Assembly (NCBI GenBank): GCA_022710715.1
Contig: JAKLGJ010000004.1
Span: forward strand, 256,166-320,165
Source of the DNA: Candidatus Omnitrophota bacterium
Lineage (GTDB): Bacteria; Omnitrophota; Gorgyraeia; Gygaellales; Profunditerraquicolaceae
Direction: 5' to 3'
Length of the DNA: 64,000 nucleotides
The position numbers and the translations under genes were made by a program. The notes beneath the pieces are model-generated. The model had not been told where the DNA came from. It ran no database searches and saw only the letters and a list, made by a program, of their open reading frames with translations. This document shows, piece by piece, positions 1-64,000 of the stretch (its first letter is position 1; each line of letters opens with the position of its first letter).

Positions 1-306
1 GATTACGCCCAGTCTTCGCTGGGGGATATCACTTTCGTGGAGTTGCCGAAAGTCGGACAGGACGTCGCGCAGTTCAAATTCTGCGCTACCGTGGAGTCGG
101 TGAAAGCCGCTTCCGATGTCTTCGCTCCCTTGACCGGCACAATCACCAAAGTTAATCCGGATCTGCCCGCGCATCCGGAGTTCATCAATCAGTCCCCCTA
201 TGAAAAAGCCTGGTTTGCCGTGATCGAAATCGCCGACCCGGCGCAAAAGAACAACTTGATGACCGCCGCCGTCTACAGCGAATATGTGAAAGGCCTGTCC
301 GCATGA
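1..306 (+). CDS. gcvH: glycine cleavage system H protein (5' partial at window edge)
   Basis: Translation contains the lipoyl-lysine motif VESVKAAS and a typical GcvH C-terminus; the reading frame is open to base 1. Confidence 0.85.
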   Translation, partial: DYAQSSLGDITFVELPKVGQDVAQFKFCATVESVKAASDVFAPLTGTITKVNPDLPAHPEFINQSPYEKAWFAVIEIADPAQKNNLMTAAVYSEYVKGLSA

Positions 307-1640
307 ATTTCGTTCCACATACCGAAAACGACCGCGCCGAAATGCTCAAAGTCATCGGCGTAAAGAGCGTTGATGAGCTCTTCCGGGACATCCGGCCGGA
401 ACTGCGGGCCCGTTCCTTCAATCTGCCCGAGGGAAAATCCGAGTTCGAGGTCATCCAGCATTTAAAAAAACTCTCCCAGAAGAACGCCACCGGCCTGGTT
501 AATTTTGTCGGCGCAGGTTTTTATGATCATTATATCCCGGCCGCCGTCGACGCTTTATCCGGCCGTTCGGAATTCTACACCGCGTACACGCCGTACCAGC
601 CCGAATGTTCCCAGGGGTGGCTGCAGTCGATCTATGAGTATCAGAGCGCGATCTGCGCTTTGACCGGCATGGACGTCGCCAACGCGTCTCTGTATGACGG
701 CGGGACCGCGCTCTACGAAGCGGCGATGATGGCGGTGCGTTTGACCGGCAAAAAGAAGATCATCGTGGACAGCGGGGTCAACCTGATCTATCGCACCATG
801 CTTTATTCGTACACGTTCAATCTCGCGGTGGAGTTCGTGGAGACTCCGGTCGTGCACGGCCAGAGCGCCCGCGACGATATTTTCAAGCAACTCGACGATA
901 CTACCGCTGCGGTGGTGCTGCAGAACCCGAATTTCTTCGGCGCAATCGACGATCATTCCGATATCGCGGCTAAAGCGCACGGCTGCAAAGCGCTGGTCAT
1001 CGAAGCGGTGTATCCGGTTTCCCTGGGAATGCTCAAGAGTCCCCGGGAGATGGATGTGGATATCGCTGTCGGTGAGGGGCAGAGCCTGGGGATCCCTCTT
1101 TCTTTCGGCGGTCCGTATCTGGGCTTCATGGCGGTGAAAAAAGAGCTGGTCCGGCAAATGCCCGGCCGCGTCGTGGGGGCCACCGTGGATAAAGACGGCA
1201 AGCGGGGGTTCGTGCTCACGCTGCAGACCAGGGAGCAGCATATCCGCCGCCACAAAGCCACGTCGAATATCTGCTCCAATGAGGCGTTATGCGCTTTGCG
1301 CGCGGTGATCTATTTGTCTCTTCTGGGCAAACAGGGATTGGCGGAGCTGGCCAGGGTCATTTACGACAAGACGGAATTCGCCAAGTCGGTCTTCGCGAAG
1401 ATCCCCGGGGCGCAGGTTAAGCGCAGCTCGCCGACGTTCAATGAATTCACCGTCCAGCTGCCGAAAAACGCGGATGAAGTTGTTTGCTCGATGATCGAGA
1501 AAGGATTCGCCTGCGGGTTCCCGCTGGGCAGATTTTACAAAGGAATGGACAATTTCCTGCTGGTGGCGGTGACCGAGAAACGCACCAAGGAAGAGATCGT
1601 CAAGCTTGCCGACAGCCTGGAGGCGATGCTATGCGCTTGA
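303..1640 (+). CDS. gcvPA: glycine dehydrogenase (decarboxylating) subunit 1
   Basis: 445 aa; N-terminus MNFVPHTENDRAEML typical of GcvPA; 4-nt overlap with gcvH indicates an operon. Confidence 0.9.
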   Translation: MNFVPHTENDRAEMLKVIGVKSVDELFRDIRPELRARSFNLPEGKSEFEVIQHLKKLSQKNATGLVNFVGAGFYDHYIPAAVDALSGRSEFYTAYTPYQPECSQGWLQSIYEYQSAICALTGMDVANASLYDGGTALYEAAMMAVRLTGKKKIIVDSGVNLIYRTMLYSYTFNLAVEFVETPVVHGQSARDDIFKQLDDTTAAVVLQNPNFFGAIDDHSDIAAKAHGCKALVIEAVYPVSLGMLKSPREMDVDIAVGEGQSLGIPLSFGGPYLGFMAVKKELVRQMPGRVVGATVDKDGKRGFVLTLQTREQHIRRHKATSNICSNEALCALRAVIYLSLLGKQGLAELARVIYDKTEFAKSVFAKIPGAQVKRSSPTFNEFTVQLPKNADEVVCSMIEKGFACGFPLGRFYKGMDNFLLVAVTEKRTKEEIVKLADSLEAMLCA

Positions 1641-3085
1641 TCTTCGAAAACAGCGTTGCGGGCCGTTGCGGGTTCAAGGTCGCTCCTGCCGGAGTGGCCC
1701 CTGCGCACTTGCCGGAGAAAAAATACGTGCGCGCCCGGCCGCCCGAACTTCCCGAAGTTTCGGAAGTGGATGTGGTACGTCATTTCACCAATCTTTCCCG
1801 TCTTAATTTTTCCGTTGATACGAATTTTTACCCGCTGGGTTCCTGCACCATGAAATACAATCCGAAATTCGCGGAGAAGATCGCCGCGATGGAAGGTTTT
1901 ACCGACGCGCATCCGCTTCTGCCGCAGCTTTCCGGCGGCGGCATTCTGGCCCAGGGTTCGCTGGAAGTGCTCTATCAGATGGATAAGCTGCTCTCCGAGA
2001 TTACCGGCATGGCGGCTTTTACCATGCAGCCGTTGGCCGGCGCGCACGGAGAATTGACCGGGGTCATGCTCATCGCGGCCTATCATAAACATAACGGCGC
2101 CCGGCGCAAATACGTCATCGTTCCGGATTCGTCGCACGGCACCAATCCGGCCAGCGCGGCCATTGCCGGCTATGAAGTCATTGTTATTCCCACCGACAAG
2201 AACGGTTATATGGATATGCAGGAGTATAAGAGTAAACTGACAGAAGAAGTCGCCGCGGTCATGCTTACCTGTCCGGATACGCTGGGGATTTTCAATCCAA
2301 AGATCAAAGAGATCGCCGACCTGGCGCATGGCGTGGGCGCATTGATGTATTACGACGGCGCCAATCTCAACGCCATCATGGGCAAATGCCGCCCCGGAGA
2401 CCTGGGGTTCGACGTGGTGCATGTCAATCTGCATAAAACATTCGGCACCCCGCATGGCGGCGGCGGTCCGGGCGCCGGTCCCGTAGGCGTGTGCGAAAAA
2501 CTGCTGGATTTCCTGCCCATCTCCCGCGTGGTCCGTCGGCAGGACGGCACGTATATGCTGGATTACACTAAACGCAAAACTATCGGCTATATCGCGCCTT
2601 TTTACGGCAATTTCGGCGTGATCCTCAAGGCGTACGCGTATATTCTGTTCCTGGGCAAATCCGGTTTGATCGAGGCCAGCGAAACGGCAGTGCTCAACGC
2701 CAACTATTGCCGGGCTTCCCTCAAAGACCGGTATGAATCGGCGTATGACAAACCGTGCATGCATGAATGTGTTTTTTCCGCCTCCCGGCAGACCGAGCAC
2801 GGCGTGCACGCTCTGGATATCGCCAAGTTCCTCATCGACCGGGGCATACATCCGCCGACCATCTATTTCCCGCTCATCGTCAAAGAAGCGCTGATGATCG
2901 AACCCACCGAAACCGAATCCAGGGAAACTCTGGATGCCTTTATCCGGATCATGATCGAGATTGCCCGGCTGGCGCAGACCGATCCCGAGCGGATTAAAGA
3001 AGCGCCGCTGACCACGCCGGTGAAACGTCTTGATGAAACCAAAGCAGCCCGGGAGCTGGATCTCTGCTGGAAATCTAAAAGTTAA
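1631..3085 (+). CDS. gcvPB: glycine dehydrogenase subunit 2 (PLP-dependent)
   Basis: Start MRLIFENS overlaps the gcvPA stop; conserved PLP-lysine region VVHVNLHKTFGTPHGGGGPG; the upstream extension to 1484 in the ORF track is probably not translated. Confidence 0.9.
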   Translation: MRLIFENSVAGRCGFKVAPAGVAPAHLPEKKYVRARPPELPEVSEVDVVRHFTNLSRLNFSVDTNFYPLGSCTMKYNPKFAEKIAAMEGFTDAHPLLPQLSGGGILAQGSLEVLYQMDKLLSEITGMAAFTMQPLAGAHGELTGVMLIAAYHKHNGARRKYVIVPDSSHGTNPASAAIAGYEVIVIPTDKNGYMDMQEYKSKLTEEVAAVMLTCPDTLGIFNPKIKEIADLAHGVGALMYYDGANLNAIMGKCRPGDLGFDVVHVNLHKTFGTPHGGGGPGAGPVGVCEKLLDFLPISRVVRRQDGTYMLDYTKRKTIGYIAPFYGNFGVILKAYAYILFLGKSGLIEASETAVLNANYCRASLKDRYESAYDKPCMHECVFSASRQTEHGVHALDIAKFLIDRGIHPPTIYFPLIVKEALMIEPTETESRETLDAFIRIMIEIARLAQTDPERIKEAPLTTPVKRLDETKAARELDLCWKSKS

Positions 3086-3091
3086 TCCTTT

Positions 3092-3898
3092 ATGGTACCT
3101 TCCTGGAGATTTATCGAAAGTCCGGCGCAGGACGCCTGCACCAACATGGCGACAGATGAGGCGTTGTTCAGCTCTTTCTGCCGGCATTTCTGTCCGCCGA
3201 CCTTGCGTTTATACGCGTGGAGCAGTCCGGCGTTTTCTTTCGGGTATTTCCAGGATCCCGCGGAAGAGCTTGACCTGGATCTGTGCCGGGCAGAGCATAT
3301 CGATTGTGTGCGGCGGATGACCGGGGGAGGAGTGATTTTTCATCACCAGGAGCTTACCTACAGCCTGGTGTGCATGAAGCAGGACCTGGGTGTGGGCAGA
3401 TCCGTGGTGGAATCGTTCAAACGCAGCTGTCAGTTCCTGCTCGACACCTATAGGAAGCTGGGATTGGAAGCGCGCTTTGCAGTGGAGAATCCCGACCTGC
3501 ACGATTTCAAGCATCCTTCAACCTTCTGTTTCGCCTCGCAGGAAAAATACGATATCCTGGTCTACGACCGCAAGATCGGCGGCAATGCCCAGAAACGCAG
3601 GGGAGAGGTCATCTTTCAGCACGGCAGCATCCCGTTCACTCTTTCTTTACCGCTGGCAAACCGCTTTTTAAGGACCAAGCTTGCCCCGGATCTTGCCAAA
3701 CAGACCTGCGGTTTACTGGAGGTATTACCCACAGAGGTGAGCAGGACGGAGTTCAGCTCTATGCTGGTGGATTCCTTTCAGGAAGCGTTAGGCGTCAAAT
3801 TAGAGGACGGGATCTTGAGTCCCGAAGAGAACAGCTTATGCCGGAAGCTCAAAGAAGAAAAGTCCATATCCAGTCCGCTCGAAAGCCAGCCTGGCTGA
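3092..3898 (+). CDS. lipoate-protein ligase / octanoyltransferase (LplA/LipM catalytic-domain family)
   Basis: 268 aa; BPL_LplA_LipB-like motifs (RRMTGGGVIFHHQELTYSL, KIGGNAQKRR); sits between gcvP and lipA. Confidence 0.75.
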   Translation: MVPSWRFIESPAQDACTNMATDEALFSSFCRHFCPPTLRLYAWSSPAFSFGYFQDPAEELDLDLCRAEHIDCVRRMTGGGVIFHHQELTYSLVCMKQDLGVGRSVVESFKRSCQFLLDTYRKLGLEARFAVENPDLHDFKHPSTFCFASQEKYDILVYDRKIGGNAQKRRGEVIFQHGSIPFTLSLPLANRFLRTKLAPDLAKQTCGLLEVLPTEVSRTEFSSMLVDSFQEALGVKLEDGILSPEENSLCRKLKEEKSISSPLESQPG

Positions 3899-4728
3899 AT
3901 AAGAAGATTAGTTTGAGCGATTGTCAGCCGGTCAAGGAACTGCTGCGAGATTTCGGCCTGCAGACGGTCTGTCAACAAGCTGCCTGTCCGAACATCGGCG
4001 AATGTTTTCGCCACCGTCAGGCGACATTTTTGATCCTGGGCACCATCTGTACCCGGAACTGCCGCTTTTGCGCGGTGCGCCCGGGTACGCCGGGGCCGGT
4101 TGACCCGCAGGAGCCTGATCGCGTCGCCGGAGCCGTGCAGCGGCTGGGTTTGCGCCACGTGGTAGTGACCAGCGTTACCCGCGACGATCTCGCCGACGGC
4201 GGCGCCGGGATGTTTGCCGGGACAATCGATTGCATCCGGCAGCGCAATCCCGCGACCACCATCGAAGTTCTCATTCCGGATTTTCAACTCGATCGCGAAG
4301 CCCTGCGCCGGGTGACCGCGGCTCGACCGGATATTATTGCCCATAATCTGGAAACAGTGCCGCGGCTTTATCCGCTGGTACGGTCGCAGGCGGATTACCG
4401 GCGTTCTCTGGAGGTATTAGCCCTGCTGAAAACGCTGGCGCCGGCAATCGCCGTTAAATCCGGACTTATGCTGGGGCTGGGAGAGACGCAAGAAGAGGTG
4501 CTTACGGTTTTTCAGGACCTGGCACGTATCGGATGCGATTTCTTGAGCGTCGGCCAGTATCTTGCCCCCGGCAAAGAGCATTTTCCGGTCCAGGAGTATA
4601 TACTGCCGGAGCAATTTGAGTGGTATGGCCGGAAAGCATTGCAGGCGGGCCTGCGCCGCGTAGCCAGCGGCCCCTACGTGCGCAGTTCATATCTGGCGCA
4701 CCGATATCTTGAAGCCGAAGCCGTCTAA
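3838..4728 (+). CDS. lipA: lipoyl synthase
   Basis: N-terminal CPNIGEC cluster plus radical-SAM motif CTRNCRFCAV; KPAWLNKK N-terminus typical of LipA. Confidence 0.9.
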   Translation: MPEAQRRKVHIQSARKPAWLNKKISLSDCQPVKELLRDFGLQTVCQQAACPNIGECFRHRQATFLILGTICTRNCRFCAVRPGTPGPVDPQEPDRVAGAVQRLGLRHVVVTSVTRDDLADGGAGMFAGTIDCIRQRNPATTIEVLIPDFQLDREALRRVTAARPDIIAHNLETVPRLYPLVRSQADYRRSLEVLALLKTLAPAIAVKSGLMLGLGETQEEVLTVFQDLARIGCDFLSVGQYLAPGKEHFPVQEYILPEQFEWYGRKALQAGLRRVASGPYVRSSYLAHRYLEAEAV

Positions 4729-4768
4729 AAAATCTTGACTTTTTATCTGCCTGCTGTAGAGTAATGCA

Positions 4769-5515
4769 ATGAAAAAGATCCTTTTAGGTATACTGTTACT
4801 AGCCGCAGCGCTGACGTTGAGCTCCTGCGTCACCGCGCCGATCCAGCCTATACCGCCGCAACCCGTACCCAGCCGGCCGGTAGTCAGGGGCGATATCTGC
4901 CATGTGGTGGCTCCGGGAGAGACTATCTGGCGCATCAGCAAGATGTACGATGTCCCCATGGAGTCTATCGTCCGGGCGAATAACCTCAAGGACGCTACCC
5001 AGCTGGAAAAGGGCCAGCGCCTGGCGGTTCCCAATGCCGCGCCGATCGTGCCGGTAGTCACGTTGTATCCTTCCGCTAAATGGAAATACATCATCATTCA
5101 CCACAGCGCCACCGATGAAGGGAATTCCTACGCGTTTGACAATTCTCATCGCAGCAAAGGGTGGAACAGCGTCGGGTATCATTTCGTGATCGATAACGGA
5201 ACGCAGTCGAAACAGGACGGTCAGATCGAGGCCGGTCCCCGCTGGATCAAACAGCAGGACGGTTCGCACTGCCGGGCCGGGAATATGAACACAAAAGCCA
5301 TCGGTATCTGCCTGGTGGGCAATTTCAACAAGTCGCATGTTTCCTCAAAGCAGATGGATTCGTTGATCTATGTGGTCAACCGTTTGCGGCATTACTACAA
5401 AATTCCCGCGGACAGAATTATGGGGCATGGTCAGGTCGCGGGAGCGACGACCGCCTGTCCGGGCAAACTATTCCCCTGGTCGGAATTCAAATCCCGCGTC
5501 CGGCAAGGAAGCTGA
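4769..5515 (+). CDS. N-acetylmuramoyl-L-alanine amidase (amidase_2/PGRP) with LysM domain; lipoprotein signal
   Basis: Signal/lipobox LTLSSC; LysM-like GDICHVVAPGETIWRISKMYDV; amidase_2 core IIIHHSATDEG...GYHFVID...CPG. Confidence 0.8.
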   Translation: MKKILLGILLLAAALTLSSCVTAPIQPIPPQPVPSRPVVRGDICHVVAPGETIWRISKMYDVPMESIVRANNLKDATQLEKGQRLAVPNAAPIVPVVTLYPSAKWKYIIIHHSATDEGNSYAFDNSHRSKGWNSVGYHFVIDNGTQSKQDGQIEAGPRWIKQQDGSHCRAGNMNTKAIGICLVGNFNKSHVSSKQMDSLIYVVNRLRHYYKIPADRIMGHGQVAGATTACPGKLFPWSEFKSRVRQGS

Positions 5516-5520
5516 TTCCT

Positions 5521-6366
5521 ATGCGCGATACATTCAAAGGTGCGTTTTTACTACTTTTCTTCGTGGTGGTTATCGGCTCCTGGATGATGTTTCTCTCCCG
5601 GAAACCTCCTGCGAAGGTACCCGGACGGAAAAAACCCGCAGTTACCCGTCCGGCGCCGCGCGTCAGGAAACTGCCGCCGCAGCAGGCGCAGGGTACCATC
5701 GCCATCGTTCTGGATGACTGGGGCAACAATCTTAAAAATCTCGGCGTGGTGGAGCGGATCAAATATCCGTTGACCATCTCTGTGCTGCCTAATCTGCCTT
5801 ATTCGCGACAGGTCGCCGAACAGTTGCACGCGCGGGGGTTTGAGATCATGCTGCATCTGCCGATGCAGCCGCAGGGCAAGGTGGGAGTGGAGGAAGATAC
5901 GATCACCACCTCCATGGATAAACAGACTATTCAGGATATCGTGCAGAAAGATCTTGAGCAGGTGCCTTTTGCCCAGGGCTCGAACAATCACATGGGTTCC
6001 AAGGCCACTTCCGACTGGAATACCATGCGCGTGGTGCTCAAGACCCTGGGTAAGCACCGGTTCTATTTCGTGGACAGCTTTTCTTCCCCTGATTCCGTGG
6101 CTGCCGACGCGGCCGCGGAAAGCGGAGTGCGTTTTATCCGGCGGGACATCTTCATCGACAATAAGAATGACAAGGATTACATCCGTCAGCAACTGTTCAA
6201 ACTTAAGAAGAGGGCGCAGGAGAACGGCTATGCGCTGGGTATCGGCCATGATCGTACCCTGACTTTGGAAGTGCTGGCGGAAGTTTTGCCGGCATTGGAG
6301 CAGGAAGGATTCAGATTTGTTCCGGTATCGACGTTGATCGATGAGTCCGGCGGAAGATACGATTAA
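5521..6366 (+). CDS. divergent polysaccharide deacetylase (YibQ family), membrane anchored
   Basis: N-terminal TM; motifs IAIVLDDWGNN, ISVLPNLPYS, MLHLPMQP characteristic of YibQ-type proteins. Confidence 0.75.
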   Translation: MRDTFKGAFLLLFFVVVIGSWMMFLSRKPPAKVPGRKKPAVTRPAPRVRKLPPQQAQGTIAIVLDDWGNNLKNLGVVERIKYPLTISVLPNLPYSRQVAEQLHARGFEIMLHLPMQPQGKVGVEEDTITTSMDKQTIQDIVQKDLEQVPFAQGSNNHMGSKATSDWNTMRVVLKTLGKHRFYFVDSFSSPDSVAADAAAESGVRFIRRDIFIDNKNDKDYIRQQLFKLKKRAQENGYALGIGHDRTLTLEVLAEVLPALEQEGFRFVPVSTLIDESGGRYD

Positions 6367-7127
6367 AGATCCAGGGTGATGCCGATCGGACAATGGTCCG
6401 ATCCGTAGACGCCGGTTTCGATGAACGCGCCGGATACGTTGGCGCGCAGGTTTTCGCTGACAAAGAAATAGTCGATTCTCCAGCCCACATTCCTGGCGCG
6501 AGCGCCGGTCTTTAAGTCCCACCAGGTATATCTGCCGGGATGCGGGTCAAAAATACGCAACGTATCCACGAACCCCGCGGCGAGAAATTTATCCATCCAG
6601 GCTCTTTCTTCAGGCAGGAATCCGGAAACGCGCTCGTTTTCTCTGGGCCGGGCCAGATCGATCTCTTTGTGCGCGGTGTTGACGTCGCCGCAGATAACCA
6701 GCTTCCTGCCTTTTTTCTTCAGCGCGGCCAGATGGGCAAGGAACGTCTGGTAAAAGTCCATTTTGAAGCGCAACCGTTCCGGGGAAGCTTTGCCGTTGGG
6801 GAAATAGACATTGAAAAGGATGAAGTCGCCGAAATCCGCCTGGATCAACCGGCCTTCCCGGTCAAAGCGCTCGATCCCCAGATCCAGCGCAACGGATCGC
6901 GGCTTGAGTTTGGTCCAGAGCGCCACTCCGCTATAGCCTTTTTGTTCAGGCCGGCTCAAGAAAACATCGTAGCCCGGGATCTGAAGCGCTTCCCGGGGGA
7001 GTTGTTCGGCGGCAGCTTTGGTTTCCTGAATGCAGACAATATCGTTGTTCTCTGATTTGAACCAGTCCAGGAAACCCTTTTTGAGCGCCGCGCGCAAGCC
7101 GTTGACGTTCCAGGATACGATTTTCAT
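6363..7127 (-). CDS. xth: exodeoxyribonuclease III
   Basis: MKIVSWNVNGLRA N-terminus, ExoIII/EEP fold motifs (GDVNTAH, SDHCPI). Confidence 0.9.
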   Translation of the reverse strand: MKIVSWNVNGLRAALKKGFLDWFKSENNDIVCIQETKAAAEQLPREALQIPGYDVFLSRPEQKGYSGVALWTKLKPRSVALDLGIERFDREGRLIQADFGDFILFNVYFPNGKASPERLRFKMDFYQTFLAHLAALKKKGRKLVICGDVNTAHKEIDLARPRENERVSGFLPEERAWMDKFLAAGFVDTLRIFDPHPGRYTWWDLKTGARARNVGWRIDYFFVSENLRANVSGAFIETGVYGSDHCPIGITLDL

Positions 7128-7320
7128 GGGGAGTCCTTCCTTTTGTCTTTAAGTATATCCGGCTTAAGGCATTCAGGCAACGGTTTTTGTGCCGCGGGCC
7201 TGTGGGGTGCCCGGGGCAAGCTAATTAAGTTGCTTTTTGGGCTGAATTCTGGTATAACTATACTTTCAGGAAGTACCCCTTGCGCAGATCGGAATTGCGC
7301 AAGGGTGCCTCTGTAGGCAA

Positions 7321-7409
7321 GGAGGGGTACCGAAGTGGTCATAACGGGCCGCTCTCGAAAAGCGGTTGGGCGCAAGCTCACAAGAGTTCGAATCTCTTCC
7401 CCTCCGCCA
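7321..7409 (+). tRNA. tRNA-Ser (anticodon CGA), long variable arm, CCA encoded
   Basis: Acceptor GGAGGGG/CCCCTCC, anticodon stem CCGCT/AGCGG with loop CTCGAAA, long extra arm, T-arm AGAG-TTCGAAT-CTCT, 3' CCA; 89 nt. Confidence 0.8.
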
Positions 7410-7448
7410 GATACGTATCCTGTAACAGGGTTTATATAGAGGTGCGGC

Positions 7449-7892
7449 GTGGCGATGGAACCAGTGAAAATCCGGCCGGGTATACGGCTTCTGATCTTTT
7501 TCTATGCCTTTATCATCCTGCAGAATCTTCTAGGCATCAGGAATTACGGTCAGATCAACACGCTCATTCTGGCGGTGATGCTGGGGACGCTTTTGTATAT
7601 GATTATCGGATTTATCCAGCGCAAACCGATTTCCCGGTGGATCGCCATCGGGTTTCACGCAGTCTATCAGGCTTTGATGATCGTCTCGGTCAAGGTCATG
7701 TACAACGACGAATTCATCAAATCTTTGCTTAAAGATGTAACCGACCAGTCGCTGGTTCTGTCGAAAAACATCGTTCTGGTTGTTTTTATCCTGGTTTCCT
7801 TGTGCAATATAGCCGCGATCGTGTATCTGGCGCGCAATCAGGATTATTTCGTGGATACGCACAAAGACGAGGGCGATTCTGCTCCGGATTAG
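7449..7892 (+). CDS. hypothetical multi-pass membrane protein
   Basis: 147 aa with about 4 hydrophobic helices; no recognisable family. Confidence 0.45.
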   Translation: MAMEPVKIRPGIRLLIFFYAFIILQNLLGIRNYGQINTLILAVMLGTLLYMIIGFIQRKPISRWIAIGFHAVYQALMIVSVKVMYNDEFIKSLLKDVTDQSLVLSKNIVLVVFILVSLCNIAAIVYLARNQDYFVDTHKDEGDSAPD

Positions 7893-7917
7893 CCCGGTTT
7901 TGTGGTAGAATAAGCGT

Positions 7918-8706
7918 ATGAAAACCCTGGCACAAATAGCCGGTCGTCTGGGCGCTATAAAAAGAAATAGGTTTTATGGTAATCCTGGCACTGCAGAAAG
8001 CCGCAGAAAAGGCGGGATCGTTTCTTATTCGAGATTCAAGTCATTGGCTGAATGTTCCAGCAATGCAGGTTTTAAGCTTGAAAAGAAGATAGCTGTTCCT
8101 TCCCATGATCCGTTATTGGCAGAATTCCTGGGCATTGTAATCGGCGATGGGTCGATTAGCGATTATCAAGTAAGGATTTATTTTAACGCTAAAACCGACG
8201 CTGTTTATGCAGGTTTTGTTAAAGATCTGGTCTTGCAGCTATTTCAGATTGGTGCTACTTTGGCAAAACGGCCTAAAAATACTTTAGAGCTGATTATATC
8301 GAGCCGGGCATTGGTAAAATTTCTATCTTCTGCCGGTCTTCAAAAAGGCAATAAAGTCAAGAATCAAATTGCTGTCCCTGCGTGGATTCAGGAAGATAGT
8401 GCATGTTCTCATGCATGCTTACGGGGACTAATGGATACGGATGGGGGCGTTTACTTCCATACCCATATAACGAAAGGTATCAAATATCGACATATGGGGT
8501 TATGTTTTACTAGCCGTTCCAGACCGCTTCTCGATGCTGTTGAACAAGTATTGCTGCAAATAGGAATACCGGCAAGGAATGATGAGCGGGAAAGAGTCGA
8601 AGTTTACAGCAAAGATTCCATTGAGAAATACATGAATTTGATCGGCAGCCATAATTTGAATCATTTAAAAAGATTCCGGTTGCATAAGAATACTATAGTA
8701 GCTTAA
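7918..8706 (+). CDS. free-standing double-motif LAGLIDADG homing endonuclease
   Basis: Two LAGLIDADG motifs: LGIVIGDGSI and LRGLMDTDGGVY; 262 aa, typical single-chain size. Confidence 0.8.
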   Translation: MKTLAQIAGRLGAIKRNRFYGNPGTAESRRKGGIVSYSRFKSLAECSSNAGFKLEKKIAVPSHDPLLAEFLGIVIGDGSISDYQVRIYFNAKTDAVYAGFVKDLVLQLFQIGATLAKRPKNTLELIISSRALVKFLSSAGLQKGNKVKNQIAVPAWIQEDSACSHACLRGLMDTDGGVYFHTHITKGIKYRHMGLCFTSRSRPLLDAVEQVLLQIGIPARNDERERVEVYSKDSIEKYMNLIGSHNLNHLKRFRLHKNTIVA

Positions 8707-10432
8707 ATTTATAGATTTGGAGAGGTGCGAGAGCGGTTGAATCGGCATGTCTGGAGAACATGTGACTCGCAAGGGTCCCAGGGTTCGAATCCCTGCCTCT
8801 CCGCCATTGTTGACGCTCAGGCGAACCCTGTTCGGTGCTGGTAACAGCAACGGGCAGGGTTTCCTGTTTTTTAGGGTCAATTTGGCAGGTTAGTTCCTCG
8901 AACGGTTCCCCGATGTACATCCGCATTATCACATGGTCATCATGGACGTCTATGGCCTTAATAAGAGCCTTTAGCAGGGTTATTTGGGCTTCTGCCGGGG
9001 CTTTGTCCAGATGCGCCATGGCAAACCGCAGGTTTGAGTATAAGTATTCGCTGGAGTGGATCGACATGTCAGCGGCTCTGCGGCGTGCCAAAGCCTTCGA
9101 TAATTGATCTTCCAATACCGTGACTTCTTTCTCGTAGGCGTCCATTTTCTCGGAGTAGGTAACGCCTTTTGAAATCACTTTGTCTATGGCAAGGTTTAAG
9201 AGTTTAGACGCCGCTTTTTTGGCTTTATCGAGTTTCTTTTGGAGGGTTTTAATTTCTTTTTCGTAGATGTCCAGTTTGGTTGCATTGTCCTTGATTGCGT
9301 TACCCATCGCCTTCACGATTATTTCCTGATCCTTGGATGCTCGCCTAAAGAAGGCAATCACCGCTTCATCAAACGCCGTAGCGGATATCCGCTTGGTGTC
9401 ACACCCGAGTCTTTGTCTCGCCCGGCTGCATTCATAATAATAAAAGATGTTTCCATTATGGCTGTGAGCTATGGCGCAGACGAAGCTACTTCCGCATTTC
9501 CCGCATCGCAGTAATCCTTTCAAACGCTGGTTATAATCCTTGGCTATTTTTTTAAACCTATGGCCGGGGAGGTTTGCCGAAATAACCCGGTTAGCTTTTC
9601 CCCAGAGTTCTTCATCAACGATCGCAAGATGTTTGCCTTTGTTGAGTTCCCCCGAATACGAAATTATGCCTTTGTAAAACGGGTTCTTTATGATCTTAGC
9701 GACCGTTTGTTTTCGCCACAGCAGTTTCTTTGCGGTAGGCACTTCATTTTGTATGAGGGTTTGACCGATTTCGCTTAGGGTTTTATTATCGGAGGCTAAC
9801 TCAAAAATGCGCCGTATGTGCGGAGCTATCGTTTCGTCGATTTCATTTTTATGGGGTTGTCTGCCGTTTGGAAGCGGCTCGCCGTCTTTGACTTGTTTGT
9901 AGCCAAACGGTGGTCTACCGGCAACCCATTTGCCTTGTCTCGCTCGGGCGATCGCTGAGGCTTTGACACGCTCACCGGTTAGCTCACGCTCAAAAGCGGA
10001 GAGCAGACCTATGATGCCGATAACGACTCGCCCGATCGCTGTTGAGCTGTCGAGATTCTCACGCACGGATAAGAAGTCAACTTCTTGCGCCTTGAAAATA
10101 TCAATCATGCTGTAAAGATCACGAGGGTTGCGGGTGAGACGGTCAAGGCGGAAGAAAATAATACCGTCAAAAGATTTGGTTTTTTGGATATCTTTCAAGA
10201 TCGCCTGTATGCCCGGGCGGTTGAGATCCTTCCCGGAATAGCCATCGTCGTTAATCACGCCATTATCGCCAAAACTCGATAGCTCGTAGCCGAAGGCATC
10301 CATCATGTTCTTGCAGTGATGCGCTTGGGCGTCCAGCGTGGTGTAGTCGCCTTGCGCCTGATCATCGGTTGAGCATCGTGTGTAAATAACGAATCGTTTT
10401 CTTTTCTTATCTTGAACTATTGGTGCGATCAT
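8693..10432 (-). CDS. large serine recombinase (prophage integrase); 3' end reads antisense through tRNA-Ser(GGA)
   Basis: N-terminus FVIYTRCSTDDQ (resolvase catalytic Ser), then a recombinase domain and a C-terminal Cys zinc-ribbon (CGKCGS...C); 579 aa. Confidence 0.85.
   Translation of the reverse strand: MIAPIVQDKKRKRFVIYTRCSTDDQAQGDYTTLDAQAHHCKNMMDAFGYELSSFGDNGVINDDGYSGKDLNRPGIQAILKDIQKTKSFDGIIFFRLDRLTRNPRDLYSMIDIFKAQEVDFLSVRENLDSSTAIGRVVIGIIGLLSAFERELTGERVKASAIARARQGKWVAGRPPFGYKQVKDGEPLPNGRQPHKNEIDETIAPHIRRIFELASDNKTLSEIGQTLIQNEVPTAKKLLWRKQTVAKIIKNPFYKGIISYSGELNKGKHLAIVDEELWGKANRVISANLPGHRFKKIAKDYNQRLKGLLRCGKCGSSFVCAIAHSHNGNIFYYYECSRARQRLGCDTKRISATAFDEAVIAFFRRASKDQEIIVKAMGNAIKDNATKLDIYEKEIKTLQKKLDKAKKAASKLLNLAIDKVISKGVTYSEKMDAYEKEVTVLEDQLSKALARRRAADMSIHSSEYLYSNLRFAMAHLDKAPAEAQITLLKALIKAIDVHDDHVIMRMYIGEPFEELTCQIDPKKQETLPVAVTSTEQGSPERQQWRRGRDSNPGTLASHMFSRHADSTALAPLQIYKFKLL
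8719..8806 (+). tRNA. tRNA-Ser (anticodon GGA), long variable arm, CCA encoded
   Basis: Acceptor GGAGAGG/CCTCTCC, anticodon stem CATGT/ACATG with loop CTGGAGA, T-arm CAGGG-TTCGAAT-CCCTG, 3' CCA; about 88 nt. Confidence 0.8.
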
Positions 10433-10564
10433 TGTTCTCCTTTCCTATCTGCTTTACAACACCCCTATAACAACCCCTCGGACAAGTCAAGCTATATCAA
10501 GCCCGTTAGCCGACAAGAGGTCTCACTTGTATATTCCGGTTTTTTTGGTTTTTTGTCGGAATTT

Positions 10565-10607
10565 TTCCGACACTTTTCAGCGATTTCCGGAATGTACGCC
10601 TTAGAGG
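10565..10607 (+). promoter_or_regulatory. conserved about 43-nt phage early regulatory motif, copy 1 (TTCCGACACTTTT..TTTCCGGAATGTACGCCTTRGAGG)
   Basis: Near-identical copy at 11530-11572; both end in a GGAGG Shine-Dalgarno about 10 nt upstream of an ATG. Confidence 0.5.
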
Positions 10608-10616
10608 TGATACCAA

Positions 10617-10841
10617 ATGGGCAAACCGTTAGTTAGTCAGTTTCAGAAACGCTTTGGCGACCGCATCACGGCCGTTTATGCCGACAAGCCCCGCACTGTG
10701 GTTGATCAACAGGTGCAGGGGGAAACCTTGGCAAAAGCTGTTACGCAGGTGATTGCCGGAATCCTTAAGCGAGAACCCACGCAGGAGGAGTTGCTCGGGC
10801 TTGTTGATATATCCGAGTCGCACTCTCGTCGGAAATCCTAA
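10617..10841 (+). CDS. hypothetical phage early protein
   Basis: 74-aa ORF directly downstream of regulatory motif copy 1. Confidence 0.4.
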   Translation: MGKPLVSQFQKRFGDRITAVYADKPRTVVDQQVQGETLAKAVTQVIAGILKREPTQEELLGLVDISESHSRRKS

Positions 10842-10940
10842 ATCACGGAGCCCTCCGTGATTTTGTGAGGGGGTTAAAAGAGCTATCCTTTAGTTGGGCT
10901 TATTTGAGACACCGCAAAAAAAAGAAAGCGGAGGTGTCTC

Positions 10941-11522
10941 ATGATGAGTCCAAGGTACGAAGGTCTGTTTCAAGATTGGGAAATCGGAGTAGCGAAAAAC
11001 GTAATTGAGAGATTCAGGAAGCAGTGGAAATGTTTGGAGCTGGAAGGATTTGACGATCTTCTTCAGGAGTGCTTATCTCACTGGCATTTCTCAAAAGATG
11101 ATTACAATCCCGCCGCCGGTGCGAATATCCGGACGTTCATGTCCAGAGTCGTGGCGCATAAACTCCAGCGTCTTATCGAAAAGCACACAGCGGGGAAACG
11201 TAAAGCCGGAATCAACAACGTCTCATTAAACGAGCCGATCTCAGATGAGGAGGGCTCGCCTACCTATTTAGACCAGCTTTCAGAAGATGAAAGTCACGTC
11301 TCAAATCTGCATATCACCGCCTTACTAAAAATTGATATCTCACGGACTGTTGAAAAGTTGACCCCGCAACAGCGGGAGCTGTGCCGCCTTTTGGGCGAGG
11401 AGGGCTTGAGTATCTCAGAAGCCAGCGAGTTGCTTAAGACGCCCCGGAGCACTTTGTACGAGGACATCAAGCGTATCAAAGCCATATTCCAGCAGGAAAA
11501 CCTTCAGGAGTATCTCGATTGA
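10941..11522 (+). CDS. phage-encoded sigma-70 family (ECF-like) factor
   Basis: Region-2-like segment DDLLQECLSHWHF...IRTFMSRVVAHKLQRLI and region-4 HTH LTPQQRELCRLLGEEGLSISEASELLKTPRSTLYEDIKR. Confidence 0.6.
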   Translation: MMSPRYEGLFQDWEIGVAKNVIERFRKQWKCLELEGFDDLLQECLSHWHFSKDDYNPAAGANIRTFMSRVVAHKLQRLIEKHTAGKRKAGINNVSLNEPISDEEGSPTYLDQLSEDESHVSNLHITALLKIDISRTVEKLTPQQRELCRLLGEEGLSISEASELLKTPRSTLYEDIKRIKAIFQQENLQEYLD

Positions 11523-11529
11523 AAAAAGT

Positions 11530-11572
11530 TCCGACACTTTTTGAAGTTTTCCGGAATGTACGCCTTGGAGGA
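11530..11572 (+). promoter_or_regulatory. conserved phage early regulatory motif, copy 2
   Basis: See copy 1; the same nucleotide block produces the shared SGMYALE peptide in two six-frame ORFs. Confidence 0.5.
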
Positions 11573-11580
11573 AAAAAAGA

Positions 11581-11870
11581 TGCAGGTTTGCAGGTTCAAA
11601 TTTAATAAAAACGTAAGCCGTGAGCAGATTGAGGAAAAGATCGCCTTTGCGGTCGTGGCCGCTGAATGCACGTTTGGGCAGGCGAAGGTCAGGCTCAATG
11701 CGGCTTACCTTGCGGCGGACAACAAGGTTGTCATTGATGTCTCAAGTCCGGTTGGTGAGCACATAGCGGAGGTTTTTACTGGGCTTCTTATCAAGGATTA
11801 CGGCGAGCAGTCATTCACGGTGGAGAGGGTGCGCAATGAAGGTAGTTCGGGGACTAAAGGAAATCTATAA
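11581..11870 (+). CDS. hypothetical phage protein
   Basis: ATG about 9 nt after the GGAGG of motif copy 2 (MQVCRFKFNKN...); coordinate about +/-2. Confidence 0.4.
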
Positions 11871-11879
11871 ACGCTTGAG

Positions 11880-13361
11880 TTGGTACAACCGCATGAGATT
11901 GCGGGAAGCCAATTGCAAGGAATTAAGGAGAAGGCAGTGAGTCTTTACAGGCACCAAAAAGAAGCTGTCGAGTTTGCGGTACGCAATCGTGGGTGCTGTG
12001 CGTTTTTTCATGATCCCGGTTTGGGCAAGACACTCACGGGGCTTGAGGTGTTCCGCTATTACAGAAGCAAGATCCCGGGGCTTCGATTGTTGGTTGTCTG
12101 TCCGCTTTCCTTGGTCAACTCGGCGTGGGGCGAGGACATTAAGAGGTTTACCAATTTCACCTATGCGCCATTTAAGGAAATTAAGGGCGAGGTGCCGGAT
12201 ATCGTGGTTATCAATTACGAGTGCCTTATCTCGAAAAAGAATTTGCCGCTTGTGGAGTCGCTTATTTGGAAGCACCGCTTCATGTGCATACTCGATGAAA
12301 GTTCTCGTCTTAAAAATAACAAGAGCATCACCACAAAAACGCTTCTCGATCTGTCAGGGAATTTTAATTATCGGTTGGTCGCATCAGGAACGCCCATGCC
12401 GAATAGCGAGCTTGAGTTATGGGGGCAGATGAATTTCGTCCAGCCGGAGTTGCTTCATAAATCGTTCTACGCATTTCGCAATACCTATTTTCATTTGGAG
12501 CGCAACGGCATCATGCGGCAGGGAAGCCGGTACATGAGTAAGGACGAGATCCGAGAAATCTTCAGTCAAGGATGGAAGTACGCAATCACCGATGAGAACA
12601 GGGAATGGTTGATGAGCGAGATTAAGCCGTTCGCGCACTGGGTAAAAAAAGAGGAAGCGTTGGATCTTCCCGAGAAGATTGATGAGACCCGGGAGGTCAC
12701 GCTCTCGGCGCAGGAGCGCAAGGCTTATAAGGAAATGGAAGATTTGCTCATTACCGAGATTGACGGCGTTGAGGTAACGGCGCAAATCGCTCTCACTAAA
12801 CTCATGAAATTACGTCAGGTGACAGCCGGGTTTTTGTATTCGGCGACAGGGGCGGCGCTTCAGATCGGCAGTTCCTCAAAACTTAAAGAGCTTGAGGAGG
12901 TGTTGGAGGAGTTAGGCAGTCAGCCGGTGATTATCTGGGTGCAGTTTCACCACGAGGTAAACGCTATCCATAAACTCATCAGCGATAAGTACGGAGCGGA
13001 TCAGGTCACGACGCTTTATTCGGAAACGCCGGATCGGGACGAATCAATCAACAAATTCAAAAATAACGAGGTGCGGTATTTGATCGCTCATCCTCGGTCA
13101 GCGGCGCACGGGCTTACGTTCGTGAATTGCTCGGCGATGGTGTTTTTCAGCCTCGATTATTCGTATGAGGCGCACGCTCAGGCGAGGGATCGCATTCACA
13201 GGATCGGGCAGAACAAGAGTTGTCTATACGTGTATTTAGTCGCAAATAATTCGATTGACGGGGAGCTTTTGAAAGTTTTACAACGCAAACAGTCATTGCA
13301 GGACGTGGTCTATGGAATCGTCAGAAACAAGGCTAAAGGAAAAAGTCCTCGCAATGCTTAG
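11880..13361 (+). CDS. SNF2-family DEAD/DEAH helicase
   Basis: Walker A GLGKT, DEXH box ILDESSRLKN, helicase C-terminal motifs; TTG start per the ORF track. Confidence 0.85.
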   Translation: MVQPHEIAGSQLQGIKEKAVSLYRHQKEAVEFAVRNRGCCAFFHDPGLGKTLTGLEVFRYYRSKIPGLRLLVVCPLSLVNSAWGEDIKRFTNFTYAPFKEIKGEVPDIVVINYECLISKKNLPLVESLIWKHRFMCILDESSRLKNNKSITTKTLLDLSGNFNYRLVASGTPMPNSELELWGQMNFVQPELLHKSFYAFRNTYFHLERNGIMRQGSRYMSKDEIREIFSQGWKYAITDENREWLMSEIKPFAHWVKKEEALDLPEKIDETREVTLSAQERKAYKEMEDLLITEIDGVEVTAQIALTKLMKLRQVTAGFLYSATGAALQIGSSSKLKELEEVLEELGSQPVIIWVQFHHEVNAIHKLISDKYGADQVTTLYSETPDRDESINKFKNNEVRYLIAHPRSAAHGLTFVNCSAMVFFSLDYSYEAHAQARDRIHRIGQNKSCLYVYLVANNSIDGELLKVLQRKQSLQDVVYGIVRNKAKGKSPRNA

Positions 13362-13611
13362 GAGGGAATTTGGCGATGCGTGGGTTTACAAAACGTCGGA
13401 TAGATGGAAGGCGGGAATCCCGGACGTGCTTATCTGCAGGAAAGGACGCTTTTTTGCGGCCGAGCTTAAAGCCGGGAATAACAAGGCTACGAGAATACAG
13501 CTTTACGTTCTTGAGCAGATTAAACGTGCCGGTGGGCGTGTGGCTGTGTGTCGTAGTGTGGATCAGGTCAGGAATCTACTTACTAACGAAGGAGGTGATT
13601 TAAATGGTTAA
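13312..13611 (+). CDS. VRR-NUC domain nuclease
   Basis: PD-(D/E)xK-like core GIPDVLICRKGRFFAAELKAGNN typical of VRR-NUC; commonly paired with an SNF2 helicase in phages. Confidence 0.7.
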   Translation: MESSETRLKEKVLAMLRREFGDAWVYKTSDRWKAGIPDVLICRKGRFFAAELKAGNNKATRIQLYVLEQIKRAGGRVAVCRSVDQVRNLLTNEGGDLNG

Positions 13612-13782
13612 GGTAGGAGAGAAACTTCTCATCGCTGTCAAGGTCATCAGTATCACTGAGACCGAAAGCGGCGTCTTTTACAAGGTCGCTCCGCTGGATA
13701 AAGAGCGGCATTACGACACGATGAATATTTATGACAAGGATATTCAGTCGTGTATGGGGCAGGAAGTCAAGGGAGGTAAATA

Positions 13783-14187
13783 ATGCCAGAGAAAGACACA
13801 GAACGAGAGTTGCTGTCTCGGTTCAAATGCGCACGAGAACGCCGGGAAGAAATAAAGACGGCGTTGGATCAGGCGCAGGAGGAATACGAGAAAGCGGAAT
13901 CACGGCTCATCGAGTTTATGGAAGCGAATGGCGCCATATCCACAGCGAAATATGAAGGCATCGGGTATGCGCAGATTCAGAAACCAAGACTCTATGCGAG
14001 CTGTCGGCAGGAGAACATGGACAGGCTTTTTGATTTCCTTAAAGACCAACAGCGTGAGGATCTTATCAAGACAACTGTCATGCCGCAGACCCTTTCGAGC
14101 TTCACGAAAGAATGCATAGAAGCTGGAATCGAGCTTCCGGAGTTTATCAATTATTACTTAAAACCAACAGTCAGGCTTTACGCCTGA
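13783..14187 (+). CDS. hypothetical phage protein (coiled-coil N-terminus)
   Basis: 134-aa ORF in the replication module. Confidence 0.35.
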   Translation: MPEKDTERELLSRFKCARERREEIKTALDQAQEEYEKAESRLIEFMEANGAISTAKYEGIGYAQIQKPRLYASCRQENMDRLFDFLKDQQREDLIKTTVMPQTLSSFTKECIEAGIELPEFINYYLKPTVRLYA

Positions 14188-14206
14188 AAAACTAAGGAGG
14201 CATGAC

Positions 14207-14926
14207 ATGAGTCAGGAAATCGTAAAAGCGCAGGGCGGTGCTCTAATGCAAGCGGACAAGGAACAGAGAGGTTTTGAATCCGGCGTTGATCAGCAGGACT
14301 TGATCATCCCGAGAGCGAAGCTCATTCAGGCGTTATCGCCTGAGATGCAGGAAGGGTTGCCCGGCATAAAGGTCGGGGCGATCATTAATTCGCTCACGAA
14401 AGAGGCGTTACCGGAGGAGTTTATCCCGATATTCTCCTTCAAGAATTACATTCGTTTTAACCCAAGAAGCAAGGACGATCCGAATTTCGATTCGGACTTC
14501 GAGCCGGGAGCGATTATCTGGCGTTCAGCGGACCCGAATGATCCGCAGGTTCAGGCGCAGACGAAGTTCGGGCCTAACGGCGAGAAACCGGTGGCGATAA
14601 CGTTCCTTAATTTCTTCTCGTACTTCCCGGGCGTGCCGATGCCGGTGATCGTAAGTTTCGCAAAGACGAGTTATCGCACCGGAAAACAGCTTTTATCGCT
14701 GGGCAAGTTCCGAGGCGGGGATATGTTTTCCCGCAAGTATCGTTTGACCTCGCAGATGGAGACAAACGATATCGGGACGTACGCCGTTTTGAGGGTGGCG
14801 CCTGTGGGCGACGCCGCACCGGAGGAGTTCGCCGTGTGCGAGAGGTTGTGGAAGGACTTCGCCGCAAAAGCGAAGGATATACAGGTTCACGTTGAGGATA
14901 CCACGGAGGAAGAAAGACCATATTAA
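14207..14926 (+). CDS. hypothetical phage protein
   Basis: 239 aa, good SD (AAGGAGG); no family recognised. Confidence 0.4.
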   Translation: MSQEIVKAQGGALMQADKEQRGFESGVDQQDLIIPRAKLIQALSPEMQEGLPGIKVGAIINSLTKEALPEEFIPIFSFKNYIRFNPRSKDDPNFDSDFEPGAIIWRSADPNDPQVQAQTKFGPNGEKPVAITFLNFFSYFPGVPMPVIVSFAKTSYRTGKQLLSLGKFRGGDMFSRKYRLTSQMETNDIGTYAVLRVAPVGDAAPEEFAVCERLWKDFAAKAKDIQVHVEDTTEEERPY

Positions 14927-14982
14927 ATACATAAGGGGTGGGGACGTTTTGTCCTCACCCCTGTTTTTATAGGAGTGTGTTT

Positions 14983-17184
14983 ATGAAAATACCGGAACAG
15001 TTACGTGATAACCGGTATGGTTTCCTCAAACTCCGTGGTCAGACAAAGATACCGCTCGAGACAGGATGGCAGAAGAAACCGTACCGATTTATTGATATAG
15101 AGGCGTGGGTTAATACCGGCAACAATTACGGCGTGATGGGCGGCGAGGGTGAGCTTATCGTTCTTGACGCTGATCAGAAAAGGATCAGCGAGATCGCTGA
15201 GTCGGACTTGCCGAAAACATTCACGGTTAAAACACCGAAATGCGGGCATCATTATTATTTTTTGTGCCAAGAGATCACACGCAAGATTGTCCTTAATAAA
15301 GACAAAGAACATTTCGGCGAGATTATCTCGAGTGGCGCTCAGGTGGTCGGGTGCGGTTCGATTCATCCGGACACAAAGACTGCGTATGAGCTTTTTCGTG
15401 ATATGGGGATAACTCGCATCAGCCGGGAGGAAATCTTCTCGCCGTTCGCTGAGTTTTTGCTTGATGACAAGCAGTTGTTTGACGGCATTAAGCCGGAAGA
15501 TTTGGATATCATGACCGTTCTGCAGAAGAACGGCGTTGAGCTTAAAAAAATATCAGGGCAGTACGCTTGCACGCATCCGGTTCATGGTTCAAAGACCGGG
15601 ATGAATCTTGTTGTTCATCCGCAGAAGAACGTCTGGAAATGTTTCCGCTGTAATTCAGGCGGAGGCACGCTTCTTCTGATCGCCGTGCTTGAGGGGATTA
15701 TTGAATGCCAAGAAGCGAAGCCGGGAGTTTTGCGTGGTGAGTTGTTTAAGAGAACCGTTAAGGCCGCAGAGGAGAAGTATGGTTTTAAGGTTAAACGTGA
15801 GGAGACGTCAAGTTTTCCGAACGGGTTATGGAACGATGAGTGGAACGCAAAGCGGCTTGTGGAGCGACACTCCGGGCTTATCAGGAATTGCGATAATCTC
15901 GGCGGATGGCATGTCTGGGATGGCAAGGCGTGGAAGCTCGATGAGATTCACGTTATCACGGCTCTTTCCCGGGATACGGTAAAGACTTTTCATGATTACC
16001 TTCAGCAGATGGATGAGGACGAGCAGAAGTATTTTATCAAGCATATGCGCATCTCAGGTAATGAGGCGAGGCTTAGAGCGATGTCGAATGTGGCTCGAAG
16101 CTGGCCGGGGATGTCGGTTCGGTCTGATGATTTCGATGCGGATCCGTATTTATTGAATTGCCAGAACGGCGTGCTTGATTTAAAGGCGGGGAAGATTATC
16201 CCGCACAGCCCGGACTTTCTTCTCACGAAAATATGCAACACATATTTTGACTCGAAGGCGCAATGCCCGGAGTGGTTGAAGTTTCTTGATACTATTTTTA
16301 AGGGTGATAAAGAGTTAATCGATTTTATTCAGAAGGCTGTCGGTTATGGACTTACCGGCGATGTGTCGCAACAGGTGTTTTTTATCCTGCATGGTGATGG
16401 TGCGAATGGTAAGTCAACTTTCGTTGAGACGTTCTATAAGATTCTTGGCAGTTACGCCGCAATAACGCCTACCTCGACATTGATAGCGAAGCGGGGAAAT
16501 GAAATTCCCAACGATGTCGCACGGCTTAAAGGCGCACGCTTCATTATTTCATCAGAGCTTGAGCGTTCAAAGACGCTTGATGAGGCGTTGGTCAAACGCT
16601 TCACGAGCGAGGAGCCGATCTCGGCTCGGTTTTTAAGGCAGGAGTTTTTCGAGTTTAAACCCACCGGCAAGATTTATCTCTCAACAAATTATAAGCCCAC
16701 GATTAAGGGAACGGATGACGGCATCTGGCGGCGCATCCGGCTTATTCCGTTTGAGCATAAATTTGAAGGCGAGAACAAGATTGAGAAGTTCGCTGAGAAG
16801 TTTTTGTATCCGGAATTGCCCGGCATATTGCGCTGGGCTGTTGAGGGTTTTCTAAAGATGCAGAAGGAGGGCATGAAGCCGCCGCAGATCGTGCAGTGCG
16901 CAACGCAGGACTATAAATCCGATGAGGACGCCATCGGCGCTTTCTTGGATGAGTGCTGTGAGTTTGGCGAGATGGAGACGGTCGCTGTTTCCGAGCTTTA
17001 CGATTCGTTTAAGGAAAACTCGGACGCTTTCATGCGCAAGAAAGACTTCAGCGATTACATGGAGAAGCACGGGTATCAGAAGGACAGAGGCACGGTTGGT
17101 CGGCTTAAAGGCAGGTATTACTGGCGAGGGCTTAAACTTCGGGAGTTGCCGAAGGGGGAGGATTCAGATGAGCGGCCATATTAG
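14983..17184 (+). CDS. DNA primase-helicase: Prim-Pol N-terminus, CHC2 zinc finger, D5_N, P4/SF3 helicase
   Basis: Prim-Pol-like N-terminus (RYGFLKL...GWQKKPY); zinc finger CTHPVHGSKTG...WKCFRCNSGG; Walker A GDGANGKST in the C-terminal SF3 helicase; likely start MKIPEQL at 14983. Confidence 0.85.
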   Translation: MKIPEQLRDNRYGFLKLRGQTKIPLETGWQKKPYRFIDIEAWVNTGNNYGVMGGEGELIVLDADQKRISEIAESDLPKTFTVKTPKCGHHYYFLCQEITRKIVLNKDKEHFGEIISSGAQVVGCGSIHPDTKTAYELFRDMGITRISREEIFSPFAEFLLDDKQLFDGIKPEDLDIMTVLQKNGVELKKISGQYACTHPVHGSKTGMNLVVHPQKNVWKCFRCNSGGGTLLLIAVLEGIIECQEAKPGVLRGELFKRTVKAAEEKYGFKVKREETSSFPNGLWNDEWNAKRLVERHSGLIRNCDNLGGWHVWDGKAWKLDEIHVITALSRDTVKTFHDYLQQMDEDEQKYFIKHMRISGNEARLRAMSNVARSWPGMSVRSDDFDADPYLLNCQNGVLDLKAGKIIPHSPDFLLTKICNTYFDSKAQCPEWLKFLDTIFKGDKELIDFIQKAVGYGLTGDVSQQVFFILHGDGANGKSTFVETFYKILGSYAAITPTSTLIAKRGNEIPNDVARLKGARFIISSELERSKTLDEALVKRFTSEEPISARFLRQEFFEFKPTGKIYLSTNYKPTIKGTDDGIWRRIRLIPFEHKFEGENKIEKFAEKFLYPELPGILRWAVEGFLKMQKEGMKPPQIVQCATQDYKSDEDAIGAFLDECCEFGEMETVAVSELYDSFKENSDAFMRKKDFSDYMEKHGYQKDRGTVGRLKGRYYWRGLKLRELPKGEDSDERPY

Positions 17185-17227
17185 GGTTAAAAAGTCCACC
17201 GCTATAAATCGTTTATTATCAACGAGT

Positions 17228-17390
17228 TCTGGCGAGTGGTGGAGATAGTGGAGTTTTTTACCTATAACTCATGTATGAGAAAAGTTTTGTTTTTATATAT
17301 ATGTACAGGAGAAATGGAAAATCTCTCCACTTTCTCCACCGCATTTGCGTAAGTCGTTGATTTGTAAGGAGTAAACTGCGGTGGAGTTTT
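17228..17390. repeat. iteron-like GTGGAG repeats in inverted orientation plus AT-rich tract; candidate phage replication origin
   Basis: GGTGGAGATAGTGGAG (about 17236-17253) and its near reverse complement CTCCACTTTCTCCACC (about 17325-17340), a third GTGGAG at about 17380, AT-rich TTTTTATATATATGTAC between them. Confidence 0.45.
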
Positions 17391-17417
17391 TTAGAGGGTT
17401 AGCCCTTTGGAGGTGCA

Positions 17418-17735
17418 ATGGATAAGCACGAGCAGTTTAAACGGCTCTATAAGAAATTCTTGGATGGCTCACGCTGGCTCAACAAGAAGATGCAGGAAGG
17501 CACAGCGACAGAGAAGGACAAGGAAGAATTTAACCTGCAGGTAGTCGAGCCTATGGACGCTATGTGGGCAACGTTCACTGATGAGGAGAAGGCGGGCTGG
17601 GAGCAGGTTAAGTACGCAGTTGATCTGTTTGAGGGAACGATTGTTCTCGAGGATGAGGTGAAGTCAAGCAAACAAGATGAGGCACGAAGCAGGAGGAAGA
17701 AGAAGCGATGGAGAAGATATTCCCAATCATATTAA
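17418..17735 (+). CDS. hypothetical phage protein
   Basis: 105 aa with a Lys/Arg-rich C-terminus. Confidence 0.35.
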   Translation: MDKHEQFKRLYKKFLDGSRWLNKKMQEGTATEKDKEEFNLQVVEPMDAMWATFTDEEKAGWEQVKYAVDLFEGTIVLEDEVKSSKQDEARSRRKKKRWRRYSQSY

Positions 17736-17948
17736 TCGTCTTAGATTTCGCCGCAGGTGTGGTGTACGCATGCGGTGGTGATGTACGGCACGCAATCTAC
17801 TGGGCGGCCGCAGGAGTATTGACGATATGCGTGACGTTTTAACGCAAGTATTTTTACGGGTCCTTCCGGGGGCGGCTTGGGCGAGGGTCGGGCGAGGCGC
17901 ATTTTGTGAGTGATTTAAAATTTTAAAAATGCGTGTCAGTGTCAGTAA

Positions 17949-17992
17949 GGTCAAAACAATGCGGCCAAAACGGTCACAAAGGGCTCAAAAAG
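17949..17992. repeat. four tandem degenerate 9-11-nt repeats (GGYCAMAAC), candidate ParB-binding (parS-like) array
   Basis: GGTCAAAAC, GGCCAAAAC, GGTCACAAA, GGCTCAAAAAG in tandem, about 55 nt upstream of the ParB-N fusion gene. Confidence 0.4.
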
Positions 17993-18045
17993 GCGTGTTT
18001 TGTGGGTAGATTCGTTAATTAACGAGCAAAAAGGAGGAATTTCGA

Positions 18046-19337
18046 TGGCGAATATTAATGTTAATCCGGACATTTGCGATGTCAGTGTGTCAGAGCTGAA
18101 ACCGGCTCCGTATAACCCGAGAGAGATTTCGGACGAGGCGTTGGCGGGGCTTCGGCAGTCGCTTGAGCGATTCGGGATGGTGGATTTGTTGGTAGTCAAT
18201 AAACGCAACATGAGAATCATCTCGGGGCATCAGCGTTACAAGATTTTGCAGGAGGCGGGCGTTGAGAAAGTAACCGTCATCATGGTTGATGTGGACGAGA
18301 TCGCCGAAATGGCGATGAACGTCACGCTTAATTCTCAGGAGATCGCTGGGCAGTGGACAGCGGCGTTGATTCCGCTTCTTGAGAAATTGCGCACCGAGAA
18401 TGGTGACGCATATATCGCTTTACGTTTACAGGAACTCAGGGATCAGGTGCGGGAGTTTGAGCAAGAGAATATTGGCAAGACTTTACCGGATGATTTACCT
18501 GAACCGCCGAAGGATTTAATCACCAAGCCCGGTGATTTATGGATTCTTGGTGATCACCGTTTGTTGTGTGGTGACAGCACCAAAGAAGAAGATGTCGCAC
18601 GGTTGATGGACGGAGAGCAGGCGGACTTGCTTGCGACAGACCCGCCGTACTGCGTTGATTATACCGGCAAGAATAGACCCAACGGTGGCAGGGATTGGTC
18701 GAACGTTTATCACGAGATCGATATCCCGGATGCATCGGCTTTCATGAGAAGTTTTTACTCGGTCGCTCTGAAATTTATCAAACCGCATACGGCGTTGTAT
18801 CTCTGGCACGCATCGAAGCGCAGAAGTGAGATCGAGTGTGTATGTCAGGAACTAAATATTCTCATTCACCAGCAAATAATATGGGTTAAGCCGTGCGTGA
18901 TTTTGACCTATTCGTTTTATTCATGGCGGCATGAGCCATGCCTTTTGATGTGGGTTAAAGGGCAGAAGCCGCCTTATCGGCCGAAGGACAAATCTATCGG
19001 AAGCGTCTGGTCGATTGACTTCGTGCGCTCAGGCGATCCGACTACGCCAGAGTATCACACCGATGTTTGGGAGCTTGATTGGGAAGGAAAGAAGCGGGGA
19101 AGCTCGATCGCAGAACATCCTACGGTTAAACCGACCGAGGTGTTCGCCATACCAATACGGGTACATACGCAGGTGGGGAATATTTGTTTTGAGCCTTTTT
19201 GCGGATCGGGTTCACAGATAATCGCCGCAGAGAGATTAAATCGCCGGTGCTTCGCCATGGAACTTGAACCGTTCTTCGTGGATGTGGCTGTTAAACGCTG
19301 GGAAGAATTTACCGGAAAGAAAGCGGTGAGAGCTTAA
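18046..19337 (+). CDS. ParB-like nuclease N-terminal domain fused to an N6-adenine/N4-cytosine DNA methyltransferase
   Basis: ParB-N segment (YNPREISDEALAGLRQSLERFGMVDLLVV); methyltransferase motif IV DPPY (LLATDPPYCVDY) and an AdoMet motif (FEPFCGSGS); start MANINVN at 18046. Confidence 0.85.
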
Positions 19338-20008
19338 TGGAAGAAGTAAAGCCGAAACAGAACTTGGCGGATATCGCCCGGAAGAAACGTTACCTGCACT
19401 TAATTGAAAAATTGCACAGCGGCACGCCGTTAACCAAGATCGAGATCAGAGAGCTTGAGGAATTTGAGAAAGAACCGGAGGCACCGACCGTTGTTAAGAG
19501 CGCAGAGGAAGTAGCGCAGTTCATGGACGTGTCGGAGCGCACGGTTTACCGCTGGCGTAATGAAGGCATGCCGGTAACCAAGGACGGGTACTACGATCTT
19601 GAGCGGATCAGGGTTTGGTTTGAGGAAAGAGAAAAGACCGGTGATGGCGAAGGCAAAGCGTATTGGGAAGAAAAGATCAGGAAGTACAAAGCGACGCTTC
19701 TTGAGATTGAGTTGAAGAAAGCTCAAGGCGAGCTTATCTCGAGCGAGGAAGTCGAGCGTGGGCGCATTTCAAGGATCATTGGGGTAAAGCGTGCATTCTT
19801 GGCGTTGCCGACACGGCTCGCTCCGGCTCTATCTATGCAGGAGCCGAGAGAAATTGAGGTAATTCTTTATGAAGCGATTTCGGAAATTATCGATGAATTC
19901 GCGGGAGTTGTGAATGAGAACAGCGAAACAGGACAGGAGAATTTGGACACAGGCGGAGCGGCAGGCGTGGAAGCGCCCGGCAAAGATAACGGTCAGCCAG
20001 TGGGCTGA
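19337..20008 (+). CDS. terminase small subunit (putative)
   Basis: Sits immediately upstream of and overlapping the large terminase; HTH-like region; charged C-terminus. Confidence 0.5.
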   Translation: MEEVKPKQNLADIARKKRYLHLIEKLHSGTPLTKIEIRELEEFEKEPEAPTVVKSAEEVAQFMDVSERTVYRWRNEGMPVTKDGYYDLERIRVWFEEREKTGDGEGKAYWEEKIRKYKATLLEIELKKAQGELISSEEVERGRISRIIGVKRAFLALPTRLAPALSMQEPREIEVILYEAISEIIDEFAGVVNENSETGQENLDTGGAAGVEAPGKDNGQPVG

Positions 20009-21785
20009 TCAGTATCGATATCTTAATCCGGTAACGTCAGCCGAGCCGGGCAGGTGGAAGACCATACGCACGCCGTATCTTCAAGGCGTTATGGATGCTT
20101 TCACGGATCCGTATGTCGAGGAGATTACGGTCATGGCGGCTTCGCAGGTCGGCAAGACTGAGGGCATGTTTAACATGCTGGGATACCTGATTGATCAAGA
20201 CCCGGGCCCCACATTGGTGGTGTTGCCGAGGGAAAACGACGCAAAGAGCGTTTCCTATAATCGTGTGCTTCCCATGATTCACGGTTCTCCGGTTCTTCGC
20301 AACCGCATGCCGGTTAATGCTGACGATATGACGAAACTCGAATATCGTTTTGACCGGATGATTCTTTTCTTCGCTGGATCGAATAGTCCTGCTGATCTTG
20401 CCTCACGCCCGATTCGTTATTTGTTTTTAGACGAGATAGATAAATACCCGAGATTCTCGGGACGTGAAGCGGATCCGATTAAGCTGGCGACCGAGCGGCA
20501 GAAAACATTCTGGAATAAAAAGACGGTTAAAGTATCAACACCGACTACTCGTGACGGTTATATTTTTCGTGAGTTTGAGAGATCTGATCAACGCAGGTTT
20601 TTCGTTCCGTGCCCGCATTGCGGCGGGTATCAGATACTCGTGTTTGGTCAAATCAAATGGCCGGAGCATGAACGGTCAGCGGAGAAGATCAGGAATGAGC
20701 GTCTTGCGTGGTATGAGTGTGAGCACTGTAAAAAGCGCATCGATGATTATCAGAAACAACAGATGCTTTCTCATGGGAAATGGGTGCCGAAGGACTGCGA
20801 GATTAATGAACAAGGCGAGATATGGGGAGAGAAGATCAAGAGCAAGCACAGAGGATTTTGGATCAACTCGCTTTATTCGCCGTGGCTTAATTGGAGCGAT
20901 ATCGCCACTGAGTTTTTGAAATCAAAAGATTTTATTGAGCTGTTGATGAACTTCGTGAACTCGTGGTTGGCGGAGGTTTGGGAGGAGAAGATTGAGGAGA
21001 CTACGGTTGATAGAGTCAGGGCGCACGCATGCGAGTATACCGAGGGAATTGTTCCGGATGAAGCGGTTGTCTTAACGGCGGGCATTGATGTTCAGAAAGA
21101 TCATTTTTATTACGTCATACGTGGATGGGGTTATGAGGAGCAGTCTTGGCTTGTGCGGAGCGGTTCTTTGGAATACTGGGACGACTTAGTTGAGGTTCTG
21201 TTTAAGACGGAATACAGGAAATTTTCGGGAGAAGAAACGCTTCCGGTTTATATGACGTGTGTTGATTCCGGCTTCAGGACTGATGAGGTATATCACTTCT
21301 GCAGGAAATGGCATGATCGAGCGAAGGCGATCAAGGGGCAGGAGGAATTAACGGACGGCAGGTTTTATCGTGCGTCCAAGATCGATATCAATTCACGCAC
21401 GGGAAGCATTATCAAAAATGGTCTTGTGTTATGGAATCTTAATGTCACGCAGTACAAGGATAAAATCAGCCGCCTCGTGGCGAGCAAGGATCCGGCGAAA
21501 TGGCATTTGTTTAAGAATCCGTCAGATGAGTATCTTGCGCAGTTCACCGCAGAACATAAAGTTTTGATAAGAAACAGAAACACCGGCAAGGCGAAAGAAG
21601 TCTGGCAGAAGAAACGCTCCTCGATTGCGAATCATTATCTTGATGCGGAAGTCTACGCCATTGCGGCGGCGGATATAATCCGTGCGCTTAATCTGCGCAG
21701 AGATGAACGTACGGTTCATAAAGATATACGGCAGGAACACAGTCGTTCCAGCTGGATCCGCACAAGAGAAGGGTCGTGGATTTAA
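19914..21785 (+). CDS. terminase large subunit, GpA (lambda) family
   Basis: 623 aa; Walker A VMAASQVGKTEG; N-terminal ITVSQWADQYRYLNP region typical of GpA terminases. Confidence 0.85.
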   Translation: MRTAKQDRRIWTQAERQAWKRPAKITVSQWADQYRYLNPVTSAEPGRWKTIRTPYLQGVMDAFTDPYVEEITVMAASQVGKTEGMFNMLGYLIDQDPGPTLVVLPRENDAKSVSYNRVLPMIHGSPVLRNRMPVNADDMTKLEYRFDRMILFFAGSNSPADLASRPIRYLFLDEIDKYPRFSGREADPIKLATERQKTFWNKKTVKVSTPTTRDGYIFREFERSDQRRFFVPCPHCGGYQILVFGQIKWPEHERSAEKIRNERLAWYECEHCKKRIDDYQKQQMLSHGKWVPKDCEINEQGEIWGEKIKSKHRGFWINSLYSPWLNWSDIATEFLKSKDFIELLMNFVNSWLAEVWEEKIEETTVDRVRAHACEYTEGIVPDEAVVLTAGIDVQKDHFYYVIRGWGYEEQSWLVRSGSLEYWDDLVEVLFKTEYRKFSGEETLPVYMTCVDSGFRTDEVYHFCRKWHDRAKAIKGQEELTDGRFYRASKIDINSRTGSIIKNGLVLWNLNVTQYKDKISRLVASKDPAKWHLFKNPSDEYLAQFTAEHKVLIRNRNTGKAKEVWQKKRSSIANHYLDAEVYAIAAADIIRALNLRRDERTVHKDIRQEHSRSSWIRTREGSWI

Positions 21786-22027
21786 TGGGCGGCAGATGGC
21801 TGAACAGGCACGAGAATTGGCTTCATAAAAAAACTGCCGAACGACGCCCGGTTGGACGGCCAGTTAATGACAGCGAGGCTTATGGGGTGAGATATATTCC
21901 TTTGAAGTGCCCAAAATGCCGGAGCAAAGACGTTAGATGTTATTCGAGCACGCCGCCTATCAGGTATCATGTTTGCCGGGACTGCGGCTATAATTTCAAA
22001 TCCGTTGAGGCAAATGAAGAAAAATAA
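21776..22027 (+). CDS. Ogr/Delta-like zinc-finger protein (putative late transcription activator)
   Basis: CPKCRSKDVRCYSS...IRYHVCRDCGYNF matches the Ogr/Delta pattern C-P-x-C...R...S...RY-x-x-C-x-x-C-G-x-x-F. Confidence 0.5.
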   Translation: MDLMGGRWLNRHENWLHKKTAERRPVGRPVNDSEAYGVRYIPLKCPKCRSKDVRCYSSTPPIRYHVCRDCGYNFKSVEANEEK

Positions 22028-22145
22028 TTATTACTATTTTGTAGTAACGACCCAGTTGAAAAAGATTTGAAGTGAGATAAACTTAAAGTAGAAGATTAAA
22101 GCGGGACAGCTGATCACTGCCGCCGCACCCAATAAGTTATAAAAA

Positions 22146-22187
22146 CCCGATTCCTTAGCTAAGGGGGAGTCGGGTTTTTTTATTGGG
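22146..22187 (+). terminator. rho-independent terminator
   Basis: AACCCGATTCC-loop-GGAGTCGGG stem (one G-U wobble) followed by TTTTTTT. Confidence 0.6.
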
Positions 22188-22201
22188 CAGATAGGAGATT
22201 T

Positions 22202-22423
22202 ATGAGCGCACCGACAAAACAGGAAATGCTTGATAACGTTGAGGCGGCGATTAACGCCAGAATGACCGGCGGGGCGGTGCAGTCATATTCTATCGGTGGG
22301 CGCAATTTGCAATACATAACATTGACGGAACTTATAAAACTGCGGGACAGTTTACGGCAGGAAATCGTCGCTGGGGGTTCCGGTTCCCGCACGTCATACG
22401 CAAGGTTTGATAATCCAGTATGA
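22202..22423 (+). CDS. head-to-tail joining protein, gpW-like
   Basis: 73 aa, sits between terminase and portal as in lambda; helical pattern LIKLRDSLRQEI resembles gpW. Confidence 0.55.
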   Translation: MSAPTKQEMLDNVEAAINARMTGGAVQSYSIGGRNLQYITLTELIKLRDSLRQEIVAGGSGSRTSYARFDNPV

Positions 22424-23997
22424 GCATAAAAGAAAAAGTGGCAAACAGTTTAGATGGTTTTATCGACTTCTTCTCGCCCAAGGCGGGTTTAAAGAGGCGG
22501 ATGTTTCGTGAGGCGATTAAGTTATCCGATAAGTTCGGGTCTTATCGTGGAGCGGAAAAGAACAGGTTGCGTTCCTCGTGGCTTCCGGGCGGTGGATCAG
22601 CGGATCAGGACATTATTCCTGATCTGCCCGATTTGAGAGAGCGCAGTCGTGATTTAAACCGCAACGACGCACACGCTTCCGGGATCACGAGCACTATGAC
22701 AACGAATGTTGTCGGCACTGGGATCCGGCCGCAGAGCAGGGTTGATAAAGAGGCGCTAGGGATCGCTGACAGCAAAGCGGATAAATTTCAAAAGATAGCT
22801 GAGCGTACGTGGAAATTATGGCTTCCATACGCCGACGCTGGCACCCGTATGGATTTTTACGAGATTCAGCAATTGGTTGACAGACAGATCCTTGAGAATG
22901 GTGAGGCGATAGTTATCCCGGTCATGCTTAAAGATAAAAACCGTCCGTTCTCGCTTGCGTTACAGGTTATAGAGTCAGATCGTTTGGCGACACCACCTGA
23001 CAGGCGTGGGGATAAAACCGTTAGGGCGGGAGTTAAGATTGGCGAAAACGGAGAGCCGGTTTCTTATTTTATTCAAAAGACGCATCCCGGTGATTACCGG
23101 TTCGCAAAAGCGGAGGATCGGGAGTTCATTGAGATTCCCGCTCGTAATGAATACGGCAGACCGAACGTGTTCCATTTATATCCAATTCAGCGTTCTGGGC
23201 AGACTCGTGGAATTCCGTTTTTCTCGCCGGTGCTTACGTATTTCAAAGATTTGGCGGAGTACGCCGAAGCTGAACTTGTCGCCGCACGGATTGCGGCGTG
23301 TTTTTCGATATTTATCACTTCGGAAGCGTCGATGGATCTTAACACCGGATATGACCGCAACTTTCAAGGGCAATTTTTAGAGTCATTAGAGCCGGGAATG
23401 ATAAGGCATCTTCTTCCGGGTGAGTCAATAACTTCGTTTAACCCGCAACGTCCGTCGGCGACTTTTGAGCCGTTTGTGGAAAAAATGCTCAGGGCGATTT
23501 CAGCGGCTTTGGGTTTGCCGTATGAACTCGTCGCTAAGGATTTCTCAAAGACGAATTACTCAAGCGCACGGGCGGCGCTTCTTGAGGCACGCAGGTATTT
23601 TAAGGTGAGGCAAGAGTGGCTCGCACGCAAGCTCTGCCAGCCGGTTTGGGAGATGGTTTTGGAGGAGGCGTATTTAAGGGGCGAGCTGGGGTCGATTTCG
23701 TTTTATGAGAATAAGCAGTATTGGGTCAACGCATCGTGGATTACTCCGGGCTGGGAGTGGGTTGATCCGTTGAAAGAAGCCCAAGCGGCGGAGGTTGGTA
23801 TCCGAAACGGGATCGTCACCTATTCGGACTTGTATTCGGCGCAAGGGAAAGACTGGGAGGAATGTTTTGAACAAAGAAAAAGAGAACAAGAAAAAATCAA
23901 AGAGCTCGGGCTTGAAATCAATCCAAAGGCGGATTCAGGTAATGGTAAGAGCGCAGATGCAAACAGCGCAGACGCTGGTCGTGGAAGTGAGGAATAA
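22420..23997 (+). CDS. portal protein, lambda (gpB) family
   Basis: 525 aa (lambda gpB is 533); position after gpW; acidic/Gly-rich C-terminal tail. Confidence 0.75.
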   Translation: MSIKEKVANSLDGFIDFFSPKAGLKRRMFREAIKLSDKFGSYRGAEKNRLRSSWLPGGGSADQDIIPDLPDLRERSRDLNRNDAHASGITSTMTTNVVGTGIRPQSRVDKEALGIADSKADKFQKIAERTWKLWLPYADAGTRMDFYEIQQLVDRQILENGEAIVIPVMLKDKNRPFSLALQVIESDRLATPPDRRGDKTVRAGVKIGENGEPVSYFIQKTHPGDYRFAKAEDREFIEIPARNEYGRPNVFHLYPIQRSGQTRGIPFFSPVLTYFKDLAEYAEAELVAARIAACFSIFITSEASMDLNTGYDRNFQGQFLESLEPGMIRHLLPGESITSFNPQRPSATFEPFVEKMLRAISAALGLPYELVAKDFSKTNYSSARAALLEARRYFKVRQEWLARKLCQPVWEMVLEEAYLRGELGSISFYENKQYWVNASWITPGWEWVDPLKEAQAAEVGIRNGIVTYSDLYSAQGKDWEECFEQRKREQEKIKELGLEINPKADSGNGKSADANSADAGRGSEE

Positions 23998-25065
23998 ATG
24001 AAAAAAGATTTATTTAGAGCGGATATCGCTCGTTCCGGCAACGTCACAATTAGCCGTGAGGAGGCAGTTATCAATGGCTTCGCCGTTGTAACCAAGGGAG
24101 TGACTAAAGACAGCCGGGGTGAGTTTGACGATATCGCTCTTGATTCGGTTGTTGAATTTGGAAACAAGGCGAAGATGGGAGTTAAGTCAAGGTTTGGTCA
24201 TCCCAACATGAGCAGTACGGCGTTAGGCACTTTTCTAGGAAGGGTGCGAAATTTCAGACGTGATGGCGATATCGTCAGAGCCGATCTGCATATTGATGAG
24301 ACGGCGTTTAACACGCCGGATGGGAACCTCGCCGGGTATGTGCTTAATCTTGCGGAAAGCGACCCGGAGATGTTCGGATCATCAATGGTGATCAATTGGG
24401 ATGAGGAAAAACGAGAAGGCTTGGACGCTAATGGCAAAGAATTCCCGCCATATATTCGTGTCACGAATCTTTTCTCGGTTGACGTGGTGGATGATCCGGC
24501 GGCGAACAATGGATTGTTTGGCATGCCGTTTTTTTCCGAAAGCGTTCGTCCGTCAGTGGAGATGACAGCCTTCTTGGATAAATTCCTTAACAATCCTGAT
24601 GCGGTGGAAAAGACCATCGGGTTTTTGAATAGATATCGTTTGAACAAAGAAACTGAACATAAATGCAAAAGGGAGGTAACGGCAATGGATGAGTTAACGG
24701 TAGAGAAGTTGAAGGATCAGAGGAAGGATATTTTTGAAGCGGTTCACAAGCAGGGTTTTGACGCTGGTGTTCAGGACGAGCGTGGCAGAGCGGTTTCGAT
24801 CCTGAAAAAAGCGGAAACGTTTCAAGGCATGAGTGCGCTCGCTCGTGAGTCTGTTGAACAGGGTATTACGCTTGATCAATCGATCGTGAAATTCCAACAG
24901 AAGCGGTTGGATGATATCGAAAAAGCGTCAGCGCCGATTGTCGGGCCTGATGGCGAGGAATTGCCAAAGAAGAAAGCGACTCATTTGGAGCGGGCTCAGC
25001 AGTACAAGAAAGAGAATTCTTGCAGTATTACGGACGCTCTCAAGGCGACGGCGGACAAAAGATAA
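23998..25065 (+). CDS. prohead protease fused to scaffolding domain (putative)
   Basis: Position between portal and decoration/capsid; C-terminal coiled-coil charged region typical of scaffold; family assignment by synteny. Confidence 0.5.
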   Translation: MKKDLFRADIARSGNVTISREEAVINGFAVVTKGVTKDSRGEFDDIALDSVVEFGNKAKMGVKSRFGHPNMSSTALGTFLGRVRNFRRDGDIVRADLHIDETAFNTPDGNLAGYVLNLAESDPEMFGSSMVINWDEEKREGLDANGKEFPPYIRVTNLFSVDVVDDPAANNGLFGMPFFSESVRPSVEMTAFLDKFLNNPDAVEKTIGFLNRYRLNKETEHKCKREVTAMDELTVEKLKDQRKDIFEAVHKQGFDAGVQDERGRAVSILKKAETFQGMSALARESVEQGITLDQSIVKFQQKRLDDIEKASAPIVGPDGEELPKKKATHLERAQQYKKENSCSITDALKATADKR

Positions 25066-25090
25066 TAACCATTAAGGAGGAGGTAGAAAA

Positions 25091-25444
25091 ATGTCTCAAT
25101 TCAATATCGGAACAAAGGCGTTTACGGCGGGAGAAGCGATGGAAGCCTACCGTCGGGTTAAGTTAAGCACGGGTAGCGGAACTCAAGTTGAGTATGCGGA
25201 TGCGGGAGATGCCTTTATCGGGTTTACTGCGGCGGCCGTCAATTTGGGGGAAATGGTTTCGGTGATATTAAAAACCACCGGCATGACTTTTAAAGTAACG
25301 GCCAGCGGTGTGATTGCGGTCGGCGGTAATTTTTACGGCGCTCTGGACGGCAAAGTGAGCGCAACGGTAAACGGTCCTATACAAGGCCGAGTGCTGGAAG
25401 CGGCGGCGGCAGACGGTGAAATCGTGGAAGCGATTTTATTCTAA
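25091..25444 (+). CDS. head decoration / DUF2190-type capsid accessory protein
   Basis: 117 aa Gly/Ala-rich beta-type protein immediately upstream of the major capsid gene. Confidence 0.5.
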   Translation: MSQFNIGTKAFTAGEAMEAYRRVKLSTGSGTQVEYADAGDAFIGFTAAAVNLGEMVSVILKTTGMTFKVTASGVIAVGGNFYGALDGKVSATVNGPIQGRVLEAAAADGEIVEAILF

Positions 25445-25474
25445 TTTAACGCATTTAAGAAAGAGGAGGAAACC

Positions 25475-26437
25475 ATGGGAGTTGATTATTTAGCGACAAG
25501 AGCGGTGCCCCGTTTAGAGCTGGGCGAGGCGGCGATGGAATATATTCAACAGCAGGATGAGTTTATTGGGACGCAGGTCTTGCCGATTTTTCCTACAAAG
25601 AAAAAGGCGGCTATCTTTCCTGCGATCACAAGGGAAAGTATCACTCGTGAGGCGGACACTAAGCGTGCGCCACGGGGCAACTATAACCGTGACGGTTTTC
25701 AGGCGAAAGACAGGCAGTATAACTGTGAGGAATACGGACTTGAAGGGCCTCTTGACGACAGCGAAAGAAGTCTGTATGCGACCGACTTCGACGCAGAGCT
25801 TACTTCGGTGCAGATTATTACTCGCCGGGTACTGCAAGCTCAGGAAAGGCGTATCGCCGCAACAGTGTTTAATCTGACCACTTTCACCGGCGTTTCGCTT
25901 TACAGCGACAATTCGTCTCAGCCTTGGGATAACGCATCGTCCGCAGATATTCCTGCGCAGGTGCGTGCCGCACGAGAAAAAGTGAGAGCGAATTGCGGGA
26001 TTGAACCCAATGCGCTTATTTGTAGTAAAGCGAATATTGATCGTCTGTTGGCGAGCAACAGCATCAAGGACGCAATTAAATATGTGGCACGTCTAACCGA
26101 GGCGGAATTGATTAACGCTTTGGCGGATATCCTCGGCGTTCAGAAGATACTTGTTGGCAAAGGCATTTACAATGCCGCCAAGGAAGGGAAGTCTTTTGTC
26201 AGCGCTGATATCTGGAGCGACGATTACGCCATGGTTGCGGTGATCGGCGATTCTAAACGGCTCGCTGATCCGAGCGTGGGAAGGACGTTTCTTTGGACGT
26301 CAGACAGTCCGGAAAACGCCACGGTTGAGCAGTACCGTGATGATGCGGCAAGAAGTGATATCTTCCGTGTGCGTCAGCATGTGGACGAGTTGATCATCGA
26401 TCCGTACTTCGCTCATCTTATGAAAGTAGACGCTTAA
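25475..26437 (+). CDS. major capsid protein, gpE family
   Basis: 320 aa; lambda-like order and size; strong SD AAGAGGAGGAAACC. Confidence 0.75.
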   Translation: MGVDYLATRAVPRLELGEAAMEYIQQQDEFIGTQVLPIFPTKKKAAIFPAITRESITREADTKRAPRGNYNRDGFQAKDRQYNCEEYGLEGPLDDSERSLYATDFDAELTSVQIITRRVLQAQERRIAATVFNLTTFTGVSLYSDNSSQPWDNASSADIPAQVRAAREKVRANCGIEPNALICSKANIDRLLASNSIKDAIKYVARLTEAELINALADILGVQKILVGKGIYNAAKEGKSFVSADIWSDDYAMVAVIGDSKRLADPSVGRTFLWTSDSPENATVEQYRDDAARSDIFRVRQHVDELIIDPYFAHLMKVDA

Positions 26438-26490
26438 CAATTGAGGTTCGCCCGGGAGCTTAACCGCTTCCGGGTCCTCTTTAAGGGCAG

Positions 26491-26841
26491 GTGTCTATGA
26501 GTTTAAAAGAACAAATGCCGAAGGACGCTGTGAGCTGTTTTTTAAACAGCGGCGAGTTCGCTGAGGAAATTACCTACATCACAGGTGCGGGCGCTTCCAA
26601 GATTATTAAAGCCGTTGTTGTGCGTTATGAGCTTGCGCCAGCGGAAGAAAATATTAACCGTTCGTTAAAAAAACAGGCGGAAGTTTATATCGCAAACGAT
26701 GAAACAAGCGGCGTGACAACCGTAAATAAAAAAGATGACCGCATAACGCTTAAAGACACGGAAGGGTTTGAACGTGAGGCGAGGATTAACGATGTCGTAA
26801 ACCATGATGACGGCATGTGGTATTTGATGGTGGGGTGGTAG
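26491..26841 (+). CDS. head completion / connector protein (putative)
   Basis: 116 aa; synteny only. Confidence 0.35.
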   Translation: MSMSLKEQMPKDAVSCFLNSGEFAEEITYITGAGASKIIKAVVVRYELAPAEENINRSLKKQAEVYIANDETSGVTTVNKKDDRITLKDTEGFEREARINDVVNHDDGMWYLMVGW

Positions 26842-27452
26842 GTATGGTGCAGTTAATCACAGAAATTGACAGTCGTGCGTTAGAAAGAGCGATTAAAATC
26901 GCTCCCCGAGTTCTTAAATTTGAACTTGCGGACGGTATGGATCGCATCGGCAAAGGGTTTTTAAAGCGGTTTAGACAGCAACAGCTTCAGGGGCCTCCGG
27001 GCGTGCGGGGTGCGTCAGGGCATGGATTATTTGGCACGTTCAAACGTGTGTTTTTTGTAACACCTGATATTGAGGGAATGGGTTTTGAGATTTTTACCGA
27101 GTCAAAGATCGCCAAGCTACATGAGACAGGAGGCACGGTAAAAGACCCGGGCGGCAAGCGGCTGGCCGTGCCTTTATCGGCACGCAGTGAGATGTTTACG
27201 CCCGCTGGAAAACTTAGAGCCAGATATAAACACCCGAAAGAATTAAAAAATATCAGAGCGATGCGGTGGAAGGGCGAGACGTTTCTCGCACGGGTGACGA
27301 AACGTGCGCAGAAGATATTACCACTTTATGTCTTGAAACGGCAGGTAAGGATAAAGCCCCGCCTTGGTTTTTATAGAACATGGGACGGGCTGGTGAATTA
27401 CCGCATTGATATTTTGAATAAGTCGATCGACAACGCATTGAGGAAGATTTAA
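26817..27452 (+). CDS. head-tail joining / tail completion protein (putative)
   Basis: 211 aa; synteny only. Confidence 0.35.
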   Translation: MVFDGGVVGMVQLITEIDSRALERAIKIAPRVLKFELADGMDRIGKGFLKRFRQQQLQGPPGVRGASGHGLFGTFKRVFFVTPDIEGMGFEIFTESKIAKLHETGGTVKDPGGKRLAVPLSARSEMFTPAGKLRARYKHPKELKNIRAMRWKGETFLARVTKRAQKILPLYVLKRQVRIKPRLGFYRTWDGLVNYRIDILNKSIDNALRKI

Positions 27453-27919
27453 TGGAAACGGTCAGAGAGCGCATACTCCAAAACATAAAGACAGCGGTTG
27501 AGGCGGTGACAATCGCCAACGGATATAACTTTGATTTCACTCCGCAGACAGTTCAGCGTTGGTCAATGCACGGCAACCGCATGGTGGATATGCCGATGGC
27601 GGTTATCAGTCCGGGCGATGAGGACGAGTCAAGCTCGCCGAATCCGTTTGAGGAATGCGTGTTGACGGTTTATCTGGACGTATTTTTTATTAACGATGAA
27701 AACGATACGGTGCCGACCGACACGTATTTGAATAGATTACAGGGCGATATCAAAAAAGCGGTTTTGCTGGATTCGACTCGTGGCGGAGAAGCGATAGATA
27801 CCGATGTTTTAGGGACGACTCCGTTTGAGACGACCGAGGCGCAACCGTACGCCGGGATCATTATGGAGTTAAGGATTCGATATCGCCATTTACGGTCTGA
27901 TCCTACGGCGAAGAATTAA
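27452..27919 (+). CDS. tail completion protein (putative)
   Basis: 155 aa; synteny only. Confidence 0.35.
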   Translation: METVRERILQNIKTAVEAVTIANGYNFDFTPQTVQRWSMHGNRMVDMPMAVISPGDEDESSSPNPFEECVLTVYLDVFFINDENDTVPTDTYLNRLQGDIKKAVLLDSTRGGEAIDTDVLGTTPFETTEAQPYAGIIMELRIRYRHLRSDPTAKN

Positions 27920-27934
27920 CAAGGAGGAATTGCG

Positions 27935-29086
27935 ATGTCAATGCTTATAAGAAAACGCCAGCTTGCGGCGAAGATTGAGGCTGTTGAGGGTACTGCGGAA
28001 ACCCTCTTGGCGGCGGACGCAGGCATTCTGGTCAACTTCTCGCCCAAGGCGAGTTACGATCCGCAGATGTACCAGCGGGACCCGGTGCGGGCATCGCTCA
28101 CGAAGATGGGCAAGCTCGCCGGTAAACGATCGGCGGGGATTGATTTCAGTATTGAGCTTAAAGGCTCGGGTTTAGTAACCGTTGAGCCGGAATGGTTGCG
28201 GCTGATTAAATCCTGCGGGTTCGCTTCAAACGCATTAAAGAAGATATCAATCGGGGCGATTACTTCAGGGCCTTATCTTCACGGCGAAACTATAACCGGA
28301 GAAACCTCAGGGGCGACCGGCAGGGTGGTTATAAAGACGGCTAACGGAACGACCACGCTTTACTTTGTCGCTTTAAGCGGAACGTTTGAGACAGGTGAGG
28401 TTATAACCGGCGGGACGTCAGGGGCTACCGCCACGGCATCAGTGGATCCGGTGAGCGCTGGGTTTGAGATTAAGCCGATCAGCGGTTCAGTGGTCTCGTT
28501 GACCATGGGTTTGTTTGAGGACGGTATCAGAAAAGTCCTTAAAGGATGCCGGGGTACGGTAAAGTTTAATTTCAAGATCGGCGAACCGGCGACGCTGGAT
28601 TTTAGTTTCAAAGGAGTAGAGGCGGGAGTGACGGACGTACCGATGTTTACGGGTGTTAGCTTTGACAATACCGTGCCGCCGGTGCTTTTAAACGCCGTTA
28701 TGGCTTGTGACGGCGTGTCGCTTAATATCGGCGAGATGGAGATCAATGTTTCTAATACGCTCGCCTCAAAAGACAAAATTGATGACGCTAAGGGAATACT
28801 TTCTTTCATGATTACCGGCCGTGATATGCAGGGGTCGTTTAATCCCGAGATGGTTCCGGTGGCGACGCATGACTTCTTCTCAAAGTGGTTCAGTAACACG
28901 CCGATGGTGATTGATTTGGCGTACGGCGAAACAGAAGGCAATAAATTCAGGTTTTACGCACCGGGGATTATTTATAACAAAATCGATGATGGCGACCGTG
29001 ATGGGCTTCAGTTGGCGCAGACATCATTTGATTTGACCGGTTCGATGGAACCCGGGGACGATGAGTTAGCGATATTACTTTTATAA
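27935..29086 (+). CDS. major tail tube protein (putative, with internal Gly/Thr repeats)
   Basis: 383 aa directly upstream of the G/GT chaperones and tape measure; repeats GETITGETSGATGRV / GEVITGGTSGATATA. Confidence 0.5.
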   Translation: MSMLIRKRQLAAKIEAVEGTAETLLAADAGILVNFSPKASYDPQMYQRDPVRASLTKMGKLAGKRSAGIDFSIELKGSGLVTVEPEWLRLIKSCGFASNALKKISIGAITSGPYLHGETITGETSGATGRVVIKTANGTTTLYFVALSGTFETGEVITGGTSGATATASVDPVSAGFEIKPISGSVVSLTMGLFEDGIRKVLKGCRGTVKFNFKIGEPATLDFSFKGVEAGVTDVPMFTGVSFDNTVPPVLLNAVMACDGVSLNIGEMEINVSNTLASKDKIDDAKGILSFMITGRDMQGSFNPEMVPVATHDFFSKWFSNTPMVIDLAYGETEGNKFRFYAPGIIYNKIDDGDRDGLQLAQTSFDLTGSMEPGDDELAILLL

Positions 29087-29101
29087 AACAGGAGGTATCC
29101 C

Positions 29102-29527
29102 ATGTTAACAGGCATTGATATTAACGCTACACGAGAGCATGTGTCAAAACTCGATCCGGATAAAAACAGCCCGACGGTATTTCATATCGGGTTGTTGGAT
29201 CCGTCATTGAGGGCGGAGGTCGATGACGAAAGCAGTACCTATGAGATGAGCTCAACGAATCCCAACGATAAAGCCAAGGTGCGGCTTAACTGGAATAAGA
29301 GGCAGATTACGGCGATTAAGTTTGGACTTAAAGGCATGGACAATTTTATGGATCCGCAGACCAATAAGCCGGTGGAGCTTAAATTCGACACAATTCATTA
29401 CGCAGGCAAGATGAGGAATGTTGTGCCGGATAGGATTATCGCCATGTTTCCGAACGAATTGCGGCAGGAGCTTGCGGAAGTGATTCTGAACGAATCCAAA
29501 CTTACGGAGGGCGAACAAAAAAACTGA
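29102..29527 (+). CDS. tail assembly chaperone G
   Basis: 141 aa upstream of the tape measure; ends at an A7 slippery tract. Confidence 0.6.
   Translation: MLTGIDINATREHVSKLDPDKNSPTVFHIGLLDPSLRAEVDDESSTYEMSSTNPNDKAKVRLNWNKRQITAIKFGLKGMDNFMDPQTNKPVELKFDTIHYAGKMRNVVPDRIIAMFPNELRQELAEVILNESKLTEGEQKN
29518..29524 (+). promoter_or_regulatory. programmed -1 ribosomal frameshift site (A AAA AAC) generating the G-T fusion
   Basis: Heptamer AAAAAAC 1 nt before the G stop (TGA 29525-29527); the downstream ORF 29530-29853 is in the -1 frame and lacks its own SD or ATG. Confidence 0.6.
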
Positions 29528-29529
29528 TC

Positions 29530-29853
29530 GTGGCGGTTCATCTGGGCGACCTCACCATGAACTGCCGCAGTTGTTTAAGCGGGAGAAAGATTCAATGCGA
29601 GTATGAAATGCCCGGGCAGGAAGTCTGGGAATTATACGGCGAGCAGTATAGAGGGTGCCCTTTCAAAATCGTCACGAGACAGTCGGCGAATTTTTTAAGG
29701 GCATTTCAGTTTTATAAGCAGGGGTATCTTCCCAACGGCGGGAATTGGATTGATCAGTCGGCGAAGATGCTGGATGCGTTTGAGGTCATAGAGAAAGAAT
29801 TACAAGCGATAGACTTGGAACGAGAAAAAAGAAGGAACCAATTTAAGCGATGA
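29530..29853 (+). CDS. tail assembly chaperone T portion (expressed as G-T fusion via -1 frameshift)
   Basis: -1 frame relative to G, contiguous open frame across the slip site; CxxC ... C motifs. Confidence 0.55.
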   Translation: MAVHLGDLTMNCRSCLSGRKIQCEYEMPGQEVWELYGEQYRGCPFKIVTRQSANFLRAFQFYKQGYLPNGGNWIDQSAKMLDAFEVIEKELQAIDLEREKRRNQFKR

Positions 29854-31625
29854 CGAATAAAGAGCTGTCAATCATATTGCGTCTGCGTGACGAGGCGACG
29901 AAACGCCTTGAGGGCGTGCGTGGCAGTCTGCAGAGATTCGCTAATTCATGGAAGCAGAATTGGCTCGCCATAACCGCCGCTATCACGGCGAGTATTTTGG
30001 CGCTTCGCCAAGCGTGGGATCTTATGGAAATGGGGGCGAAAGCTCAGCAGATCGATGAGAGTTTCAAACGCATGGCCGAGAGTGTCGGCATCAATTCCCG
30101 GGAAATGAAAAAGGCTTTGATGGAAGCGTCGCAGGAAACGGTTAATTTCTCAAACGTGGCGGATAAGGTTTCCGCTCTCATGGCGCAGGGTTTGAATATG
30201 GATCAGGTCACGGCGCTCATGCGGCAGGCTCGGGTGGAAGCACGGATATTCGGGACGACTACGGAAGAAGCTTTCCAGAGCATGTCAAGCGCAGTCACTG
30301 GCGGGCTGGTTACGACTTTGCGCAGGTCATATGGTCTGCAGTTGTCGCTTAAAGACGCTGTGGAGTCTTACGCTCGTGCAACGGGAAAGACAACCGAGCA
30401 AGTCGAGAAGTACCACATGGCGCAGGCGATCGCCAATCACATCTTGGAGAGAAGCAAATCGCATCTTGCGGCGGTCAACCTTGAGATGATGACCAGCTAC
30501 GAAAAAGTGCAGGTGCTTAAATCCAAATGGAATGATTTCATGGAATCAGCCGGACAGATGTTATGGCAGGTACTGGGTTTTCTGCAGGGGTTCGCCAATC
30601 ATTTGGTCGCCGGTATTTTTACGATTCTTGAATACGGATCCGGTGCGGTGAAGGCGTTCATTCAGGGGATTATCAATGCTCTCAATGGGCTTTTAAGTTT
30701 TGGGACAGATTTTTTTCAGTCGCTCATGGTGCCGCTGATTAAGTTTTACGATCTTTTAGGAAAACTTCCCGGCAGTGTCGGCGAGACATACCGTCAGGCG
30801 GCGGCTGAGGTTGAGCGGTTCTCACAGTCATTAGATACAAAAACGATTCAGTTTAATGTCGATGGCCTTACTCAGGGTCTTGAGGAAGCTCGGCAGGCGT
30901 TTAATCTTGCGGCTGAGGAAAGCGCACGAGAAGCCATGACGCAGTACGACCTTGTGTTCGCCAAGGTTAAAGATACGGGAGATAAGACTGGGGAGATATT
31001 GAAAAACGTGGCGAAAGAGGTCGGCAAGAGCGCAGAGGAAGCGGGCAGGCAGTTTAACGTGATGGAGGAGTTCGCTAAGCAGTCAGCGCATAACATGCAG
31101 AACGCTTTTTCGCAGTTTTTCTTCAAGGCGTTTACCGGCGAGCTTCGCAGTGTCAAAGAAGTGTTCGCAGATTTTGGCAGGGCGGTTTTACAGATGATCT
31201 CAAACATCTTGGCGAAGCTGTTACTCATGAAGATATTTACAGCGATGGCCGGAGCTGGCGGCACGATATTCGGCGTGCCTGTGGCGAGCTTGTTTCATCA
31301 GGGCGGTTCGATTGAGAAGCGCAACCGGGCGTTTATCCGTGCGCATTCGGGGCTCGCTCCCGATGAGGTGCCGATTATAGCGCAGACCGGTGAGGGCGTT
31401 CTTTCACGCAGGGGCATGCAAGGGGTGGGCGGATCGGATAATCTTCGGGCGCTCAATAACGGCGAGTCTATTCGGGGTGAGGGGATAACGATTAACGTCA
31501 ATCAGGTTATTCAGGCGTGGGACGCTCAGGATGTGTGGCGTAACCGCAAGATGTTATCCAACGCTATCGCTGACGACATTTATAACAACGGCAAGATTCG
31601 GTCGATTATCAGGAGTTACGCATGA
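29850..31625 (+). CDS. tail tape measure protein
   Basis: 591 aa, highly alpha-helical, Ala/Gln-rich; position between G/GT and gpM. Confidence 0.8.
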   Translation: MTNKELSIILRLRDEATKRLEGVRGSLQRFANSWKQNWLAITAAITASILALRQAWDLMEMGAKAQQIDESFKRMAESVGINSREMKKALMEASQETVNFSNVADKVSALMAQGLNMDQVTALMRQARVEARIFGTTTEEAFQSMSSAVTGGLVTTLRRSYGLQLSLKDAVESYARATGKTTEQVEKYHMAQAIANHILERSKSHLAAVNLEMMTSYEKVQVLKSKWNDFMESAGQMLWQVLGFLQGFANHLVAGIFTILEYGSGAVKAFIQGIINALNGLLSFGTDFFQSLMVPLIKFYDLLGKLPGSVGETYRQAAAEVERFSQSLDTKTIQFNVDGLTQGLEEARQAFNLAAEESAREAMTQYDLVFAKVKDTGDKTGEILKNVAKEVGKSAEEAGRQFNVMEEFAKQSAHNMQNAFSQFFFKAFTGELRSVKEVFADFGRAVLQMISNILAKLLLMKIFTAMAGAGGTIFGVPVASLFHQGGSIEKRNRAFIRAHSGLAPDEVPIIAQTGEGVLSRRGMQGVGGSDNLRALNNGESIRGEGITINVNQVIQAWDAQDVWRNRKMLSNAIADDIYNNGKIRSIIRSYA

Positions 31626-31960
31626 GCGATTTTTCGTATTCCCCGGATTTTGTTTTTGAGGAAACGTTGGAATATAAAACGCTTATCTCGGAGTTTGAGA
31701 ACGGAGCGGAACAGCGCAGGCGCAAATGGGCGGCACCTTTGCATAAGTGGCGTTTAAGATTCAATAACCGGGTAAAAGCCGACATGCAAATGGTGCGGGA
31801 TTTCTTCAAAAGTAAATACGGGGCGTTCATGGCGTTTACATGGACGAACCCGAATGATTCGGTTGAGTATTCGGTGCGCTTTGTTGAGGACAGTTTTAAA
31901 TTCACCATGAAAGCGCACGAGGTTTATGACTTTGAGTTTGATGTGATAGAGGTGAAGTAA
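31622..31960 (+). CDS. minor tail protein, gpM-like
   Basis: 112 aa (lambda gpM is 109); synteny. Confidence 0.55.
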   Translation: MSDFSYSPDFVFEETLEYKTLISEFENGAEQRRRKWAAPLHKWRLRFNNRVKADMQMVRDFFKSKYGAFMAFTWTNPNDSVEYSVRFVEDSFKFTMKAHEVYDFEFDVIEVK

Positions 31961-32571
31961 TGCCTAGAGACGTTGATATTACATTTAAGCAGGAAAAAGC
32001 GAAGCAGGAAAACGCTCCGTTATTTCTTTACACGCTTGAGGCGTATGACGGAGTCAATGACCTGCATCTGGCCGGATTCGATCAGGATATTACCTATGAC
32101 GGCGTTCTTTACTCGAAGTTTCCGATAACGCACGAGTTTGTATCCGAGAACAATCAGGGGCAGATTGATCAGGTGAAGGTGCGGCTGGGCAACGTGTCGA
32201 GGCTTATTGAGCTTTACCTTGAGCAGTATGACTTTCGGGGCAAGAAAGTTGTTATCCGCATGGTCTGGGCTGATCAGTTGGCGGATTCGGACGCTCATAT
32301 GGACGACGTATTTTATATCGACAACTACTCAGCTGATCAGAAGAACGTGGAGTTTACTTTAACCGGCAAGTTTGACGTGCTGGGCGTGGATTTACCCGCA
32401 CGCAGGTACGCACGTAACTATTGCGCTTGGAAGTTTAAGTCAGCGGAGTGCGGGTATGTGGGAGGAGAGACCGCATGCAACAAAACGAAACAGCGGTGCA
32501 AGCAATTGGAGAATTACCTGCGGTACGGGGCGTTTCCGTCAGTGCCGTCAAGGCGGATGTACGTAATGTAG
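31960..32571 (+). CDS. minor tail protein L, gpL-like (C-terminal Cys cluster)
   Basis: 203 aa; C-terminal C..C..C..C (YCAWKFKSAECGYVGGETACNKTKQRC) as in lambda gpL. Confidence 0.65.
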   Translation: MPRDVDITFKQEKAKQENAPLFLYTLEAYDGVNDLHLAGFDQDITYDGVLYSKFPITHEFVSENNQGQIDQVKVRLGNVSRLIELYLEQYDFRGKKVVIRMVWADQLADSDAHMDDVFYIDNYSADQKNVEFTLTGKFDVLGVDLPARRYARNYCAWKFKSAECGYVGGETACNKTKQRCKQLENYLRYGAFPSVPSRRMYVM

Positions 32572-32579
32572 AGAAGCGC

Positions 32580-32966
32580 ATGATCGAGAAGTATCTCGGC
32601 ATTCCGTACCGGCACAGAGGCAGAACAATGGACGGTCTTGATTGCTGGGGGTTTCTTAAGCTGGCGTATGCGGATTTGGGAGTTTGTCTTTTTGATATCG
32701 AGGACTTGGAATACGGCAAGGTTTGGGGACTGAAAGGCAAAGATTATTTCAAGGATAATTGCGCCCATGATTGGGTTAAGGTTGCCGATCCGCAGGTGCT
32801 GGACGGTATCTTGTTTTTGAATTCAAGGGGTGTAGCGAATCATGCGGGAATCGTTTTAGGCAATAGGCGGTTTATTCATTGTTGCCGTCAGGGTGTCGTG
32901 GTATCCCGGCTTGATGATGCCTCGTGGGTTAAAAAAGTAGAAGGATTTTACAGGTTAAAAGCATGA
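32580..32966 (+). CDS. tail assembly NlpC/P60 peptidase, gpK-like
   Basis: Catalytic Cys in GLDCWGFLKLAY and His in NHAGIVL; likely start MIEKYLG at about 32580; the ORF-track extension to 32448 overlaps gpL. Confidence 0.7.
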   Translation: MIEKYLGIPYRHRGRTMDGLDCWGFLKLAYADLGVCLFDIEDLEYGKVWGLKGKDYFKDNCAHDWVKVADPQVLDGILFLNSRGVANHAGIVLGNRRFIHCCRQGVVVSRLDDASWVKKVEGFYRLKA

Positions 32967-35900
32967 TCATAATTCGTAACATAGCCAATCCGTTTAAGAC
33001 CGAGGACGCAGAAGTCCGGACGATTAAGTATTCCCGGAGCAAGTGCGTACGGGATTATCTTGAAGTGGCGGGTTTTGATTATCAAGACAAGCGGGTGATT
33101 GTTACTGGCAAACGCATTGATGATTTGTCCGTGCGGCTTGATGATGGCGACGAGATTACCGTTATTCCGGAGGTAAAGGCTCCGATTATCGCTGTCGTGT
33201 CGTGGATTATTTCCGCTGTCTGGGCGGTGGCCGTGGCGCATCCGTTCTTGTTTGCGTTCTTTGTGCTGTCGATGGGGTATTCCATTTATCAGTACATGAA
33301 CCAGCCGAGGATGCCGGATTTTAATTTGGGGTCGGCGAACGGTCTGGACGAAGGATCGCCAACATACGGCTGGGACGGCATTCGGACTATTCAAGAGGTC
33401 GGTGTTCCAGTCGCCGTGGTTTACGGAAGGCACCGGGTCGGCGGCAATATCATCAATCAGTTTTTGTGGGAGGACGGGGATAAGCATTATCTTAATGTTT
33501 TGCTCGCCCTTTGTGAGGGAGAGATTGAGTCAGCAGAGGATATCGAGTTAAACGATAATCCGATAGCTAACTTTGACGGAGTTTCGGTTATTAAGCGGTT
33601 TGGCACGAATTACCAGAGCATGATCGAAAACTTTGAGGATCTGCACAATATTTACTCGATCGGCGCAAATCTCACGCAAAACAATCCTTCTATCTACACC
33701 ATGATTGATTCTGATGTCGAGGCGTTTGAGATTCATCTGCGGCTCAACAACGGATTGTATCAGCAGAGTTCAAGTTCGGGAGATATTCAGAGTTGGAGCG
33801 TGACTTACCGGGTTGAGTATAAACTCCATACCGACAGTGTTTATATCGATCTGGGAGAGACGACAATTTCAGGGCAGTCACGCACGAGCGTGCGCAGGGT
33901 GTTCAGAAAAGACGGGCTCGCACCCGGGCAATACGACATTCGTGTCACCCGCACCAGCGAGGACGGTTCGCTTCAGCCGTTAAAGCAGGGCGACCTCACG
34001 TTGTTTCAAATCGACGAGATTAAAACGGATGATTTGTGTTATCCCAACACCGCTTTGCTTGGGTTCAAGTTGTTGGCGACTGACCAATTGAGTGGATCCA
34101 TGCCGAACATAACGGCGATCGTGGAGGGCAAAAAGGTTTCTATCCCGGATGTGCGTAACGCAGGCAATTCGGTTGACTGGGAAGATTATTACTGGGACGG
34201 AAGTAATTACCGGCTTTTTTCCGATGACACAATTCTTTCGTGGGACGGCTCAACTTATGTCTTGAAGTATTCGGCGAATCCGGTGTGGTGCCTGCGTGAT
34301 TTGGTCACGAATAAAAGATACGGCTTGGGCGAATTTATTTTAACCGACAATTTAGATAACGCTTCGCTTCTTGAGATGTCGCAGTATTGCGAGGAGCGGG
34401 TTCCTGATGGAGAGGGCGGGTATGAGAAGCGGTTTCGGATGGATGTGGTAATTGACAGCAACAATAAAGCGCTCGATGTTTTGATTCAGCTGTGCGCCAC
34501 GTTTAATGCCATGCCGGTGTATAGCGCCGGGGGGTTGACGTTTAAGATTGATAAGCCCACTATGCCCACTCAATTATTCGGCATGGGCAATATCGTCAAA
34601 GACTCATTCGCACAGAGCTGGAAAACCATGAAAGAAGTGCCGAACGTGATCGAGATTCAGTTTACCGATAAAGAGAAAAACTATCGGCAGGAGACAATCG
34701 CTTACATCGATGAAAAATCGCTGGCTTTAGGCGAGCCGATGCGTAAGAGCCAGCTTCGCTTATTTACCACCGGTGCGAGTTACGCCATACGAGCGGCACG
34801 CTACGCATTGAAAGTCGCACGCTACATTAACCGCTCAATTGTGTTTAGGGCGGGGATTGACGCTGTGGCGTGTCAGGCGGGGGATATTATTTCGATATCA
34901 CACGACGTTCCTCAGTGGGGTTTCTCAGGTAGAGTGCAGGCGGAAAGTTCAGCCACGCTTATTAAGTTAGACCGCTCGATGGTTATTGAGGACGGCAAGT
35001 CTTATAAGATTCAGGTTCGGTTTATTGATGACATTATTGAGGAACGGTTTATCACCTCGCCAGTGGGGACGCATACAGAGATTATGTGCGAGGCGTTCTC
35101 GGCTGATCCGCAGGCATTTGATGTTTACGCTATTGGCGAGACCAATAAGGTAAAGAAAGATTTTCGGGTGGTGTCGGTTCAGCGGGAAGGCAAACACGAG
35201 GTGCAGATATCGGCGCTTGAGTATAACGAGGCGGTGTATGACGATTCCGACATTATCTTGCCGCAGAATAATTACTCATCGTTATCAAGTGAAATTCCAG
35301 CGGTCAATAACTTGAGTTTGACGGAATCGCTGGTTAAGAAAACAGACGGTACGATTGAGAACGCAATTGATGTGTGGTTTGACCGTCCGGCGTATGTGGA
35401 TCATTACGTCAAGTCCTACGCCAAGGCGAAGATTTACATAAGCGATGATAACGGGCAGAGCTGGCGAGCAAGAGGCGAGACTACCGGCACGCAGTTTCGC
35501 ATCATCGGTGATATTGTTGACGGTCATACCTACAAGGTCAAGGTTACGTCGGTTGATTCCATGAATGAGGAGAGTTCGCTGGCCATGGCTCCGGAGAGTG
35601 AAATCACGGTTGTGGGTAAGTCAGCGCCGCCATCGGATGTCTCGTCGTTTTTGGTTAACCGAAACAGGGATTTGCTTTATTTCGGCTGGACACCGATTAC
35701 GGATGTGGATGCGTGGGGGTATGAGATCAGGCGTGGTCTTAATTGGGACAGCGGCGAGTTTATCACGCTTCAGCAGGGCTCGCATTATCTGACTAAGGAA
35801 GTCAAGCAGGGTGTTGGGCAGAGTTATTGGATTAAAGCGATAGACACGTCAGGCAATTATTCCATGAACGCAAAAGAGTCGGTTGTGACGATTACCGAGA

Positions 35901-36583
35901 TTCCGTTCAGGAATATGGTCGCCGAGTATCAAGAACAACCTTTGTGGGAAGGCGCAAAAGTTAACGTTGAAAAGAATGCCGATTCGATTGTGATTACGGA
36001 CGGCGTTATGTCGGGGACGTATACCACGCCGGTCAGGGATTTCGGGTATGTGGCGAGCGTTTATATCGGCATAGACGTTGTTGTCGCCACTTCATTGGGT
36101 CGCAGGTTTAACAGCGACGGAGTAACGAAATTTAACGACAGCCTAACGTACCGGTTTACCGGACAGGAAACTTTGAGGGCGACGAGGTTTCGGATACGGA
36201 CATCGGAAGATAACGTTACATGGCGGGATTGGGAAACCTATCAGCCCGGGGATTATTACTGTCGGTACTTTCAGATCGAGTTGACGCTATCTCGGGAGAA
36301 CTTGGGCGATGAGATCACTTGCTCAACGTTTCAGTATTTCGGCGATTTGCCGGACGTTGATGACAGCGGCAATGACACGGTTGTTTCAGCTGTTGATGGC
36401 AAGGAAGTGTTTTTCGTTAAAACGTATCATGAGGAGCCGAGCGTCCACATAGAGATAAGAAGCGGTAACGGGATTTACTCGAAGTTCGTGGATAAAAGTA
36501 CAACAGGTTTCAAGGTTAAGTTATACGACGCACAAGGCGTGGCGCAGGCAGGCTTGTTTGATTGGCACAGCCACGGGATTTAG
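32963..36583 (+). CDS. host specificity / central tail fibre protein J
   Basis: 1206 aa; follows gpK as in lambda; fibronectin-III-like segments. Confidence 0.85.
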   Translation: MIIIRNIANPFKTEDAEVRTIKYSRSKCVRDYLEVAGFDYQDKRVIVTGKRIDDLSVRLDDGDEITVIPEVKAPIIAVVSWIISAVWAVAVAHPFLFAFFVLSMGYSIYQYMNQPRMPDFNLGSANGLDEGSPTYGWDGIRTIQEVGVPVAVVYGRHRVGGNIINQFLWEDGDKHYLNVLLALCEGEIESAEDIELNDNPIANFDGVSVIKRFGTNYQSMIENFEDLHNIYSIGANLTQNNPSIYTMIDSDVEAFEIHLRLNNGLYQQSSSSGDIQSWSVTYRVEYKLHTDSVYIDLGETTISGQSRTSVRRVFRKDGLAPGQYDIRVTRTSEDGSLQPLKQGDLTLFQIDEIKTDDLCYPNTALLGFKLLATDQLSGSMPNITAIVEGKKVSIPDVRNAGNSVDWEDYYWDGSNYRLFSDDTILSWDGSTYVLKYSANPVWCLRDLVTNKRYGLGEFILTDNLDNASLLEMSQYCEERVPDGEGGYEKRFRMDVVIDSNNKALDVLIQLCATFNAMPVYSAGGLTFKIDKPTMPTQLFGMGNIVKDSFAQSWKTMKEVPNVIEIQFTDKEKNYRQETIAYIDEKSLALGEPMRKSQLRLFTTGASYAIRAARYALKVARYINRSIVFRAGIDAVACQAGDIISISHDVPQWGFSGRVQAESSATLIKLDRSMVIEDGKSYKIQVRFIDDIIEERFITSPVGTHTEIMCEAFSADPQAFDVYAIGETNKVKKDFRVVSVQREGKHEVQISALEYNEAVYDDSDIILPQNNYSSLSSEIPAVNNLSLTESLVKKTDGTIENAIDVWFDRPAYVDHYVKSYAKAKIYISDDNGQSWRARGETTGTQFRIIGDIVDGHTYKVKVTSVDSMNEESSLAMAPESEITVVGKSAPPSDVSSFLVNRNRDLLYFGWTPITDVDAWGYEIRRGLNWDSGEFITLQQGSHYLTKEVKQGVGQSYWIKAIDTSGNYSMNAKESVVTITEIPFRNMVAEYQEQPLWEGAKVNVEKNADSIVITDGVMSGTYTTPVRDFGYVASVYIGIDVVVATSLGRRFNSDGVTKFNDSLTYRFTGQETLRATRFRIRTSEDNVTWRDWETYQPGDYYCRYFQIELTLSRENLGDEITCSTFQYFGDLPDVDDSGNDTVVSAVDGKEVFFVKTYHEEPSVHIEIRSGNGIYSKFVDKSTTGFKVKLYDAQGVAQAGLFDWHSHGI

Positions 36584-36594
36584 GAGGAGATTAA

Positions 36595-36813
36595 ATGGCG
36601 AAGAAGTTGATTCCATGCAAAGTGGTTATTGAGTTTGAGAATGGGGAGTTTTTTAACGGTGTCATTTTATATAAAGTTAACGATGGCGGCGAGATCAGCC
36701 GGTTCAAGAGTATCGGGATTAAGGATGTGGATTTTAGTAAACCAACCTTGAACGGGTTGTTGAAAAAATTCATCAAGCACGCCAGCCAGTCGGAAGGAGC
36801 CCAAGATGGATAA
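36595..36813 (+). CDS. hypothetical phage protein
   Basis: 72 aa. Confidence 0.3.
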   Translation: MAKKLIPCKVVIEFENGEFFNGVILYKVNDGGEISRFKSIGIKDVDFSKPTLNGLLKKFIKHASQSEGAQDG

Positions 36814-37081
36814 ATTGATTTGTTGCAAATGCAAGAAGGAGATCGCCGATGATATGGCGTATGTGTCGGTCAGGGGAGATATTATCCTGCGTATGCCAAA
36901 AAGAAAACCTATTGTTTTTACCTGTTCTGAACAGGCGATGAATTACGCACAGCAGATGGCCGTGCATGATGTTTGCTGGATTCAAATGCTACGAGAGCAA
37001 GGGGTTGAGCTTTACGATCTCAATGAGGTCGCTGAGTCGTATCAAAAGAGGGAGGTAGGCGATGGCTTGGGACAAGACTAA
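36806..37081 (+). CDS. hypothetical phage protein with CxxC pair
   Basis: 91 aa; CCKCKK...C. Confidence 0.3.
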   Translation: MDKLICCKCKKEIADDMAYVSVRGDIILRMPKRKPIVFTCSEQAMNYAQQMAVHDVCWIQMLREQGVELYDLNEVAESYQKREVGDGLGQD

Positions 37082-37553
37082 ACCAGAAAACGACATGCTT
37101 TTGATTAACTTCCCGCCAGCCTGCAGGGCTAATTGGGAGGCGCTGGAATTGTTAACGGATCCATTGTTGCAAATAACTAATGAGAAGGTTGCCCCGGGAG
37201 CGGGTATTGAGGACACGAAACTTGCGCAGATAACCTCGCTCAATAAGGTGCATGGTTCGGCGATTACGGGTTTGGCGAGTGTTCCTTCAGCGGCAGGGGT
37301 TTTACCAACAGAAAATTCGCCCAACAAGTTGAAGGCGGATGTCAGCGATACTACGCCGGAGTATTTGGACGGTCTGATTGATACGGCGGTGTTTCAGGTT
37401 TCAGCGAGCGATCAGTTGCAGATAAAAGATGGCGGAGTGTCGACAGTGAAACTTGAGAACGGCGCCGCCTCACCCGGGAATAACAAGTATTACGGAACGA
37501 ACGCATCAGGCACAAAAGGATTTTTTGATAAGACGGCGGTTTACGCCTCGTAA
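37062..37553 (+). CDS. tail fibre protein (putative)
   Basis: 163 aa Gly/Ala/Thr-rich, downstream of gpJ where side-fibre genes sit. Confidence 0.45.
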   Translation: MAWDKTKPENDMLLINFPPACRANWEALELLTDPLLQITNEKVAPGAGIEDTKLAQITSLNKVHGSAITGLASVPSAAGVLPTENSPNKLKADVSDTTPEYLDGLIDTAVFQVSASDQLQIKDGGVSTVKLENGAASPGNNKYYGTNASGTKGFFDKTAVYAS

Positions 37554-37561
37554 GGAGAACT

Positions 37562-38287
37562 ATGGCTCATTTAATGCCGCCAAAACAATGCTCATCGAAC
37601 ATGCCAGCGTGGACGGATCCGGCGCTTTCGGATTTATCAACGAAAGTCCGAAAGGTTCATATTGACGAGTTGCGGTCATTCTTGAACTCTGAGTTTGTGC
37701 GGCGTGGTTTTTCGCAGTCGTCCTATACGGACCCGGCTATCACGGCGTTGGTTACGGAGATCAGGAAGGTTCACGTGGATGAGCTAAGGACAGAACTTGC
37801 GGCGTGCAAGTCCGGCAGGGGGACGTCTGGATATTGTCCGCAGGACAGTTCCGGTTGTATGGACTTCACAGATCCTACGATTACGGCGCTCTCAACAGAG
37901 GTGCGAGGCATTCACTTTCGGCAGATGATGCAGAAGGTGCAAGCATTAATGATGGGGTGCATTTGTGAGACCGAGCAATGCCAGTATTGCGCAGATTGCG
38001 GATATCACTATACGTCGTGCTCATATGCTGGTGTGGCTTGCGATGACCATAAATATTCGGAATGCCAGTATTCAATAAATCATTATTGGAACTGCGCCAG
38101 TATAAATTTGCCGTCTAGCGCAGAGCATCCTTACAAATCAGCGAACCCGCCGGTGGCGTGGGATGGATATGTGCCGTGGGATTGGTGCGTGTATACGCCG
38201 CCGGGCTCAAATTGGGGATCGTGCGAGTATGCGGGCGGGCATAATCATTCGGCGTGGAATTGTAAATGTAACCCTTATTCGTGGTGA
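37562..38287 (+). CDS. repeat-containing Cys/Trp/Tyr/His-rich protein; candidate substrate of the downstream radical-SAM maturases
   Basis: Three about 33-aa repeats ([WYF]TDPxx[ST]xLxTx[VI]RxxHxxELR) at aa 17-130; the C-terminal about 110 aa holds about 16 Cys plus many Tyr/Trp/His (CICETEQCQYCADCGYHYTSCSY...WNCKCNPYSW). Confidence 0.6.
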   Translation: MAHLMPPKQCSSNMPAWTDPALSDLSTKVRKVHIDELRSFLNSEFVRRGFSQSSYTDPAITALVTEIRKVHVDELRTELAACKSGRGTSGYCPQDSSGCMDFTDPTITALSTEVRGIHFRQMMQKVQALMMGCICETEQCQYCADCGYHYTSCSYAGVACDDHKYSECQYSINHYWNCASINLPSSAEHPYKSANPPVAWDGYVPWDWCVYTPPGSNWGSCEYAGGHNHSAWNCKCNPYSW

Positions 38288-38688
38288 TAACTATGCTTGA
38301 AGATCAAGAAAAAGCGGACAACGCTTCATTCAAGGCGGCTCTTTTGGAAAACGAGAACGCAGTGGACGAGCTTATTCATTTCAGTAAGAGCAACCTTGAT
38401 GGTTTAACCGTCCAGTGCTTCACGCATAAACGGTTTATGAGCGTTCAGGCTTTCGTGGATGTTTTGTGTCAGGTGTACCAAGAGCTTGGCGTTCAAGGTG
38501 AGAATGGCAATATCTCAAACTTTGTATTATTTGTTGCCGGAAAGCATAGGGATAACATTTACGCCTCACACGTGGGTGATCTTACCGATCAACATCGGCA
38601 GGTGTTTTCAGAAAGACTCGGGATGGATATTGTTGAGATCGAGGCGGGTCTTAGCAAATTGATTTGGAGGATTGATGGCGGTATTTGA
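38281..38688 (+). CDS. hypothetical protein (possible maturase partner/chaperone)
   Basis: 135 aa, overlaps the neighbouring genes at both ends. Confidence 0.35.
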   Translation: MVITMLEDQEKADNASFKAALLENENAVDELIHFSKSNLDGLTVQCFTHKRFMSVQAFVDVLCQVYQELGVQGENGNISNFVLFVAGKHRDNIYASHVGDLTDQHRQVFSERLGMDIVEIEAGLSKLIWRIDGGI

Positions 38689-39892
38689 ACTTAAGAACAG
38701 CAAGGCGGTTGGTGACCTGCCGTTACAGTGCAGGGATGTTATCAAACGGTATAAAGATGAGGGGATGTTTGATATCGACTCGATAACGGACGGCAAGCAG
38801 GAATACACCACGGTCTATTTTCTTATGACGCAGGATTGCAATCTGCGGTGCGCATATTGTTATCAGCCCAAAGAGTTCAGGCAAAAGGGTACCGGTATCA
38901 CGCAGGATGTTATTGATTCAACGATGGACTGGGTTTCCCGGACGTTCGATGAGCGCAAGATTAAGTTCAGTATCTTTGGCGGTGAGCCGTTCTTGAATTT
39001 CCCGATGGTTCAATATCTTTGCGATACCTATTGCATGTATCGTTACGTTGTCACCACGAATGGTCTTGTGCTTTTGGAGAATCAGGCTGTCAGGGCATGG
39101 GTGTTGAGGCATAAGTATCATTTGAATTTAAGCGTCAGTATATCGGCGTTACGCAGTGTTCTCGGTGATGATTATTTGGATAAAGCTCAGGCGGTGCTTG
39201 ATTTGGTTAAAGCAAACGGCGGGGATGTGCATTATGTTGTTGATGACCCGGAACGTCCGGGAATTTATGAGGAGATTATTCGGTTATATGAATACGGCGT
39301 GCCGATCGTGCGAGTATCATCTGCCCGGCATTGGGATATGGTTAGGGATAAGAATGAGCAGTTCAAGGATTTATTCCGGCGCATAGCGGATTACGTTTAT
39401 TTCGGCGGCCAGCCAAAGTTTGGCAGGAGCCAGTGGGATATAGCGTTAAAGAATAACATTTACCGCAAGATGAAAGGCATGCCGCTCAAGGACGTGCCGC
39501 CGACATTCTGCGGGTGCGGATATCTTTATCTTGCTGTTAACAACAAAGGCGAGATTTATCCCTGCGACTTTTTCGCCAATTATCCGGAGTTCAAGATTGG
39601 CGATGTGCGAAGCGGGTTTAATGATACGGCGTTCTTTTTCAAGAAGATGGGCGAGTGGATTGATGAGCTTTACGAGCATTGCCGTGAGTGCGAGGTTTGT
39701 TTTGACGGTGATATCAGGTGTTGTCCAAGAGCGATGTGTTTGGCAGAGAATTACACCGTCACCGGCAATCCGTTAAAGCCAGCGCCGAATCATTGCTGGG
39801 CGAATCGGATTGAGACAGCGACGTATGAGTATATCGCAAGGAAAGCGATCGAGACCGGCGTTGATAGGTTTTACTACAAGGGGCGGGCATGA
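38672..39892 (+). CDS. radical SAM / SPASM-domain maturase 1
   Basis: CX3CX2C (CNLRCAYC) plus C-terminal auxiliary Cys clusters (CGCGY..PCDFF, CRECEVCFDGDIRCCPRAMC). Confidence 0.85.
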   Translation: MMAVFELKNSKAVGDLPLQCRDVIKRYKDEGMFDIDSITDGKQEYTTVYFLMTQDCNLRCAYCYQPKEFRQKGTGITQDVIDSTMDWVSRTFDERKIKFSIFGGEPFLNFPMVQYLCDTYCMYRYVVTTNGLVLLENQAVRAWVLRHKYHLNLSVSISALRSVLGDDYLDKAQAVLDLVKANGGDVHYVVDDPERPGIYEEIIRLYEYGVPIVRVSSARHWDMVRDKNEQFKDLFRRIADYVYFGGQPKFGRSQWDIALKNNIYRKMKGMPLKDVPPTFCGCGYLYLAVNNKGEIYPCDFFANYPEFKIGDVRSGFNDTAFFFKKMGEWIDELYEHCRECEVCFDGDIRCCPRAMCLAENYTVTGNPLKPAPNHCWANRIETATYEYIARKAIETGVDRFYYKGRA

Positions 39893-40974
39893 AGATTCCG
39901 GTTTATAAATCGGTGTACCTGTATTTGACGCATGCTTGCAACGCCAATTGCTCGTTTTGCTATCGCAGGGGATTGTTTGAGCGCAACAAGATGTCAACGC
40001 TTGGGCCTGTGAAGATGTCAAAACAGACAGCAGATGATATTCTCGATTTCTGTTTTTCGGTGCTCGAGCTGGCGCCTAAGTTCACTATTTATTTTTGGGG
40101 TGGTGAGCCTACTGTTAATTTTGAGGTTATCCAGCATGTGATGGAGAGGTATCCGCAGATGCTCTTTCATATGAACACCAACGGAGCGTTGGTCAATGAG
40201 CGTATGTATGAGTTTTTCTCAAAGCACCGCAATATCGGGATCACGTGGTCGTTTGGCAACTGTTATGAGAAATACGGCGGGCCTCAGGCTAAGGCGCAGG
40301 TGGAAGGGTGGATGCTGAAGCTGGTCAGAGAGAACCCGAATCACAACGTGAACTTCATGGTTGTGGAATATGGGAAGCTCAAAGATGACTTTGATTTTAT
40401 CGCTAAGAACATCACTCGCAATATCACGATTGACCTCGCCACAAGGCATGATCACAGCCAAGAGGATTTGGAGAGGTTCGCCGATCAGTATTTCGAGTTG
40501 CTCATTGAGCATGAGCGAGATGCTGAAATGTTTCAAACTTTAAACCCTGCGCTTCATAGCAACGCTTATGTGCGGGAGTTCGGATTAAAAGCTCAGGTCA
40601 GGGAGTTTCACTTCTGCAGGACGGGGCTTGAGCGGCTTTTTATTGATACCGAGGGCGGTATTTGGCAATGCGACAACATGTATATCTGCAGGCATAACCG
40701 GCTAGGGTCGGTTTATGACGGGATTGATTATTCAAAGTTAGATTACGTTTGGGAGATAGATGCAGATCGGGAGCAGTTTCTTGGTAGGTTCTGTGAGAAG
40801 TGTGAGCTGTATAAGCGGTGCCCTCGGAATAAATGTTTGGGGCTTAATCTTGAGCATATGGGCGATATGTTTAACCCGGAGCCGGGTTATTGCGCCATGA
40901 ACAAGGTTTTGGCGAAGGTCATTGATAAATATATCCAATTGGAAAAGGAAAAGAAGGAGGCGGTTAATGTCTAA
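39889..40974 (+). CDS. radical SAM / SPASM-twitch maturase 2
   Basis: CNANCSFC; C-terminal CRTG..WQCDNMYIC..CEKCELYKRCPRNKC. Confidence 0.85.
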   Translation: MKIPVYKSVYLYLTHACNANCSFCYRRGLFERNKMSTLGPVKMSKQTADDILDFCFSVLELAPKFTIYFWGGEPTVNFEVIQHVMERYPQMLFHMNTNGALVNERMYEFFSKHRNIGITWSFGNCYEKYGGPQAKAQVEGWMLKLVRENPNHNVNFMVVEYGKLKDDFDFIAKNITRNITIDLATRHDHSQEDLERFADQYFELLIEHERDAEMFQTLNPALHSNAYVREFGLKAQVREFHFCRTGLERLFIDTEGGIWQCDNMYICRHNRLGSVYDGIDYSKLDYVWEIDADREQFLGRFCEKCELYKRCPRNKCLGLNLEHMGDMFNPEPGYCAMNKVLAKVIDKYIQLEKEKKEAVNV

Positions 40975-42148
40975 TGAGGAAGTGGTCGGCGGTAAGACCA
41001 AAGATGAAATTAAAAGCATAGATTTGTTTGTTACCGAGCAGTGCAATATGAACTGCGATTATTGTTTTCACCCAAAGGCCGAGGCGGTGCTTTCGGTTGA
41101 GCAGGGTAGAAAGATACTTGATCGGATGAAAGAATTAAGCCCGGGGGCGTTGCAGGTCACGTTCTTTGGCGGTGAGCCGCTACTTTATCCGCAGGCTGTG
41201 ATTGAGCTTGCTCAATACGCCCGGGAGTTGTGGCCGCCGGATAAAGAGGGACGACATACATCCACGTTTTCCATTTCTACTAACGGCATGTTTTTCGATG
41301 AGGGCGTGTTCAAGAAGCTCACAGAGTTGGGAATGGCTATTCAGGTCAGCTGTGACGGTGATGAGATCACGCATACCGAATATCGGCATGGCGACTATAA
41401 GCGGACTATTGAAAACATAAGAAAGATTTTAGCGATAAAGCCGGACATGAGTGTGCGCATGACGTTTACGCCCAAGACGGTCGGGAGGCTGGCGATCAAC
41501 GTGCAGTATCTGCACGAGCTTGGGATTACGAAGATCATGCACCACGCTGTCATAGAGGAGGATTGGACGGATGAAGCGGTAGATCAATACCGTTATCAGC
41601 TGGCGCAGGTTTACCATTACAGGCGGTATTGCAAACGTCAAGGGTTGCCGCTTGAGATAGCGTTTATCGATAAGCCGCTTAAAATCGTGAATGACGAGAC
41701 GCCGCCGGAGAAGGAATATTGTCAAGCGGGTAAAACGTATTTGGCGATACTGGATAACGGTGACGTTTATCCCTGCCATCGAGCGGCCAGCGCAAGGATA
41801 TTCAAGCTCGGCAATATCTTTCAAGAGCGGCCGTTTATCCGGGGCATCTTTCTTAATATCGATAAGGAATACACCGGGTGTTGGAAGAATTGCCCGCACG
41901 CTCGCACATGCCATAGTTGCGTGATCACGCACTATAAGGTTAATCAGGAACTCACGGTCCCGGTCACCAAGTATTGCAGGATATGCGCAGTCGAGAGTGA
42001 GCAGGCGTTAGGATTCTTGCCGGTTGAGCTTGCGGACAGGCGTGAGCGTATGCTGTATAAGGTCGGGCAGGTTTTGGTGGATGTCGCTAAGCAGAACGAG
42101 GAAATATTGGAAGCGTTGAAAAAGGAAAAGACTTATGCAGAACGGTAA
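40967..42148 (+). CDS. radical SAM / SPASM-domain maturase 3
   Basis: CNMNCDYC; C-terminal CQAG..YPCHRAA..CWKNCPHARTCHSC..CRIC; start MSNEEVV after SD AAGGAGG, 8-nt overlap with maturase 2. Confidence 0.85.
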   Translation: MSNEEVVGGKTKDEIKSIDLFVTEQCNMNCDYCFHPKAEAVLSVEQGRKILDRMKELSPGALQVTFFGGEPLLYPQAVIELAQYARELWPPDKEGRHTSTFSISTNGMFFDEGVFKKLTELGMAIQVSCDGDEITHTEYRHGDYKRTIENIRKILAIKPDMSVRMTFTPKTVGRLAINVQYLHELGITKIMHHAVIEEDWTDEAVDQYRYQLAQVYHYRRYCKRQGLPLEIAFIDKPLKIVNDETPPEKEYCQAGKTYLAILDNGDVYPCHRAASARIFKLGNIFQERPFIRGIFLNIDKEYTGCWKNCPHARTCHSCVITHYKVNQELTVPVTKYCRICAVESEQALGFLPVELADRRERMLYKVGQVLVDVAKQNEEILEALKKEKTYAER

Positions 42149-42401
42149 CTGGACAAAATATATCACGCCGGTGTTGGTCACGATCGCCTTGTTTATGCTC
42201 GGGTCTATCATGGCACAGGTGAGCCGGGTTGATGAGAAGTTGTTTCATCATTTGGCGAACGACGAGATTCATATGCCACGGAGCCTTTATGTGTCGAAGG
42301 CGGAGTTTGATATTCAGAGCCGGTTTATCGAGAAAGAAAACGACCGGATTATTAAGGCGATAGACGAACTTAAGAACGATCTCAAGGCGTGGAAAAAGTG
42401 A
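42135..42401 (+). CDS. small single-TM protein (holin-like?)
   Basis: 88 aa, one TM helix, charged C-terminus. Confidence 0.35.
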   Translation: MQNGNWTKYITPVLVTIALFMLGSIMAQVSRVDEKLFHHLANDEIHMPRSLYVSKAEFDIQSRFIEKENDRIIKAIDELKNDLKAWKK

Positions 42402-42402
42402 G

Positions 42403-42738
42403 GTGTATATGGCTGATGGTGAGAAATTTAGTTTGTTGAAGTTCTTGGGAAGTTTCGCTCAGGTATTGCCGTGGGTGAAGACTTTGCGGTATGCGGCGGG
42501 CATAGCATTGGTTGGTTTTGTTGGGCTCACGATATATCGTGCCTTTTTCATGCCAACTCAAACTACCAAACAGGAGACGCATATCATCGCTCAGTCCGGC
42601 GCTCAGGTGACGGTGGATCAGAAAAAGCAGGAGAAGTCGGGAATCGAGGTTAGTCCTTTCGTGGAAGGCTACGGATTCGCTGAATCTGATAACCGCAAGG
42701 GCGTGGGTGGTAAGGCTGGCGTGCGGGTAGAATTTTAG
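42403..42738 (+). CDS. small membrane-anchored protein
   Basis: 111 aa, one TM segment. Confidence 0.35.
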   Translation: MYMADGEKFSLLKFLGSFAQVLPWVKTLRYAAGIALVGFVGLTIYRAFFMPTQTTKQETHIIAQSGAQVTVDQKKQEKSGIEVSPFVEGYGFAESDNRKGVGGKAGVRVEF

Positions 42739-42801
42739 AAGAAATGCCTTGCCAACTATTAAACGTTATGGCCTTATACCCCTCGAAAGGAGGGGATTTT
42801 T

Positions 42802-43068
42802 ATGGTTCGTGAAAACATGACGGCGAAAAAGAGCCGGTATATCAGCGTGCGCAATGGTGGCGAGGAGATGTATGTCGAGAATATCCCGGTGTCCGGCCGG
42901 ATGCGTGATCACCTGCTAGCCACAAAGTTGCGTCTGCAGGAAATCCAAAGGGTTATGCCTTTAGGCAAATGGACGATTACGATTGAACAGCAGTGGAAGG
43001 AAAGCGGCGTTACGCATTTTCAGATGCTTGATGTCGTAAGCGGTAAATTACAGGAGTCGGTACTCTAA
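42802..43068 (+). CDS. hypothetical protein
   Basis: 88 aa, SD GGAGGGG. Confidence 0.3.
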   Translation: MVRENMTAKKSRYISVRNGGEEMYVENIPVSGRMRDHLLATKLRLQEIQRVMPLGKWTITIEQQWKESGVTHFQMLDVVSGKLQESVL

Positions 43069-43087
43069 ACAAAAGGAGGGATTCATA

Positions 43088-43381
43088 ATGGGTAAAAAAG
43101 CTAAAAAACAAAAGGTCGCAGAAAATAAAAAAAAGGTTTCAGCTGAAAGTTTAGCATCTCCAAAAGAAGGGATTGTTATGCACGCAGGGGCTTCTCGTAA
43201 CGAGCTTATGATGACGGCCAAGGAGCGTGGGGTTAAAAACTTTCGGGTGCTAAATAAGCAGGAGTTGAGCGAAGTGTTAAAGAATATCGGGGATCAGAAG
43301 GCTGTGGATGCCATTGTGGCTGGTGCTGTCGCCAGATGGAAGGCTGGCTGGGGAAAGAAAAAGGTAAGCCATGAAAGTTAA
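43088..43381 (+). CDS. Lys-rich protein with Rho-N-like domain
   Basis: ELMMTAKERGVKNFRVLNKQELSEVLKNIG resembles the Rho termination factor N-terminal helical domain; KK-rich N-terminus. Confidence 0.45.
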   Translation: MGKKAKKQKVAENKKKVSAESLASPKEGIVMHAGASRNELMMTAKERGVKNFRVLNKQELSEVLKNIGDQKAVDAIVAGAVARWKAGWGKKKVSHES

Positions 43382-43680
43382 AGCGGAACTCGATTTAAAG
43401 GTCGAGATGGGTGGCGTGTCGCATGACGGCACTGGGTGTCAGGGGTATTTGCCAAAAGGCACACGGTACGAAGAGATCGTCCGGGTGTTCGGTCAACCTC
43501 AACTTGGCAAATCGCTTGATGGTAAGATCAAGGCGGAGTAGGTGGGTAGGATCAACGGCTTGGTTTTTACGATTTATGATTACAAGTCATCGCTGGTGTC
43601 GGAGCGGAATATTGACTGGCACATCGGCGGAAAGATGAAGTTTGTTGCGGAGCTGGTTAATTTGTTTTTTAAGAATGCAT
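43371..43680 (+). pseudogene. 103-codon reading frame interrupted by a single in-frame TAG (codon 57)
   Basis: MKVKAELDLKVEMGG...DGKIKAE-TAG-VGRINGLVFTIYDYKS...; continuous frame apart from the TAG at about 43539-43541. Confidence 0.35.
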
Positions 43681-43742
43681 TAGCTAATGAATTTTTTGTT
43701 TATTAATGAGTAATTTCTGGTAAAATATATAAATTAGAAGAG

Positions 43743-45362
43743 GTGTATATAATGAAGACATTGGCTTCGGATAACTTATTCTCAACATCAATAGAGGTTG
43801 AGTATACAAGAAATACAAGCGTTGAATATCGACGTTCCAAAGGACAATTTTTTACGCCTTTTGATATTGCAGAATTTATGGCTGAGTGGATCGTTGAAGA
43901 CAGGCTTGGTCAGAAACTTCGAATACTGGATCCTGCCTGTGGTTTCGGAGTCTTTGAAAGGGCAATCGCCAAAGTATATAAAGGAGATACCAGCAATTTA
44001 TTATTTGATTTATGGGAGATAGACGAAAAGATACTATGCGAATTGCGAATGATTGTTTCTGATTTAGACGTCAAGGCAGATTTTTATCATGAAGATTTTT
44101 TGTCAAATGGTGAGTGGGATAAATATTATGATGGAATTATAGCCAACCCCCCTTATTACAAACATCACTATATTGATAATAAACAGAAAATTTTTGAAAG
44201 GGTATGTGTAAAATCAAATTATATTTTTAGCATTCAGACAAATATTTACTGTTGGTTTTTAATTAAATCATTACAGCTTTTGAAAGAAGGGGGAAGGTTA
44301 GCTTTTATTGTTCCTAGCGAGTTCTTGAATTCAAATTATGGGGAAAAAATAAAATCTTATTTGATTCAGTCAGGATTGATATGCCATTTGATCAATGTTC
44401 ATTTCAAGGAGAATGTTTTTGAAGACGCATTAACCACTTCTGTTATAATTCTTGCAGAAAGAAATGTTCAAATACATAAGACAATAAATTTTTATACTGT
44501 ACACGACGCCGCTTATCTAACAAACCTTTCTTCATTTTTAAAAGAGCAAAAGCATAAAGCATTTGTTACAAAGAATCTTGACCCAAAAATCAAATGGCGA
44601 AATTATTTTAATGGGTATAAAGATCATTTTGAAAACAGCGATAAGGTTGTACCGTTTGTTACGTTTGGGCGTTTTTCTCGAGGCATAGCTACTGGTTCAA
44701 ATAATTATTTTACTTTATCTAAGTTAGAGGTTGAGAAGCATAGGATTCCTTCAGAGTGTCTGTTGTCATGTATAACAAAATCATCTTTTGCCAAAAGTCG
44801 GCGTTTCGGCATTGAGGATTTCCAATCATTGGTTATTGAGGGGAAGAAGGTTTTTCTTTTTGATGGGAATCGAGCAAAAACCGAATCCGTAGCGGCATAT
44901 CTCAAGTTAGGTGTAAACGAAGGAGTTGATCAGAAATTCTTAACAAAATGTCGTGATCCTTGGTATAGTCTAGAAAAAAGAGAATGTTCGAAAATATGGG
45001 TTTCTGTTTTTGGACGTAATGGATTAAAGTTTATATGGAATGAAAGTGATTGTCTTAATTTGACGTGTTTCCATGCGTTTTCGACAACACAGATCGGTGA
45101 AGAATATTTGGGGATAATCTATCTTTATTTAAATACATCTATCGCACATTATTTTCTTGAGAAGGAAAAAAGGGAATATGGGAATGGTTTGGAAAAATAT
45201 GAGCCCAATGATATCAATAAAACCATGATCCCTGATTTTAGAAAATTAGATAAGACGCAGAAGGCTAAGTTACAAGATTTGTTTCAAAAACTTATTTTAG
45301 GTAAGGACGAAAAGAAAGTTGTGGATGAAGCAGATAGAATTATTCGTGGGCTGATCGAATAG
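43743..45362 (+). CDS. N6-adenine DNA methyltransferase, Eco57I-like gamma class
   Basis: FFTPFDIAEFM, motif I ILDPACGFG, motif IV NPPY (GIIANPPYY); 539 aa. Confidence 0.85.
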   Translation: MYIMKTLASDNLFSTSIEVEYTRNTSVEYRRSKGQFFTPFDIAEFMAEWIVEDRLGQKLRILDPACGFGVFERAIAKVYKGDTSNLLFDLWEIDEKILCELRMIVSDLDVKADFYHEDFLSNGEWDKYYDGIIANPPYYKHHYIDNKQKIFERVCVKSNYIFSIQTNIYCWFLIKSLQLLKEGGRLAFIVPSEFLNSNYGEKIKSYLIQSGLICHLINVHFKENVFEDALTTSVIILAERNVQIHKTINFYTVHDAAYLTNLSSFLKEQKHKAFVTKNLDPKIKWRNYFNGYKDHFENSDKVVPFVTFGRFSRGIATGSNNYFTLSKLEVEKHRIPSECLLSCITKSSFAKSRRFGIEDFQSLVIEGKKVFLFDGNRAKTESVAAYLKLGVNEGVDQKFLTKCRDPWYSLEKRECSKIWVSVFGRNGLKFIWNESDCLNLTCFHAFSTTQIGEEYLGIIYLYLNTSIAHYFLEKEKREYGNGLEKYEPNDINKTMIPDFRKLDKTQKAKLQDLFQKLILGKDEKKVVDEADRIIRGLIE

Positions 45363-46242
45363 CCTCAAGAAAATTTGGTTTTATTTCAGCGTGTCCACCT
45401 TTAAAGCGCACATAGTGCAATAATCTCCCACCCTCTAGTTCTTTAGTTTTACCTTCCAAATCGGGCAGTGTAATCTTTTCAGATATTTGTATTCCTTGAT
45501 TTAAGTAAATATGAATCGTTTCTTTAAACTGATTCTTGGGATTTTTTTCTATAGCGAACGCCGGAAGACCATTAAAAACCCCGTAGATTTTTTTATTTTT
45601 AATTCCTTTTATTGTAATATCTGAGCTTCCTAGTATTTCAAGAATTTTAGTAAAGGGTATTAAATAAATTGTATCGAAAAAAACTTGTACATAATAATGG
45701 GGAACACCATATGTTTTGATCCATTTCAATACAACGAGCAAGTCCTCGACCTTTGGAGTAAAGCTTAAGAACGGACGGTCATCTTTTGGGGAAAACTTTT
45801 TAGTTAAATAGGCACTCGAACGAATTTCCATGCCAGCCAAAGATTCCGGAACAATTATTTTTAGGTCATCTAATGATAATTGGCTGATATCTTTTCCCCA
45901 CTGAGATTTGTATAATTGAGGCGTGTATAGTAGAAGGTCGGGGCGTTTTCCGATGGTGTCTAGTTCGTTTTGATAGGATAAATAAAACGTTTTAAAGCCG
46001 GGATCACCTGCAATAATTTTATCCGATTTTCCATATTTAATTGGGATAAACTTTTCTGGAAAAGTTTTTTCAATGCTGGAAAATAGTAAATTTTCAGCCC
46101 AATCGCCCTGCTCGCTATGGGTTAGAAAATCAGAAAATGCTTGAGTAGGGGCAGTTCCCTTTTTTCTGTTGATATTAAGGTTAATAATATCAGTTGAAAT
46201 CTTTTCGCTTAATTCCTTTATTGATTCTTGGTAGCCATTCAT
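45340..46242 (-). CDS. candidate restriction endonuclease (convergent partner of the methyltransferase)
   Basis: 300 aa, low-GC codon usage, tail-to-tail overlap with the methyltransferase gene; no family recognised. Confidence 0.4.
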   Translation of the reverse strand: MNGYQESIKELSEKISTDIINLNINRKKGTAPTQAFSDFLTHSEQGDWAENLLFSSIEKTFPEKFIPIKYGKSDKIIAGDPGFKTFYLSYQNELDTIGKRPDLLLYTPQLYKSQWGKDISQLSLDDLKIIVPESLAGMEIRSSAYLTKKFSPKDDRPFLSFTPKVEDLLVVLKWIKTYGVPHYYVQVFFDTIYLIPFTKILEILGSSDITIKGIKNKKIYGVFNGLPAFAIEKNPKNQFKETIHIYLNQGIQISEKITLPDLEGKTKELEGGRLLHYVRFKGGHAEIKPNFLEAIRSAHE

Positions 46243-46244
46243 AA

Positions 46245-46880
46245 TTATTTTTTATCTTGCTTCTTTTTTTGGGCAACTAAAATCTCGTCTTGTAATTCCT
46301 TAATAAAATCGGCATTAGAACGCTTGGTTGCGGATTCGATATCCTTGTATTTGGATGACTGCAAATTGCCGTTATTGCTAGGATTGACGTAAATGTCCGG
46401 TAACCATGTTATGGGCATCACATAGCAATTTATTAATTCAATAGTCATATCTTCATTGAAGCTAATAAGGAAAGTCGCTATATAAAGTTTTTCTTCAGGT
46501 TTGCTTTTAAAGAACTCAAGAAGTCCTACCGCTTTTGAGATGTCATCTTTGCTGACCTTTACATCATTAACGGCAGATTTTATGTTTATGTATGCACAAT
46601 CATTATTTTCTTTAAGTGTGAGGCTAAGATCGTAAACGCTTACTTCAGAGTCAGAGGGGGTTACTTTTGTAAAACCATATTGATCTGCTTTTTCTTCAAG
46701 ATTTTGGCATATGATTTCTTCAAGTAATCTCCATACCGTTCTTCCTTTTTTCGCTTTTCTCCAGCCGTATGGGAAATGCTTACGTGTACCGATTTGTATT
46801 TTTCCTAAATCGTCGATTAGTTTCTTAAAGGTCGTTTCTAATATTTTCCGAGATTGTTCGGTTTTAAGTATTTCATTCAT
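46245..46880 (-). CDS. hypothetical protein (possible second restriction subunit)
   Basis: 211 aa, co-directional with and 3 nt from the previous gene. Confidence 0.35.
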   Translation of the reverse strand: MNEILKTEQSRKILETTFKKLIDDLGKIQIGTRKHFPYGWRKAKKGRTVWRLLEEIICQNLEEKADQYGFTKVTPSDSEVSVYDLSLTLKENNDCAYINIKSAVNDVKVSKDDISKAVGLLEFFKSKPEEKLYIATFLISFNEDMTIELINCYVMPITWLPDIYVNPSNNGNLQSSKYKDIESATKRSNADFIKELQDEILVAQKKKQDKK

Positions 46881-47025
46881 AATGTATTAAAATACCATAA
46901 ATTTCTCTGTTAGTCCATAAATTTGCTTGACTTTAAGCCGTTTTCCTTATATAAATATATAAGTATATCTGTGTCTATTCCGTCCCGAGTTGGAAGGGAT
47001 AAATCCCGGACGTTAAAAAAGAAAA

Positions 47026-47069
47026 ACCTTCGACTGGTGGCATTATGTTCACCTGTTGAAGGTTTTTTT
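47026..47069 (+). terminator. hairpin plus T-run (candidate terminator)
   Basis: AACCTTC...GAAGGTT with inner GGTG/CACC pairing, followed by TTTTTTT. Confidence 0.4.
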
Positions 47070-47096
47070 ATTTATAGGTAAAAATGGAGGTGTGGC

Positions 47097-47327
47097 ATGG
47101 GAAAGAATCAGCATGTAGTAAAGACGGACGAAGGATGGGGTGTACGTGGTGAGGGGAACTCTCGATTGACCTCAGAGCATCGCACGAAGAACGCCGCCGA
47201 GAACGCCGGAAGGCAAATTGCGAAGCATCAGCAGTCAGAGCTTGTGATTCATGGGCGTGATGGGAAGATTCAGGATAAGGACAGCTTTGGCAAGGATCCG
47301 TGTCCGCCTAAAGATAGAAAACATTAA
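47097..47327 (+). CDS. DUF2188-family small protein
   Basis: VVKTDEGWGVRGEGNSR...SELVIHGRDGKIQDKDSFGKDPCPPKD matches the DUF2188 pattern. Confidence 0.6.
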   Translation: MGKNQHVVKTDEGWGVRGEGNSRLTSEHRTKNAAENAGRQIAKHQQSELVIHGRDGKIQDKDSFGKDPCPPKDRKH

Positions 47328-47360
47328 TTTCGACCAGTGGATGATTTATTTGATGAATTC

Positions 47361-47513
47361 ATGGAATACGATTTTACCATGGGTGCTGATATGGTGAAAT
47401 GTCCGCATTGCGGGGCTGGTGTGCCTTGCAGTTTATTTTTTGATGATGAGGTCGAATGCCCCAAATGCGGAAAGAAGTTTCGTAAGGAAGAAGGCGAAGA
47501 TGGCAAAGCATAG
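47361..47513 (+). CDS. small zinc-ribbon protein (50 aa; not in the ORF track)
   Basis: MEYDFTMGADMVKCPHCGAGVPC...ECPKCGKKF; its stop overlaps the ATG of the next gene. Confidence 0.4.
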   Translation: MEYDFTMGADMVKCPHCGAGVPCSLFFDDEVECPKCGKKFRKEEGEDGKA

Positions 47514-48606
47514 GTCGTTTAAGCTGGAGAAATTCGTTACGGGGGTCAACAACGACCTACTCAATGCATATTTCACTCGAAAAAATGTTACGGTGCCGGA
47601 CGGCTTTGTCTTTGATCGGAATAATATTCACGATTTTCTGGATGGTATCAGCGATGATGGTAAGCGGTCTTATATCGAGGAGGAGTTGCAGTGCATCAAC
47701 GATATCGCTGACCGGGCAAGAGGTTATCTTGAGCAGGCAAAGCGTCAATATAATATAACGGTTCAGGACGATGAGCCGTCAGAAACAACCGCTATGCGGG
47801 TTTTTCTTCATAGTGAGGAAGCGTTCTCGCTCGCCTTCGATTTTTATTTGTACGTCGTTTACTCCGAAAAATTAAGCCACCATAAATTCGATCATAACAA
47901 CTGTAACGTTGCCGAGGATCGTATAGCGTTGTTAAAGAGCGCCATTGAACAGCATTTTAAAGATAGCGGCAAAAGCGAACACTGTGATGTCAGGTACCGG
48001 ACGCATAACGGCAAGCACATTGTTTTGATCGCTCATGGCGATTTCATGAAAACGCATCTTATATTTAAGGATGGGAAAGTTGATATCGACTCATTTCGCC
48101 CAGCCAGAGAGGATATGCTTGTTTTTGACACGAGGAATTGCGTGCTCAGTGTGAACGCTGGCGGCTGGAGTGAAGCTGATAAAAAACGGTATATCGAAAT
48201 ATTTGGGAACGCTATCCTTGGCATTGATCAGGTGCCGGAAGCGACGTTTAATAATACCTTGGTAATTCTCGAACCTATTAAGAACGGCACTTTTAGCTAT
48301 ACCGGCAATGATGATGTTGAGTCTGTCGATTTAACAGAGGTTAAGGTTAAATGCAGAGGTACAAAGGTCATAAAGGTTACGATTAACTGTGGCGATGTGC
48401 GACAGGCGTTTTCGGACTTAGGGATGTCTATGCAAGACGCCGAATATGTTTCAGCGAAATTACGGTTTTGCATTAAGCGTAGCGGGAAGAAGCCCAAATC
48501 AATAACGGTTGAAATCAAGCCGCCGGAGAACACAAAATTACCCGAGAAGGCGGAAAAAGAAATTATTGAAAAATATTTGCGGGACAATGGAGTACTTTTG
48601 ACGTGA
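47500..48606 (+). CDS. hypothetical protein (operon gene 2)
   Basis: Likely start MAKHRSF at 47500, about 368 aa; no family recognised. Confidence 0.5.
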   Translation: MAKHRSFKLEKFVTGVNNDLLNAYFTRKNVTVPDGFVFDRNNIHDFLDGISDDGKRSYIEEELQCINDIADRARGYLEQAKRQYNITVQDDEPSETTAMRVFLHSEEAFSLAFDFYLYVVYSEKLSHHKFDHNNCNVAEDRIALLKSAIEQHFKDSGKSEHCDVRYRTHNGKHIVLIAHGDFMKTHLIFKDGKVDIDSFRPAREDMLVFDTRNCVLSVNAGGWSEADKKRYIEIFGNAILGIDQVPEATFNNTLVILEPIKNGTFSYTGNDDVESVDLTEVKVKCRGTKVIKVTINCGDVRQAFSDLGMSMQDAEYVSAKLRFCIKRSGKKPKSITVEIKPPENTKLPEKAEKEIIEKYLRDNGVLLT

Positions 48607-49697
48607 TGATGAACTTCATATTAAAAAATATTGAGGCTTTTCCCACAGCGTCGTTCAGCGAGAGCGAGCTGGTGCGTGTTTCAAAGACTGATTTCAACTT
48701 TCTGACCAAGCAGAAATGTTTAGACCGAATGAAGTATGACTATATGAAAGAGCCTTATTATTCGTCTGCTTTGGGGGATAATGGGAACGAGCGACGGATC
48801 AAGAAGGTTGGAAGTCGATTCTGCGCATACTCAGTGGAGTCAGCGGATAGTGCGCCTATTGAGGTAACAGAAGCGGATCTGCGGCGATATCAACTTTCTT
48901 TCCCGGCTTTGTTTGCGAAAATCAGGCAGGTTAACAAGATTGAGGGAAAGTTTCAAGAAATCCCGGAAGGGTATTTTTACATAGGGTATAAGCTATACGA
49001 CAGTTTCCGGGTTGGGTTTGTTTTTGTGCCGAAGATTGGGGACGGCAAGCTGATCAAATTCGTCGGGTTAAAGGACATTTGCAAAGATGATAAGGTTCTA
49101 GTTGTTTTCACTCCATTTACGAAGATAGAGGATATTTTATTAAGCTGGGGTTTGAGCAAGTGCAAGATAGTTACGGTTCCTCTTGCGACGGCGCTTGATT
49201 TCAAAACATTCAAATTGTCGATAGATGATCTTACTAAAGAATTTATGCCTGAGGGCGGGGCTACGGCTTTGACTAAAAAGCAGGCAAAAGACTACAAGGA
49301 CTTTGACTACAAGTGTTATGATAAAATTCATATTCCGGGAACGGCTCCAATGAAGCGGAGTAATGACCTTGAGGTGAATGGGCATAAAATCAAAATGCCG
49401 GACGGGGCGTTCAAATTGTTTATTGAACTGGGTGTTGAGCTCAAGAAAGGCAAGGGCGGGTGGCTTAAAAAGGTTGTGGAAGCCGGAAAGTATCAGATTT
49501 TTGACCGGGTTCGATCGCCGCTTCAGGGCAGTTTACTGGGCAAGGATGCCAAGAAGTTTATTGAGAATAATGCATCAAAGGATTACCGTATTTCAACGCA
49601 CCCTGATTTTATAACATTCGATAAAAAGAATCTATTGAAGCACGCCAGCGCATCGGTTCAGGCGTTGGCTAAAGGACTTCCAAGGGGGAAGCGATGA
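48603..49697 (+). CDS. hypothetical protein (operon gene 3)
   Basis: 364 aa, 4-nt overlaps with both neighbours. Confidence 0.5.
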   Translation: MMMNFILKNIEAFPTASFSESELVRVSKTDFNFLTKQKCLDRMKYDYMKEPYYSSALGDNGNERRIKKVGSRFCAYSVESADSAPIEVTEADLRRYQLSFPALFAKIRQVNKIEGKFQEIPEGYFYIGYKLYDSFRVGFVFVPKIGDGKLIKFVGLKDICKDDKVLVVFTPFTKIEDILLSWGLSKCKIVTVPLATALDFKTFKLSIDDLTKEFMPEGGATALTKKQAKDYKDFDYKCYDKIHIPGTAPMKRSNDLEVNGHKIKMPDGAFKLFIELGVELKKGKGGWLKKVVEAGKYQIFDRVRSPLQGSLLGKDAKKFIENNASKDYRISTHPDFITFDKKNLLKHASASVQALAKGLPRGKR

Positions 49698-50533
49698 GCA
49701 AGGCAGTCATTAGTCGATATTTATCTCCTACTACATACGAAGCCGTGCGGAATGATTTTGTTTTCTTGATTGATAAGATTAAAGAGTCGGGTTTTGAATA
49801 CGGACTGCAGATTCGAGATGATTATTTGAATCTATATTATAAAGGTAACAGCATAGGGAAAATATCCTATAAAACTGGTCAAAAAGTTTATGAGGTAAAA
49901 ATACACCGCAAGTTTGTGGATGATTCAATTATTAAGCGTTTTTCGCCGTCGGTTGTTAAGGACTACGCTGTTTTCGTCATTCCCAGCAAGCAACTGCATC
50001 CGCTTTTTAGTTCAAAAAACTTATTGTCTATGGGGCAGAGGGTGAAGGCTGTCCAATTCCAAGAAGAAATTGTCTTTGAGCAAATGCTTTTGACTGACAA
50101 CGCTAACAGGGACGATTTAATCATTATAGATAGGCAAGTTGTTGATCGGGATCATGACACTAAAATGGATCTTCTGGCGCTTAAGCAAAAAGAGCCGGGC
50201 AAGTATCAGTTTTGTGTCATTGAGGTCAAACTTGGCAACAATCAGGAGTTGAAAGAGGACGTTTTTCAACAGCTCAAAGGATACGGTGAACGCATTACAA
50301 GAAATTTCCCTCAGTATAAAAAAAGTTACGAATTGAACTTCGCTCAAAAGCAGGGGCTTGGACTTTTGCCGGGCAGTTTGAAAATTGAAATTGTAGAAGG
50401 TGTGTTCGGCATAGTAGTGGTAGGAGGATATTCCGGTCTTGCCGAGAAAAGCATTTCTGAGCTTAAGGCAAAGCATCCCGATATAAGGGTGTTGCATATA
50501 AAAAATGAAATCAGGTTTGATAATTTGATATGA
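49694..50533 (+). CDS. PD-(D/E)xK (RecB-like) nuclease-fold protein
   Basis: D...D-x13-ExK arrangement (DTKMDLLAL...VIEVKLG) followed by QQLKGY (QxxxY-like). Confidence 0.5.
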   Translation: MSKAVISRYLSPTTYEAVRNDFVFLIDKIKESGFEYGLQIRDDYLNLYYKGNSIGKISYKTGQKVYEVKIHRKFVDDSIIKRFSPSVVKDYAVFVIPSKQLHPLFSSKNLLSMGQRVKAVQFQEEIVFEQMLLTDNANRDDLIIIDRQVVDRDHDTKMDLLALKQKEPGKYQFCVIEVKLGNNQELKEDVFQQLKGYGERITRNFPQYKKSYELNFAQKQGLGLLPGSLKIEIVEGVFGIVVVGGYSGLAEKSISELKAKHPDIRVLHIKNEIRFDNLI

Positions 50534-51822
50534 AGCTAATTATTCATAGAGGTACAGCTGAAATTGGTGGGACCTGTGTAGAGGTCTTTACGGAGAAAAG
50601 CCGGATCGTGATCGATTTCGGACTGCCGCTTGTTAATGCCAAAAAAGAACCATTTGATTCAAAGGTTTTGATAGGTAAATCTCCGGAAGAGTTGAGGGGA
50701 TTAAAAATCCTTCCTAGCGTGAGCGGCCTCTATAAAGATGAGGAGAGGTCGGTTGACGCCATTCTCATATCGCATTCTCACATGGATCACTACGGATTGC
50801 TTCGCTATGTGCACCCCGGCATACCTATATATATGAGCGAGGGTGCCAAGACGTTGGTTGAGGTGTCGGATATATTTACGCCTCACAAAACCGGCAAAAT
50901 AAATACCAAAATCATAGATAAACGAAAGAAGTTAACCATTGGGGATTTTGAAATCTTCCCTTATCTGGTAGATCACTCCGCTTTTGATGCTCTTGCTTTT
51001 ATGATTAAAGCCGATGGGAAGAAGATTTTTTACTCGGGAGATTTCAGGGGGCATGGGAGAAAAAGCGAGCTTTATAGGCGCATGGTGTCTAAGCCGCCGA
51101 AAGATATCGATTGTTTGCTTTTAGAAGGCTCGATGATCGGTCGGGGAGAGCAATTATTCAAAGATGAGCAGGCGGTGCAAGCTCGTATGGAAAAAGTCTT
51201 AAAGGCGACCCCCAATATAAAGTTTTTATTTGCCTCATCTCAGAACATTGACCGAATCGTTTCGGCGTATAAGGCTTGTCTTAAAACAAACCATGTATTC
51301 GTGATTGATATTTACACTGCGTATATTCTTGATTGTCTGAGGAAGGTATCAAAAAATATCCCGCAGTTTAATTGGAGGAATATTAGGGTTAAGTTTATGA
51401 AAAGCCATGCGGATTCATTGGCGCAGAACGCTTCAGTTAAACTTCTTTATGCTTATAACTCCCGTAAGATTGAGATTGATGAGATTAATGCGATCAAGGA
51501 TAAGGTCTTGATGCTTGCACGGGATAATTCTATTTTCCCAATACTGGTGAAGAATATTAAGGGCATAGAGGGAGCGAAGATTATCTATTCAATGTGGGAA
51601 GGATATTTGACGGATAAATTTAAGGATTTTGTCGCTCAGAAAGGGTTGGATATTGAAACCGTTCATACGAGCGGTCATGCCACCATACAGGATTTAAAGG
51701 TTTTTGCCGAAGCGTTAAATCCGGGCAAGTTGATTCCGATTCACACTTTTGAGTCTGGGCAATACCCGAAACTTTTTAGGAACGTACAAATATTACAGGA
51801 TCGGGAAGTATTTAACGTTTAA
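50530..51822 (+). CDS. metallo-beta-lactamase / beta-CASP family nuclease
   Basis: MBL motif ILISHSHMDHYG, additional D/H motifs, C-terminal beta-CASP-like HTSGHA; 430 aa. Confidence 0.8.
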   Translation: MKLIIHRGTAEIGGTCVEVFTEKSRIVIDFGLPLVNAKKEPFDSKVLIGKSPEELRGLKILPSVSGLYKDEERSVDAILISHSHMDHYGLLRYVHPGIPIYMSEGAKTLVEVSDIFTPHKTGKINTKIIDKRKKLTIGDFEIFPYLVDHSAFDALAFMIKADGKKIFYSGDFRGHGRKSELYRRMVSKPPKDIDCLLLEGSMIGRGEQLFKDEQAVQARMEKVLKATPNIKFLFASSQNIDRIVSAYKACLKTNHVFVIDIYTAYILDCLRKVSKNIPQFNWRNIRVKFMKSHADSLAQNASVKLLYAYNSRKIEIDEINAIKDKVLMLARDNSIFPILVKNIKGIEGAKIIYSMWEGYLTDKFKDFVAQKGLDIETVHTSGHATIQDLKVFAEALNPGKLIPIHTFESGQYPKLFRNVQILQDREVFNV

Positions 51823-51846
51823 GGGTAGGGTCAAGGGGAGAAAAAT

Positions 51847-53103
51847 ATGAGAGACCCGCATCAGAATATTTTCTTTTATTACCGTGGGCCCTCTAAGAAC
51901 AGGGAACTGTCATTGTATGATTTTCAGGTAGAGGATAACACGACAAAGAGCTTGATCAATGTCTTTGAATTTTGTTGCCAAGCTGGGTTCGAGGATCTAT
52001 TGAATGGTTTTTTGAAGGCGGTCAATGCCCCTAAGCGACCGGTTGCTTCCTTTAGATTACAGAAAGGGTTAGATGACAGCAGGACAGATGCCTTGATTGA
52101 TCTTGCAGATTACAATATTCATATTGAATCAAAGGTTAGGGCAAGGTTGGATATTGGTCAGATTGAGCGCCACTTAACGTCTATCGATCCGCAAGACATA
52201 TTGGTTGTTATAACGAATCATCGGCAGGATAAAGAAGAATTGAGCAGGGTTAGAGACAGGCGGCTCAGGTATTTAGATTGGGCTGAAGTACATAGAATAT
52301 GCCTGAGGGCTGGTGAGATGATCCGTAACGATAAGCGCATGGTTGCGATCCTGCATTTAATTGAGCAGTTTATTGATTACATGGAGGTTGTGGTTATGAC
52401 CGAATTTAATGGATTCAAGAACTCGGATTTTGATTTTTGGGTGGACCCGAACCCATATTATGTGCCAATTCTTCGGAAGAAGCTGGAGGCTTTGGCAACC
52501 ATTATTAAGGAAAAACTTCCACGGGATATCGGGGATGAATATTCCTTTATTAAACCCGGCAACATATCACGAAGCGGTAAAGATGAGCGGTTTGCGTGGG
52601 TAGCGATCAAAAGACCTAAGGATGGTAAGGATATATTTAATCAGTGCAATTTCACGATTGAGGTATCAAAAAGCTGTCTTGATATAAATACGGTTATTCG
52701 TAATGGCCGCACTTATCAGCCAAAGACAGCGATCGGTGTCTTTTTTAATAAAGTTTCAAATAATCCAGAGAAATTTTTGCAGGTCATCAGGGGTGTTAAA
52801 AAAGAAGCGAGGATCGTCATTTCTAAAAGGTTGCCCAAGACGGGTAAGCGTATTATGCCGGGCAATGAGAAATGGGTGAAATTTTTTGATATGAAGCTGT
52901 GTGACATAACCAGCAAGCAAGATGTTCTTTATTTATGCGAGGTATTAAAGAAGGCAGATAAAGAACCCGGGGCGCCCGGAATACACTTCAGGCGTTCAAT
53001 TGATAGGGGCTCAAAAGTGCTTACTGAGCCGGAAGCGTTGGAAACTGAAATCATAAGCACCATTACTGAGTTTAAGCCGATATTGGTCTACTTGGGGGGA
53101 TAG
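51847..53103 (+). CDS. protein with N-terminal RecB-like PD-(D/E)xK nuclease domain
   Basis: E (ENTTKSLINVFE) ... D (DALIDLAD) ... IHIESK (ExK) ... QIERHL; 418 aa. Confidence 0.45.
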   Translation: MRDPHQNIFFYYRGPSKNRELSLYDFQVEDNTTKSLINVFEFCCQAGFEDLLNGFLKAVNAPKRPVASFRLQKGLDDSRTDALIDLADYNIHIESKVRARLDIGQIERHLTSIDPQDILVVITNHRQDKEELSRVRDRRLRYLDWAEVHRICLRAGEMIRNDKRMVAILHLIEQFIDYMEVVVMTEFNGFKNSDFDFWVDPNPYYVPILRKKLEALATIIKEKLPRDIGDEYSFIKPGNISRSGKDERFAWVAIKRPKDGKDIFNQCNFTIEVSKSCLDINTVIRNGRTYQPKTAIGVFFNKVSNNPEKFLQVIRGVKKEARIVISKRLPKTGKRIMPGNEKWVKFFDMKLCDITSKQDVLYLCEVLKKADKEPGAPGIHFRRSIDRGSKVLTEPEALETEIISTITEFKPILVYLGG

Positions 53104-53140
53104 TCGAGGAAAGGGTTGGGATCGTGGATTTAGGGGGTCA

Positions 53141-53330
53141 AAACGGGCATTTTGCTGGATTTTTGCCGGTGTTGTGATAAAATACCTTTATTGTACGGCA
53201 GGGTAGTGTCGAGTGGATCCCCTAAGGATATCAGCGCTCCCATACTACGTTTACGGTAGAGTTTTATAAGTAGGCTTATTTCAAGGGGTTGTAGGGTTCG
53301 CCTACCGTCCACGACTACCCGTTTTGATAC
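53141..53330 (+). ncRNA. candidate structured non-coding RNA closed by a 10-bp long-range stem
   Basis: TCAAAACGGG (about 53141) pairs with CCCGTTTTGA (about 53320); internal complementary pairs GGGTAGT/ACTACCC, ACGGTAG/CTACCGT, GTAGG-GTTCG-CCTAC hairpin; no protein ORF. Confidence 0.3.
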
Positions 53331-53353
53331 CAAATCGAAACAATATAAAGACA

Positions 53354-53392
53354 ATAGCTGGTTTCCTTGAATGGAGGCCAGCTATTCTTTTT
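53354..53392 (+). terminator. rho-independent terminator
   Basis: ATAGCTGG-loop-CCAGCTAT followed by TCTTTTT. Confidence 0.6.
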
Positions 53393-53404
53393 ATATAATA
53401 AACT

Positions 53405-53450
53405 ATTTACACTACATTTAAATTTTTATGATATAATGTAGTGTAAAAGG
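53405..53450. promoter_or_regulatory. perfect 12-bp inverted repeat operator flanking a -10-like element
   Basis: TTTACACTACAT-N20(TATGATATAAT)-ATGTAGTGTAAA immediately upstream of 53459; a half-site ATGTAGTGTA recurs at about 54448. Confidence 0.55.
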
Positions 53451-53458
53451 AGAATAAG

Positions 53459-53764
53459 ATGAGAATCCTTCAGGGGATATTGTCAGAGAGCAAGGAATAT
53501 TATCAAGACTTAAAGAAGAAAATAGCGAAGAAATTGTTGGTTCTCCCTAGGGGGAGTATTAAAGAAAGGGTGATCGCAGGGAAGAAGTACTATTATTTGC
53601 AGTATCGCAAAGCGGAAAAAATAGTGCAGAAGTATTTAGGCCGGCAAAAACCCGAGGTTCTCACAAAGCAGATAAAGGAACGCGGAATCTTAAAAGAGGA
53701 ACTCAAAAAGGTGAATGAAGCTTTGAAAATCATCATAAGATCCGAAGGCAGAAAACATGTTTGA
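53459..53764 (+). CDS. small basic protein, putative antitoxin/regulator of the downstream nucleotidyltransferase
   Basis: 101 aa, 8-nt overlap with the downstream gene. Confidence 0.4.
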   Translation: MRILQGILSESKEYYQDLKKKIAKKLLVLPRGSIKERVIAGKKYYYLQYRKAEKIVQKYLGRQKPEVLTKQIKERGILKEELKKVNEALKIIIRSEGRKHV

Positions 53765-54443
53765 ATCCATTAAAAGGATTTTAACAGTTTTTGCCGACAA
53801 TGAGCTGTTTGAGGAGGGAGTTGAACTTATAGGCAGTTGGTGTTTTAGTCTATACCAACAACACCTCGGCGCAAAAGAATTCCCTTTGATGACGCAAGAT
53901 ATCGATTTTCTGATCCCCAGCCCTTTTCATGGCAAAGAGCATTTGGGTTTCATTAAACAGTTGGAAGATTTAGGTTTTCAGCCTGATTTCAAGAGAGATG
54001 GATCTCTTTTTCTTTGGAATTCTGAGTTAAAAATAGAGTTTATAACCACCGAGAAGGGTGCGGGAACCGATAAGGCAATTAAGATCAAGAAATTAGGCAT
54101 AGATGCTATACCCCTAAGGCATGTTGGTTTTTTATTGGAGGATCCCATTACTATTATTGATAAAGGCATCAAGATAACTGTTCCGGCGCCGGAGCGTTTT
54201 TGTCTTCAAAAGCTTATCATTGCCCCAAGAAGAAGAAAAATAGAAAAGAGATTAAAGGATATACAGCAAGCTGTCTGTACTTCTGTAATTGTTGATTCGA
54301 AGGAAATAAGGGATTTATTCCGATCTTTACCTGCGAAATGGCGTCGAGATGTGTTGAGGATGCTTGAGGTGGCTAAGACAGAATTGCCGTTGTTGAGAGA
54401 AGATGTAGAAAAACTGGTTCTTACACTACAACATGATAAATAA
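53757..54443 (+). CDS. pol-beta superfamily nucleotidyltransferase, AbiEii/DUF1814-like
   Basis: hG[GS]...DhD motif: LIGSWCFSLYQQ...TQDIDFLI resembles GGTAL...SxDLDF of AbiEii-type toxins. Confidence 0.55.
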   Translation: MFESIKRILTVFADNELFEEGVELIGSWCFSLYQQHLGAKEFPLMTQDIDFLIPSPFHGKEHLGFIKQLEDLGFQPDFKRDGSLFLWNSELKIEFITTEKGAGTDKAIKIKKLGIDAIPLRHVGFLLEDPITIIDKGIKITVPAPERFCLQKLIIAPRRRKIEKRLKDIQQAVCTSVIVDSKEIRDLFRSLPAKWRRDVLRMLEVAKTELPLLREDVEKLVLTLQHDK

Positions 54444-54476
54444 TAAATAATGTAGTGTAGACCGTGAAGTGTTGAA

Positions 54477-54977
54477 TCATTTTAGATAATTGCGATATTT
54501 GAGCGCGTTTCTAACAGTTTTTCGATTCACTTTTATAATTCTGGCTATTGTTTTCAAAGGCGTACCCAAAAAGTGCAATTCTTCTATTTTTGGGGCTAAT
54601 TTTTGATGTAATGGGGTTGCGGTAGGTTCTAAAATGATGGTAACTTGGACTTCGGAAGCGGTTCGAATTGGTAGCAGACGCGTCCGTTTTATTGGGGAAT
54701 CGAGTTCCGCTGAGTAAGGGGCGGAGTCGTCTCTACAATATGGATAAAGAAGTGAGCGTAGGTATAGGGCAGAGAAGATCAAAAGGCGTGTTCTTCTTTG
54801 CCTTGCTGGAATTCGTGGGAACAACACAATTCCTGCGGATGTACTCTGTGGATTTTGACAGTCCCGTCGCGCAATCCTTCCCCCATTTTCGGACCATACT
54901 GTGGATCTATGTATTGTTAATCTCGGTTGTATCGCCTGTTTGTGGAATAGGATTGTTGCTGTTGAAGGAGTGGGCAA
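54477..54977 (-). pseudogene. degenerate transposase remnant (HTH only)
   Basis: C-terminal GTPLKTIARIIKVNRKTVRNALK resembles a transposase HTH; the rest is low-complexity Arg/Pro-rich. Confidence 0.3.
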
Positions 54978-55180
54978 GAAAATTAGTCATTATCAAATAT
55001 AGTTTCTGTCTTGTTTGTGTTTGGTTGTTTTTCATTCTTTTGTCTTTCTTTACACATTACCCATTCGTCAGAATAATTCAGGTTTTTGGGTGGGCGTTAG
55101 CGCTCGGAACAATCTTCATGTCGATCCCTCCGTTTTTCTTCACGCGTCCAGAAGTAAGAAAGCAGTTCCAATTATTCTAG
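54743..55180 (+). CDS. hypothetical small membrane protein
   Basis: About 4 hydrophobic segments; overlaps the transposase-remnant frame on the other strand; weak. Confidence 0.25.
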   Translation, partial: DKEVSVGIGQRRSKGVFFFALLEFVGTTQFLRMYSVDFDSPVAQSFPHFRTILWIYVLLISVVSPVCGIGLLLLKEWARKLVIIKYSFCLVCVWLFFILLSFFTHYPFVRIIQVFGWALALGTIFMSIPPFFFTRPEVRKQFQLF

Positions 55181-55433
55181 TGCCCAAAACGTGCCCATTT
55201 TAGTGAAAAACATCGGGTAACAAAGGGAACAATCGGGAAACATCCAGACTCCCTGTTTCTCCGTTTTTGATTTTTGTACCGAGAAGAAGCATAACAACAA
55301 GTATCAAGCCATTTCAAGATATGACAATATCTCTGAAGTGGCTTTTTTATTCTTTCTGCCGAAAACGATTGACATGGGGGGCGGGTGTGATAAACTTATT
55401 ATGAACATATGTTCATAACGAAAGAGGATGATT

Positions 55434-55739
55434 ATGCGTCCCAAGAAGACCCGATGGGTCAAATGCGTCCCCGGCGAAAGGTGTTTCAAACCCATGTGCA
55501 AGCCTTTAAGCAAGGTTAAAGTCGTATGCCTGTCGCTTGATGAATTCGAAGCGGTGCGGCTTGCCTGTCTTGAAGGATTGAAACAAATAGACGCCGCAAA
55601 GCTGATGAAGGTCTCGCGGCCGACTTTTTCCCGGATTTTGACCTCTGCCCAGCAAAAGGTGGCTGATGGACTGGTCAATATCAAGGCAATCCGTATTGAA
55701 GGCGGGTGTTGCCAGATCAGGAGGGGGATCAAAAAATGA
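55434..55739 (+). CDS. DUF134 (UPF0251) family predicted DNA-binding protein
   Basis: PKKTRWVKCVPGERCFKPMCKP ... sigma-r4-like HTH (EFEAVRLACLEGLKQIDAAKLMKVSRPTFSRIL). Confidence 0.7.
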   Translation: MRPKKTRWVKCVPGERCFKPMCKPLSKVKVVCLSLDEFEAVRLACLEGLKQIDAAKLMKVSRPTFSRILTSAQQKVADGLVNIKAIRIEGGCCQIRRGIKK

Positions 55740-56908
55740 AAGCATGGAAGAAGTTCCTGTATAGTACCGTTATCTTTCTGGGTTGTTTCTATCTGCCGGT
55801 AGAGAATATGCGTTTTAACAATGCGGTTTTTGAAGCGCTTGCTTTGGTTAAATGGTACGCGCGTGAGCATGTGTTATTGTGTCTGGTGCCGGCATTCTTT
55901 ATTGCCGGGGCGATCTCGGTATTCGTCAGCCAGGCGTCAGTGTTAAAATATTTCGGCGCTAAAGCCAATAAATTTCTCTCTTACAGCGTGGCTGCGGTTT
56001 CCGGCACCATATTGGCGGTGTGTTCTTGTACGGTGTTGCCGCTTTTCGGGGGCATTTATAAAAGAGGGGCGGGACTCGGGCCTGCCAGCGCTTTCCTTTA
56101 TTCCGGGCCGGCCATCAATGTTCTTGCGATCATTCTTACTGCGCGGATCTTAGGCTGGCAGCTGGGCCTGGCCAGAGCTATCGGCGCCGTGGTTTTCAGC
56201 GTGGTGATCGGTTTATTGATGCATCTGATCTTTTATAAGGAAGAGTGCAGCCGTCAGGCATGCGGTGATTTTAACGCGGGTCAAGCGAAAGAACCGCGTT
56301 CATTGGGGCAGACGGTTTTGTATTTTGCTTCTCTGGTCGCTATCCTGGTATTCGCGAACTGGGGGAAACCGCTGGAAGGCGATCAGGGTATCTGGGCGCT
56401 TATTTATCAGTATAAATGGTGGATCACCGGCGTGTCTTCAGTCAGCCTCGCGGTCATGCTGGGCAGATGGTTCAAAAAAGAGGAATTAAAAGACTGGACG
56501 CAATCCACCTGGGGATTTGCTCTGCAGATCCTGCCGCTTCTGCTTGGAGGAGTGCTGGTCTCCGGGTTCCTCCTGGGCAGAGTAGGTCATGAGGGCGTCA
56601 TTCCGTCGCGTTTTGTGGTCGCGTTAGTCGGCGGCAATTCCGTGTGGGCTAATTTCTTTTCCGCGATTGTCGCGACGTTCATGTATTTTGCCACGCTTAC
56701 CGAAGTGCCGATCCTGCAGGGGTTGATGAATGCCGGCATGGGCAAAGGACCGGCATTGGCGTTGTTGCTGGCAGGGCCTGCGTTGAGCCTGCCGAGCATG
56801 CTGGTGTTGCGCAGCATTTTGGGGACGAGAAAGACCGTTGTATACGTCGTCCTCGTGGTGATGATGGCTACGTTTTCGGGAATGCTTTTTGGTTTTATCG
56901 CAAAGTAG
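55733..56908 (+). CDS. DUF318/ArsP-like permease (putative organoarsenical efflux)
   Basis: Multi-TM; conserved CSC in [12 protein letters not shown] as in the ArsP (TPFCSC) family; likely start MKAWKKF. Confidence 0.65.
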
Positions 56909-56916
56909 GAGGAGAT

Positions 56917-57747
56917 ATGGAAGGAAAAGACATCAAGAAAATGGTCAAAGAAGGGTATGCTAAAGTCGCCAGGCAGAATGTTTCCTGCTGCTCTGCCGGT
57001 TGTTCGTGCGCGGGCGCACCGCAGGCGAAAGATATCAGTAAAATCGTCGGATACAGCGAGTCTGAAATGAACGCCGTTCCCGAGGGTGCCAATCTTGGTC
57101 TGGGTTGCGGCAATCCCGTCGCTATCGCCTCGCTCAAAGAGGGGGAGGTCGTATTGGATCTGGGCAGCGGCGCGGGATTCGACGCTTTCCTCGCCTCGCC
57201 GAAAGTCGGGAAAACAGGGAAGGTTATCGGCGTTGATATGACCGAAGAAATGATCGAGAAAGCCAGGCGGAACGCCCGGAAAAGCGATTATGCCAACGTG
57301 GAATTCAGATTGGGCGAGATCGAGCGACTGCCGGTGGATAGCGCGTCGGTGGATGCGATCATTTCAAATTGCGTGATCAATCTTTCTCCGGATAAAGAGA
57401 GCGTTTTTAAAGAAGCGTACCGGGTGCTGAAGCCCGGAGGCAGATTGATGGTCTCGGATCTGGTTTTGACCGGAAAACTGCCGGCGCTGATCAAGGATTC
57501 TGTTGAGGCTTATGTGGGATGCCTGGCCGGCGCGGCAATGAAAGAAGAGTACCTCGGGTTTATAGAAAAAGCCGGCTTCAAAGATATAAAAGTCGTCAGC
57601 CAGACGCATTACCCGATAGAAGCTATGGCAAATGACGCAACGGCGCAGGCAGTCATGGGTGATGCGAAGATCAGTAAGCAGGATATGAAAGCGCTGGAGA
57701 AAGCCGTGGTCAGCGTGAAGGTTCTGGCATTCAAGCCCGAACGCTGA
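56917..57747 (+). CDS. arsM: arsenite S-adenosylmethionine methyltransferase
   Basis: N-terminal Cys pairs ([11 protein letters not shown]), AdoMet motif [11 protein letters not shown], further Cys (CVINLS, GCLAG) typical of ArsM. Confidence 0.85.
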
Positions 57748-57761
57748 TCCTCAAGAATATC

Positions 57762-58448
57762 ATGGAAAAGAAGATAAGAAAAATCAAAGTGTCTGAAAAG
57801 TATCCTCCTGAAGAGGGCTGTTATCTGCGAGGCAACGATTTCTCTCCTGTCGCGGTAGCGGTGATCTTAAAATGGAGAAGGGACGAGGTCCCCGAATCGA
57901 TCGAACAGCTTGTAAGAGTCGGATTGGAAAGCGGCGCCGCATTGTCGGGAACACTGCAGACCGAGAATGTGGGGTTGGAAAAAGTGATCTGCAATATCAT
58001 AGCGAACCCGAATATCAGATATCTGGTCGTGTGCGGACCTGAATCCCCGGGGCATCTGGTGGGAGAAAGTATCAACGCATTATATAAGAACGGGATAGAC
58101 GCGCATAAAAGAATAATCGGGACAGGCGCCCCGGCGCCATTCCTGTTCAATATCCCATCGGAATGGATAGACAGATTGAGAAAACAGACCCGGCTCATTG
58201 ATCTCACCAATGAGGGATCTCCTGACGTCATACGGGAAGCCGTGTGGTCATGTTATCAGGAGGAGCCGGTCAAATTCAAAGAGTATGAGCTTTTCGACAC
58301 CGGGGCTTTTGAGGAAGAACCCATATGCGGAAAAATTACATGGAGGGTTACAAACCCGGCGTATGCGCCTAAGGACGAGAAAGAACAAGCAGCGCTTGAA
58401 AAGATGCAGGCTCTGATAAAGAAACTCAAGCAGAGAGGTAAAAAATGA
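57762..58448 (+). CDS. MtrA-like protein (homologue of tetrahydromethanopterin S-methyltransferase corrinoid subunit A, soluble form)
   Basis: SPVAVAVIL...TENVGLEKVICNIIANPNIRYLVVCGPESPGHLVGESINALYKNGID closely matches the conserved MtrA core; no C-terminal TM helix. Confidence 0.7.
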   Translation: MEKKIRKIKVSEKYPPEEGCYLRGNDFSPVAVAVILKWRRDEVPESIEQLVRVGLESGAALSGTLQTENVGLEKVICNIIANPNIRYLVVCGPESPGHLVGESINALYKNGIDAHKRIIGTGAPAPFLFNIPSEWIDRLRKQTRLIDLTNEGSPDVIREAVWSCYQEEPVKFKEYELFDTGAFEEEPICGKITWRVTNPAYAPKDEKEQAALEKMQALIKKLKQRGKK

Positions 58449-58693
58449 AGATAGAGATTTTAGGAGCCGGTTGTCCCAAATGCCATAGCACCGAGGCTAA
58501 TGTGCGCAAGGCGCTTGCGGAGTTGAATAAAACCGCTGAAGTGGTCGAGGTGACCGATATCATGGCTATCATTGATAAAGGCGTGATCCAGACGCCGGGT
58601 TTGATCATCAACGGGAAGATCATTATGCAAGGGAAGATCCCTACCGTTGAACAGATAAAACAGTTTATTCAGAAGGAGGAAGGCAATGGGTAA
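58445..58693 (+). CDS. thioredoxin-fold redox-active disulfide protein 2
   Basis: 82 aa, MKIEILGAGCPKCHS with CPKC active site; family commonly paired with CcdA-like proteins. Confidence 0.75.
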   Translation: MKIEILGAGCPKCHSTEANVRKALAELNKTAEVVEVTDIMAIIDKGVIQTPGLIINGKIIMQGKIPTVEQIKQFIQKEEGNG

Positions 58694-58949
58694 TTATGGG
58701 GAGTGGAAAGGCGTGCCGCGGGAAAATATACCCTGGTATCCCAGGGTTGATCTGGATAAATGCGTTGGGTGCAGGGAATGTTTTAAATTCTGCCGGCACA
58801 AGGTATATACGTGGGATAAGGATAACAATAAGACAAAAGTGGCCGAGCCGTTTCATTGTGTCGTAGGCTGCAGCAACTGCGCGGGGGTTTGCAAGGAAGG
58901 CGCGATCTCGTTCCCGCCTTTGACCATGCTTAAGGATTTTGCAAAATAA
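58686..58949 (+). CDS. 2x[4Fe-4S] ferredoxin
   Basis: CVGCRECFKFC and CVVGCSNCAGVC motifs. Confidence 0.8.
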   Translation: MGNYGEWKGVPRENIPWYPRVDLDKCVGCRECFKFCRHKVYTWDKDNNKTKVAEPFHCVVGCSNCAGVCKEGAISFPPLTMLKDFAK

Positions 58950-58961
58950 TCAGGGGGAAAA

Positions 58962-59372
58962 ATGAAGAAACCGATTGTTTTAGTGCTTGTTTTGATCCTC
59001 ATGACGGCTGCCGTCAGCCCGGCGGCGCCTCAAAACAAGGTCGTTGCCTATTATTTCCACGGGAACGCCCGCTGCTATACCTGCCGCACTATGGAACAGT
59101 ACTCGAAGGAAGCGCTCGAGACGAACTTCAAGGATGCGTTAGCCGCCGGGAAGCTGGAATTCAAAGCGGTGAATGTGGAAGAGCGGGAGAATGAACATTT
59201 CGCTCAAAAGTATCAGCTGTACACAAAATCCCTGGTGTTATCCCTGGTTAAAGACGGGAAAGAGATCAGATCGAAAAATCTCGCCGGGATCTGGGACCAT
59301 GTCCGGAACAAACGGAGATTCTTCGATTATGTAACTGAAGAAGTATCCGATTTCCTGAAGGAAATACAATGA
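58962..59372 (+). CDS. secreted CxxC thioredoxin-like protein (ArsF-like small ars-operon protein)
   Basis: Signal peptide, CYTC motif; position between the ferredoxin and the CcdA-like gene. Confidence 0.5.
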   Translation: MKKPIVLVLVLILMTAAVSPAAPQNKVVAYYFHGNARCYTCRTMEQYSKEALETNFKDALAAGKLEFKAVNVEERENEHFAQKYQLYTKSLVLSLVKDGKEIRSKNLAGIWDHVRNKRRFFDYVTEEVSDFLKEIQ

Positions 59373-60058
59373 CCGATATTGTGATCGGCCTGGGATCAGC
59401 TTTATGGCTGGGCATTATGACGTCTATCAGCCCGTGTCCGCTGGCTACCAACGTGGCAGCGATATCCTTTCTGGCTAAAAAGGTGATCCATCCCCGGTCA
59501 GTGTTGCTTTCCGGCATCGCTTATACTGCCGGCAGGATGGTATCCTATGCCGCGCTGGGGGTTATCCTGATCAATTCGATCTTAAGTATCCCTCAAGTAG
59601 CGCAGTTCCTGCAGAAATATATGCCGCAGGCTCTCGGCCCTCTTTTGATCGTTACCGGATTGGTCCTGTTGGAAATAATCAAACTGAACCTGCCGGGCGT
59701 GTTCCTTTCCCGGCAACATCGCAGCAGGCTGGTCGAGGCCGGAGTACCGGGGGCTTTTCTTTTAGGCGTTATTTTTGCGCTCGCCTTTTGCCCGCTTTCC
59801 GCGGCGTTATTCTTCGGGAGCCTTATCCCGCTGGCAATTCATTACAAAAGCGGGATTATTTTTCCGTCCATTTACGGTGTTGGTACGGGGTTGCCGGTTC
59901 TCGTATTTGCCATAGCGATCGCCCTGGGGGTGACGTCATTAAGCCGGTGGTTCAATAAAATTACGCGTATAGAATATTATGCCCGGAAAATTACCGGAGT
60001 CACATTTATCATTGTGGGGTTGTATTATGCGGGGGTTTATATTCTGAAGCTGTTTTAA
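59369..60058 (+). CDS. CcdA/DsbD-family transmembrane thiol-disulfide transfer protein
   Basis: Two Cys-Pro motifs in TM helices (ISPCPLAT; AFCPLSAALFFG), about 6 TM. Confidence 0.7.
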   Translation: MTDIVIGLGSALWLGIMTSISPCPLATNVAAISFLAKKVIHPRSVLLSGIAYTAGRMVSYAALGVILINSILSIPQVAQFLQKYMPQALGPLLIVTGLVLLEIIKLNLPGVFLSRQHRSRLVEAGVPGAFLLGVIFALAFCPLSAALFFGSLIPLAIHYKSGIIFPSIYGVGTGLPVLVFAIAIALGVTSLSRWFNKITRIEYYARKITGVTFIIVGLYYAGVYILKLF

Positions 60059-60070
60059 AAAGGGGGGAAG

Positions 60071-61111
60071 GTGGAACAACTTGCGAAGAAGCTGTCGTTT
60101 TTAGACAGATTCCTGACTTTATGGATATTTCTGGCTATGGCTGCGGGAGTTTTATCCGGATATTTTTTCCCCGGAGTAGTCGGCTTCTGGCATCGGTTCC
60201 AGGCGGGAACAACCAATATTCCCATTGCCGTCGGATTGATCCTGATGATGTACCCGCCTCTGGCCAAAGTGAAATACGAAGAACTGGGGGATGTATTCCG
60301 TGATTATAAGATCCTCGGTCTTTCTCTGGCGCAGAACTGGATCGTGGGCCCCATAGTGATGTTCGTTCTGGCCGTGTTGTTCTTAAGGGGGTACCCGGAT
60401 TACATGGTCGGTCTGATCATGATCGGGCTTGCCCGGTGTATAGCGATGGTTATTGTATGGAATGAGCTGGCTCAAGGCGATACTGAATATTGCGCGGGGT
60501 TGGTGGCGTTTAACTCCATCTTCCAGGTTTTGTTTTATTCCGTATACGCATGGGTTTTCATCACTGTTATCCCGACCTGGTTCGGGCTTCGCGGGGTCGC
60601 GGTCAATATAACCATAGGTCAGATCGCGCAAAGCGTGTTCATTTATCTGGGGGTTCCTTTTATTGCCGGCATTGTCAGCCGGTTTTCGCTGATCCGGCTC
60701 AAGGGCAAAGAGTGGTATGAAAAGAAGTTCATCCCGAAGATCAGCCCTGTTACCCTGATCGCGCTCCTGTTCACCATTGTGGTCATGTTCTCTTTGAAGG
60801 GCGGATACATCGTGCGGATCCCGCTCGATGTGGTGAGAATCGCCATCCCGCTTTTGATCTACTTTGTGGCTATGTTCCTGATTTCTTTTTATATGGGGTA
60901 TAAATTCAAAGCCGGCTACGCCAAAACCGCGACTTTGTCGTTCACCGCTGCCAGCAATAACTTTGAGCTCGCTATCGCGGTAGCGGTCGCCGTATTCGGA
61001 ATCAATTCCGGCGCGGCTTTTGCCGCGGTGATCGGACCTCTGGTTGAAGTTCCGGTGCTGATAAGCCTGGTGAACGTGGCGGCGTTTTTCAAAAAGAAGT
61101 TTCAATATTGA
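60071..61111 (+). CDS. acr3: arsenite efflux transporter, ACR3 family
   Basis: [21 protein letters not shown]...[24 protein letters not shown] is the canonical ACR3 N-terminus; 346 aa, 10 TM. Confidence 0.9.
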
Positions 61112-61184
61112 CATCCCGAACCCGATCCGGTAACATATTATCAATCAGGAAGTTAGGGAAATGCGCCAATGATAAGGAGAAAAG

Positions 61185-62150
61185 ATGAAAAAGAAAATCC
61201 GCTTTCTGGCAGTGACGGCAGGTGTAGTTATTCTCATCCTGGGTTTCGCTTGCGCTGAACCGGTCAAGGATGGTTACGGCAAAGCGCAGTTGCCGGACAG
61301 CTCCGTCTATGAGGGGAATTTCAAGAACGGCCTTTTCGACGGCAAGGGAACGATGGTGTGGCGGAACGGAGATAGATATGAAGGCGATTTCAAAAACGGC
61401 TTATTCAACGGTAAGGGGATTTCCGTAAGACGCAACGGGGATGCGTATGAAGGCGAATTCAAGGACGGATTGATGGAAGGAAAGGGCATTTATAGCCGGG
61501 TCAATGGGGACAGATACGAAGGAGAAATGAAAGAGGGATACTTTTCCGGAAAAGGGACGCTTAAATTGGGTGACCGGGGCAGTTATGAGGGAGAGTTTAA
61601 AGACGGGGAGATCACCGGCAGAGGGAAAATGACGTATGCTGACGGCACGATCGTCGAAGGAATGTTCAAAAGGGGAATGGCCGAAGGAATGGTAACGATC
61701 CACAACCCGGAATATACCTATGAAGGTGAGTTCAGAAAGAATGTATTCAACGGAAAAGGAAAAGCGACGTATGCCAACGGCACTACCGTGGAGGGGAATT
61801 TTATCAATGGGCGTCTGGAAGGGGCCGGGCGTTACAAGCAGGGGAACGGGGATGCCTATGAAGGCGAGTTCAAAAATGGCCTTTTCGACGGCAAAGGAGT
61901 TTTGAGCTATAGCAACGGGGATAAATATGAAGGCAGGTTCGAAAACAATTACTTTAATGGCCGGGGAAAATATACCACCCGTGAAGGGTTTATATATGAA
62001 GGCAGCTTCAAGGACTCAAAATATGACGGGGAAGGAACGTTGACCTGCCCTGCCGATTGTAAGGATTGTCCGCAGAAGGTGACAAGAGGCATCTGGAAAA
62101 AAGGAAAGCTTTTTGTCGACTTTGATAAGACCCCGCGCGCGAAAAAATAG
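61185..62150 (+). CDS. MORN-repeat lipoprotein
   Basis: Lipobox LGFAC; at least 12 tandem YEGEFKNGxxxGKG MORN repeats. Confidence 0.8.
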   Translation: MKKKIRFLAVTAGVVILILGFACAEPVKDGYGKAQLPDSSVYEGNFKNGLFDGKGTMVWRNGDRYEGDFKNGLFNGKGISVRRNGDAYEGEFKDGLMEGKGIYSRVNGDRYEGEMKEGYFSGKGTLKLGDRGSYEGEFKDGEITGRGKMTYADGTIVEGMFKRGMAEGMVTIHNPEYTYEGEFRKNVFNGKGKATYANGTTVEGNFINGRLEGAGRYKQGNGDAYEGEFKNGLFDGKGVLSYSNGDKYEGRFENNYFNGRGKYTTREGFIYEGSFKDSKYDGEGTLTCPADCKDCPQKVTRGIWKKGKLFVDFDKTPRAKK

Positions 62151-62243
62151 GCTTCCTGCCAATCCGATTTTCTCTTCAACCTCCCCTTTTTTCTTTTAAA
62201 GAGTCGGGAGCGGAGGTATAATGAATAAAAGATTGGAGTACGT

Positions 62244-63878
62244 ATGAAGCACGATGAGGAATTTTATCGCACGTTGTTCGAGGTCACCGGCACCGGTTTT
62301 GTGGCGCTGGACGGTGAAGGCAAAGTGATCGAGGCGAATGAGGAATATGTGCGCCTTACCGGTCACGCGGATCTTTCAAAGATAATCGGCCGGTCGGTGC
62401 TGGAATGGACTGTTGAACGCGATAAAGAATATAATCTTAACGCTCTCAAGCAGTGCCGCGAGCAGGGCAAGGTCAATAATCTCGAGATAGAATATGCCTG
62501 TCCCGATGGCCGGATCGTTTCCGTGGAAGTCAATGCCACGCTTTTTCATCAAGAAGGCGCCGCGCCTCTGATCCTGGGGCTGTGCCGCGATGCAACCGAA
62601 AGTCGAAAAAAGGATACCGCACTGAAGGAAGAGACTGCCCGGAGGCGCATTTTATTCGAACAATCGCCTGACGGGATACTGATTATCGATCCGCCTACGG
62701 CGCGGTTCTTGGAATTCAATACCGCCGCGCATCAACAACTGGGATATTCGCGCGAAGAATTTGAGCGGTTGAGCATAGCCGATGTCGAGGTGATAGAGAC
62801 TTTCGAAGAAACCCGTCAGCACATCGCAAAGGTGATCAAAGAGGGAAAAGCCGATTTTGACACGCTGCAACGCACTAAAACAGGGGAACGTCGCAATGTC
62901 CACGTGACCGCCCAGATTATGGAGATCATGGGGAAACCTGCGTATGTGTGCACCTGGCGGGATATTACCGCCCGCAAGCAGACAGAAGCCGCTTTACTGG
63001 TATCTGAAGAAAGATTTCGGAATGTCGTGGAGTCGTCGCCGACGGCAATGTATTTCTATCGCCTGGAAGCCGACGGCCGCCTGATTTTGACCGGCGCGAA
63101 TGAGTCGGCCGATCGTATCATCGGCATCAAGCATCAACCCCTCATCGGCAAAACCATAGAAGAAGCATTTCCCAATCTTATGCCTACCGAAGTTCCCGCG
63201 ATGTATCGCAAAGTAGCTAAAGGTGAGACAGGGCCGCAATCGTTCGAGATACCCTATCAGGATGAACGGTTCCGGGGGTATTATCAGGTGCATGTATTCC
63301 GCACCGGCACGCAAACGATAGCGGTCGATTTCACGGATATTTCCGACAGAAGAAGGGTGGAAGAAGCGTTGCGCGAGAAAACGGCCTTGCTGGAGTCGCA
63401 GATGGAGGCGGATCTCGACGCATTGATCGTGGTAGATGCCCATCAGCAGCGTATCCTGGCTAACCAGCGTTTCTTCGCTCTATTCAAAGTTCCCGATCAT
63501 ATCGCCCAGGATAAGGATGACAACGCCCTGTTGCAGTATGTGGTGGAGAAAACCAAATACCCCAGGCAGTTCCTGGAAAAAGTACAGTATTTGTACGCCC
63601 ATCCCGACCAGACCAGCCGGGACGAGATCGAATTCAAGGATGGGATGATCCTGGATCGATATTCCTCGCCGGTCGTGGACAAGAGCGGGAAATATTGCGG
63701 CCGTATCTGGAGTTTTCGCGATATTACCGAGAACAAGAAAACCGAAGCCAGGTTGAGAGAGAAGCTGCAGGAACTGGAAACGTTCAACCGGTTTGCCGTG
63801 GACCGGGAACTGAAAATGATCGAGCTTAAAGAGCAGATCGTGAAACTGGAGGAAAAACTTCAAGCCAGGGCGTTATGA
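62244..63878 (+). CDS. multi-PAS domain sensor protein without recognisable output domain
   Basis: At least three PAS-like modules; C-terminal coiled coil; no HisKA/HATPase or GGDEF motifs. Confidence 0.7.
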   Translation: MKHDEEFYRTLFEVTGTGFVALDGEGKVIEANEEYVRLTGHADLSKIIGRSVLEWTVERDKEYNLNALKQCREQGKVNNLEIEYACPDGRIVSVEVNATLFHQEGAAPLILGLCRDATESRKKDTALKEETARRRILFEQSPDGILIIDPPTARFLEFNTAAHQQLGYSREEFERLSIADVEVIETFEETRQHIAKVIKEGKADFDTLQRTKTGERRNVHVTAQIMEIMGKPAYVCTWRDITARKQTEAALLVSEERFRNVVESSPTAMYFYRLEADGRLILTGANESADRIIGIKHQPLIGKTIEEAFPNLMPTEVPAMYRKVAKGETGPQSFEIPYQDERFRGYYQVHVFRTGTQTIAVDFTDISDRRRVEEALREKTALLESQMEADLDALIVVDAHQQRILANQRFFALFKVPDHIAQDKDDNALLQYVVEKTKYPRQFLEKVQYLYAHPDQTSRDEIEFKDGMILDRYSSPVVDKSGKYCGRIWSFRDITENKKTEARLREKLQELETFNRFAVDRELKMIELKEQIVKLEEKLQARAL

Positions 63879-64000
63879 AGAAAACGATCATAAAACCGGC
63901 GTGCTTCGGTCCGGTGGCAGTGATCTGGTCGCAAAACCACGATTTGCCGCATATCATCCGCGTGTTGCTTTCCCGCCCCGGGTTTTCCGCCGAGGAACAG
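63875..64000 (+). CDS. ORF continuing beyond the window (3' partial), unknown
   Basis: ATG overlapping the upstream stop (ATGA); 42 codons visible. Confidence 0.3.
   Translation, partial: MKKTIIKPACFGPVAVIWSQNHDLPHIIRVLLSRPGFSAEEQ

Follow-up and report, generated by a model that had tools for sequence, protein, structure and literature searches.

A cassette in the tail module of a lambda-like prophage encodes a Cys-rich putative tail-tip protein together with three radical SAM/SPASM enzymes

We analyzed a 64,000-nucleotide window from a Candidatus Omnitrophota genome (GCA_022710715.1, JAKLGJ010000004.1:256166-320165) and found that the late tail operon of a lambda-like prophage contains an exchangeable five-gene cassette (37525..42149; coordinates are counted from the first nucleotide of the window, and all features lie on the + strand). 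It encodes a 241-aa Cys-rich protein (CRP), a small accessory protein, and three radical SAM (rSAM) enzymes, designated rSAM-A, rSAM-B and rSAM-C. With moderate confidence, we propose that CRP is a tail-tip protein covalently knotted by rSAM-made cross-links, which would probably be Cys-Asp/Glu thioethers.

The five ORFs at 37562-42148 are arranged as an earlier reading made from the sequence alone had described them, namely a Cys/Trp/Tyr/His-rich 241-aa protein, a 135-aa protein, and three consecutive rSAMs. CRP, the presumed substrate and tail-tip component, is encoded at 37562..38287 by an ORF with a GGAG ribosome-binding site, and GGAG-type sites accompany the cassette gene starts. The small accessory protein (38293..38688) comprises 131 aa from the ATG at 38293, or 135 aa if translation begins at the GTG at 38281. 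It is followed by rSAM-A (38675..39892; 405 aa from the ATG at 38675, alternative start at 38672), rSAM-B (39889..40974; 361 aa) and rSAM-C (40967..42148; 393 aa from the ATG at 40967, alternative start at 40922). With the most plausible starts, a gap of 5 nt separates the CRP and small-protein genes, and the successive overlaps after it are 14, 4, 8 and 14 nt; the overlaps of 4-8 nt claimed earlier therefore hold for the A/B and B/C junctions and not for the others. No signal peptide or transmembrane (TM) segment was detected in any cassette protein, which argues that all five are cytoplasmic at synthesis.

The genes upstream are of lambda type (TerL gpA, a lambda-family portal, gpL, NlpC/P60 gpK and gpJ), in agreement with the earlier placement of the locus downstream of the host-specificity and tail-fibre genes of a lambda-like prophage. 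The gpJ-type tail tip/host-specificity protein (32963..36583; PF24801 FNIII-A_GpJ and PF13550) is 75% identical to that of a sister phage, L093. Directly 5' of the cassette, and outside it, lies a gene for a 163-aa fibre-like protein (37062..37553) that is 80-99% identical within this prophage lineage and 81% identical in L093, where the next gene is swapped; this protein is a candidate docking partner. Just 3' of the cassette are genes for two small single-TM proteins of 88 and 111 aa (42135..42738; KD19 maxima 2.00 and 1.74), which are kept in L093 and in a second backbone lineage and are possible lysis genes. A terminator-like hairpin (42779..42795; a 6-pair stem with 5 GC, then a T-run) closes the late operon, and no promoter-like site was seen on the + strand between 36000 and 44000. 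The left prophage end is marked by a serine recombinase and a tRNA-Ser, with host glycine-cleavage genes outside.

All three enzymes match the radical SAM model PF04055 (33.5, 31.8 and 64.2 bits for A, B and C; cut-off 29.5), and a SPASM domain was recognized in rSAM-A by TIGR04085 (33.8 bits, cut-off 27) and in rSAM-C by PF13186 (24.9 bits, cut-off 21.5). For rSAM-B, the SPASM models alone gave no match above cut-off; its seven invariant Cys are nevertheless arranged in the canonical way, and its alignment with the PapB model is full-length (residues 7-328). We judged SPASM character on the sequence pattern C-X9-15-G-X4-C ... CX2CX5CX3C ... C, which is that of two auxiliary clusters whose binding is predicted. 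The CX3CX2C motif and 7-8 further Cys, including C-X12-13-G-X4-C, are kept across 8-9 orthologues per enzyme: C56/C60/C63 plus seven conserved C-terminal Cys in rSAM-A, C17/C21/C24 plus seven in rSAM-B, and CX3CX2C plus eight conserved Cys in rSAM-C. The only orthologue seeming to lack CX3CX2C, from L006, has a mis-called start, and the motif was recovered upstream there. A GGEP motif is common to A, B and C. This conservation confirms that each maturase has both cysteine sets, as the sequence-only reading had claimed, and the profile searches agree with it except as to a stand-alone SPASM match for rSAM-B. That reading had also called the enzymes three tandem paralogues. The tandem arrangement stands, and the term paralogous is loose: identity among the enzymes is only 19-23%, against about 50-65% between each of them and its counterparts elsewhere (39-66% for rSAM-A in most loci, and 30% to its most divergent orthologue, in L009), so that by sequence comparison they are three old, separate orthologous groups and not recent paralogues.

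The top named family for all three enzymes is PapB (NF047865; A 108, B 100.9 and C 168.8 bits). Membership of this family was rejected, the scores of 101-169 bits comparing with an equivalog cut-off of 340, and so was an RRE-bearing PapB-type N-terminus, as only 16-55 residues precede CX3CX2C (with the ATG starts for A and C). Equally rejected were the SCIFF maturases (TIGR03974; best score 106 bits, cut-off 425), the CXXX-repeat maturases (TIGR04115; 94 bits, cut-off 350), QhpD (TIGR03906; 69 bits, cut-off 453) and anSME (TIGR03942; 65 bits, cut-off 349). Because A, B and C fall far below every curated cut-off, their chemistry is not assignable by family. The nearest families (PapB, SCIFF/CteB, nif11, CXXX-repeat and QhpD) are peptide- or protein-modifying and not cofactor or nucleotide rSAMs, and together with the full cysteine sets they are in keeping with the assignment of the enzymes as SPASM-type peptide or protein maturases. 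Among solved structures, 5WGG/5WHY, which we take to be CteB, is the best match for A and C and the second for B; rSAM-C aligns with 5wgg, its nearest solved structure, at E 1e-19 from residue 91 of that structure. The CteB alignments of all three enzymes begin at CteB residue 91-95, that is, without the RRE part.

CRP contains 17 Cys (7.1%); Cys, Tyr, Trp and His make up 11.8%, 10.9%, 6.4% and 5.5% of its last 110 residues. Its N-terminal part consists of three helical repeats of about 32 residues (37607..37957; residues 16-47, 54-85 and 101-132 in the alignment; 'TDPxITAxxTxIRKxHIxELR'), here termed HxxELR repeats, each modeled by AF2 as one helix with pLDDT 80-90. The Cys/aromatic-rich C-terminal domain (37958..38284; residues 133-241), the likely cross-link site, is unfolded in the AF2 model (pLDDT <50), as would be expected if its fold depends on cross-links or metal. 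Among 54 non-redundant sequences, conservation is 93% or more at Cys 133, 135, 140, 143, 146, 153, 160, 178, 234 and 236, and 96% or more at E136, E138 and D145; C10, C92 and D95 are conserved equally, though they lie 5' of the Cys-rich domain. CRP thus has twelve conserved Cys plus an HxH motif, and its conservation peaks at residues 131-150 and 231-240. Insertion load in the same alignment is greatest after residue 195, within a hypervariable loop (residues ~189-200; 38126..38161), and gaps in 32% of sequences mark 221-230 (CEYAGGHNH) as an optional segment.

CRP had no matches in Pfam, NCBIfam, PHROG or PADLOC. Neither it nor its repeat domain was found among cultured phages (INPHARED), the PDB or BFVD, which indicates that no characterised fibre contains them. 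By profile search, 4017 representatives have the HxxELR domain, and large Ig/PKD/BACON/cadherin/RHS/S8 proteins are frequent among these; within the phage contigs that were fetched, the repeats were confined to Cys-rich proteins adjoining rSAMs, where they lie N-terminal to the Cys-rich part and precede four differing 'core' types. The small accessory protein, also with no match in PADLOC, is a member of the conserved module; it is not demonstrably an RRE, as judged against the PqqD-like winged helix of 3 strands and then 3 helices, and possibly helps the three enzymes.

Homologues of CRP are carried by 44 protein clusters, 41 IMG/VR loci and 11 GTDB species genomes, as expected of real selected genes and not of chance ORFs. 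rSAM-A accompanies CRP in 49/49 loci with at least 1.7 kb of downstream sequence, and all three enzymes accompany it in 36 of the 37 loci with at least 4.3 kb; rSAM-B is absent solely from L009 and L053, the most divergent and shortest CRP loci. The same gene arrangement, for which a search of other phage genomes had been suggested, therefore recurs, and CRP did not turn up alone as an ordinary tail fibre. CRP and the enzymes have similar divergence rates, and this, the linkage, and their joint swapping relative to L093 suggest that CRP is the enzymes' substrate.

That swapping is seen in the nucleotide comparison with L093, in which 32226-37524 is similar throughout (71%), 37525-42149 shows no similarity, and similarity returns over 42150-43674 (75-82%). 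The slot is occupied in L093 by a different Cys-rich protein with its own rSAMs; this protein resembles CRP only over its initial ~40 residues and the repeats (E 1e-6), and the C-termini differ. Sharing of the N-terminal part alone, between phages whose neighbouring gpJ and 163-aa proteins are 75% and 81% identical, resembles in sequence the pattern of exchangeable fibre modules, in which the N-terminus is kept and the C-terminus swapped. The cassette was found on at least four unrelated tail or baseplate backbones, where it lies 3' of tape-measure/distal-tail genes or of gp25/PAAR/Baseplate_J genes, and sometimes between tail-fibre-like genes; CRP is thus encoded where tail fibres are, distally among the tail or baseplate genes. 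In one CRP homologue, P0090, whose module is otherwise identical, the protein is fused directly to Peptidase_S74 (52 bits, cut-off 22). This fusion is confined to one lineage, and self-cleavage of P0090 is predicted to yield a ...CKCxPFSW C-terminus as in the free CRPs. Other homologues carry N-terminal extensions, and related phage cassettes (L100, L115, L118, L124 and L127) encode long C-x3-C repeat proteins.

These observations suggest the following model. The cassette would be a self-contained, horizontally exchangeable tail-tip unit comprising CRP and its three maturing enzymes. While the late genes are being expressed in the anoxic cytoplasm of the host, A, B and C would act non-redundantly, possibly assisted by the small accessory protein, to put several cross-links into the Cys-rich domain of CRP. 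We favour thioethers between Cys-S and Asp/Glu side chains, of the kind known from PapB/CteB/QhpD, because the best named families are all thioether-forming maturases and the nearest solved structure is CteB, and the favoured sites are the near-invariant pairs C92xxD95, C133xxE136, C135xxE138 and C143xD145; one or more enzymes may form another link via an invariant Trp or Tyr. Cross-linked CRP, probably trimeric, would then be mounted on the distal tail end, forming a compact tip or a receptor-binding element that would stay stable irrespective of redox state. Association with the tail is suggested by the gpJ and fibre-like neighbours, the at least four backbones, the late operon without an internal promoter, and the P0090 fusion, and a tip by the conserved scaffold blocks that flank one indel hotspot loop, as in receptor-binding tips. 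A modified structural or virion-associated protein, or else an intracellular effector, had also been preferred to a secreted bacteriocin in the sequence-only reading, which had reported no RiPP protease, ABC exporter or immunity gene. We found none of these in the cassette or in 10 related contexts, and their absence, with that of signal peptides, points the same way; the tail-fibre slot, the varied backbones, the S74 homologue and the absence of signal or TM segments lend the interpretation as a structural or virion protein further support.

Several known systems resemble the proposed one in part. PapB tolerates 0-6 intervening residues in Cys-Xn-Asp/Glu, and the thioethers that it makes can substitute for disulfides (PMC9413430). 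Like the present enzymes, PapB/CteB ranthipeptide maturases combine CX3CX2C with a 7-Cys SPASM; they act on a Cys-rich substrate with adjacent acidic residues, as CRP would be. Unlike them, however, they comprise one enzyme acting on a peptide of ~40-50 aa with a cleavable leader, whereas here three enzymes without an N-terminal RRE are phage-encoded in a tail module with a 241-aa two-domain CRP, and protease and exporter are absent. The QhpD model is likewise among the matches for A, B and C, but at only 52-69 bits. Its substrate QhpC, which carries a quinone cofactor, is a small periplasmic enzyme subunit in which a single enzyme makes all the links, with no virus or tail connection. QhpD introduces several Cys-Asp/Glu thioethers into a Cys-rich polypeptide that is kept in a protein assembly and not secreted (PMC11002830). 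The CXXX-repeat, SCIFF, CcpM and nif11 systems also have a Cys-rich target adjoining a SPASM maturase, but the Cys pattern of CRP is fixed and non-repetitive within a ~110-residue domain, the scores are far below the cut-offs, and we found no publication tying these families to phage tails. In phage fibres and spikes such as the K1F endosialidase and the T5 L-shaped fibre, Peptidase_S74 is a C-terminal intramolecular chaperone. The homologue with S74 right after the CRP C-terminus, beside the same rSAM module, resembles these, as does the distal tail-gene position; the CRP of this prophage, in contrast, is short, has no S74 and matched no known fibre fold, and we know of no S74 fibre that requires radical SAM enzymes. 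The HK97 capsid 'chainmail' of autocatalytic Lys-Asn isopeptides is alike in proposed function only, as covalent hardening of a virion component; in the present case the links would be made by dedicated radical enzymes, and in a tail protein instead of the capsid.

Other explanations of the cassette were weighed against a cross-linked tail tip. CRP might give rise to a RiPP-like product freed at lysis, cleaved or not, with the repeats as a long leader or recognition domain and the Cys-rich part as the core; once outside the cell, this product would be a toxin, a metal binder or a signal. The repeat region is comparable in size to NHLP/Nif11 leaders, and its restriction, on the fetched phage contigs, to a place N-terminal to the Cys-rich parts of rSAM-adjoining proteins with four core types fits a leader-like recognition role as well. 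Among NCBIfam models, those for nif11-type and CXXX-repeat maturases score comparatively well, the Cys-rich core motif is the most conserved part of CRP, and an exporter would be needless if lysis frees the product. We nevertheless consider such a product unlikely. The domain boundary carries no double-glycine-type motif, and a protease was found neither within the cassette nor close to it; an RRE is lacking in the enzymes, and the small protein bears no evident resemblance to one. The S74 fusion and the N-terminal extensions are non-RiPP features, the position is consistently within tail or baseplate modules, and the occurrence of HxxELR in large surface proteins without a Cys-rich part argues that it is not a dedicated leader. 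A classical RiPP cluster was rejected on the 241-aa length of the precursor, a domain boundary without a conserved cleavage motif, and the absent peptidase, exporter and immunity genes.

We regard it as less probable again that the cassette is a 'moron' system in which cross-linked CRP acts in the lysogen or infected cell, for instance in superinfection exclusion, anti-defence or host takeover. The junction between tail-fibre and lysis genes tolerates insertions and is well known as a hotspot of accessory cargo, which would explain the position of a cassette that is swapped as a block; its proteins are cytoplasmic at synthesis, and the S74 fusion, which argues against this explanation, is found in a single lineage. 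However, the cassette lies in the late operon without a promoter of its own and occurs also in non-integrated-looking sipho and myo viral contigs, always distal to tail/baseplate genes and sometimes before further fibre-like genes. CRP and the small protein have no PADLOC match, and extracellular multidomain proteins are where the repeat domain is typically found. Most improbable, in our estimate, is that CRP is itself a metal or Fe-S protein (for instance with a structural Zn/Fe site, or an electron carrier serving the enzymes) and not the substrate, and that the rSAMs modify some other target, be it another tail protein, a glycan or a nucleic acid. Lambda-type gpL binds an Fe-S cluster, and the gpL of this phage has a four-Cys motif; some of the twelve conserved Cys of CRP, with HxH, could be metal ligands, and the AF2 failure is likewise expected of metal-dependent folds. 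Yet the families closest to the enzymes all have as substrate a Cys-rich peptide or protein encoded alongside, differing Cys-rich proteins are swapped together with differing rSAM sets, and an unrelated target would leave the strict 1:1 linkage with CRP unexplained. The near-invariant Cys-x(1-2)-Asp/Glu pairs also fit known thioether motifs (PMC9413430).

We found no earlier description of this phage rSAM cassette in the literature, consistent with the earlier impression that the module is undescribed in phages. If CRP is a cross-linked tail tip as we propose, its cross-links would stand in for disulfides, being makeable in the cytoplasm and durable in reducing habitats, and the processing of a virion protein by dedicated radical SAM enzymes would be an apparently undescribed process. 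The cassette is one of a broader class of phage modules, apparently undescribed as well, that combine a Cys-rich protein with rSAM enzymes.

The five open reading frames that the sequence-only reading had proposed proved to be real, and all lie on the + strand: the 241-aa Cys-rich protein (CRP; 37562-38287, +), a small accessory protein of 131 aa with ATG as its most likely start (38293-38688, +), and the radical SAM/SPASM enzymes rSAM-A (38675-39892, +, ATG start), rSAM-B (39889-40974, +) and rSAM-C (40967-42148, +, ATG start). With the chosen starts, the first junction of this cassette was a gap of 5 nt and the next four were overlaps, of 14, 4, 8 and 14 nt; the ribosome-binding sites of its genes were of the GGAG type. 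No promoter-like site was found on the + strand between 36 and 44 kb of the window, and the best terminator-like hairpin of the region was located at 42779-42795, so that the cluster can be read as the last part of the late tail operon.

The surrounding lambda-like prophage spans 7-43.5 kb of the window, with the glycine-cleavage genes of the host located beyond it. Its left end holds tRNA-Ser (CGA) (7321-7409), a LAGLIDADG homing-endonuclease-like ORF (7918-8706), tRNA-Ser (GGA) (8719-8806) and a serine recombinase ORF (8693-10432, -) whose 3' end the second tRNA gene abuts or overlaps; replication genes follow. The structural genes include a gpA-type terminase, a lambda-family portal, a capsid gene and a tape measure, and the tail-tip genes encode gpL, an NlpC/P60 gpK and a 1206-aa gpJ. 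The host is a Candidatus Omnitrophota bacterium: the small protein was 100% identical to proteins in Omnitrophota MAGs, and a CRP with 99% identity was encoded on an Omnitrophota MAG contig. As a candidate att site, 7250-8850 and 42000-64000 were found to share no exact repeat of 14 nt or longer, so that the right boundary of the prophage could not be set in this way.

Several other features of the window were recorded. The gpL homologue (31960-32571) ends with four Cys (CAWKFKSAEC...ETAC...KQRC), resembling the Fe-S-cluster motif reported for lambda gpL; if this motif binds a cluster, the tail tip would already hold one Fe-S protein. A host radical SAM protein (3838-4728; PF04055, 68.7 bits), which may be lipoyl synthase, adjoins the glycine-cleavage genes, and the host thus runs radical SAM chemistry. 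Immediately right of the phage late region is a low-GC (33%) restriction-modification unit (43743-46880), composed of an Eco57I/N6_Mtase-type methylase (43743-45362, +), an AccI-type restriction endonuclease (45340-46242, -) and an unannotated 211-aa ORF (46245-46880, -). It is followed by a seven-gene + strand island (47419-54443, 40-45% GC) that mostly lacks Pfam matches, apart from an MBL-fold/RMMBL nuclease-like protein (50530-51822, +) and an NTP_transf_8 nucleotidyltransferase (53757-54443, +). Its sole PADLOC match was a weak one to PDC-S18, on 49694-50533. This could be a defence or mobile island.

CRP contains 17 Cys; in its C-terminal 110 residues, Cys makes up 11.8%, Tyr 10.9% and Trp 6.4%. 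It had no match in Pfam, NCBIfam, PHROG or PADLOC, and neither CRP nor its repeat domain had relatives among cultured phages or in the PDB; the family comprises 44 protein clusters, almost all of them metagenomic. One CRP homologue (P0007) has a precomputed match to PF27469.1, a Pfam family that may already describe the repeat or the Cys-rich domain. The N-terminal half consists of three repeats of ~32 residues (TDPxITAxxTxIRKxHIxELR, hereafter HxxELR), each of which AlphaFold modelled confidently as one helix (pLDDT 80-90). The Cys-rich half was left unmodelled (pLDDT <50). Foldseek searches of the PDB and BFVD with the CRP model returned nothing at E <1. A profile search of 1.8 billion representatives showed the HxxELR domain to be widespread (4017 hits, E <=0.001), often in a terminal position in large proteins that also contain Ig, PKD, BACON, cadherin, RHS, subtilase or amidase domains. 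The sources' names for HxxELR-domain proteins were 'hypothetical' throughout. The complete CRP architecture was rare among these representatives (18 hits at E <=1e-30).

Across 54 non-redundant CRPs, Cys 10, 92, 133, 135, 140, 143, 146, 153, 160, 178, 234 and 236 were at least 93% conserved, and D95, E136, E138 and D145 at least 96%; together these residues make repeated Cys-x(1-2)-Asp/Glu pairs. Conservation was highest in blocks 131-150 and 231-240. There was a single, strong insertion hotspot after residue 195, and the segment 221-230 was optional and contains an HxH motif, a motif that forms metal sites in fibres. The idea that each repeat serves one enzyme was rejected, since proteins with three repeats are accompanied by one or two radical SAM enzymes (L086, L089, L093), and the same Cys-rich domain is also found in proteins with a single repeat (P0098, P0112).

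We built our own HMMs for CRP, the three enzymes and the small protein, and ran them over all fetched loci, namely the encoding contigs, 41 IMG/VR contigs and 11 GTDB species genomes; redundancy was kept, with some contigs coming from two collections. E-values from the searches for related loci are relative to the candidate stretches only. In this redundant set, rSAM-A was present in 49 of the 49 loci having at least 1.7 kb downstream of CRP, and all three enzymes in 36 of the 37 having at least 4.3 kb; the small protein was encoded at 34 of the same 37. rSAM-B was missing only at L009 and L053, the loci with the two shortest and most divergent CRPs; the L009 protein is without residues ~183-213, and its 221-230 segment was not recognisable. 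These two loci hint, suggestively only, at a CRP segment that rSAM-B might target. An apparent loss of rSAM-B at L006 was discarded, as the start had been mis-called and the motif was found upstream.

All three enzymes passed PF04055, the SPASM models scored above cut-off for rSAM-A and rSAM-C, and rSAM-B aligned end to end with the PapB model. Among 8-9 orthologues per enzyme, CX3CX2C, GGEP and 7-8 C-terminal Cys were invariant or nearly so, the latter including a C-X12-13-G-X4-C signature. The best named family for each was the PapB ranthipeptide maturase (101-169 bits, against a cut-off of 340), followed by nif11, SCIFF, CXXX-repeat, CcpM and QhpD-type maturases, every score being far under its cut-off. 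The closest solved structure was 5WGG/5WHY, which we take to be CteB; alignments to it begin at its residue ~91-95, and the stretch ahead of CX3CX2C is no longer than 16-55 residues in the three enzymes, which leaves no room for an RRE domain. The three enzymes are not recent duplicates: their mutual identity is 19-23%. Each is 50-66% identical to its counterparts on the closer of the unrelated contigs, and 28-39% identical to those on the remotest. Their gene order across loci is usually A-B-C.

Two characterized enzymes suggest what the chemistry might be. PapB forms thioethers in Cys-X3-Asp/Glu motifs, tolerates spacings of 0-6 residues, and its links can replace disulfides (PMC9413430). 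QhpD also installs Cys-Asp/Glu thioethers, its target being a Cys-rich protein subunit and not a secreted peptide (PMC11002830). The cross-links in CRP would probably be Cys-to-Asp/Glu thioethers as well. What we propose about the chemistry, the oligomeric state, the place of CRP in the virion and its binding of a receptor is deduced from comparative genomics throughout.

Comparison with a sister phage (IMG/VR contig L093) indicated that the cassette is exchangeable. Its gpJ is 75% identical to that of the prophage over 1208 residues, and its 163-aa fibre-like protein 81% identical. Nucleotide similarity is continuous over 32226-37524, is lost thereafter and returns at 42150, so that the block without homology (37525-42149) matches the five-gene cluster almost to the base. 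In its place L093 encodes a 191-aa protein ending in a (CT)n cysteine tract, which has only the first ~40 residues and the HxxELR repeats in common with CRP (E 1e-6), and downstream of it a SPASM and a B12-type radical SAM enzyme. At least four backbones carried the CRP cassette itself: that of this prophage lineage, in which gpJ identity is 73-99%; that of a second lineage, whose gpJ is ~30% identical but whose downstream genes are the same; unrelated siphovirus-type contigs, where it follows tape-measure and distal-tail genes and sometimes lies between tail-fibre-like genes; and myovirus-type contigs, where it follows gp25/PAAR/Baseplate_J genes.

Other observations were made at these loci. 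AdoMet-decarboxylase-like (weak match) and spermine-synthase-like genes lie within one tail module (L007:4789-5836), and NeuB, CTP_transf_3, a thrombospondin-repeat protein and a stand-alone SPASM protein are encoded downstream of another cassette (L005:15889-20765). A prophage of the same type with the full cassette and a CRP 87% identical to ours is present in Candidatus Velamenicoccus archaeovorus LiM (NZ_CP019384.1, 1853632-1870366), a predatory ultramicrobacterium of a methanogenic enrichment with a complete genome and public metaproteomes (PXD025008); the supplements of the enrichment paper contained no phage, tail or radical SAM terms.

Peptidase_S74 is an intramolecular chaperone domain that helps trimeric tail fibres and spikes fold and then cleaves itself off at its first serine. 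In one CRP homologue (P0090) the CRP sequence is directly followed by this domain (52 bits, cut-off 22), and the locus carries the same module of three enzymes and small protein. Self-cleavage of this kind would yield the ...CKCxPFSW end of free CRPs. The fusion is restricted to one lineage and therefore counts as a single observation. Other CRP homologues have N-terminal extensions of 75-175 residues.

We consider it very probable that CRP is the substrate of all three enzymes, and hold it to be highly improbable that it is instead a metal-binding protein on which they do not act. The fuller model, which we moderately favor, is that CRP would be a tail-tip or receptor-binding protein cross-linked by three non-redundant SPASM enzymes ahead of tail assembly. 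Thioethers would then achieve what is out of reach for disulfides in a virion protein whose synthesis takes place in a reducing cytoplasm and whose destination is an anoxic habitat, a rationale that we infer. A RiPP-like product released through lysis, with the repeats as a leader-like domain, seems unlikely to us: its best support is that the repeats on these phage contigs occur only in Cys-rich proteins adjoining radical SAM enzymes, but neither a protease nor a cleavage motif was found, the repeat domain is distributed widely, and the S74 fusion exists. An accessory, non-structural function of the cassette appears more doubtful still; regarding membership in a defence system, neither CRP nor the small protein had a PADLOC match.

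An IMG/VR scan with the rSAM-C alignment returned at least 429 phage radical SAM/SPASM stretches; among the matches listed, identity to rSAM-C was at least 70% inside this module and at most 37% elsewhere, and many of the distant stretches adjoin very Cys-rich ORFs. These neighbors include HxxELR proteins with (CT)n tails, proteins that begin with HxxELR and continue in long C-x3-C repeats (L100:4765-5976, L115:4032-5177), other C-x3-C repeat proteins (L118:7161-7874, L124:7172-7753, L127:3284-4390) and 516-779-aa proteins with 59-96 Cys (L087:4035-5930, L091:2562-4898, L105:344-1891), the Cys-richest having up to 96 Cys in 632 aa in C-x2-C or C-x3-C repeats. At L089 such a cassette follows Baseplate_J. 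The module of the window is thus one well-defined family within an apparently broad and undescribed class, that of phage cassettes combining a Cys-rich protein with radical SAM enzymes. The alternative cassette of the sister phage (L093:5415-8631) was also seen at L089:6016-9268 and at L090, L092, L094, L095, L097 and L107; its protein, of 176-200 aa, has HxH motifs interspersed among the HxxELR repeats and a CCECEC(TC)n tract at the C terminus, and its enzymes are a SPASM and a B12-binding-domain radical SAM protein, the B12 match being under the Pfam cut-off and seen in L093 only. Contigs L130-L144, some longer than 200 kb and presumably human-associated by their IMG sample numbers, carry four tandem radical SAM/SPASM genes (e.g. 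L131:5974-11622); a crude filter gave no obvious Cys-rich neighbor for them. Jumbo phages of the SPN3US type were rejected as cultured examples. Such phages, among them Salmonella phage SPN3US (NC_027402.1, 134255-147361), have two adjacent radical SAM genes by a virion structural protein, a DUF4376 protein and a tail assembly chaperone, but the radical SAM neighbors there have 0-2 Cys (gp101 has 0) and there is no CRP; theirs is a different system.

The known products of radical SAM/SPASM maturases are secreted peptide natural products and a few enzyme subunits, and to our knowledge the hardening of virion proteins has been known only via autocatalytic links or disulfides and metals. Searches of the full-text literature returned no account of radical SAM maturation of a phage tail protein, nor of the CRP cassette. 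The enzymology itself is already known in kind; what is new is the protein-sized substrate, the RRE-less set of three enzymes and the tail-cassette context. As a tentative generalization, phages of anaerobes may cross-link their own tail tips by dedicated radical SAM/SPASM enzymes, as a general and modular strategy with interchangeable host-range cassettes of at least four designs (the CRP knot, (CT)n tails, long CXXX-repeat proteins and short Cys clusters), each with the HxxELR repeat domain and its own enzyme set.

The proposal is open to direct test, as the cassette is compact (4.6 kb) and a copy with an 87%-identical CRP exists in the genome of the LiM enrichment organism. If it holds, enzymology would gain three SPASM enzymes that lack an RRE and act on a protein, their substrate being a defined stretch of 110 residues, together with many related phage systems and a large untapped reservoir of protein-sized radical SAM substrates. 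If true, this would be the first case of radical cross-linking of a virus structural protein installed by enzymes, and virus assembly would gain a new class of post-translational step. It would also explain the stability of small receptor-binding domains in reducing, anoxic habitats. Host-range cassettes would gain a new type as well, one that transfers a tip as a unit with the enzymes that mature it.

Follow-up and report, generated by a model that had tools for sequence, protein, structure and literature searches.

A cysteine-rich protein encoded with three radical SAM/SPASM enzymes in the tail module of an Omnitrophota prophage is a candidate cross-linked fibre tip

A small Cys-rich gene followed by three radical SAM (rSAM) enzyme genes sits in the tail region of a prophage of Candidatus Omnitrophota. 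What does this gene encode, and is its product a substrate of the three enzymes? The window (the whole stretch of 64,000 nucleotides that was analysed) holds a lambda-like siphovirus prophage with serine recombinase, primase, TerL, portal, major head protein and tape measure. TerL, portal, major head protein, tape measure and M/L/K-like genes lie upstream of the gene for the tail tip protein J, which ends the lambda-like tail module. The fibre/rSAM cassette comes directly after J, and its features are collected in Table 1. In phage lambda, the side-fibre genes are located after J.

Table 1. Features of the fibre/rSAM cassette and its flanks (positions within the window)
Feature	Position	Strand	Remarks
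Tail tip/central fibre protein J	32963..36583	+	phrog_31 E=6e-160; Pfam FNIII-A_GpJ, Phage-tail_3
Fibre shaft/anchor module, 163 aa, without own distal domain	37062..37553	+	Modular receptor-binding protein N-terminal module
Target ORF, 241 aa	37562..38287	+	Candidate tail-fibre tip protein and rSAM substrate
Three-repeat adaptor domain	37610..37954	+	One helix per repeat
Repeat R1	37610-37708	+	Residues 17-49
Repeat R2	37724-37822	+	Residues 55-87
R2-R3 linker insert	37823..37864	+	Invariant Y91-C92-P93-x-D95 (CxxD/N)
Repeat R3	37865-37954	+	Residues 102-131
Cys/aromatic-rich knob	37955..38284	+	Residues 132-241; column counts from 53 sequences
135-aa ORF	38281..38688	+	Lineage-specific, fast-evolving, outside the conserved core cassette
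r1, rSAM/SPASM maturase, 406 aa	38672..39892	+	Radical_SAM, Fer4_12, SPASM
r2, rSAM/SPASM maturase, 361 aa	39889..40974	+	Radical_SAM
r3, rSAM/SPASM maturase, 408 aa from TTG	40922..42148	+	Radical_SAM 64 bits, SPASM
Two small ORFs, 88 and 111 aa	42135..42738	+	Hydrophobic N-terminal segments; close the operon
Best intrinsic-terminator-like hairpin	42779..42795	+	6-bp stem, 5 GC pairs, T-run

The cassette has the layout of a single operon. Overlapping start and stop codons extend from 37553 to 42401, no promoter-like site was found on the + strand within 36400-43800, and the terminator-like hairpin ends the tail-fibre/rSAM operon. The shaft gene upstream of the target belongs to a modular family: its homologues share the first ~156 aa and then differ in their C-termini, which include Gp10_C (P0196), BppL_N (P0194) and a CXXX-repeat Cys tail (P0155, P0160). 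In sister Omnitrophota prophages the shaft is 81-98% conserved. This upstream partner is not conserved between phage backbones, so docking of the target protein on the shaft is a conjecture. The 135-aa ORF between the target and r1 occurs only in Omnitrophota-type prophages, at 33-95% identity (58-99% for the target there). A role as a free-standing RRE or chaperone was weighed and rejected, given its confinement to one prophage lineage, with no homologue in loci L001-L009, and the lack of a family match in Pfam, PHROG and NCBIfam. The 88- and 111-aa ORFs are kept in the sister prophages and gave no match in PHROG; by position, they are candidate lysis proteins.

A strong Shine-Dalgarno sequence, AGGAG, stands 5 nt ahead of the ATG that opens the target ORF. 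Translation of 37610-38284 gave exactly the sequences quoted in the preliminary description, in frame inside the ORF. That description had also placed about 16 Cys in the C-terminal ~110 aa. The protein has 17 Cys in total and 16 within 37610-38284, of which the last 112 aa hold 13; the remaining ones are C10, C82, C92 and C99. The seven Trp and the GGHNHSAW motif are there as described. The target has 44 homologous clusters. Nevertheless, it matched nothing in Pfam, PHROG, NCBIfam or PDB, nor did either half when searched separately against PDB sequence profiles, and Foldseek with the full model returned only noise from PDB and BFVD. Among GenBank phages, neither the cassette DNA nor the target protein found a match. 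A precomputed tag assigns PF27469 to the homologue P0007; it was not reproduced with local Pfam and was set aside.

The N-terminal half carries the three repeats that had been called 33-aa tandem repeats. Their number and sequences hold, and the tandem arrangement does not: they start at residues 17, 55 and 102, and with spacings of 38 aa (R1-R2) and 47 aa (R2-R3) they are not contiguous head-to-tail 33-mers. The repeat core spans ~25 aa, [WFY]TDxT[IL]TAxSTx[IV][RK]xxH[IV]xELR. Over these 25 aa the ungapped identities are 15 (R1/R2), 11 (R2/R3) and 9 (R1/R3), while in 200 shuffled versions of the target the best repeat-pair identity had a mean of 6.8 and a maximum of 9. Every homologue keeps all three repeats, and each repeat has one invariant His (H33, H71, H118). 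AF2 predicted the three repeats as a single compact pseudo-threefold domain of beta-alpha repeats (pTM 0.77), an arrangement also seen in the BARA domain of Vps30/Beclin-1, which likewise has three beta-alpha repeats and pseudo-threefold symmetry.

We searched for relatives of the repeats with the whole N-domain as the profile, which returned ~198 protein clusters. The repeat number was three in all members read at full length; it is a property of the fold. In many of these members the domain is C-terminal, after fn3, Big, Calx-beta, He_PIG or Glucodextran_B domains and signal peptides. Three loci of this type were examined (L008, L023, L024): all are cellular or plasmid-like and none has an rSAM gene. 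Members with the domain at the N-terminus invariably have a Cys-rich tail behind it (9-18 Cys). The two kinds also differ in the linker between R2 and R3. Its insert, with C92 in 53 of 53 and D95 in 51 of 53 family sequences, is peculiar to the rSAM-associated versions of the domain and missing from the rSAM-free C-terminal ones, which suggests that the domain may join in recognition or be modified itself. Any recognition role would belong to the domain as one whole, not to its repeats one by one.

The C-terminal half, or knob, has a conserved scaffold of 11 Cys (C133, C135, C140, C143, C146, C153, C160, C168, C178, C234, C236). C10 and C92 in the N-terminal half bring the near-invariant Cys to 13, an odd number. 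Three acidic residues, E136, E138 and D145, are invariant and lie among the knob Cys (CICExExCxYCxDCGY), and three His (H163, H189, H229) are conserved. The best-conserved stretches are CICExEQCQYCADCGY (37958-38005) and WNCKCNPYSW (38255-38284). Column entropy has its minimum at residues 131-150 and 231-241, and between them lie variable loops rich in indels (151-200 and 221-230). AF2, confident for the N-domain, failed to fold the knob (pLDDT 30-60). An exhaustive profile search for the knob in 1.84 billion representative proteins found only 13 carriers, and all full-length ones have the three-repeat domain in front. Overall, the Cys-rich tails behind this domain fall into three classes: the window-type knob of ~110 aa (class A), a knob of 85-90 aa (class B) and a short tail of ~30 aa of CxC repeats (class C). 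The only sequence common to the three is their start, C-x-C-[DEN]-x-[DEN]-x-C, directly after helix 3.

The preliminary description had also counted three SPASM genes downstream, and r1-r3 bear this out: each has a CxxxCxxC motif (at residue 56 in r1, 17 in r2 and 41 in r3) and a C-terminal region of SPASM type with seven Cys. The SPASM region itself is recognisable to different degrees. The Pfam SPASM model gave r3 24.9 against a gathering score of 21.5, r1 stayed below the gathering score, and r2 was undetected; by eye, CX2CX5CX3-4C can be read in r1 and r2 (in r2 as CX2CX5CX4C at residue 302), and r3 has only CX17C and a Cys cluster. The start of r3 is given here as a TTG; an ATG further on, near 40967, is a possible alternative. 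In NCBIfam the PapB family ranked first for all three enzymes (108 bits for r1, 101 for r2, 169 for r3), followed by SCIFF (106 bits for r3), CcpM and QhpD. None of the PapB scores reached the cut-off of 340 bits of the family model NF047865, and the QhpD model gave 52-69 bits against a cut-off of 453. Since all scores lie far below every curated family cut-off, the chemistry could differ from that of the named families and include cyclophane C-C links, epimerisation or others.

The three enzymes are only 19-23% identical to one another, which makes them ancient rather than recent paralogues. Their orthologues in other loci are much closer: r1 has 64% identity in L001, 45% in L003 and 39% in L002; r2 has 61% in L001, 38% in L002 and 29% in L003; r3 has orthologues at 32-57% in L001-L005, L007, L009 and L025. 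With paralogues at ~20% and orthologues at 29-64%, three distinct and maintained functions are indicated. The r3 lineage is the sole one found in all three tail classes. Because the tails of classes A to C share only their C-x-C start, this sequence comparison suggests that r3 probably acts there. How the enzymes would find their substrate is a separate matter. Only 55, 16 and 40 aa precede the CxxxCxxC motif in r1, r2 and r3, which leaves no space for an RRE domain, and searches of r1-r3 and the 135-aa ORF with Pfam and NCBIfam found no PqqD/RRE match; recognition must therefore rely on something else. Matches to r3 in GenBank phages were weak, and the best of them (L011) was discarded as a bacterial SCIFF-maturase locus beside secDF/recJ, mislabelled as phage.

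To see how strictly substrate and enzymes go together, we turned to the distribution of the family, scanning one genome per species. The family occurs in Candidatus Omnitrophota MAGs, with one MAG contig at 99% identity, and in the completely sequenced genome of Ca. Velamenicoccus archaeovorus LiM (NZ_CP019384.1), at 87% identity. In the Omnitrophota relatives the whole cassette is syntenic. IMG/VR added 40 further loci. For the co-occurrence count we took loci with at least 4.2 kb downstream. Three rSAM genes were found at 34 of these loci (the class-A loci plus three short-tail, class-C loci), two at one class-B locus and none at two loci, and the proteins encoded at these two rSAM-free loci are free of Cys. 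Orthologues of r1, r2 and r3 occur together at every class-A locus with this much flank. The class-C loci also have three rSAMs, but not of the same three lineages, and one is B12-dependent. The class-B loci (L004, L025) combine three repeats with two rSAMs and a methylase-like gene, so that a match of three to three is not a rule.

This composition is kept across unrelated phage backbones. Identity groups suggest about eight sequence lineages among the class-A loci, and their backbones include the lambda-like one of the window, a 107-kb phage (L001), one with a base_V/PAAR/gp25 baseplate set (L002) and Baseplate_J types (L003, L005). At other loci the cassette follows Baseplate_J, a base_V/PAAR/gp25 set, or a tape measure with unannotated tail-module genes. 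In L003, the order of genes within the cassette can differ. The 241-aa protein thus stands as the best candidate for the substrate of the three SPASM enzymes, as had been proposed at the outset.

Is the substrate a part of the virion? The target gene lies in the tail module, after J, with which it shares strand and operon. The window protein itself matches no fibre domain; its relatives and neighbours supply the link. The orthologue P0134, whose locus again has three rSAMs, consists of the three repeats, the Cys knob and a Peptidase_S74 domain (E=9e-14, above the gathering score). The C-terminus of the window protein (...CKCNPYSW) is the point where S74 starts in P0134. Peptidase_S74 is the autocleaving intramolecular chaperone of endosialidases and fibres, and its place right after the Cys knob puts the family among fibre and spike proteins. 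The second link is the sister prophage L026, which has the same tail genes and a shaft 84% identical to that of the window. Here the shaft protein carries, as a direct fusion, a Cys tail of 40 aa with CXXX repeats (CSGCSWTCLSSCTGSCNSGCTGTCQGGCGGSCDGC), and two rSAMs follow, one of which scores 157 bits with the PapB model and 148 bits with the CXXX-repeat maturase model. Taken together with the target family, this fusion means that Cys-rich fibre endings served by rSAMs recur in at least two independent architectures. The target most likely forms the far end, or distal tip, of a tail fibre.

The tail-fibre alternative raised in the preliminary description therefore survives in part. The fibre assignment holds, but searches of Pfam, PHROG, PDB sequences, Foldseek-PDB and BFVD linked the repeats to no known family of fibre repeats, and the maturases, which that alternative would have made unnecessary, are never absent from the class. 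Among viral or solved structures we found no structural neighbours backing a fibre role for either domain. Two further observations sit less easily with a tip. The S74 fusion implies a homotrimer, which is awkward for a monomeric adaptor that is already pseudo-threefold. In addition, conservation is higher in the Cys-rich half than in the adaptor (mean column entropies of 1.39 and 1.60), which is unusual for a receptor-binding tip.

Overall, the reading that we favour, with a probability of roughly 60%, is that the target is the distal tip of a two-piece fibre of this lambda-like Ca. Omnitrophota prophage and that its knob is cross-linked by r1-r3. The adaptor, the constant part, would be a compact pseudo-threefold bundle of three strand-plus-helix units that probably docks on the 163-aa shaft encoded just upstream, and it may also offer the maturases a constant handle. 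The knob would have little regular secondary structure and consist of a scaffold of ~11 Cys with invariant Glu/Asp and indel-rich loops between them. The three enzymes would be non-redundant, sharing a transcript with the fibre genes and coupled to them in translation. Working in an anoxic cytoplasm, they would most likely install intramolecular thioethers from Cys to Asp, Glu or Asn, of the ranthipeptide/QhpC type, each enzyme making a subset; the CxxD between R2 and R3 may be a further site. Disulfides would be unavailable in the cytoplasm of an anaerobe, and thioethers would knot the knob instead. The outcome would be a rigid knob carried on the virion, knotted by covalent bonds and independent of disulfides, with variable loops at the end of the fibre where they may bind a receptor. 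The chemistry and the choice of linked residues are what we infer from the enzyme families and the conserved columns.

The enzymes resemble RiPP maturases, and a constant N-domain stands before very different Cys tails (110 aa, 85-90 aa, ~30 aa of CxC), all with the r3 lineage. Morons, too, sit after tail genes. These observations would also fit a phage-carried cargo of RiPP or bacteriocin-like type, in which the domain is a large leader (Nif11/NHLP-type) and the Cys core is cleaved, released at lysis and active as a toxin or signal instead of as a virion part. On the other side, no protease or exporter gene was found in the window cassette or in L001-L009, no immunity gene is conserved in the cassettes of the loci examined, and no cleavage motif of GG/GA type lies between the N-domain and the knob. 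Together with the S74 chaperone on P0134, the Cys tail carried straight on the fibre shaft in L026 and the fibre position of the cassette in unrelated tail types, this leaves the cargo explanation unlikely.

Slightly less probable still is a knob stabilised by metal, with Zn or Fe-S in the Cys/His-rich half and the rSAMs either otherwise employed or acting as cluster or assembly chaperones. Metals in phage tails have precedents in lambda gpL, with its [4Fe-4S] cluster, and in the T4 fibre tips, with Fe. The CxCx4CxxCxxC and terminal CxC motifs and the conserved His of knob and repeats would supply ligands, spacing of the CxxCxxC type fits a metal or Fe-S site as well as it fits cross-linking, and the failure of AF2 on the knob is what a metal-dependent fold would be expected to give. 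However, metal sites require no rSAM, whereas three enzymes resembling SPASM peptide maturases strictly track the Cys-rich tails and are missing from Cys-free members. Moreover, the invariant Asp/Glu beside Cys is the pattern of ranthipeptides and QhpC. The preliminary suggestion that each repeat is the docking element of one maturase, for which the 34 class-A and class-C loci with three of each and the short stretches ahead of the rSAM cores (16-55 aa) could be cited, is very improbable and fails as a rule, since the repeats belong to one globular domain, occur in threes with no rSAM (L008, L023, L024) or with two (L004, L025), and in class C meet enzymes of other lineages, one of them B12-dependent.

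Cross-linking of the fibre tip, our preferred reading, can be set beside known systems. In ranthipeptides (PapA/PapB freyrasin; SCIFF/CteB), as here, an rSAM/SPASM enzyme adjoins a Cys-rich substrate. The Cys of PapB targets are interleaved with Asp/Glu, and those of our target are as well. The differences are that three enzymes here share one substrate, that this is a two-domain protein of 241 aa instead of a peptide of ~45 aa, and that the locus lies in a phage tail module with no RRE, protease or exporter. Of the marks of a RiPP locus, the Cys-rich region beside an rSAM/SPASM gene is present, and RRE recognition and leader removal or export are not. QhpC offers a second comparison. It is a subunit of ~80-110 aa with little secondary structure, held by Cys-Asp/Glu thioethers made by the SPASM enzyme QhpD; the target would, by analogy, likewise be a small protein domain knotted by SPASM-made thioethers. 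Unlike the target, QhpC has a cleaved leader and is periplasmic, and the PDB profile search showed no relation between the substrate sequences, nor is there a CTQ cofactor context. With no QhpD equivalog (at least 453 bits) and no QhpC-like substrate at the locus, the analogy is one of mechanism only.

The systems CXXX-repeat peptide/TIGR04115 maturase resemble L026, with its CXXX tail and a maturase at 148 bits. They differ in that the L026 tail is fused to a fibre shaft and the score is under the cut-off of 350, and the Cys pattern of the window substrate is different from theirs. Among virion proteins, Peptidase_S74 fibres and spikes (endosialidase, T5 pb1) are matched by P0134; the window protein is without S74, and a novel Cys-rich domain takes the place of a beta-helix or triple-beta-helix stalk. 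The tail of Agrobacterium phage Milano is covalently stabilised through cysteines by a network of disulfides (PMC10811340). Those disulfides form spontaneously under oxic conditions, whereas in the present case, with phages of anaerobes, the task would fall to dedicated radical enzymes. Full-text searches of the literature, on rSAM/SPASM enzymes with phages or tail fibres and on Ca. Velamenicoccus, turned up no account of such a system. Neither the enzymes nor the notion of a Cys-rich substrate is new in kind, whereas the family of the substrate, its domain of three repeats and its location within virion fibre modules are.

A broader and more tentative reading, to which we give somewhat less than even odds, is that phages of anaerobes use RiPP chemistry to make part of the organelle that recognises the host, with a tip knotted by two or three rSAMs. 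It includes interchangeable tips (the 110-aa knob, the 30-aa CxC tail, the shaft-fused CXXX tail) and a three-repeat domain that serves as both adaptor and enzyme handle. If cross-linking is true, the target would be the first virion protein cross-linked by enzymes through bonds that are neither disulfide nor isopeptide, and the family would be a new class of SPASM substrates. Radical-SAM peptide chemistry would then reach beyond secreted natural products to structural proteins of virus particles. It would give some of the many unexplained phage radical-SAM genes (phrog_1802) a role, and the knob, as a small scaffold that is encoded genetically, knotted by enzymes and fitted with variable loops, could be engineered. 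For the phages of strict anaerobes, it would explain how receptor-binding tips are covalently stabilised free of disulfides.

Each of the three repeats in the 241-aa candidate tail-fibre tip carries one invariant histidine (H33, H71 and H118), located at the helix start in an H-[IV]-x-E-L-R motif. As three equivalent residues on the pseudo-threefold axis of the predicted domain, they could form a metal site. The three-repeat domain also forms the end of secreted bacterial proteins with fn3/Big/Calx-beta domains, at loci L008, L023 and L024.

The 135-aa ORF preceding the first radical-SAM (rSAM) gene evolves much faster than its neighbours, with identities of 33-95% vs 58-99% for the candidate tip and 64-95% for the rSAMs, and no family was detectable for it. 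Between the third rSAM gene (r3) and the 88-aa ORF, the closely related prophages L013, L014 and L016 carry an extra insertion of ~1 kb (about 12560-13640), which the window lacks. A GenBank record labelled 'Bacteriophage sp.' (L011, MT835702.1) also matched r3. We rejected it as a phage: it is a bacterial locus in which a 468-aa SCIFF-type maturase lies beside secDF and recJ, with an adenine phosphoribosyltransferase-like gene also adjoining, and it is probably contamination of a virome set.

Coordinates of the features discussed
Feature	Position	Strand	Remarks
H33 / H71 / H118 of candidate tip	window 37658-37660 / 37772-37774 / 37913-37915		one per repeat
135-aa ORF	window 38281-38688		between candidate tip and r1 (first rSAM gene)
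Restriction-modification pair	window 43743-46242	convergent	just 3' of fibre/rSAM operon
N6-adenine methylase, Eco57I type	window 43743-45362	+	
AccI-family endonuclease	window 45340-46242	-	
Large serine recombinase	window 8693-10432	-	left side
Metallo-beta-lactamase/beta-CASP-type nuclease-like gene	window 50530-51822	+	right of restriction-modification pair
Three-repeat-domain gene	L023 7001-7675		giant RHS/YD-repeat proteins adjoin
Short relatives and rSAM genes	L005 7001-11884; L007 161-4215		Baseplate_J-type tail modules
Cys-tailed fibre shaft and downstream genes	L026 7001-10574		sister lambda-like prophage

Beyond the operon, the methylase and endonuclease genes of the restriction-modification pair overlap by 23 nt, and at the corresponding position the sister prophage L026 has type I HsdM/HsdS. 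The large serine recombinase is probably the prophage integrase.

Other Cys-tail designs were found beside rSAM genes. At 145-151 aa, the short relatives in L005 and L007 comprise just the three-repeat domain and a ~30-aa tail, which is composed nearly entirely of CxC repeats, e.g. CLCDCDGHCACHCDACGCDCDWCSSHCDPH. Their loci each hold three rSAMs within the tail modules, and in L005/L006 one of the three is a B12-binding rSAM. In L026, a CXXX-repeat Cys tail is the C-terminal end of the fibre shaft protein itself, and downstream of the shaft gene lie genes for an unknown protein of 263 aa and for two rSAMs. This arrangement represents a second design of the 'Cys-tipped fibre + rSAM' kind, independent of the first.

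What the first reader, a model, noticed from the sequence alone, without database searches (positions are those of the whole stretch)
47361..53103. Six-gene, nuclease-rich operon of unknown function in a low-GC island: candidate novel defence system
Six co-directional genes, with start/stop overlaps or gaps of at most about 25 nt, show low-GC codon usage. They encode a 50-aa zinc-ribbon protein, a 368-aa unknown, a 364-aa unknown, a 279-aa PD-(D/E)xK nuclease-fold protein (D...ExK, QxxxY), a 430-aa MBL/beta-CASP nuclease (HSHMDH, HTSGHA), and a 418-aa protein with an N-terminal RecB-like E/D/ExK/Q nuclease domain. The operon sits between a type II-like R-M pair and an AbiEii-like module. That is the classic genomic context of anti-phage systems. 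I do not recognise the combination as Gabija, Hachiman, Shedu, Septu, Lamassu, Zorya, Druantia, DISARM, BREX, Wadjet, CBASS, Thoeris or Dpd.
Basis: partly seen in the sequence, partly recalled or inferred. Interest (0 to 1): 0.8.

Follow-up and report, generated by a model that had tools for sequence, protein, structure and literature searches.

The report
Mosaic prophage island of candidate defence modules
The six genes are real, but they are three independently mobile, uncharacterised modules (a DNA-binding pair and two nuclease modules) stacked in the cargo end of a prophage, so they are several candidate anti-phage genes and not one new six-gene system.

Summary
The six co-directional ORFs exist as described. 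They lie in a 42.6 % GC block, against 48.8 % for the prophage and 56 % for the host flank. The block is the accessory right arm of a serine-integrase prophage in a Candidatus Omnitrophota genome.

The six-gene order is not conserved. Comparison with about 150 related loci splits the block into three modules.
- **Module A:** DUF2188 (PADLOC candidate PDC-S16), then g2 (368 aa) and g3 (364 aa). A g3-like gene follows g2 in all 33 loci where the contig continues, across several phyla. The pair lies next to R-M genes and integrases. g2 has an RdgC/CENP-N/YejK DNA-binding fold. g3 combines a restriction-endonuclease-like fold, without a conserved catalytic motif, with an OmpR-type winged helix.
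- **Module B:** g4 (conserved D…ExK…QxxxY) and g5 (beta-CASP MBL nuclease, all metal motifs invariant). They occur together without A in five other contexts. g4 occurs alone in two.
- **Module C:** g6 (invariant E/D/ExK/Q) is stand-alone, in 283 metagenome loci with heterogeneous neighbours.

The zinc-ribbon gene is a local insertion. Nineteen related phage contigs lack all of these genes. None of the modules is a known PADLOC system. A defence role is plausible from context only and is untested.

The parts
47097..47327 (+). DUF2188 small protein (76 aa), frequent third partner of module A; equals PADLOC candidate PDC-S16
   Evidence: Pfam DUF2188 at 3e-23. PADLOC PDC-S16 at 4.5e-35 over its full length. 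Found in 15 of 42 g2 loci, usually directly upstream of g2, and downstream of g3 in L001 and L031.
47337..47513 (+). g1, 58-aa CxxC...CxxC zinc-ribbon protein; a lineage-specific insertion, not a conserved member of any module
   Evidence: Weak zinc-ribbon hits only. It lies in a ~150-nt insertion into the DUF2188-to-g2 spacer, which is ~25 nt in L007, L018, L021, L023 and L027. L020 carries a different ~970-nt insert at the same point. Its 90 % cluster has 8 members.
47500..48606 (+). g2, 368 aa, module A: predicted DNA-binding protein with an RdgC/CENP-N/CENP-L/YejK-type fold; no enzymatic motif recognised
48603..49697 (+). g3, 364 aa, module A: basic protein (pI 9.5) with a restriction-endonuclease-like fold domain lacking a conserved D..ExK, and a C-terminal OmpR/PhoB-type winged-helix DNA-binding domain
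49694..50533 (+). g4, 279 aa, module B: putative PD-(D/E)xK nuclease
   Evidence: D159, E177, K179, Q193 and Y197 are invariant in 30 homologues. The family has 348 clusters. Weak PADLOC PDC-S18 hit at 2.4e-5 over the motif region. No Pfam or PDB confirmation.
50530..51822 (+). g5, 430 aa, module B: beta-CASP metallo-beta-lactamase-fold nuclease
   Evidence: Lactamase_B_2 at 9e-16 and RMMBL at 1e-5. RNase J subfamily at 1.6e-19, far below its cutoff. PDB 2az4 at 1e-19 and RNase J at 2e-12. HxHxDH, H149, D171, H379, H383 and H405 are invariant.
51847..53103 (+). g6, 418 aa, module C: N-terminal PD-(D/E)xK-type nuclease motif set plus an uncharacterised C-terminal half; stand-alone gene
   Evidence: The family has 225 representatives at 50 % clustering. 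Q27, E29, D81, E94, K96 and Q105 are invariant. Four of 37 members weakly match PDDEXK_4. It occurs in 283 metagenome loci whose neighbours are heterogeneous.
53130..53354 (-). Small conserved minus-strand gene (up to 74 aa), convergent with g6; marks the end of the variable cargo region in related prophages
   Evidence: A 190-nt block is 74-97 % identical in the 8 distinct related loci aligned. The reading frame is open in the three sequences translated (window, L001, L018). Substitutions are biased to one codon position, 125/64/48. It has no Rfam or PADLOC match.
53353..53386 (+). Terminator-like hairpin (14 bp stem followed by a T run) downstream of the block
   Evidence: This is a consensus scan only.
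43743..46242 (.). Type II R-M pair upstream: N6-adenine MTase (43743..45362, +) and AccI-family REase (45340..46242, -), 34-35 % GC
53459..54443 (+). 101-aa gene plus NTP_transf_8 nucleotidyltransferase (228 aa); TA-like pair, not AbiEii by Pfam
8693..10432 (-). Large serine integrase at the left end of the prophage that carries the block, next to tRNA-Ser at 8719..8806
   Evidence: PHROG integrase at 4e-102. Primase, TerL, portal and tail J-like genes follow at 14938..36583. tRNA genes.

Best explanation
The block is not one system. It is the accessory cargo arm of an integrated tailed prophage in a Candidatus Omnitrophota genome. The prophage has a serine integrase at 8.7 kb and structural genes up to about 43 kb. 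At least three independently mobile modules have been stacked head to tail in this arm, behind a type II R-M pair.

**Module A: DUF2188, g2 and g3.** This is the only strictly conserved unit.
- g2 is a DNA-binding protein of the RdgC/CENP-N/YejK fold class.
- g3 is a basic DNA-binding protein with a degenerate restriction-endonuclease fold and an OmpR-type winged helix.
- The two genes overlap and always travel together, so they very probably form a complex.
- Inferred mechanism: the pair binds DNA and acts as a non-enzymatic sensor or excluder of foreign or damaged DNA. The precedents are lambda RexA and the YejK-like sensors of PANGU systems.

**Module B: g4 and g5.** g4 carries a PD-(D/E)xK motif and g5 is a beta-CASP MBL nuclease. 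Inferred mechanism: a two-nuclease effector pair in which g4 makes or recognises a break and g5 processes nucleic-acid ends.

**Module C: g6.** This is a stand-alone PD-(D/E)xK-motif protein with an unknown C-terminal domain. Inferred mechanism: a single-gene nuclease.

**g1** is a small zinc-ribbon gene inserted locally.

**What is shown:** the gene content, the motifs, the folds of g2 and g3, the independent distribution of the modules, and the prophage-cargo and R-M context.

**What is inferred:** that the modules protect the lysogen against other phages or plasmids, that g2 and g3 form a complex, and how each module acts.
For: **Mosaic structure**
- A g3-like gene follows g2 in 33 of 33 loci with room downstream. 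The loci come from MAGs labelled Omnitrophota, Elusimicrobiota, Margulisiibacteriota, Neomarinimicrobiota, Ignavibacteria, Chloroflexota and Brevinema, and from 4 viral contigs.
- g4-g5 follow g3 in only 3 of 42 g2 loci, all close relatives of the window (L007, L008, L020). g6-like genes are in 3 others.
- g4-g5 occur without g2-g3 in L014, L015/16, L145 and L147. In L088 they occur in the order g5-g4.
- g4 occurs alone in L146 and L148.
- The neighbours of g6 fall into many unrelated families.

**Cargo status**
- Prophage genes are confirmed.
- The 9 related viral contigs that continue at least 5 kb past the last shared gene lack DUF2188 and g2-g6 there. None of the 19 contigs carries them anywhere in the fetched sequence.
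- Related Omnitrophota prophages carry different genes between g3 and the conserved small gene at the right end.

**Defence context**
- An AccI-type R-M pair lies directly upstream.
- DUF2188 equals PADLOC candidate PDC-S16. Lau et al. (bioRxiv 10.1101/2022.04.27.489752) cite it as predicted to be defence-linked.
- Among 135 non-redundant neighbours of g2-g3, the commonest Pfam families are N6_N4 MTases (10), ResIII (6), SWI2/SNF2 (4) and serine recombinases (4), with GmrSD in 2. PADLOC type III MTase models match 5 of them.
- AIPR and AbiEi_2 flank the pair in L003.

**Fold precedents**
- RexA shares the RdgC/Iml3/Chl4 fold (PMC11077077).
- YejK-like NAP sensors with a partner give phage defence (bioRxiv 10.64898/2026.04.06.716658).

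**Catalytic motifs** are conserved in g4, g5 and g6.
Against: - No experiment or phenotype exists for any of these genes.
- g2 and g3 have no recognisable enzymatic site, and the restriction-endonuclease-like domain of g3 lacks conserved catalytic residues. A defence effector is therefore not evident in module A.
- In L010 the pair lies inside a metal-efflux gene cluster flanked by transposases, which is not a defence island.
- The context evidence is biased, because mobile elements carry R-M genes anyway.
- The PD-(D/E)xK assignment for g4 rests on motifs alone.
- g6 and g5-like genes recur together in L058 (g6, a 323-aa gene, g5, tightly packed) and in L086/L088. Modules B and C may therefore cooperate more than 'independent' implies.
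- Tight overlaps in the window (ATGA at g3/g4 and g4/g5) are compatible with functional coupling of A and B in this lineage.
- Prophage cargo can also be anti-defence or regulatory.
Confidence: 0.6

Rival explanations
1. The six genes are one integrated, novel six-gene defence system, in which the unknown proteins direct three nucleases.
For: The genes are co-directional, with overlaps or a 24-nt gap and no strong internal terminator. The g2-g5 order recurs in L007, L008 and L020. g6 recurs near g5-like genes in L058 and L086/L088.
Against: No other fetched locus has all six genes. L007, L008 and L020 are 85-90 % identical relatives of the window and lack g6. g2-g3, g4-g5, g4 alone and g6 each occur separately in many unrelated contexts. 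g1 is a local insertion.
Confidence: 0.05
2. Module A is not immunity. It is a maintenance or regulatory module of mobile elements. A nucleoid-associated-type DNA binder (g2) and a sequence-specific winged-helix protein (g3) would silence, organise or regulate the element, or modulate recombination or the lysis-lysogeny switch, as RdgC and RexA can. The nucleases of B and C would then serve phage DNA metabolism, such as host DNA degradation, recombination or end processing.
For: g2 and g3 are predicted DNA binders with no catalytic motif. RdgC-like proteins are encoded by lytic phages. RexA also biases the lambda switch (PMC11077077). ICE- and plasmid-borne NdpA-type NAPs regulate transfer (PMC8565334, listed). 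The pair lies next to serine recombinases in 5 loci and inside a metal-resistance cluster in L010.
Against: The pair is absent from 19 phage contigs of the same lineage, so it is dispensable for the phage life cycle. It moves between unrelated element types and phyla as a self-contained pair. R-M genes recur next to it, and it is linked to the defence-island candidate DUF2188/PDC-S16.
Confidence: 0.2
3. Some or all modules are toxin-antitoxin or addiction cassettes that stabilise the element. A nuclease toxin (g4, g5 or g6) or a DNA-binding toxin (g2) would be held in check by a DNA-binding partner (g3, DUF2188). Any phage defence would be incidental.
For: The architecture is two overlapping genes, one with a winged-helix DNA-binding domain. 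TA genes (ParE, PIN, Gp49/HTH) surround g4-g5 homologues. The modules are scattered across mobile elements.
Against: Proteins of 360-430 aa are large for classical type II TA pairs. There is no match to known toxin or antitoxin families in Pfam, NCBIfam or PADLOC. TA function and abortive-infection defence are not mutually exclusive.
Confidence: 0.1
4. The cargo is counter-defence carried by the phage. For example, g5 could be an MBL phosphodiesterase that destroys immune signalling nucleotides, as Apyc1 does, and g2 could be an RdgC-like inhibitor of RecA-dependent or DNA-sensing host immunity.
For: The location is prophage cargo. A faint precomputed Anti-Pycsar_Apyc1 hit is recorded on the g5 homologue in L014. 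RdgC inhibits RecA (as summarised in PMC11077077).
Against: g5 has the beta-CASP insertion and the RMMBL motif typical of nucleic-acid nucleases. Its best matches are RNase J and EF2904. The modules also occur in non-phage contexts next to R-M systems. Only one viral contig carries g4-g5.
Confidence: 0.05

Closest known systems
PANGU systems (YejK-like nucleoid-associated protein sensor plus partner effector; bioRxiv 10.64898/2026.04.06.716658)
   Different: g2 has no NdpA/NA37 sequence signature. Its best fold matches are CENP-N, Chl4 and RdgC, not YejK. The partner g3 is a DNA-binding protein and not a recognisable toxin. None of the ten published partner clusters is described as such a protein. 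A third gene, DUF2188, often accompanies the pair.
Lambda RexA/RexB prophage exclusion system
   Same: Both are prophage-encoded, expressed from accessory DNA, and have two genes. One component has the RdgC/Iml3/Chl4-type DNA-binding fold (PMC11077077; g2 hits).
RdgC (recombination-associated DNA-binding ring protein) and phage RdgC-like proteins
   Different: There is no sequence similarity. g2 has an extra N-terminal helical region resembling the CENP-N N-terminus, and an obligate partner gene.
Beta-CASP MBL nucleases (RNase J, aCPSF1, EF2904/2az4, Cas14 of type VII CRISPR)
   Same: g5 has the HxHxDH motif, the later His and Asp motifs and the RMMBL C-terminal motif.
   Different: g5 scores far below every curated NCBIfam cutoff (69.8 bits against 400 for the RNase J subfamily). 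It is paired with a PD-(D/E)xK-motif protein on mobile elements. Its substrate is unknown.
Trypsin-MBL (HamM-type) nuclease-protease modules of Hachiman, AVAST and Lamassu (PMC12799240)
   Same: Both involve an MBL-fold nuclease encoded as an accessory gene in defence loci.
   Different: [quoted passage not shown]
PADLOC candidate families PDC-S16, PDC-S18, PDC-S11 and PDC-S26
   Same: The DUF2188 gene is a full-length member of PDC-S16 (4.5e-35). The motif region of g4 weakly resembles PDC-S18 and PDC-S11. A few g6 homologues weakly hit PDC-S26 and PDC-M15A.
   Different: These are unvalidated candidates. The g4 and g6 hits are superfamily-level only. g2, g3 and g5 have no PADLOC match at all.

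Membership tests
PANGU (YejK-like NAP defence systems) | The sensor protein carries the NdpA/NA37 domain (IPR007358/PF04245), detectable by HMM | tested here: not met
PANGU (YejK-like NAP defence systems) | The NAP gene is in an operon with a partner gene, less than 40 bp apart | tested here: met
   g2 and g3 overlap. A g3-like gene follows g2 in 33 of 33 loci.
PANGU (YejK-like NAP defence systems) | The partner is a toxic effector activated by the released NAP, and the system gives phage defence | not testable with these tools
   g3 shows only DNA-binding and degenerate nuclease folds. Activity and relocalisation need experiments.
Lambda Rex exclusion system | A RexA-type protein with the RdgC-like split globular and dimerisation domains | tested here: inconclusive
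Lambda Rex exclusion system | A membrane partner (RexB) with transmembrane helices | tested here: not met
   No segment in g1-g6 reaches transmembrane-like hydropathy. The maximum is 1.6, against 2.67 for the ArsP control.
Beta-CASP metallo-beta-lactamase nucleases (g5) | MBL motifs HxHxDH, H and D, plus the beta-CASP/RMMBL C-terminal His motifs | tested here: met
   Lactamase_B_2 and RMMBL hits. H82, H84, D86, H87, H149, D171, H379, H383 and H405 are invariant. Matches to 2az4 and RNase J.
RNase J (NCBIfam TIGR00649 / RnjA) | Score above the curated family cutoff | tested here: not met
   69.8 bits against a cutoff of 400, and 56.7 against 820.
PD-(D/E)xK nuclease superfamily (g4) | A conserved D...(D/E)xK motif on a restriction-endonuclease fold | tested here: inconclusive
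   The motif D159...E177-x-K179...Q193xxxY197 is invariant.
PD-(D/E)xK nuclease superfamily (g6) | A conserved E...D...ExK...Q motif set, with similarity to a PDDEXK family | tested here: inconclusive
   E29, D81, E94, K96 and Q105 are invariant. Only 4 of 37 members match PDDEXK_4, with a best E-value of 4e-4. There is no PDB hit.
Type II restriction-modification (for g4 or g6 as REases) | A cognate DNA methyltransferase encoded next to the nuclease | tested here: not met
   There is no MTase within 47097..53103. The only MTase nearby pairs with the AccI REase. g6 neighbours elsewhere are heterogeneous. Only L014 has a Dam-like MTase upstream of g4.
   The gene at 53757..54443 is NTP_transf_8 (PF12281), with no PADLOC hit.
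PADLOC PDC-S16 candidate (DUF2188) | A full-length match to the PDC-S16 profile | tested here: met
   4.5e-35, residues 1-72 against profile positions 1-74 of 75.
Any known multi-gene defence system in PADLOC-DB v2.0.0 | Component HMM hits for at least the core genes | tested here: not met
   g2, g3, g5 and g6 give no hits. g1 and g4 give only weak, non-specific hits. Newer DefenseFinder and PADLOC releases were not available.

The most novel reading that the evidence does not exclude
DUF2188-g2-g3 is a new, widespread, non-enzymatic DNA-sensing module of mobile elements. An RdgC/CENP-N-fold clamp (g2) would be paired with a degenerate-nuclease, winged-helix partner (g3). The module would act as a portable sensor that licenses interchangeable effector cassettes inserted directly behind g3: g4-g5(-g6) in this window, other genes plus g6 in L018 and L042, and other cargo elsewhere. 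This would extend the 'NAP as infection sensor' principle of PANGU and RexA to a sequence-unrelated family. It would also give DUF2188/PDC-S16 a function.
Probability: 0.15. Interest if true: 0.75.

Novelty: new variant of a known kind. Interest (0 to 1): 0.45.

Why it matters
If the modules are protective, the window yields three separate leads rather than one.
- **A conserved DNA-binding pair.** It has an RdgC/CENP-N-type fold and is linked to DUF2188, a small protein already flagged as a defence-island candidate with no assigned function. Testing it could show whether sensing by nucleoid-type DNA binders, recently shown for YejK-like proteins and suspected for lambda RexA, is a broader principle.
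- **A PD-(D/E)xK plus beta-CASP nuclease pair.** I found no published defence system built on this combination. The MBL nucleases in the defence papers I read are ComEC-like and paired with proteases.
- **A widespread single-gene nuclease family.**

The result also shows how a tightly packed, co-directional gene array in a prophage hotspot can look like an operon-encoded system when it is a stack of independent cassettes. This matters for automated discovery of 'multi-gene systems'.

All carriers are uncultivated lineages, so the practical value depends on heterologous tests.

Tried and rejected
1. **Conserved 190-nt block as a structured RNA.** I considered whether the block right after g6 (53129..53321) is a structured RNA component. 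Rfam found nothing and RNAalifold gave weak structures on both strands. An open minus-strand frame and a codon-position bias show it is a small protein gene. Rejected.
2. **A conserved upstream partner for g6.** About half of the homologues have a tightly coupled upstream gene, but these fall into many unrelated families. Rejected as a fixed partner.
3. **g2-g3 as an accessory of a conserved upstream type III-like R-M or helicase system.** The upstream genes are often MTases or ResIII helicases, but they are not one family and the gaps vary. Rejected as a fixed larger system.
4. **The 323-aa gene before g5 in L058 as a g4 homologue.** hhalign probability is 0.3 %. It shows only a similar D...ExK string. 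Unresolved.
5. **g4 and g6 as paralogues.** hhalign gives no similarity.
6. **Sequence-profile searches of g2, g3, g4 and g6 against all PDB chains.** No meaningful hits.
7. **Fold search against AFDB50.** The library was not available.
8. **The Burroughs and Aravind 2020 paper on DUF2188.** It is not held. I rely on how Lau et al. cite it.
9. **A literature search for 'PDC-S16'.** No papers.

Full report
**1. The observation**

| Gene | Coordinates | Length |
|---|---|---|
| g2 | 47500..48606 | 368 aa |
| g3 | 48603..49697 | 364 aa |
| g4 | 49694..50533 | 279 aa |
| g5 | 50530..51822 | 430 aa |
| g6 | 51847..53103 | 418 aa |

- The junctions are overlaps (14 nt, GTGA/TGATG, ATGA, ATGA) or a 24-nt gap with a GGGGAG ribosome-binding site.
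- GC is 39-44 % per gene and 42.6 % for the block 47097..53103. The prophage body is 48.8 %, the host flank 56.0 % and the neighbouring R-M pair 34-35 %.
- Exact copies are annotated in Candidatus Omnitrophota MAGs as HOW42333-HOW42339. All are 'hypothetical' except 'MBL fold metallo-hydrolase' and 'DUF2188 domain-containing protein'.
- Each gene has homologues elsewhere, so none is a chance ORF.

**2. Where the block sits**

The block lies in a prophage. The region from about 8.7 to 43.7 kb carries these genes:
- a large serine integrase (8693..10432, minus strand; PHROG integrase 4e-102), next to tRNA-Ser;
- a primase;
- a ParB-methyltransferase;
- the terminase large subunit (2e-204);
- the portal protein;
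- a J-like tail protein.

To the right of the last conserved phage genes (about 43.7 kb) come, in order:
- a type II MTase and an AccI-family REase;
- an unknown 211-aa gene;
- a DUF2188 gene (47097..47327);
- the six genes;
- a small conserved minus-strand gene (53130..53354);
- an NTP_transf_8 nucleotidyltransferase pair, which is not AbiEii;
- arsenic-resistance genes.

A scan of viral contigs with the phage radical-SAM protein (40922..42148) returned 19 contigs of the same phage lineage (70-91 % identity). Fifteen of them carry at least two of the three small genes at 42.4-43.4 kb. None carries DUF2188 or g2-g6 in the fetched sequence. Nine of them continue at least 5 kb past the last shared gene. 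The block is therefore accessory cargo, not phage core.

**3. The gene order is not conserved**

I collected about 150 related loci through the tools. I scored them with tblastn and blastp against the window proteins.

- **g2 and g3**
  - g2 was found in 42 loci.
  - Of the 33 loci with at least 1 kb downstream, 31 have a detectable g3 at 50 % coverage or more.
  - The other two (L032, L036) have a truncated or divergent g3-like gene in the same position.
  - That makes 33 of 33.
- **DUF2188** is present in 15 of the 42 loci. It is usually directly upstream of g2, and lies downstream of g3 in L001 and L031.
- **g4-g5** follow g3 only in L007, L008 and L020. These are 85-90 % identical relatives of the window, and they lack g6.
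- **g6** lies about 2 kb after g3 in L018, L019 and L042, with two different genes in between.
- **g4-g5 without g2-g3**
  - L014: behind a Dam-like MTase, among TA genes.
  - L015/16: in an integrase-bearing element with a type ISP enzyme.
  - L145: a viral contig.
  - L147.
  - L088: in the reversed order g5-g4.
- **g4 alone** occurs in L146 and L148.
- **g6 relatives** occur in 283 metagenome loci. About half have a tightly coupled upstream gene, but those genes belong to many unrelated families.
- **g1** lies in a ~150-nt insertion into the DUF2188-to-g2 spacer, which is about 25 nt in five relatives. L020 has a different ~970-nt insertion at the same point.

The block is a stack of at least three cassettes: A (DUF2188, g2, g3), B (g4, g5) and C (g6).

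One caveat applies. g6 and g5-like genes recur together in L058 (166-aa gene, g6, 323-aa gene, g5, tightly packed) and in L086/L088. B and C may therefore have some affinity beyond chance clustering. I put the chance that they cooperate in the window at about 0.3.

**4. What the proteins are**

*g2*
- The family is tightly conserved: 92 clusters, length near 368 aa, 45-90 % identity, with an invariant N-terminal MxKHRSF.
- It has no Pfam, NCBIfam, PADLOC or PDB sequence match.
- Among viral models it matches phage RdgC proteins.
- This is the DNA-binding fold class to which lambda RexA was recently assigned (PMC11077077).

*g3*
- The model has pLDDT 85.8.
- From the secondary structure I place the nuclease-like fold at about residues 100-200 and the winged helix at about 255-345. 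This placement is my inference.
- No acidic or lysine residue is conserved in the nuclease-like part across 44 homologues, so that domain is probably inactive.
- g3 is basic (pI 9.5), and none of g1-g6 has a transmembrane segment.

*g4*
- D159, E177, K179, Q193 and Y197 are invariant.
- There is only a weak PADLOC PDC-S18 hit.
- There is no Pfam or PDB confirmation.

*g5*
- It is a beta-CASP MBL nuclease.
- All metal and beta-CASP motifs are invariant in 12 homologues.

*g6*
- Q27, E29, D81, E94, K96 and Q105 are invariant in 37 homologues.
- Four of 37 members weakly match PDDEXK_4.
- Its C-terminal half is unassigned.

*DUF2188*
- The gene is a full-length match to PADLOC's unvalidated candidate PDC-S16 (4.5e-35).

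**5. Context of module A**

I took 135 non-redundant ORFs within 4.5 kb of g2-g3 in 25 loci. The commonest Pfam families among them are listed below.

| Family | Members |
|---|---|
| N6_N4 DNA methylases | 10 |
| ResIII | 6 |
| SWI2/SNF2 | 4 |
| Large serine recombinases | 4 |
| GmrSD | 2 |

- PADLOC type III MTase models also match 5 of the 135.
- AIPR and AbiEi_2 flank the pair in L003.
- The upstream neighbours are not one conserved family, so the pair is autonomous.
- In L010 the pair lies between P-II and cation-efflux genes, flanked by transposases. This is a counter-example to a pure defence-island pattern.

**6. Mechanism**

Shown: the composition, the motifs, the folds of g2 and g3, the strict g2-g3 linkage, the independent mobility of the modules, and the prophage-cargo and R-M context.

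Inferred:
- **g2 and g3 form a DNA-binding complex.** The evidence is overlapping genes, co-inheritance and two DNA-binding folds.
- **The complex senses or occludes foreign or damaged DNA.** There are two precedents.
  - RexA in lambda lysogens.
  - The YejK-like sensors of PANGU systems. These leave the degraded nucleoid and activate a partner effector (bioRxiv 10.64898/2026.04.06.716658).
- **g4-g5 and g6 are nuclease effectors** acting on invading nucleic acid or in abortive infection.

I give the combined statement a confidence of 0.6. The mosaic part is about 0.9 and the defence function about 0.5-0.55. The rivals are a mobile-element regulatory or maintenance role for A with phage DNA metabolism for B and C (0.2), TA or addiction cassettes (0.1), the single six-gene system (0.05), and counter-defence cargo (0.05).

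**7. Comparison with known systems**

- **Module A.** It works most like PANGU or Rex but is not a member of either.
  - The NdpA/NA37 signature is absent.
  - The partner is neither a recognisable toxin nor a membrane protein.
- **Module B.** It differs from the published trypsin-MBL (HamM) modules.
  - Those use ComEC-like MBLs with a fused protease.
  - g5 scores far below the RNase J family cutoffs.
- **Modules B and C as R-M systems.** They are not classical R-M, because no cognate MTase is present.
- **PADLOC-DB v2.0.0.** Nothing in it covers g2, g3, g5 or g6. Newer model sets could not be run.

**8. Verdict**

These are uncharacterised, nuclease-rich, mobile, R-M-adjacent genes, but they are a mosaic of candidate modules and not a six-gene system. 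Defence is inferred from context only.
- Novelty: a new variant of a known kind, namely candidate defence cassettes built from known folds in a known kind of hotspot.
- The DUF2188-g2-g3 trio is the most interesting lead.
- Interest: 0.45.

Noticed in passing
window 53130..53354 (- strand): A small gene (up to 74 aa, pI 10.1) lies convergent with g6. It is conserved at 74-97 % nucleotide identity in the 8 distinct related loci aligned, which is higher than the neighbouring coding genes. It marks the right end of the variable cargo, lies next to a tRNA gene in L001, and is present twice in L018/L019. It has no Rfam or PADLOC match, and its function is unknown.
   Followed up: partly
window 47328..47499; L020 9029..10000: The ~25-nt spacer between DUF2188 and g2 is an insertion hotspot. 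The window carries a 58-aa zinc-ribbon gene there. L020 and L025 carry an unrelated ~310-aa gene. A terminator-like hairpin (47407..47432) lies inside the zinc-ribbon ORF.
   Followed up: partly
window 38672..42148: Three consecutive genes in the prophage late region (406, 361 and 408 aa) appear to be radical-SAM paralogues. The last matches PHROG radical-SAM families at 1.5e-35. tblastn finds ~20 % identical copies just upstream in related viral contigs. This is unusual cargo next to tail genes.
   Followed up: no
window 55706..57747; L023 6996..11239: An ArsP permease and an ArsM-like methyltransferase lie to the right of the small conserved gene in the window. In L023 the homologous arsenic genes lie between g3 and that small gene, inside the prophage cargo. 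The right boundary of the element in the window is therefore uncertain.
   Followed up: partly
window 7321..7409 and 8719..8806: Two tRNA-Ser genes (anticodons CGA and GGA) flank a 262-aa ORF. The second lies next to, and overlaps the 3' end of, the serine integrase ORF, so it is probably the prophage attachment site. The Rfam gathering-threshold scan reported no tRNA here although ARAGORN did.
   Followed up: no
L029, L036, L039, L040 (all from 'Bacterium isolate R3-B46'): One genome carries four divergent g2 paralogues (52 %, 33 %, 28 % and 28 % identity to the window protein). Two are on the same contig, and a g3-like gene follows g2 in L029 and L036. L039 and L040 end at the contig edge, so their partner is unseen. 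This suggests diversification of the pair within a genome.
   Followed up: partly
L015 7591..8004; L147 5570..6004: A DUF6508 gene (137-144 aa) overlaps the start of the g4 homologue in two independent g4-g5 loci. It may be a third component of module B in some lineages.
   Followed up: no
window 43743..46880: The AccI-type R-M pair (34-35 % GC) and the unknown 211-aa minus-strand gene next to it have much lower GC than both the prophage and the six genes. This suggests a separate and more recent acquisition.
   Followed up: no
P0303-P0322 and P0328-P0330 (g3 homologues): A sub-family of ~251-aa proteins covers only two-thirds of g3. Three proteins of 469-632 aa share only ~39 % of g3. Part of g3 therefore also occurs in proteins of quite different length; which part was not checked.
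   Followed up: no
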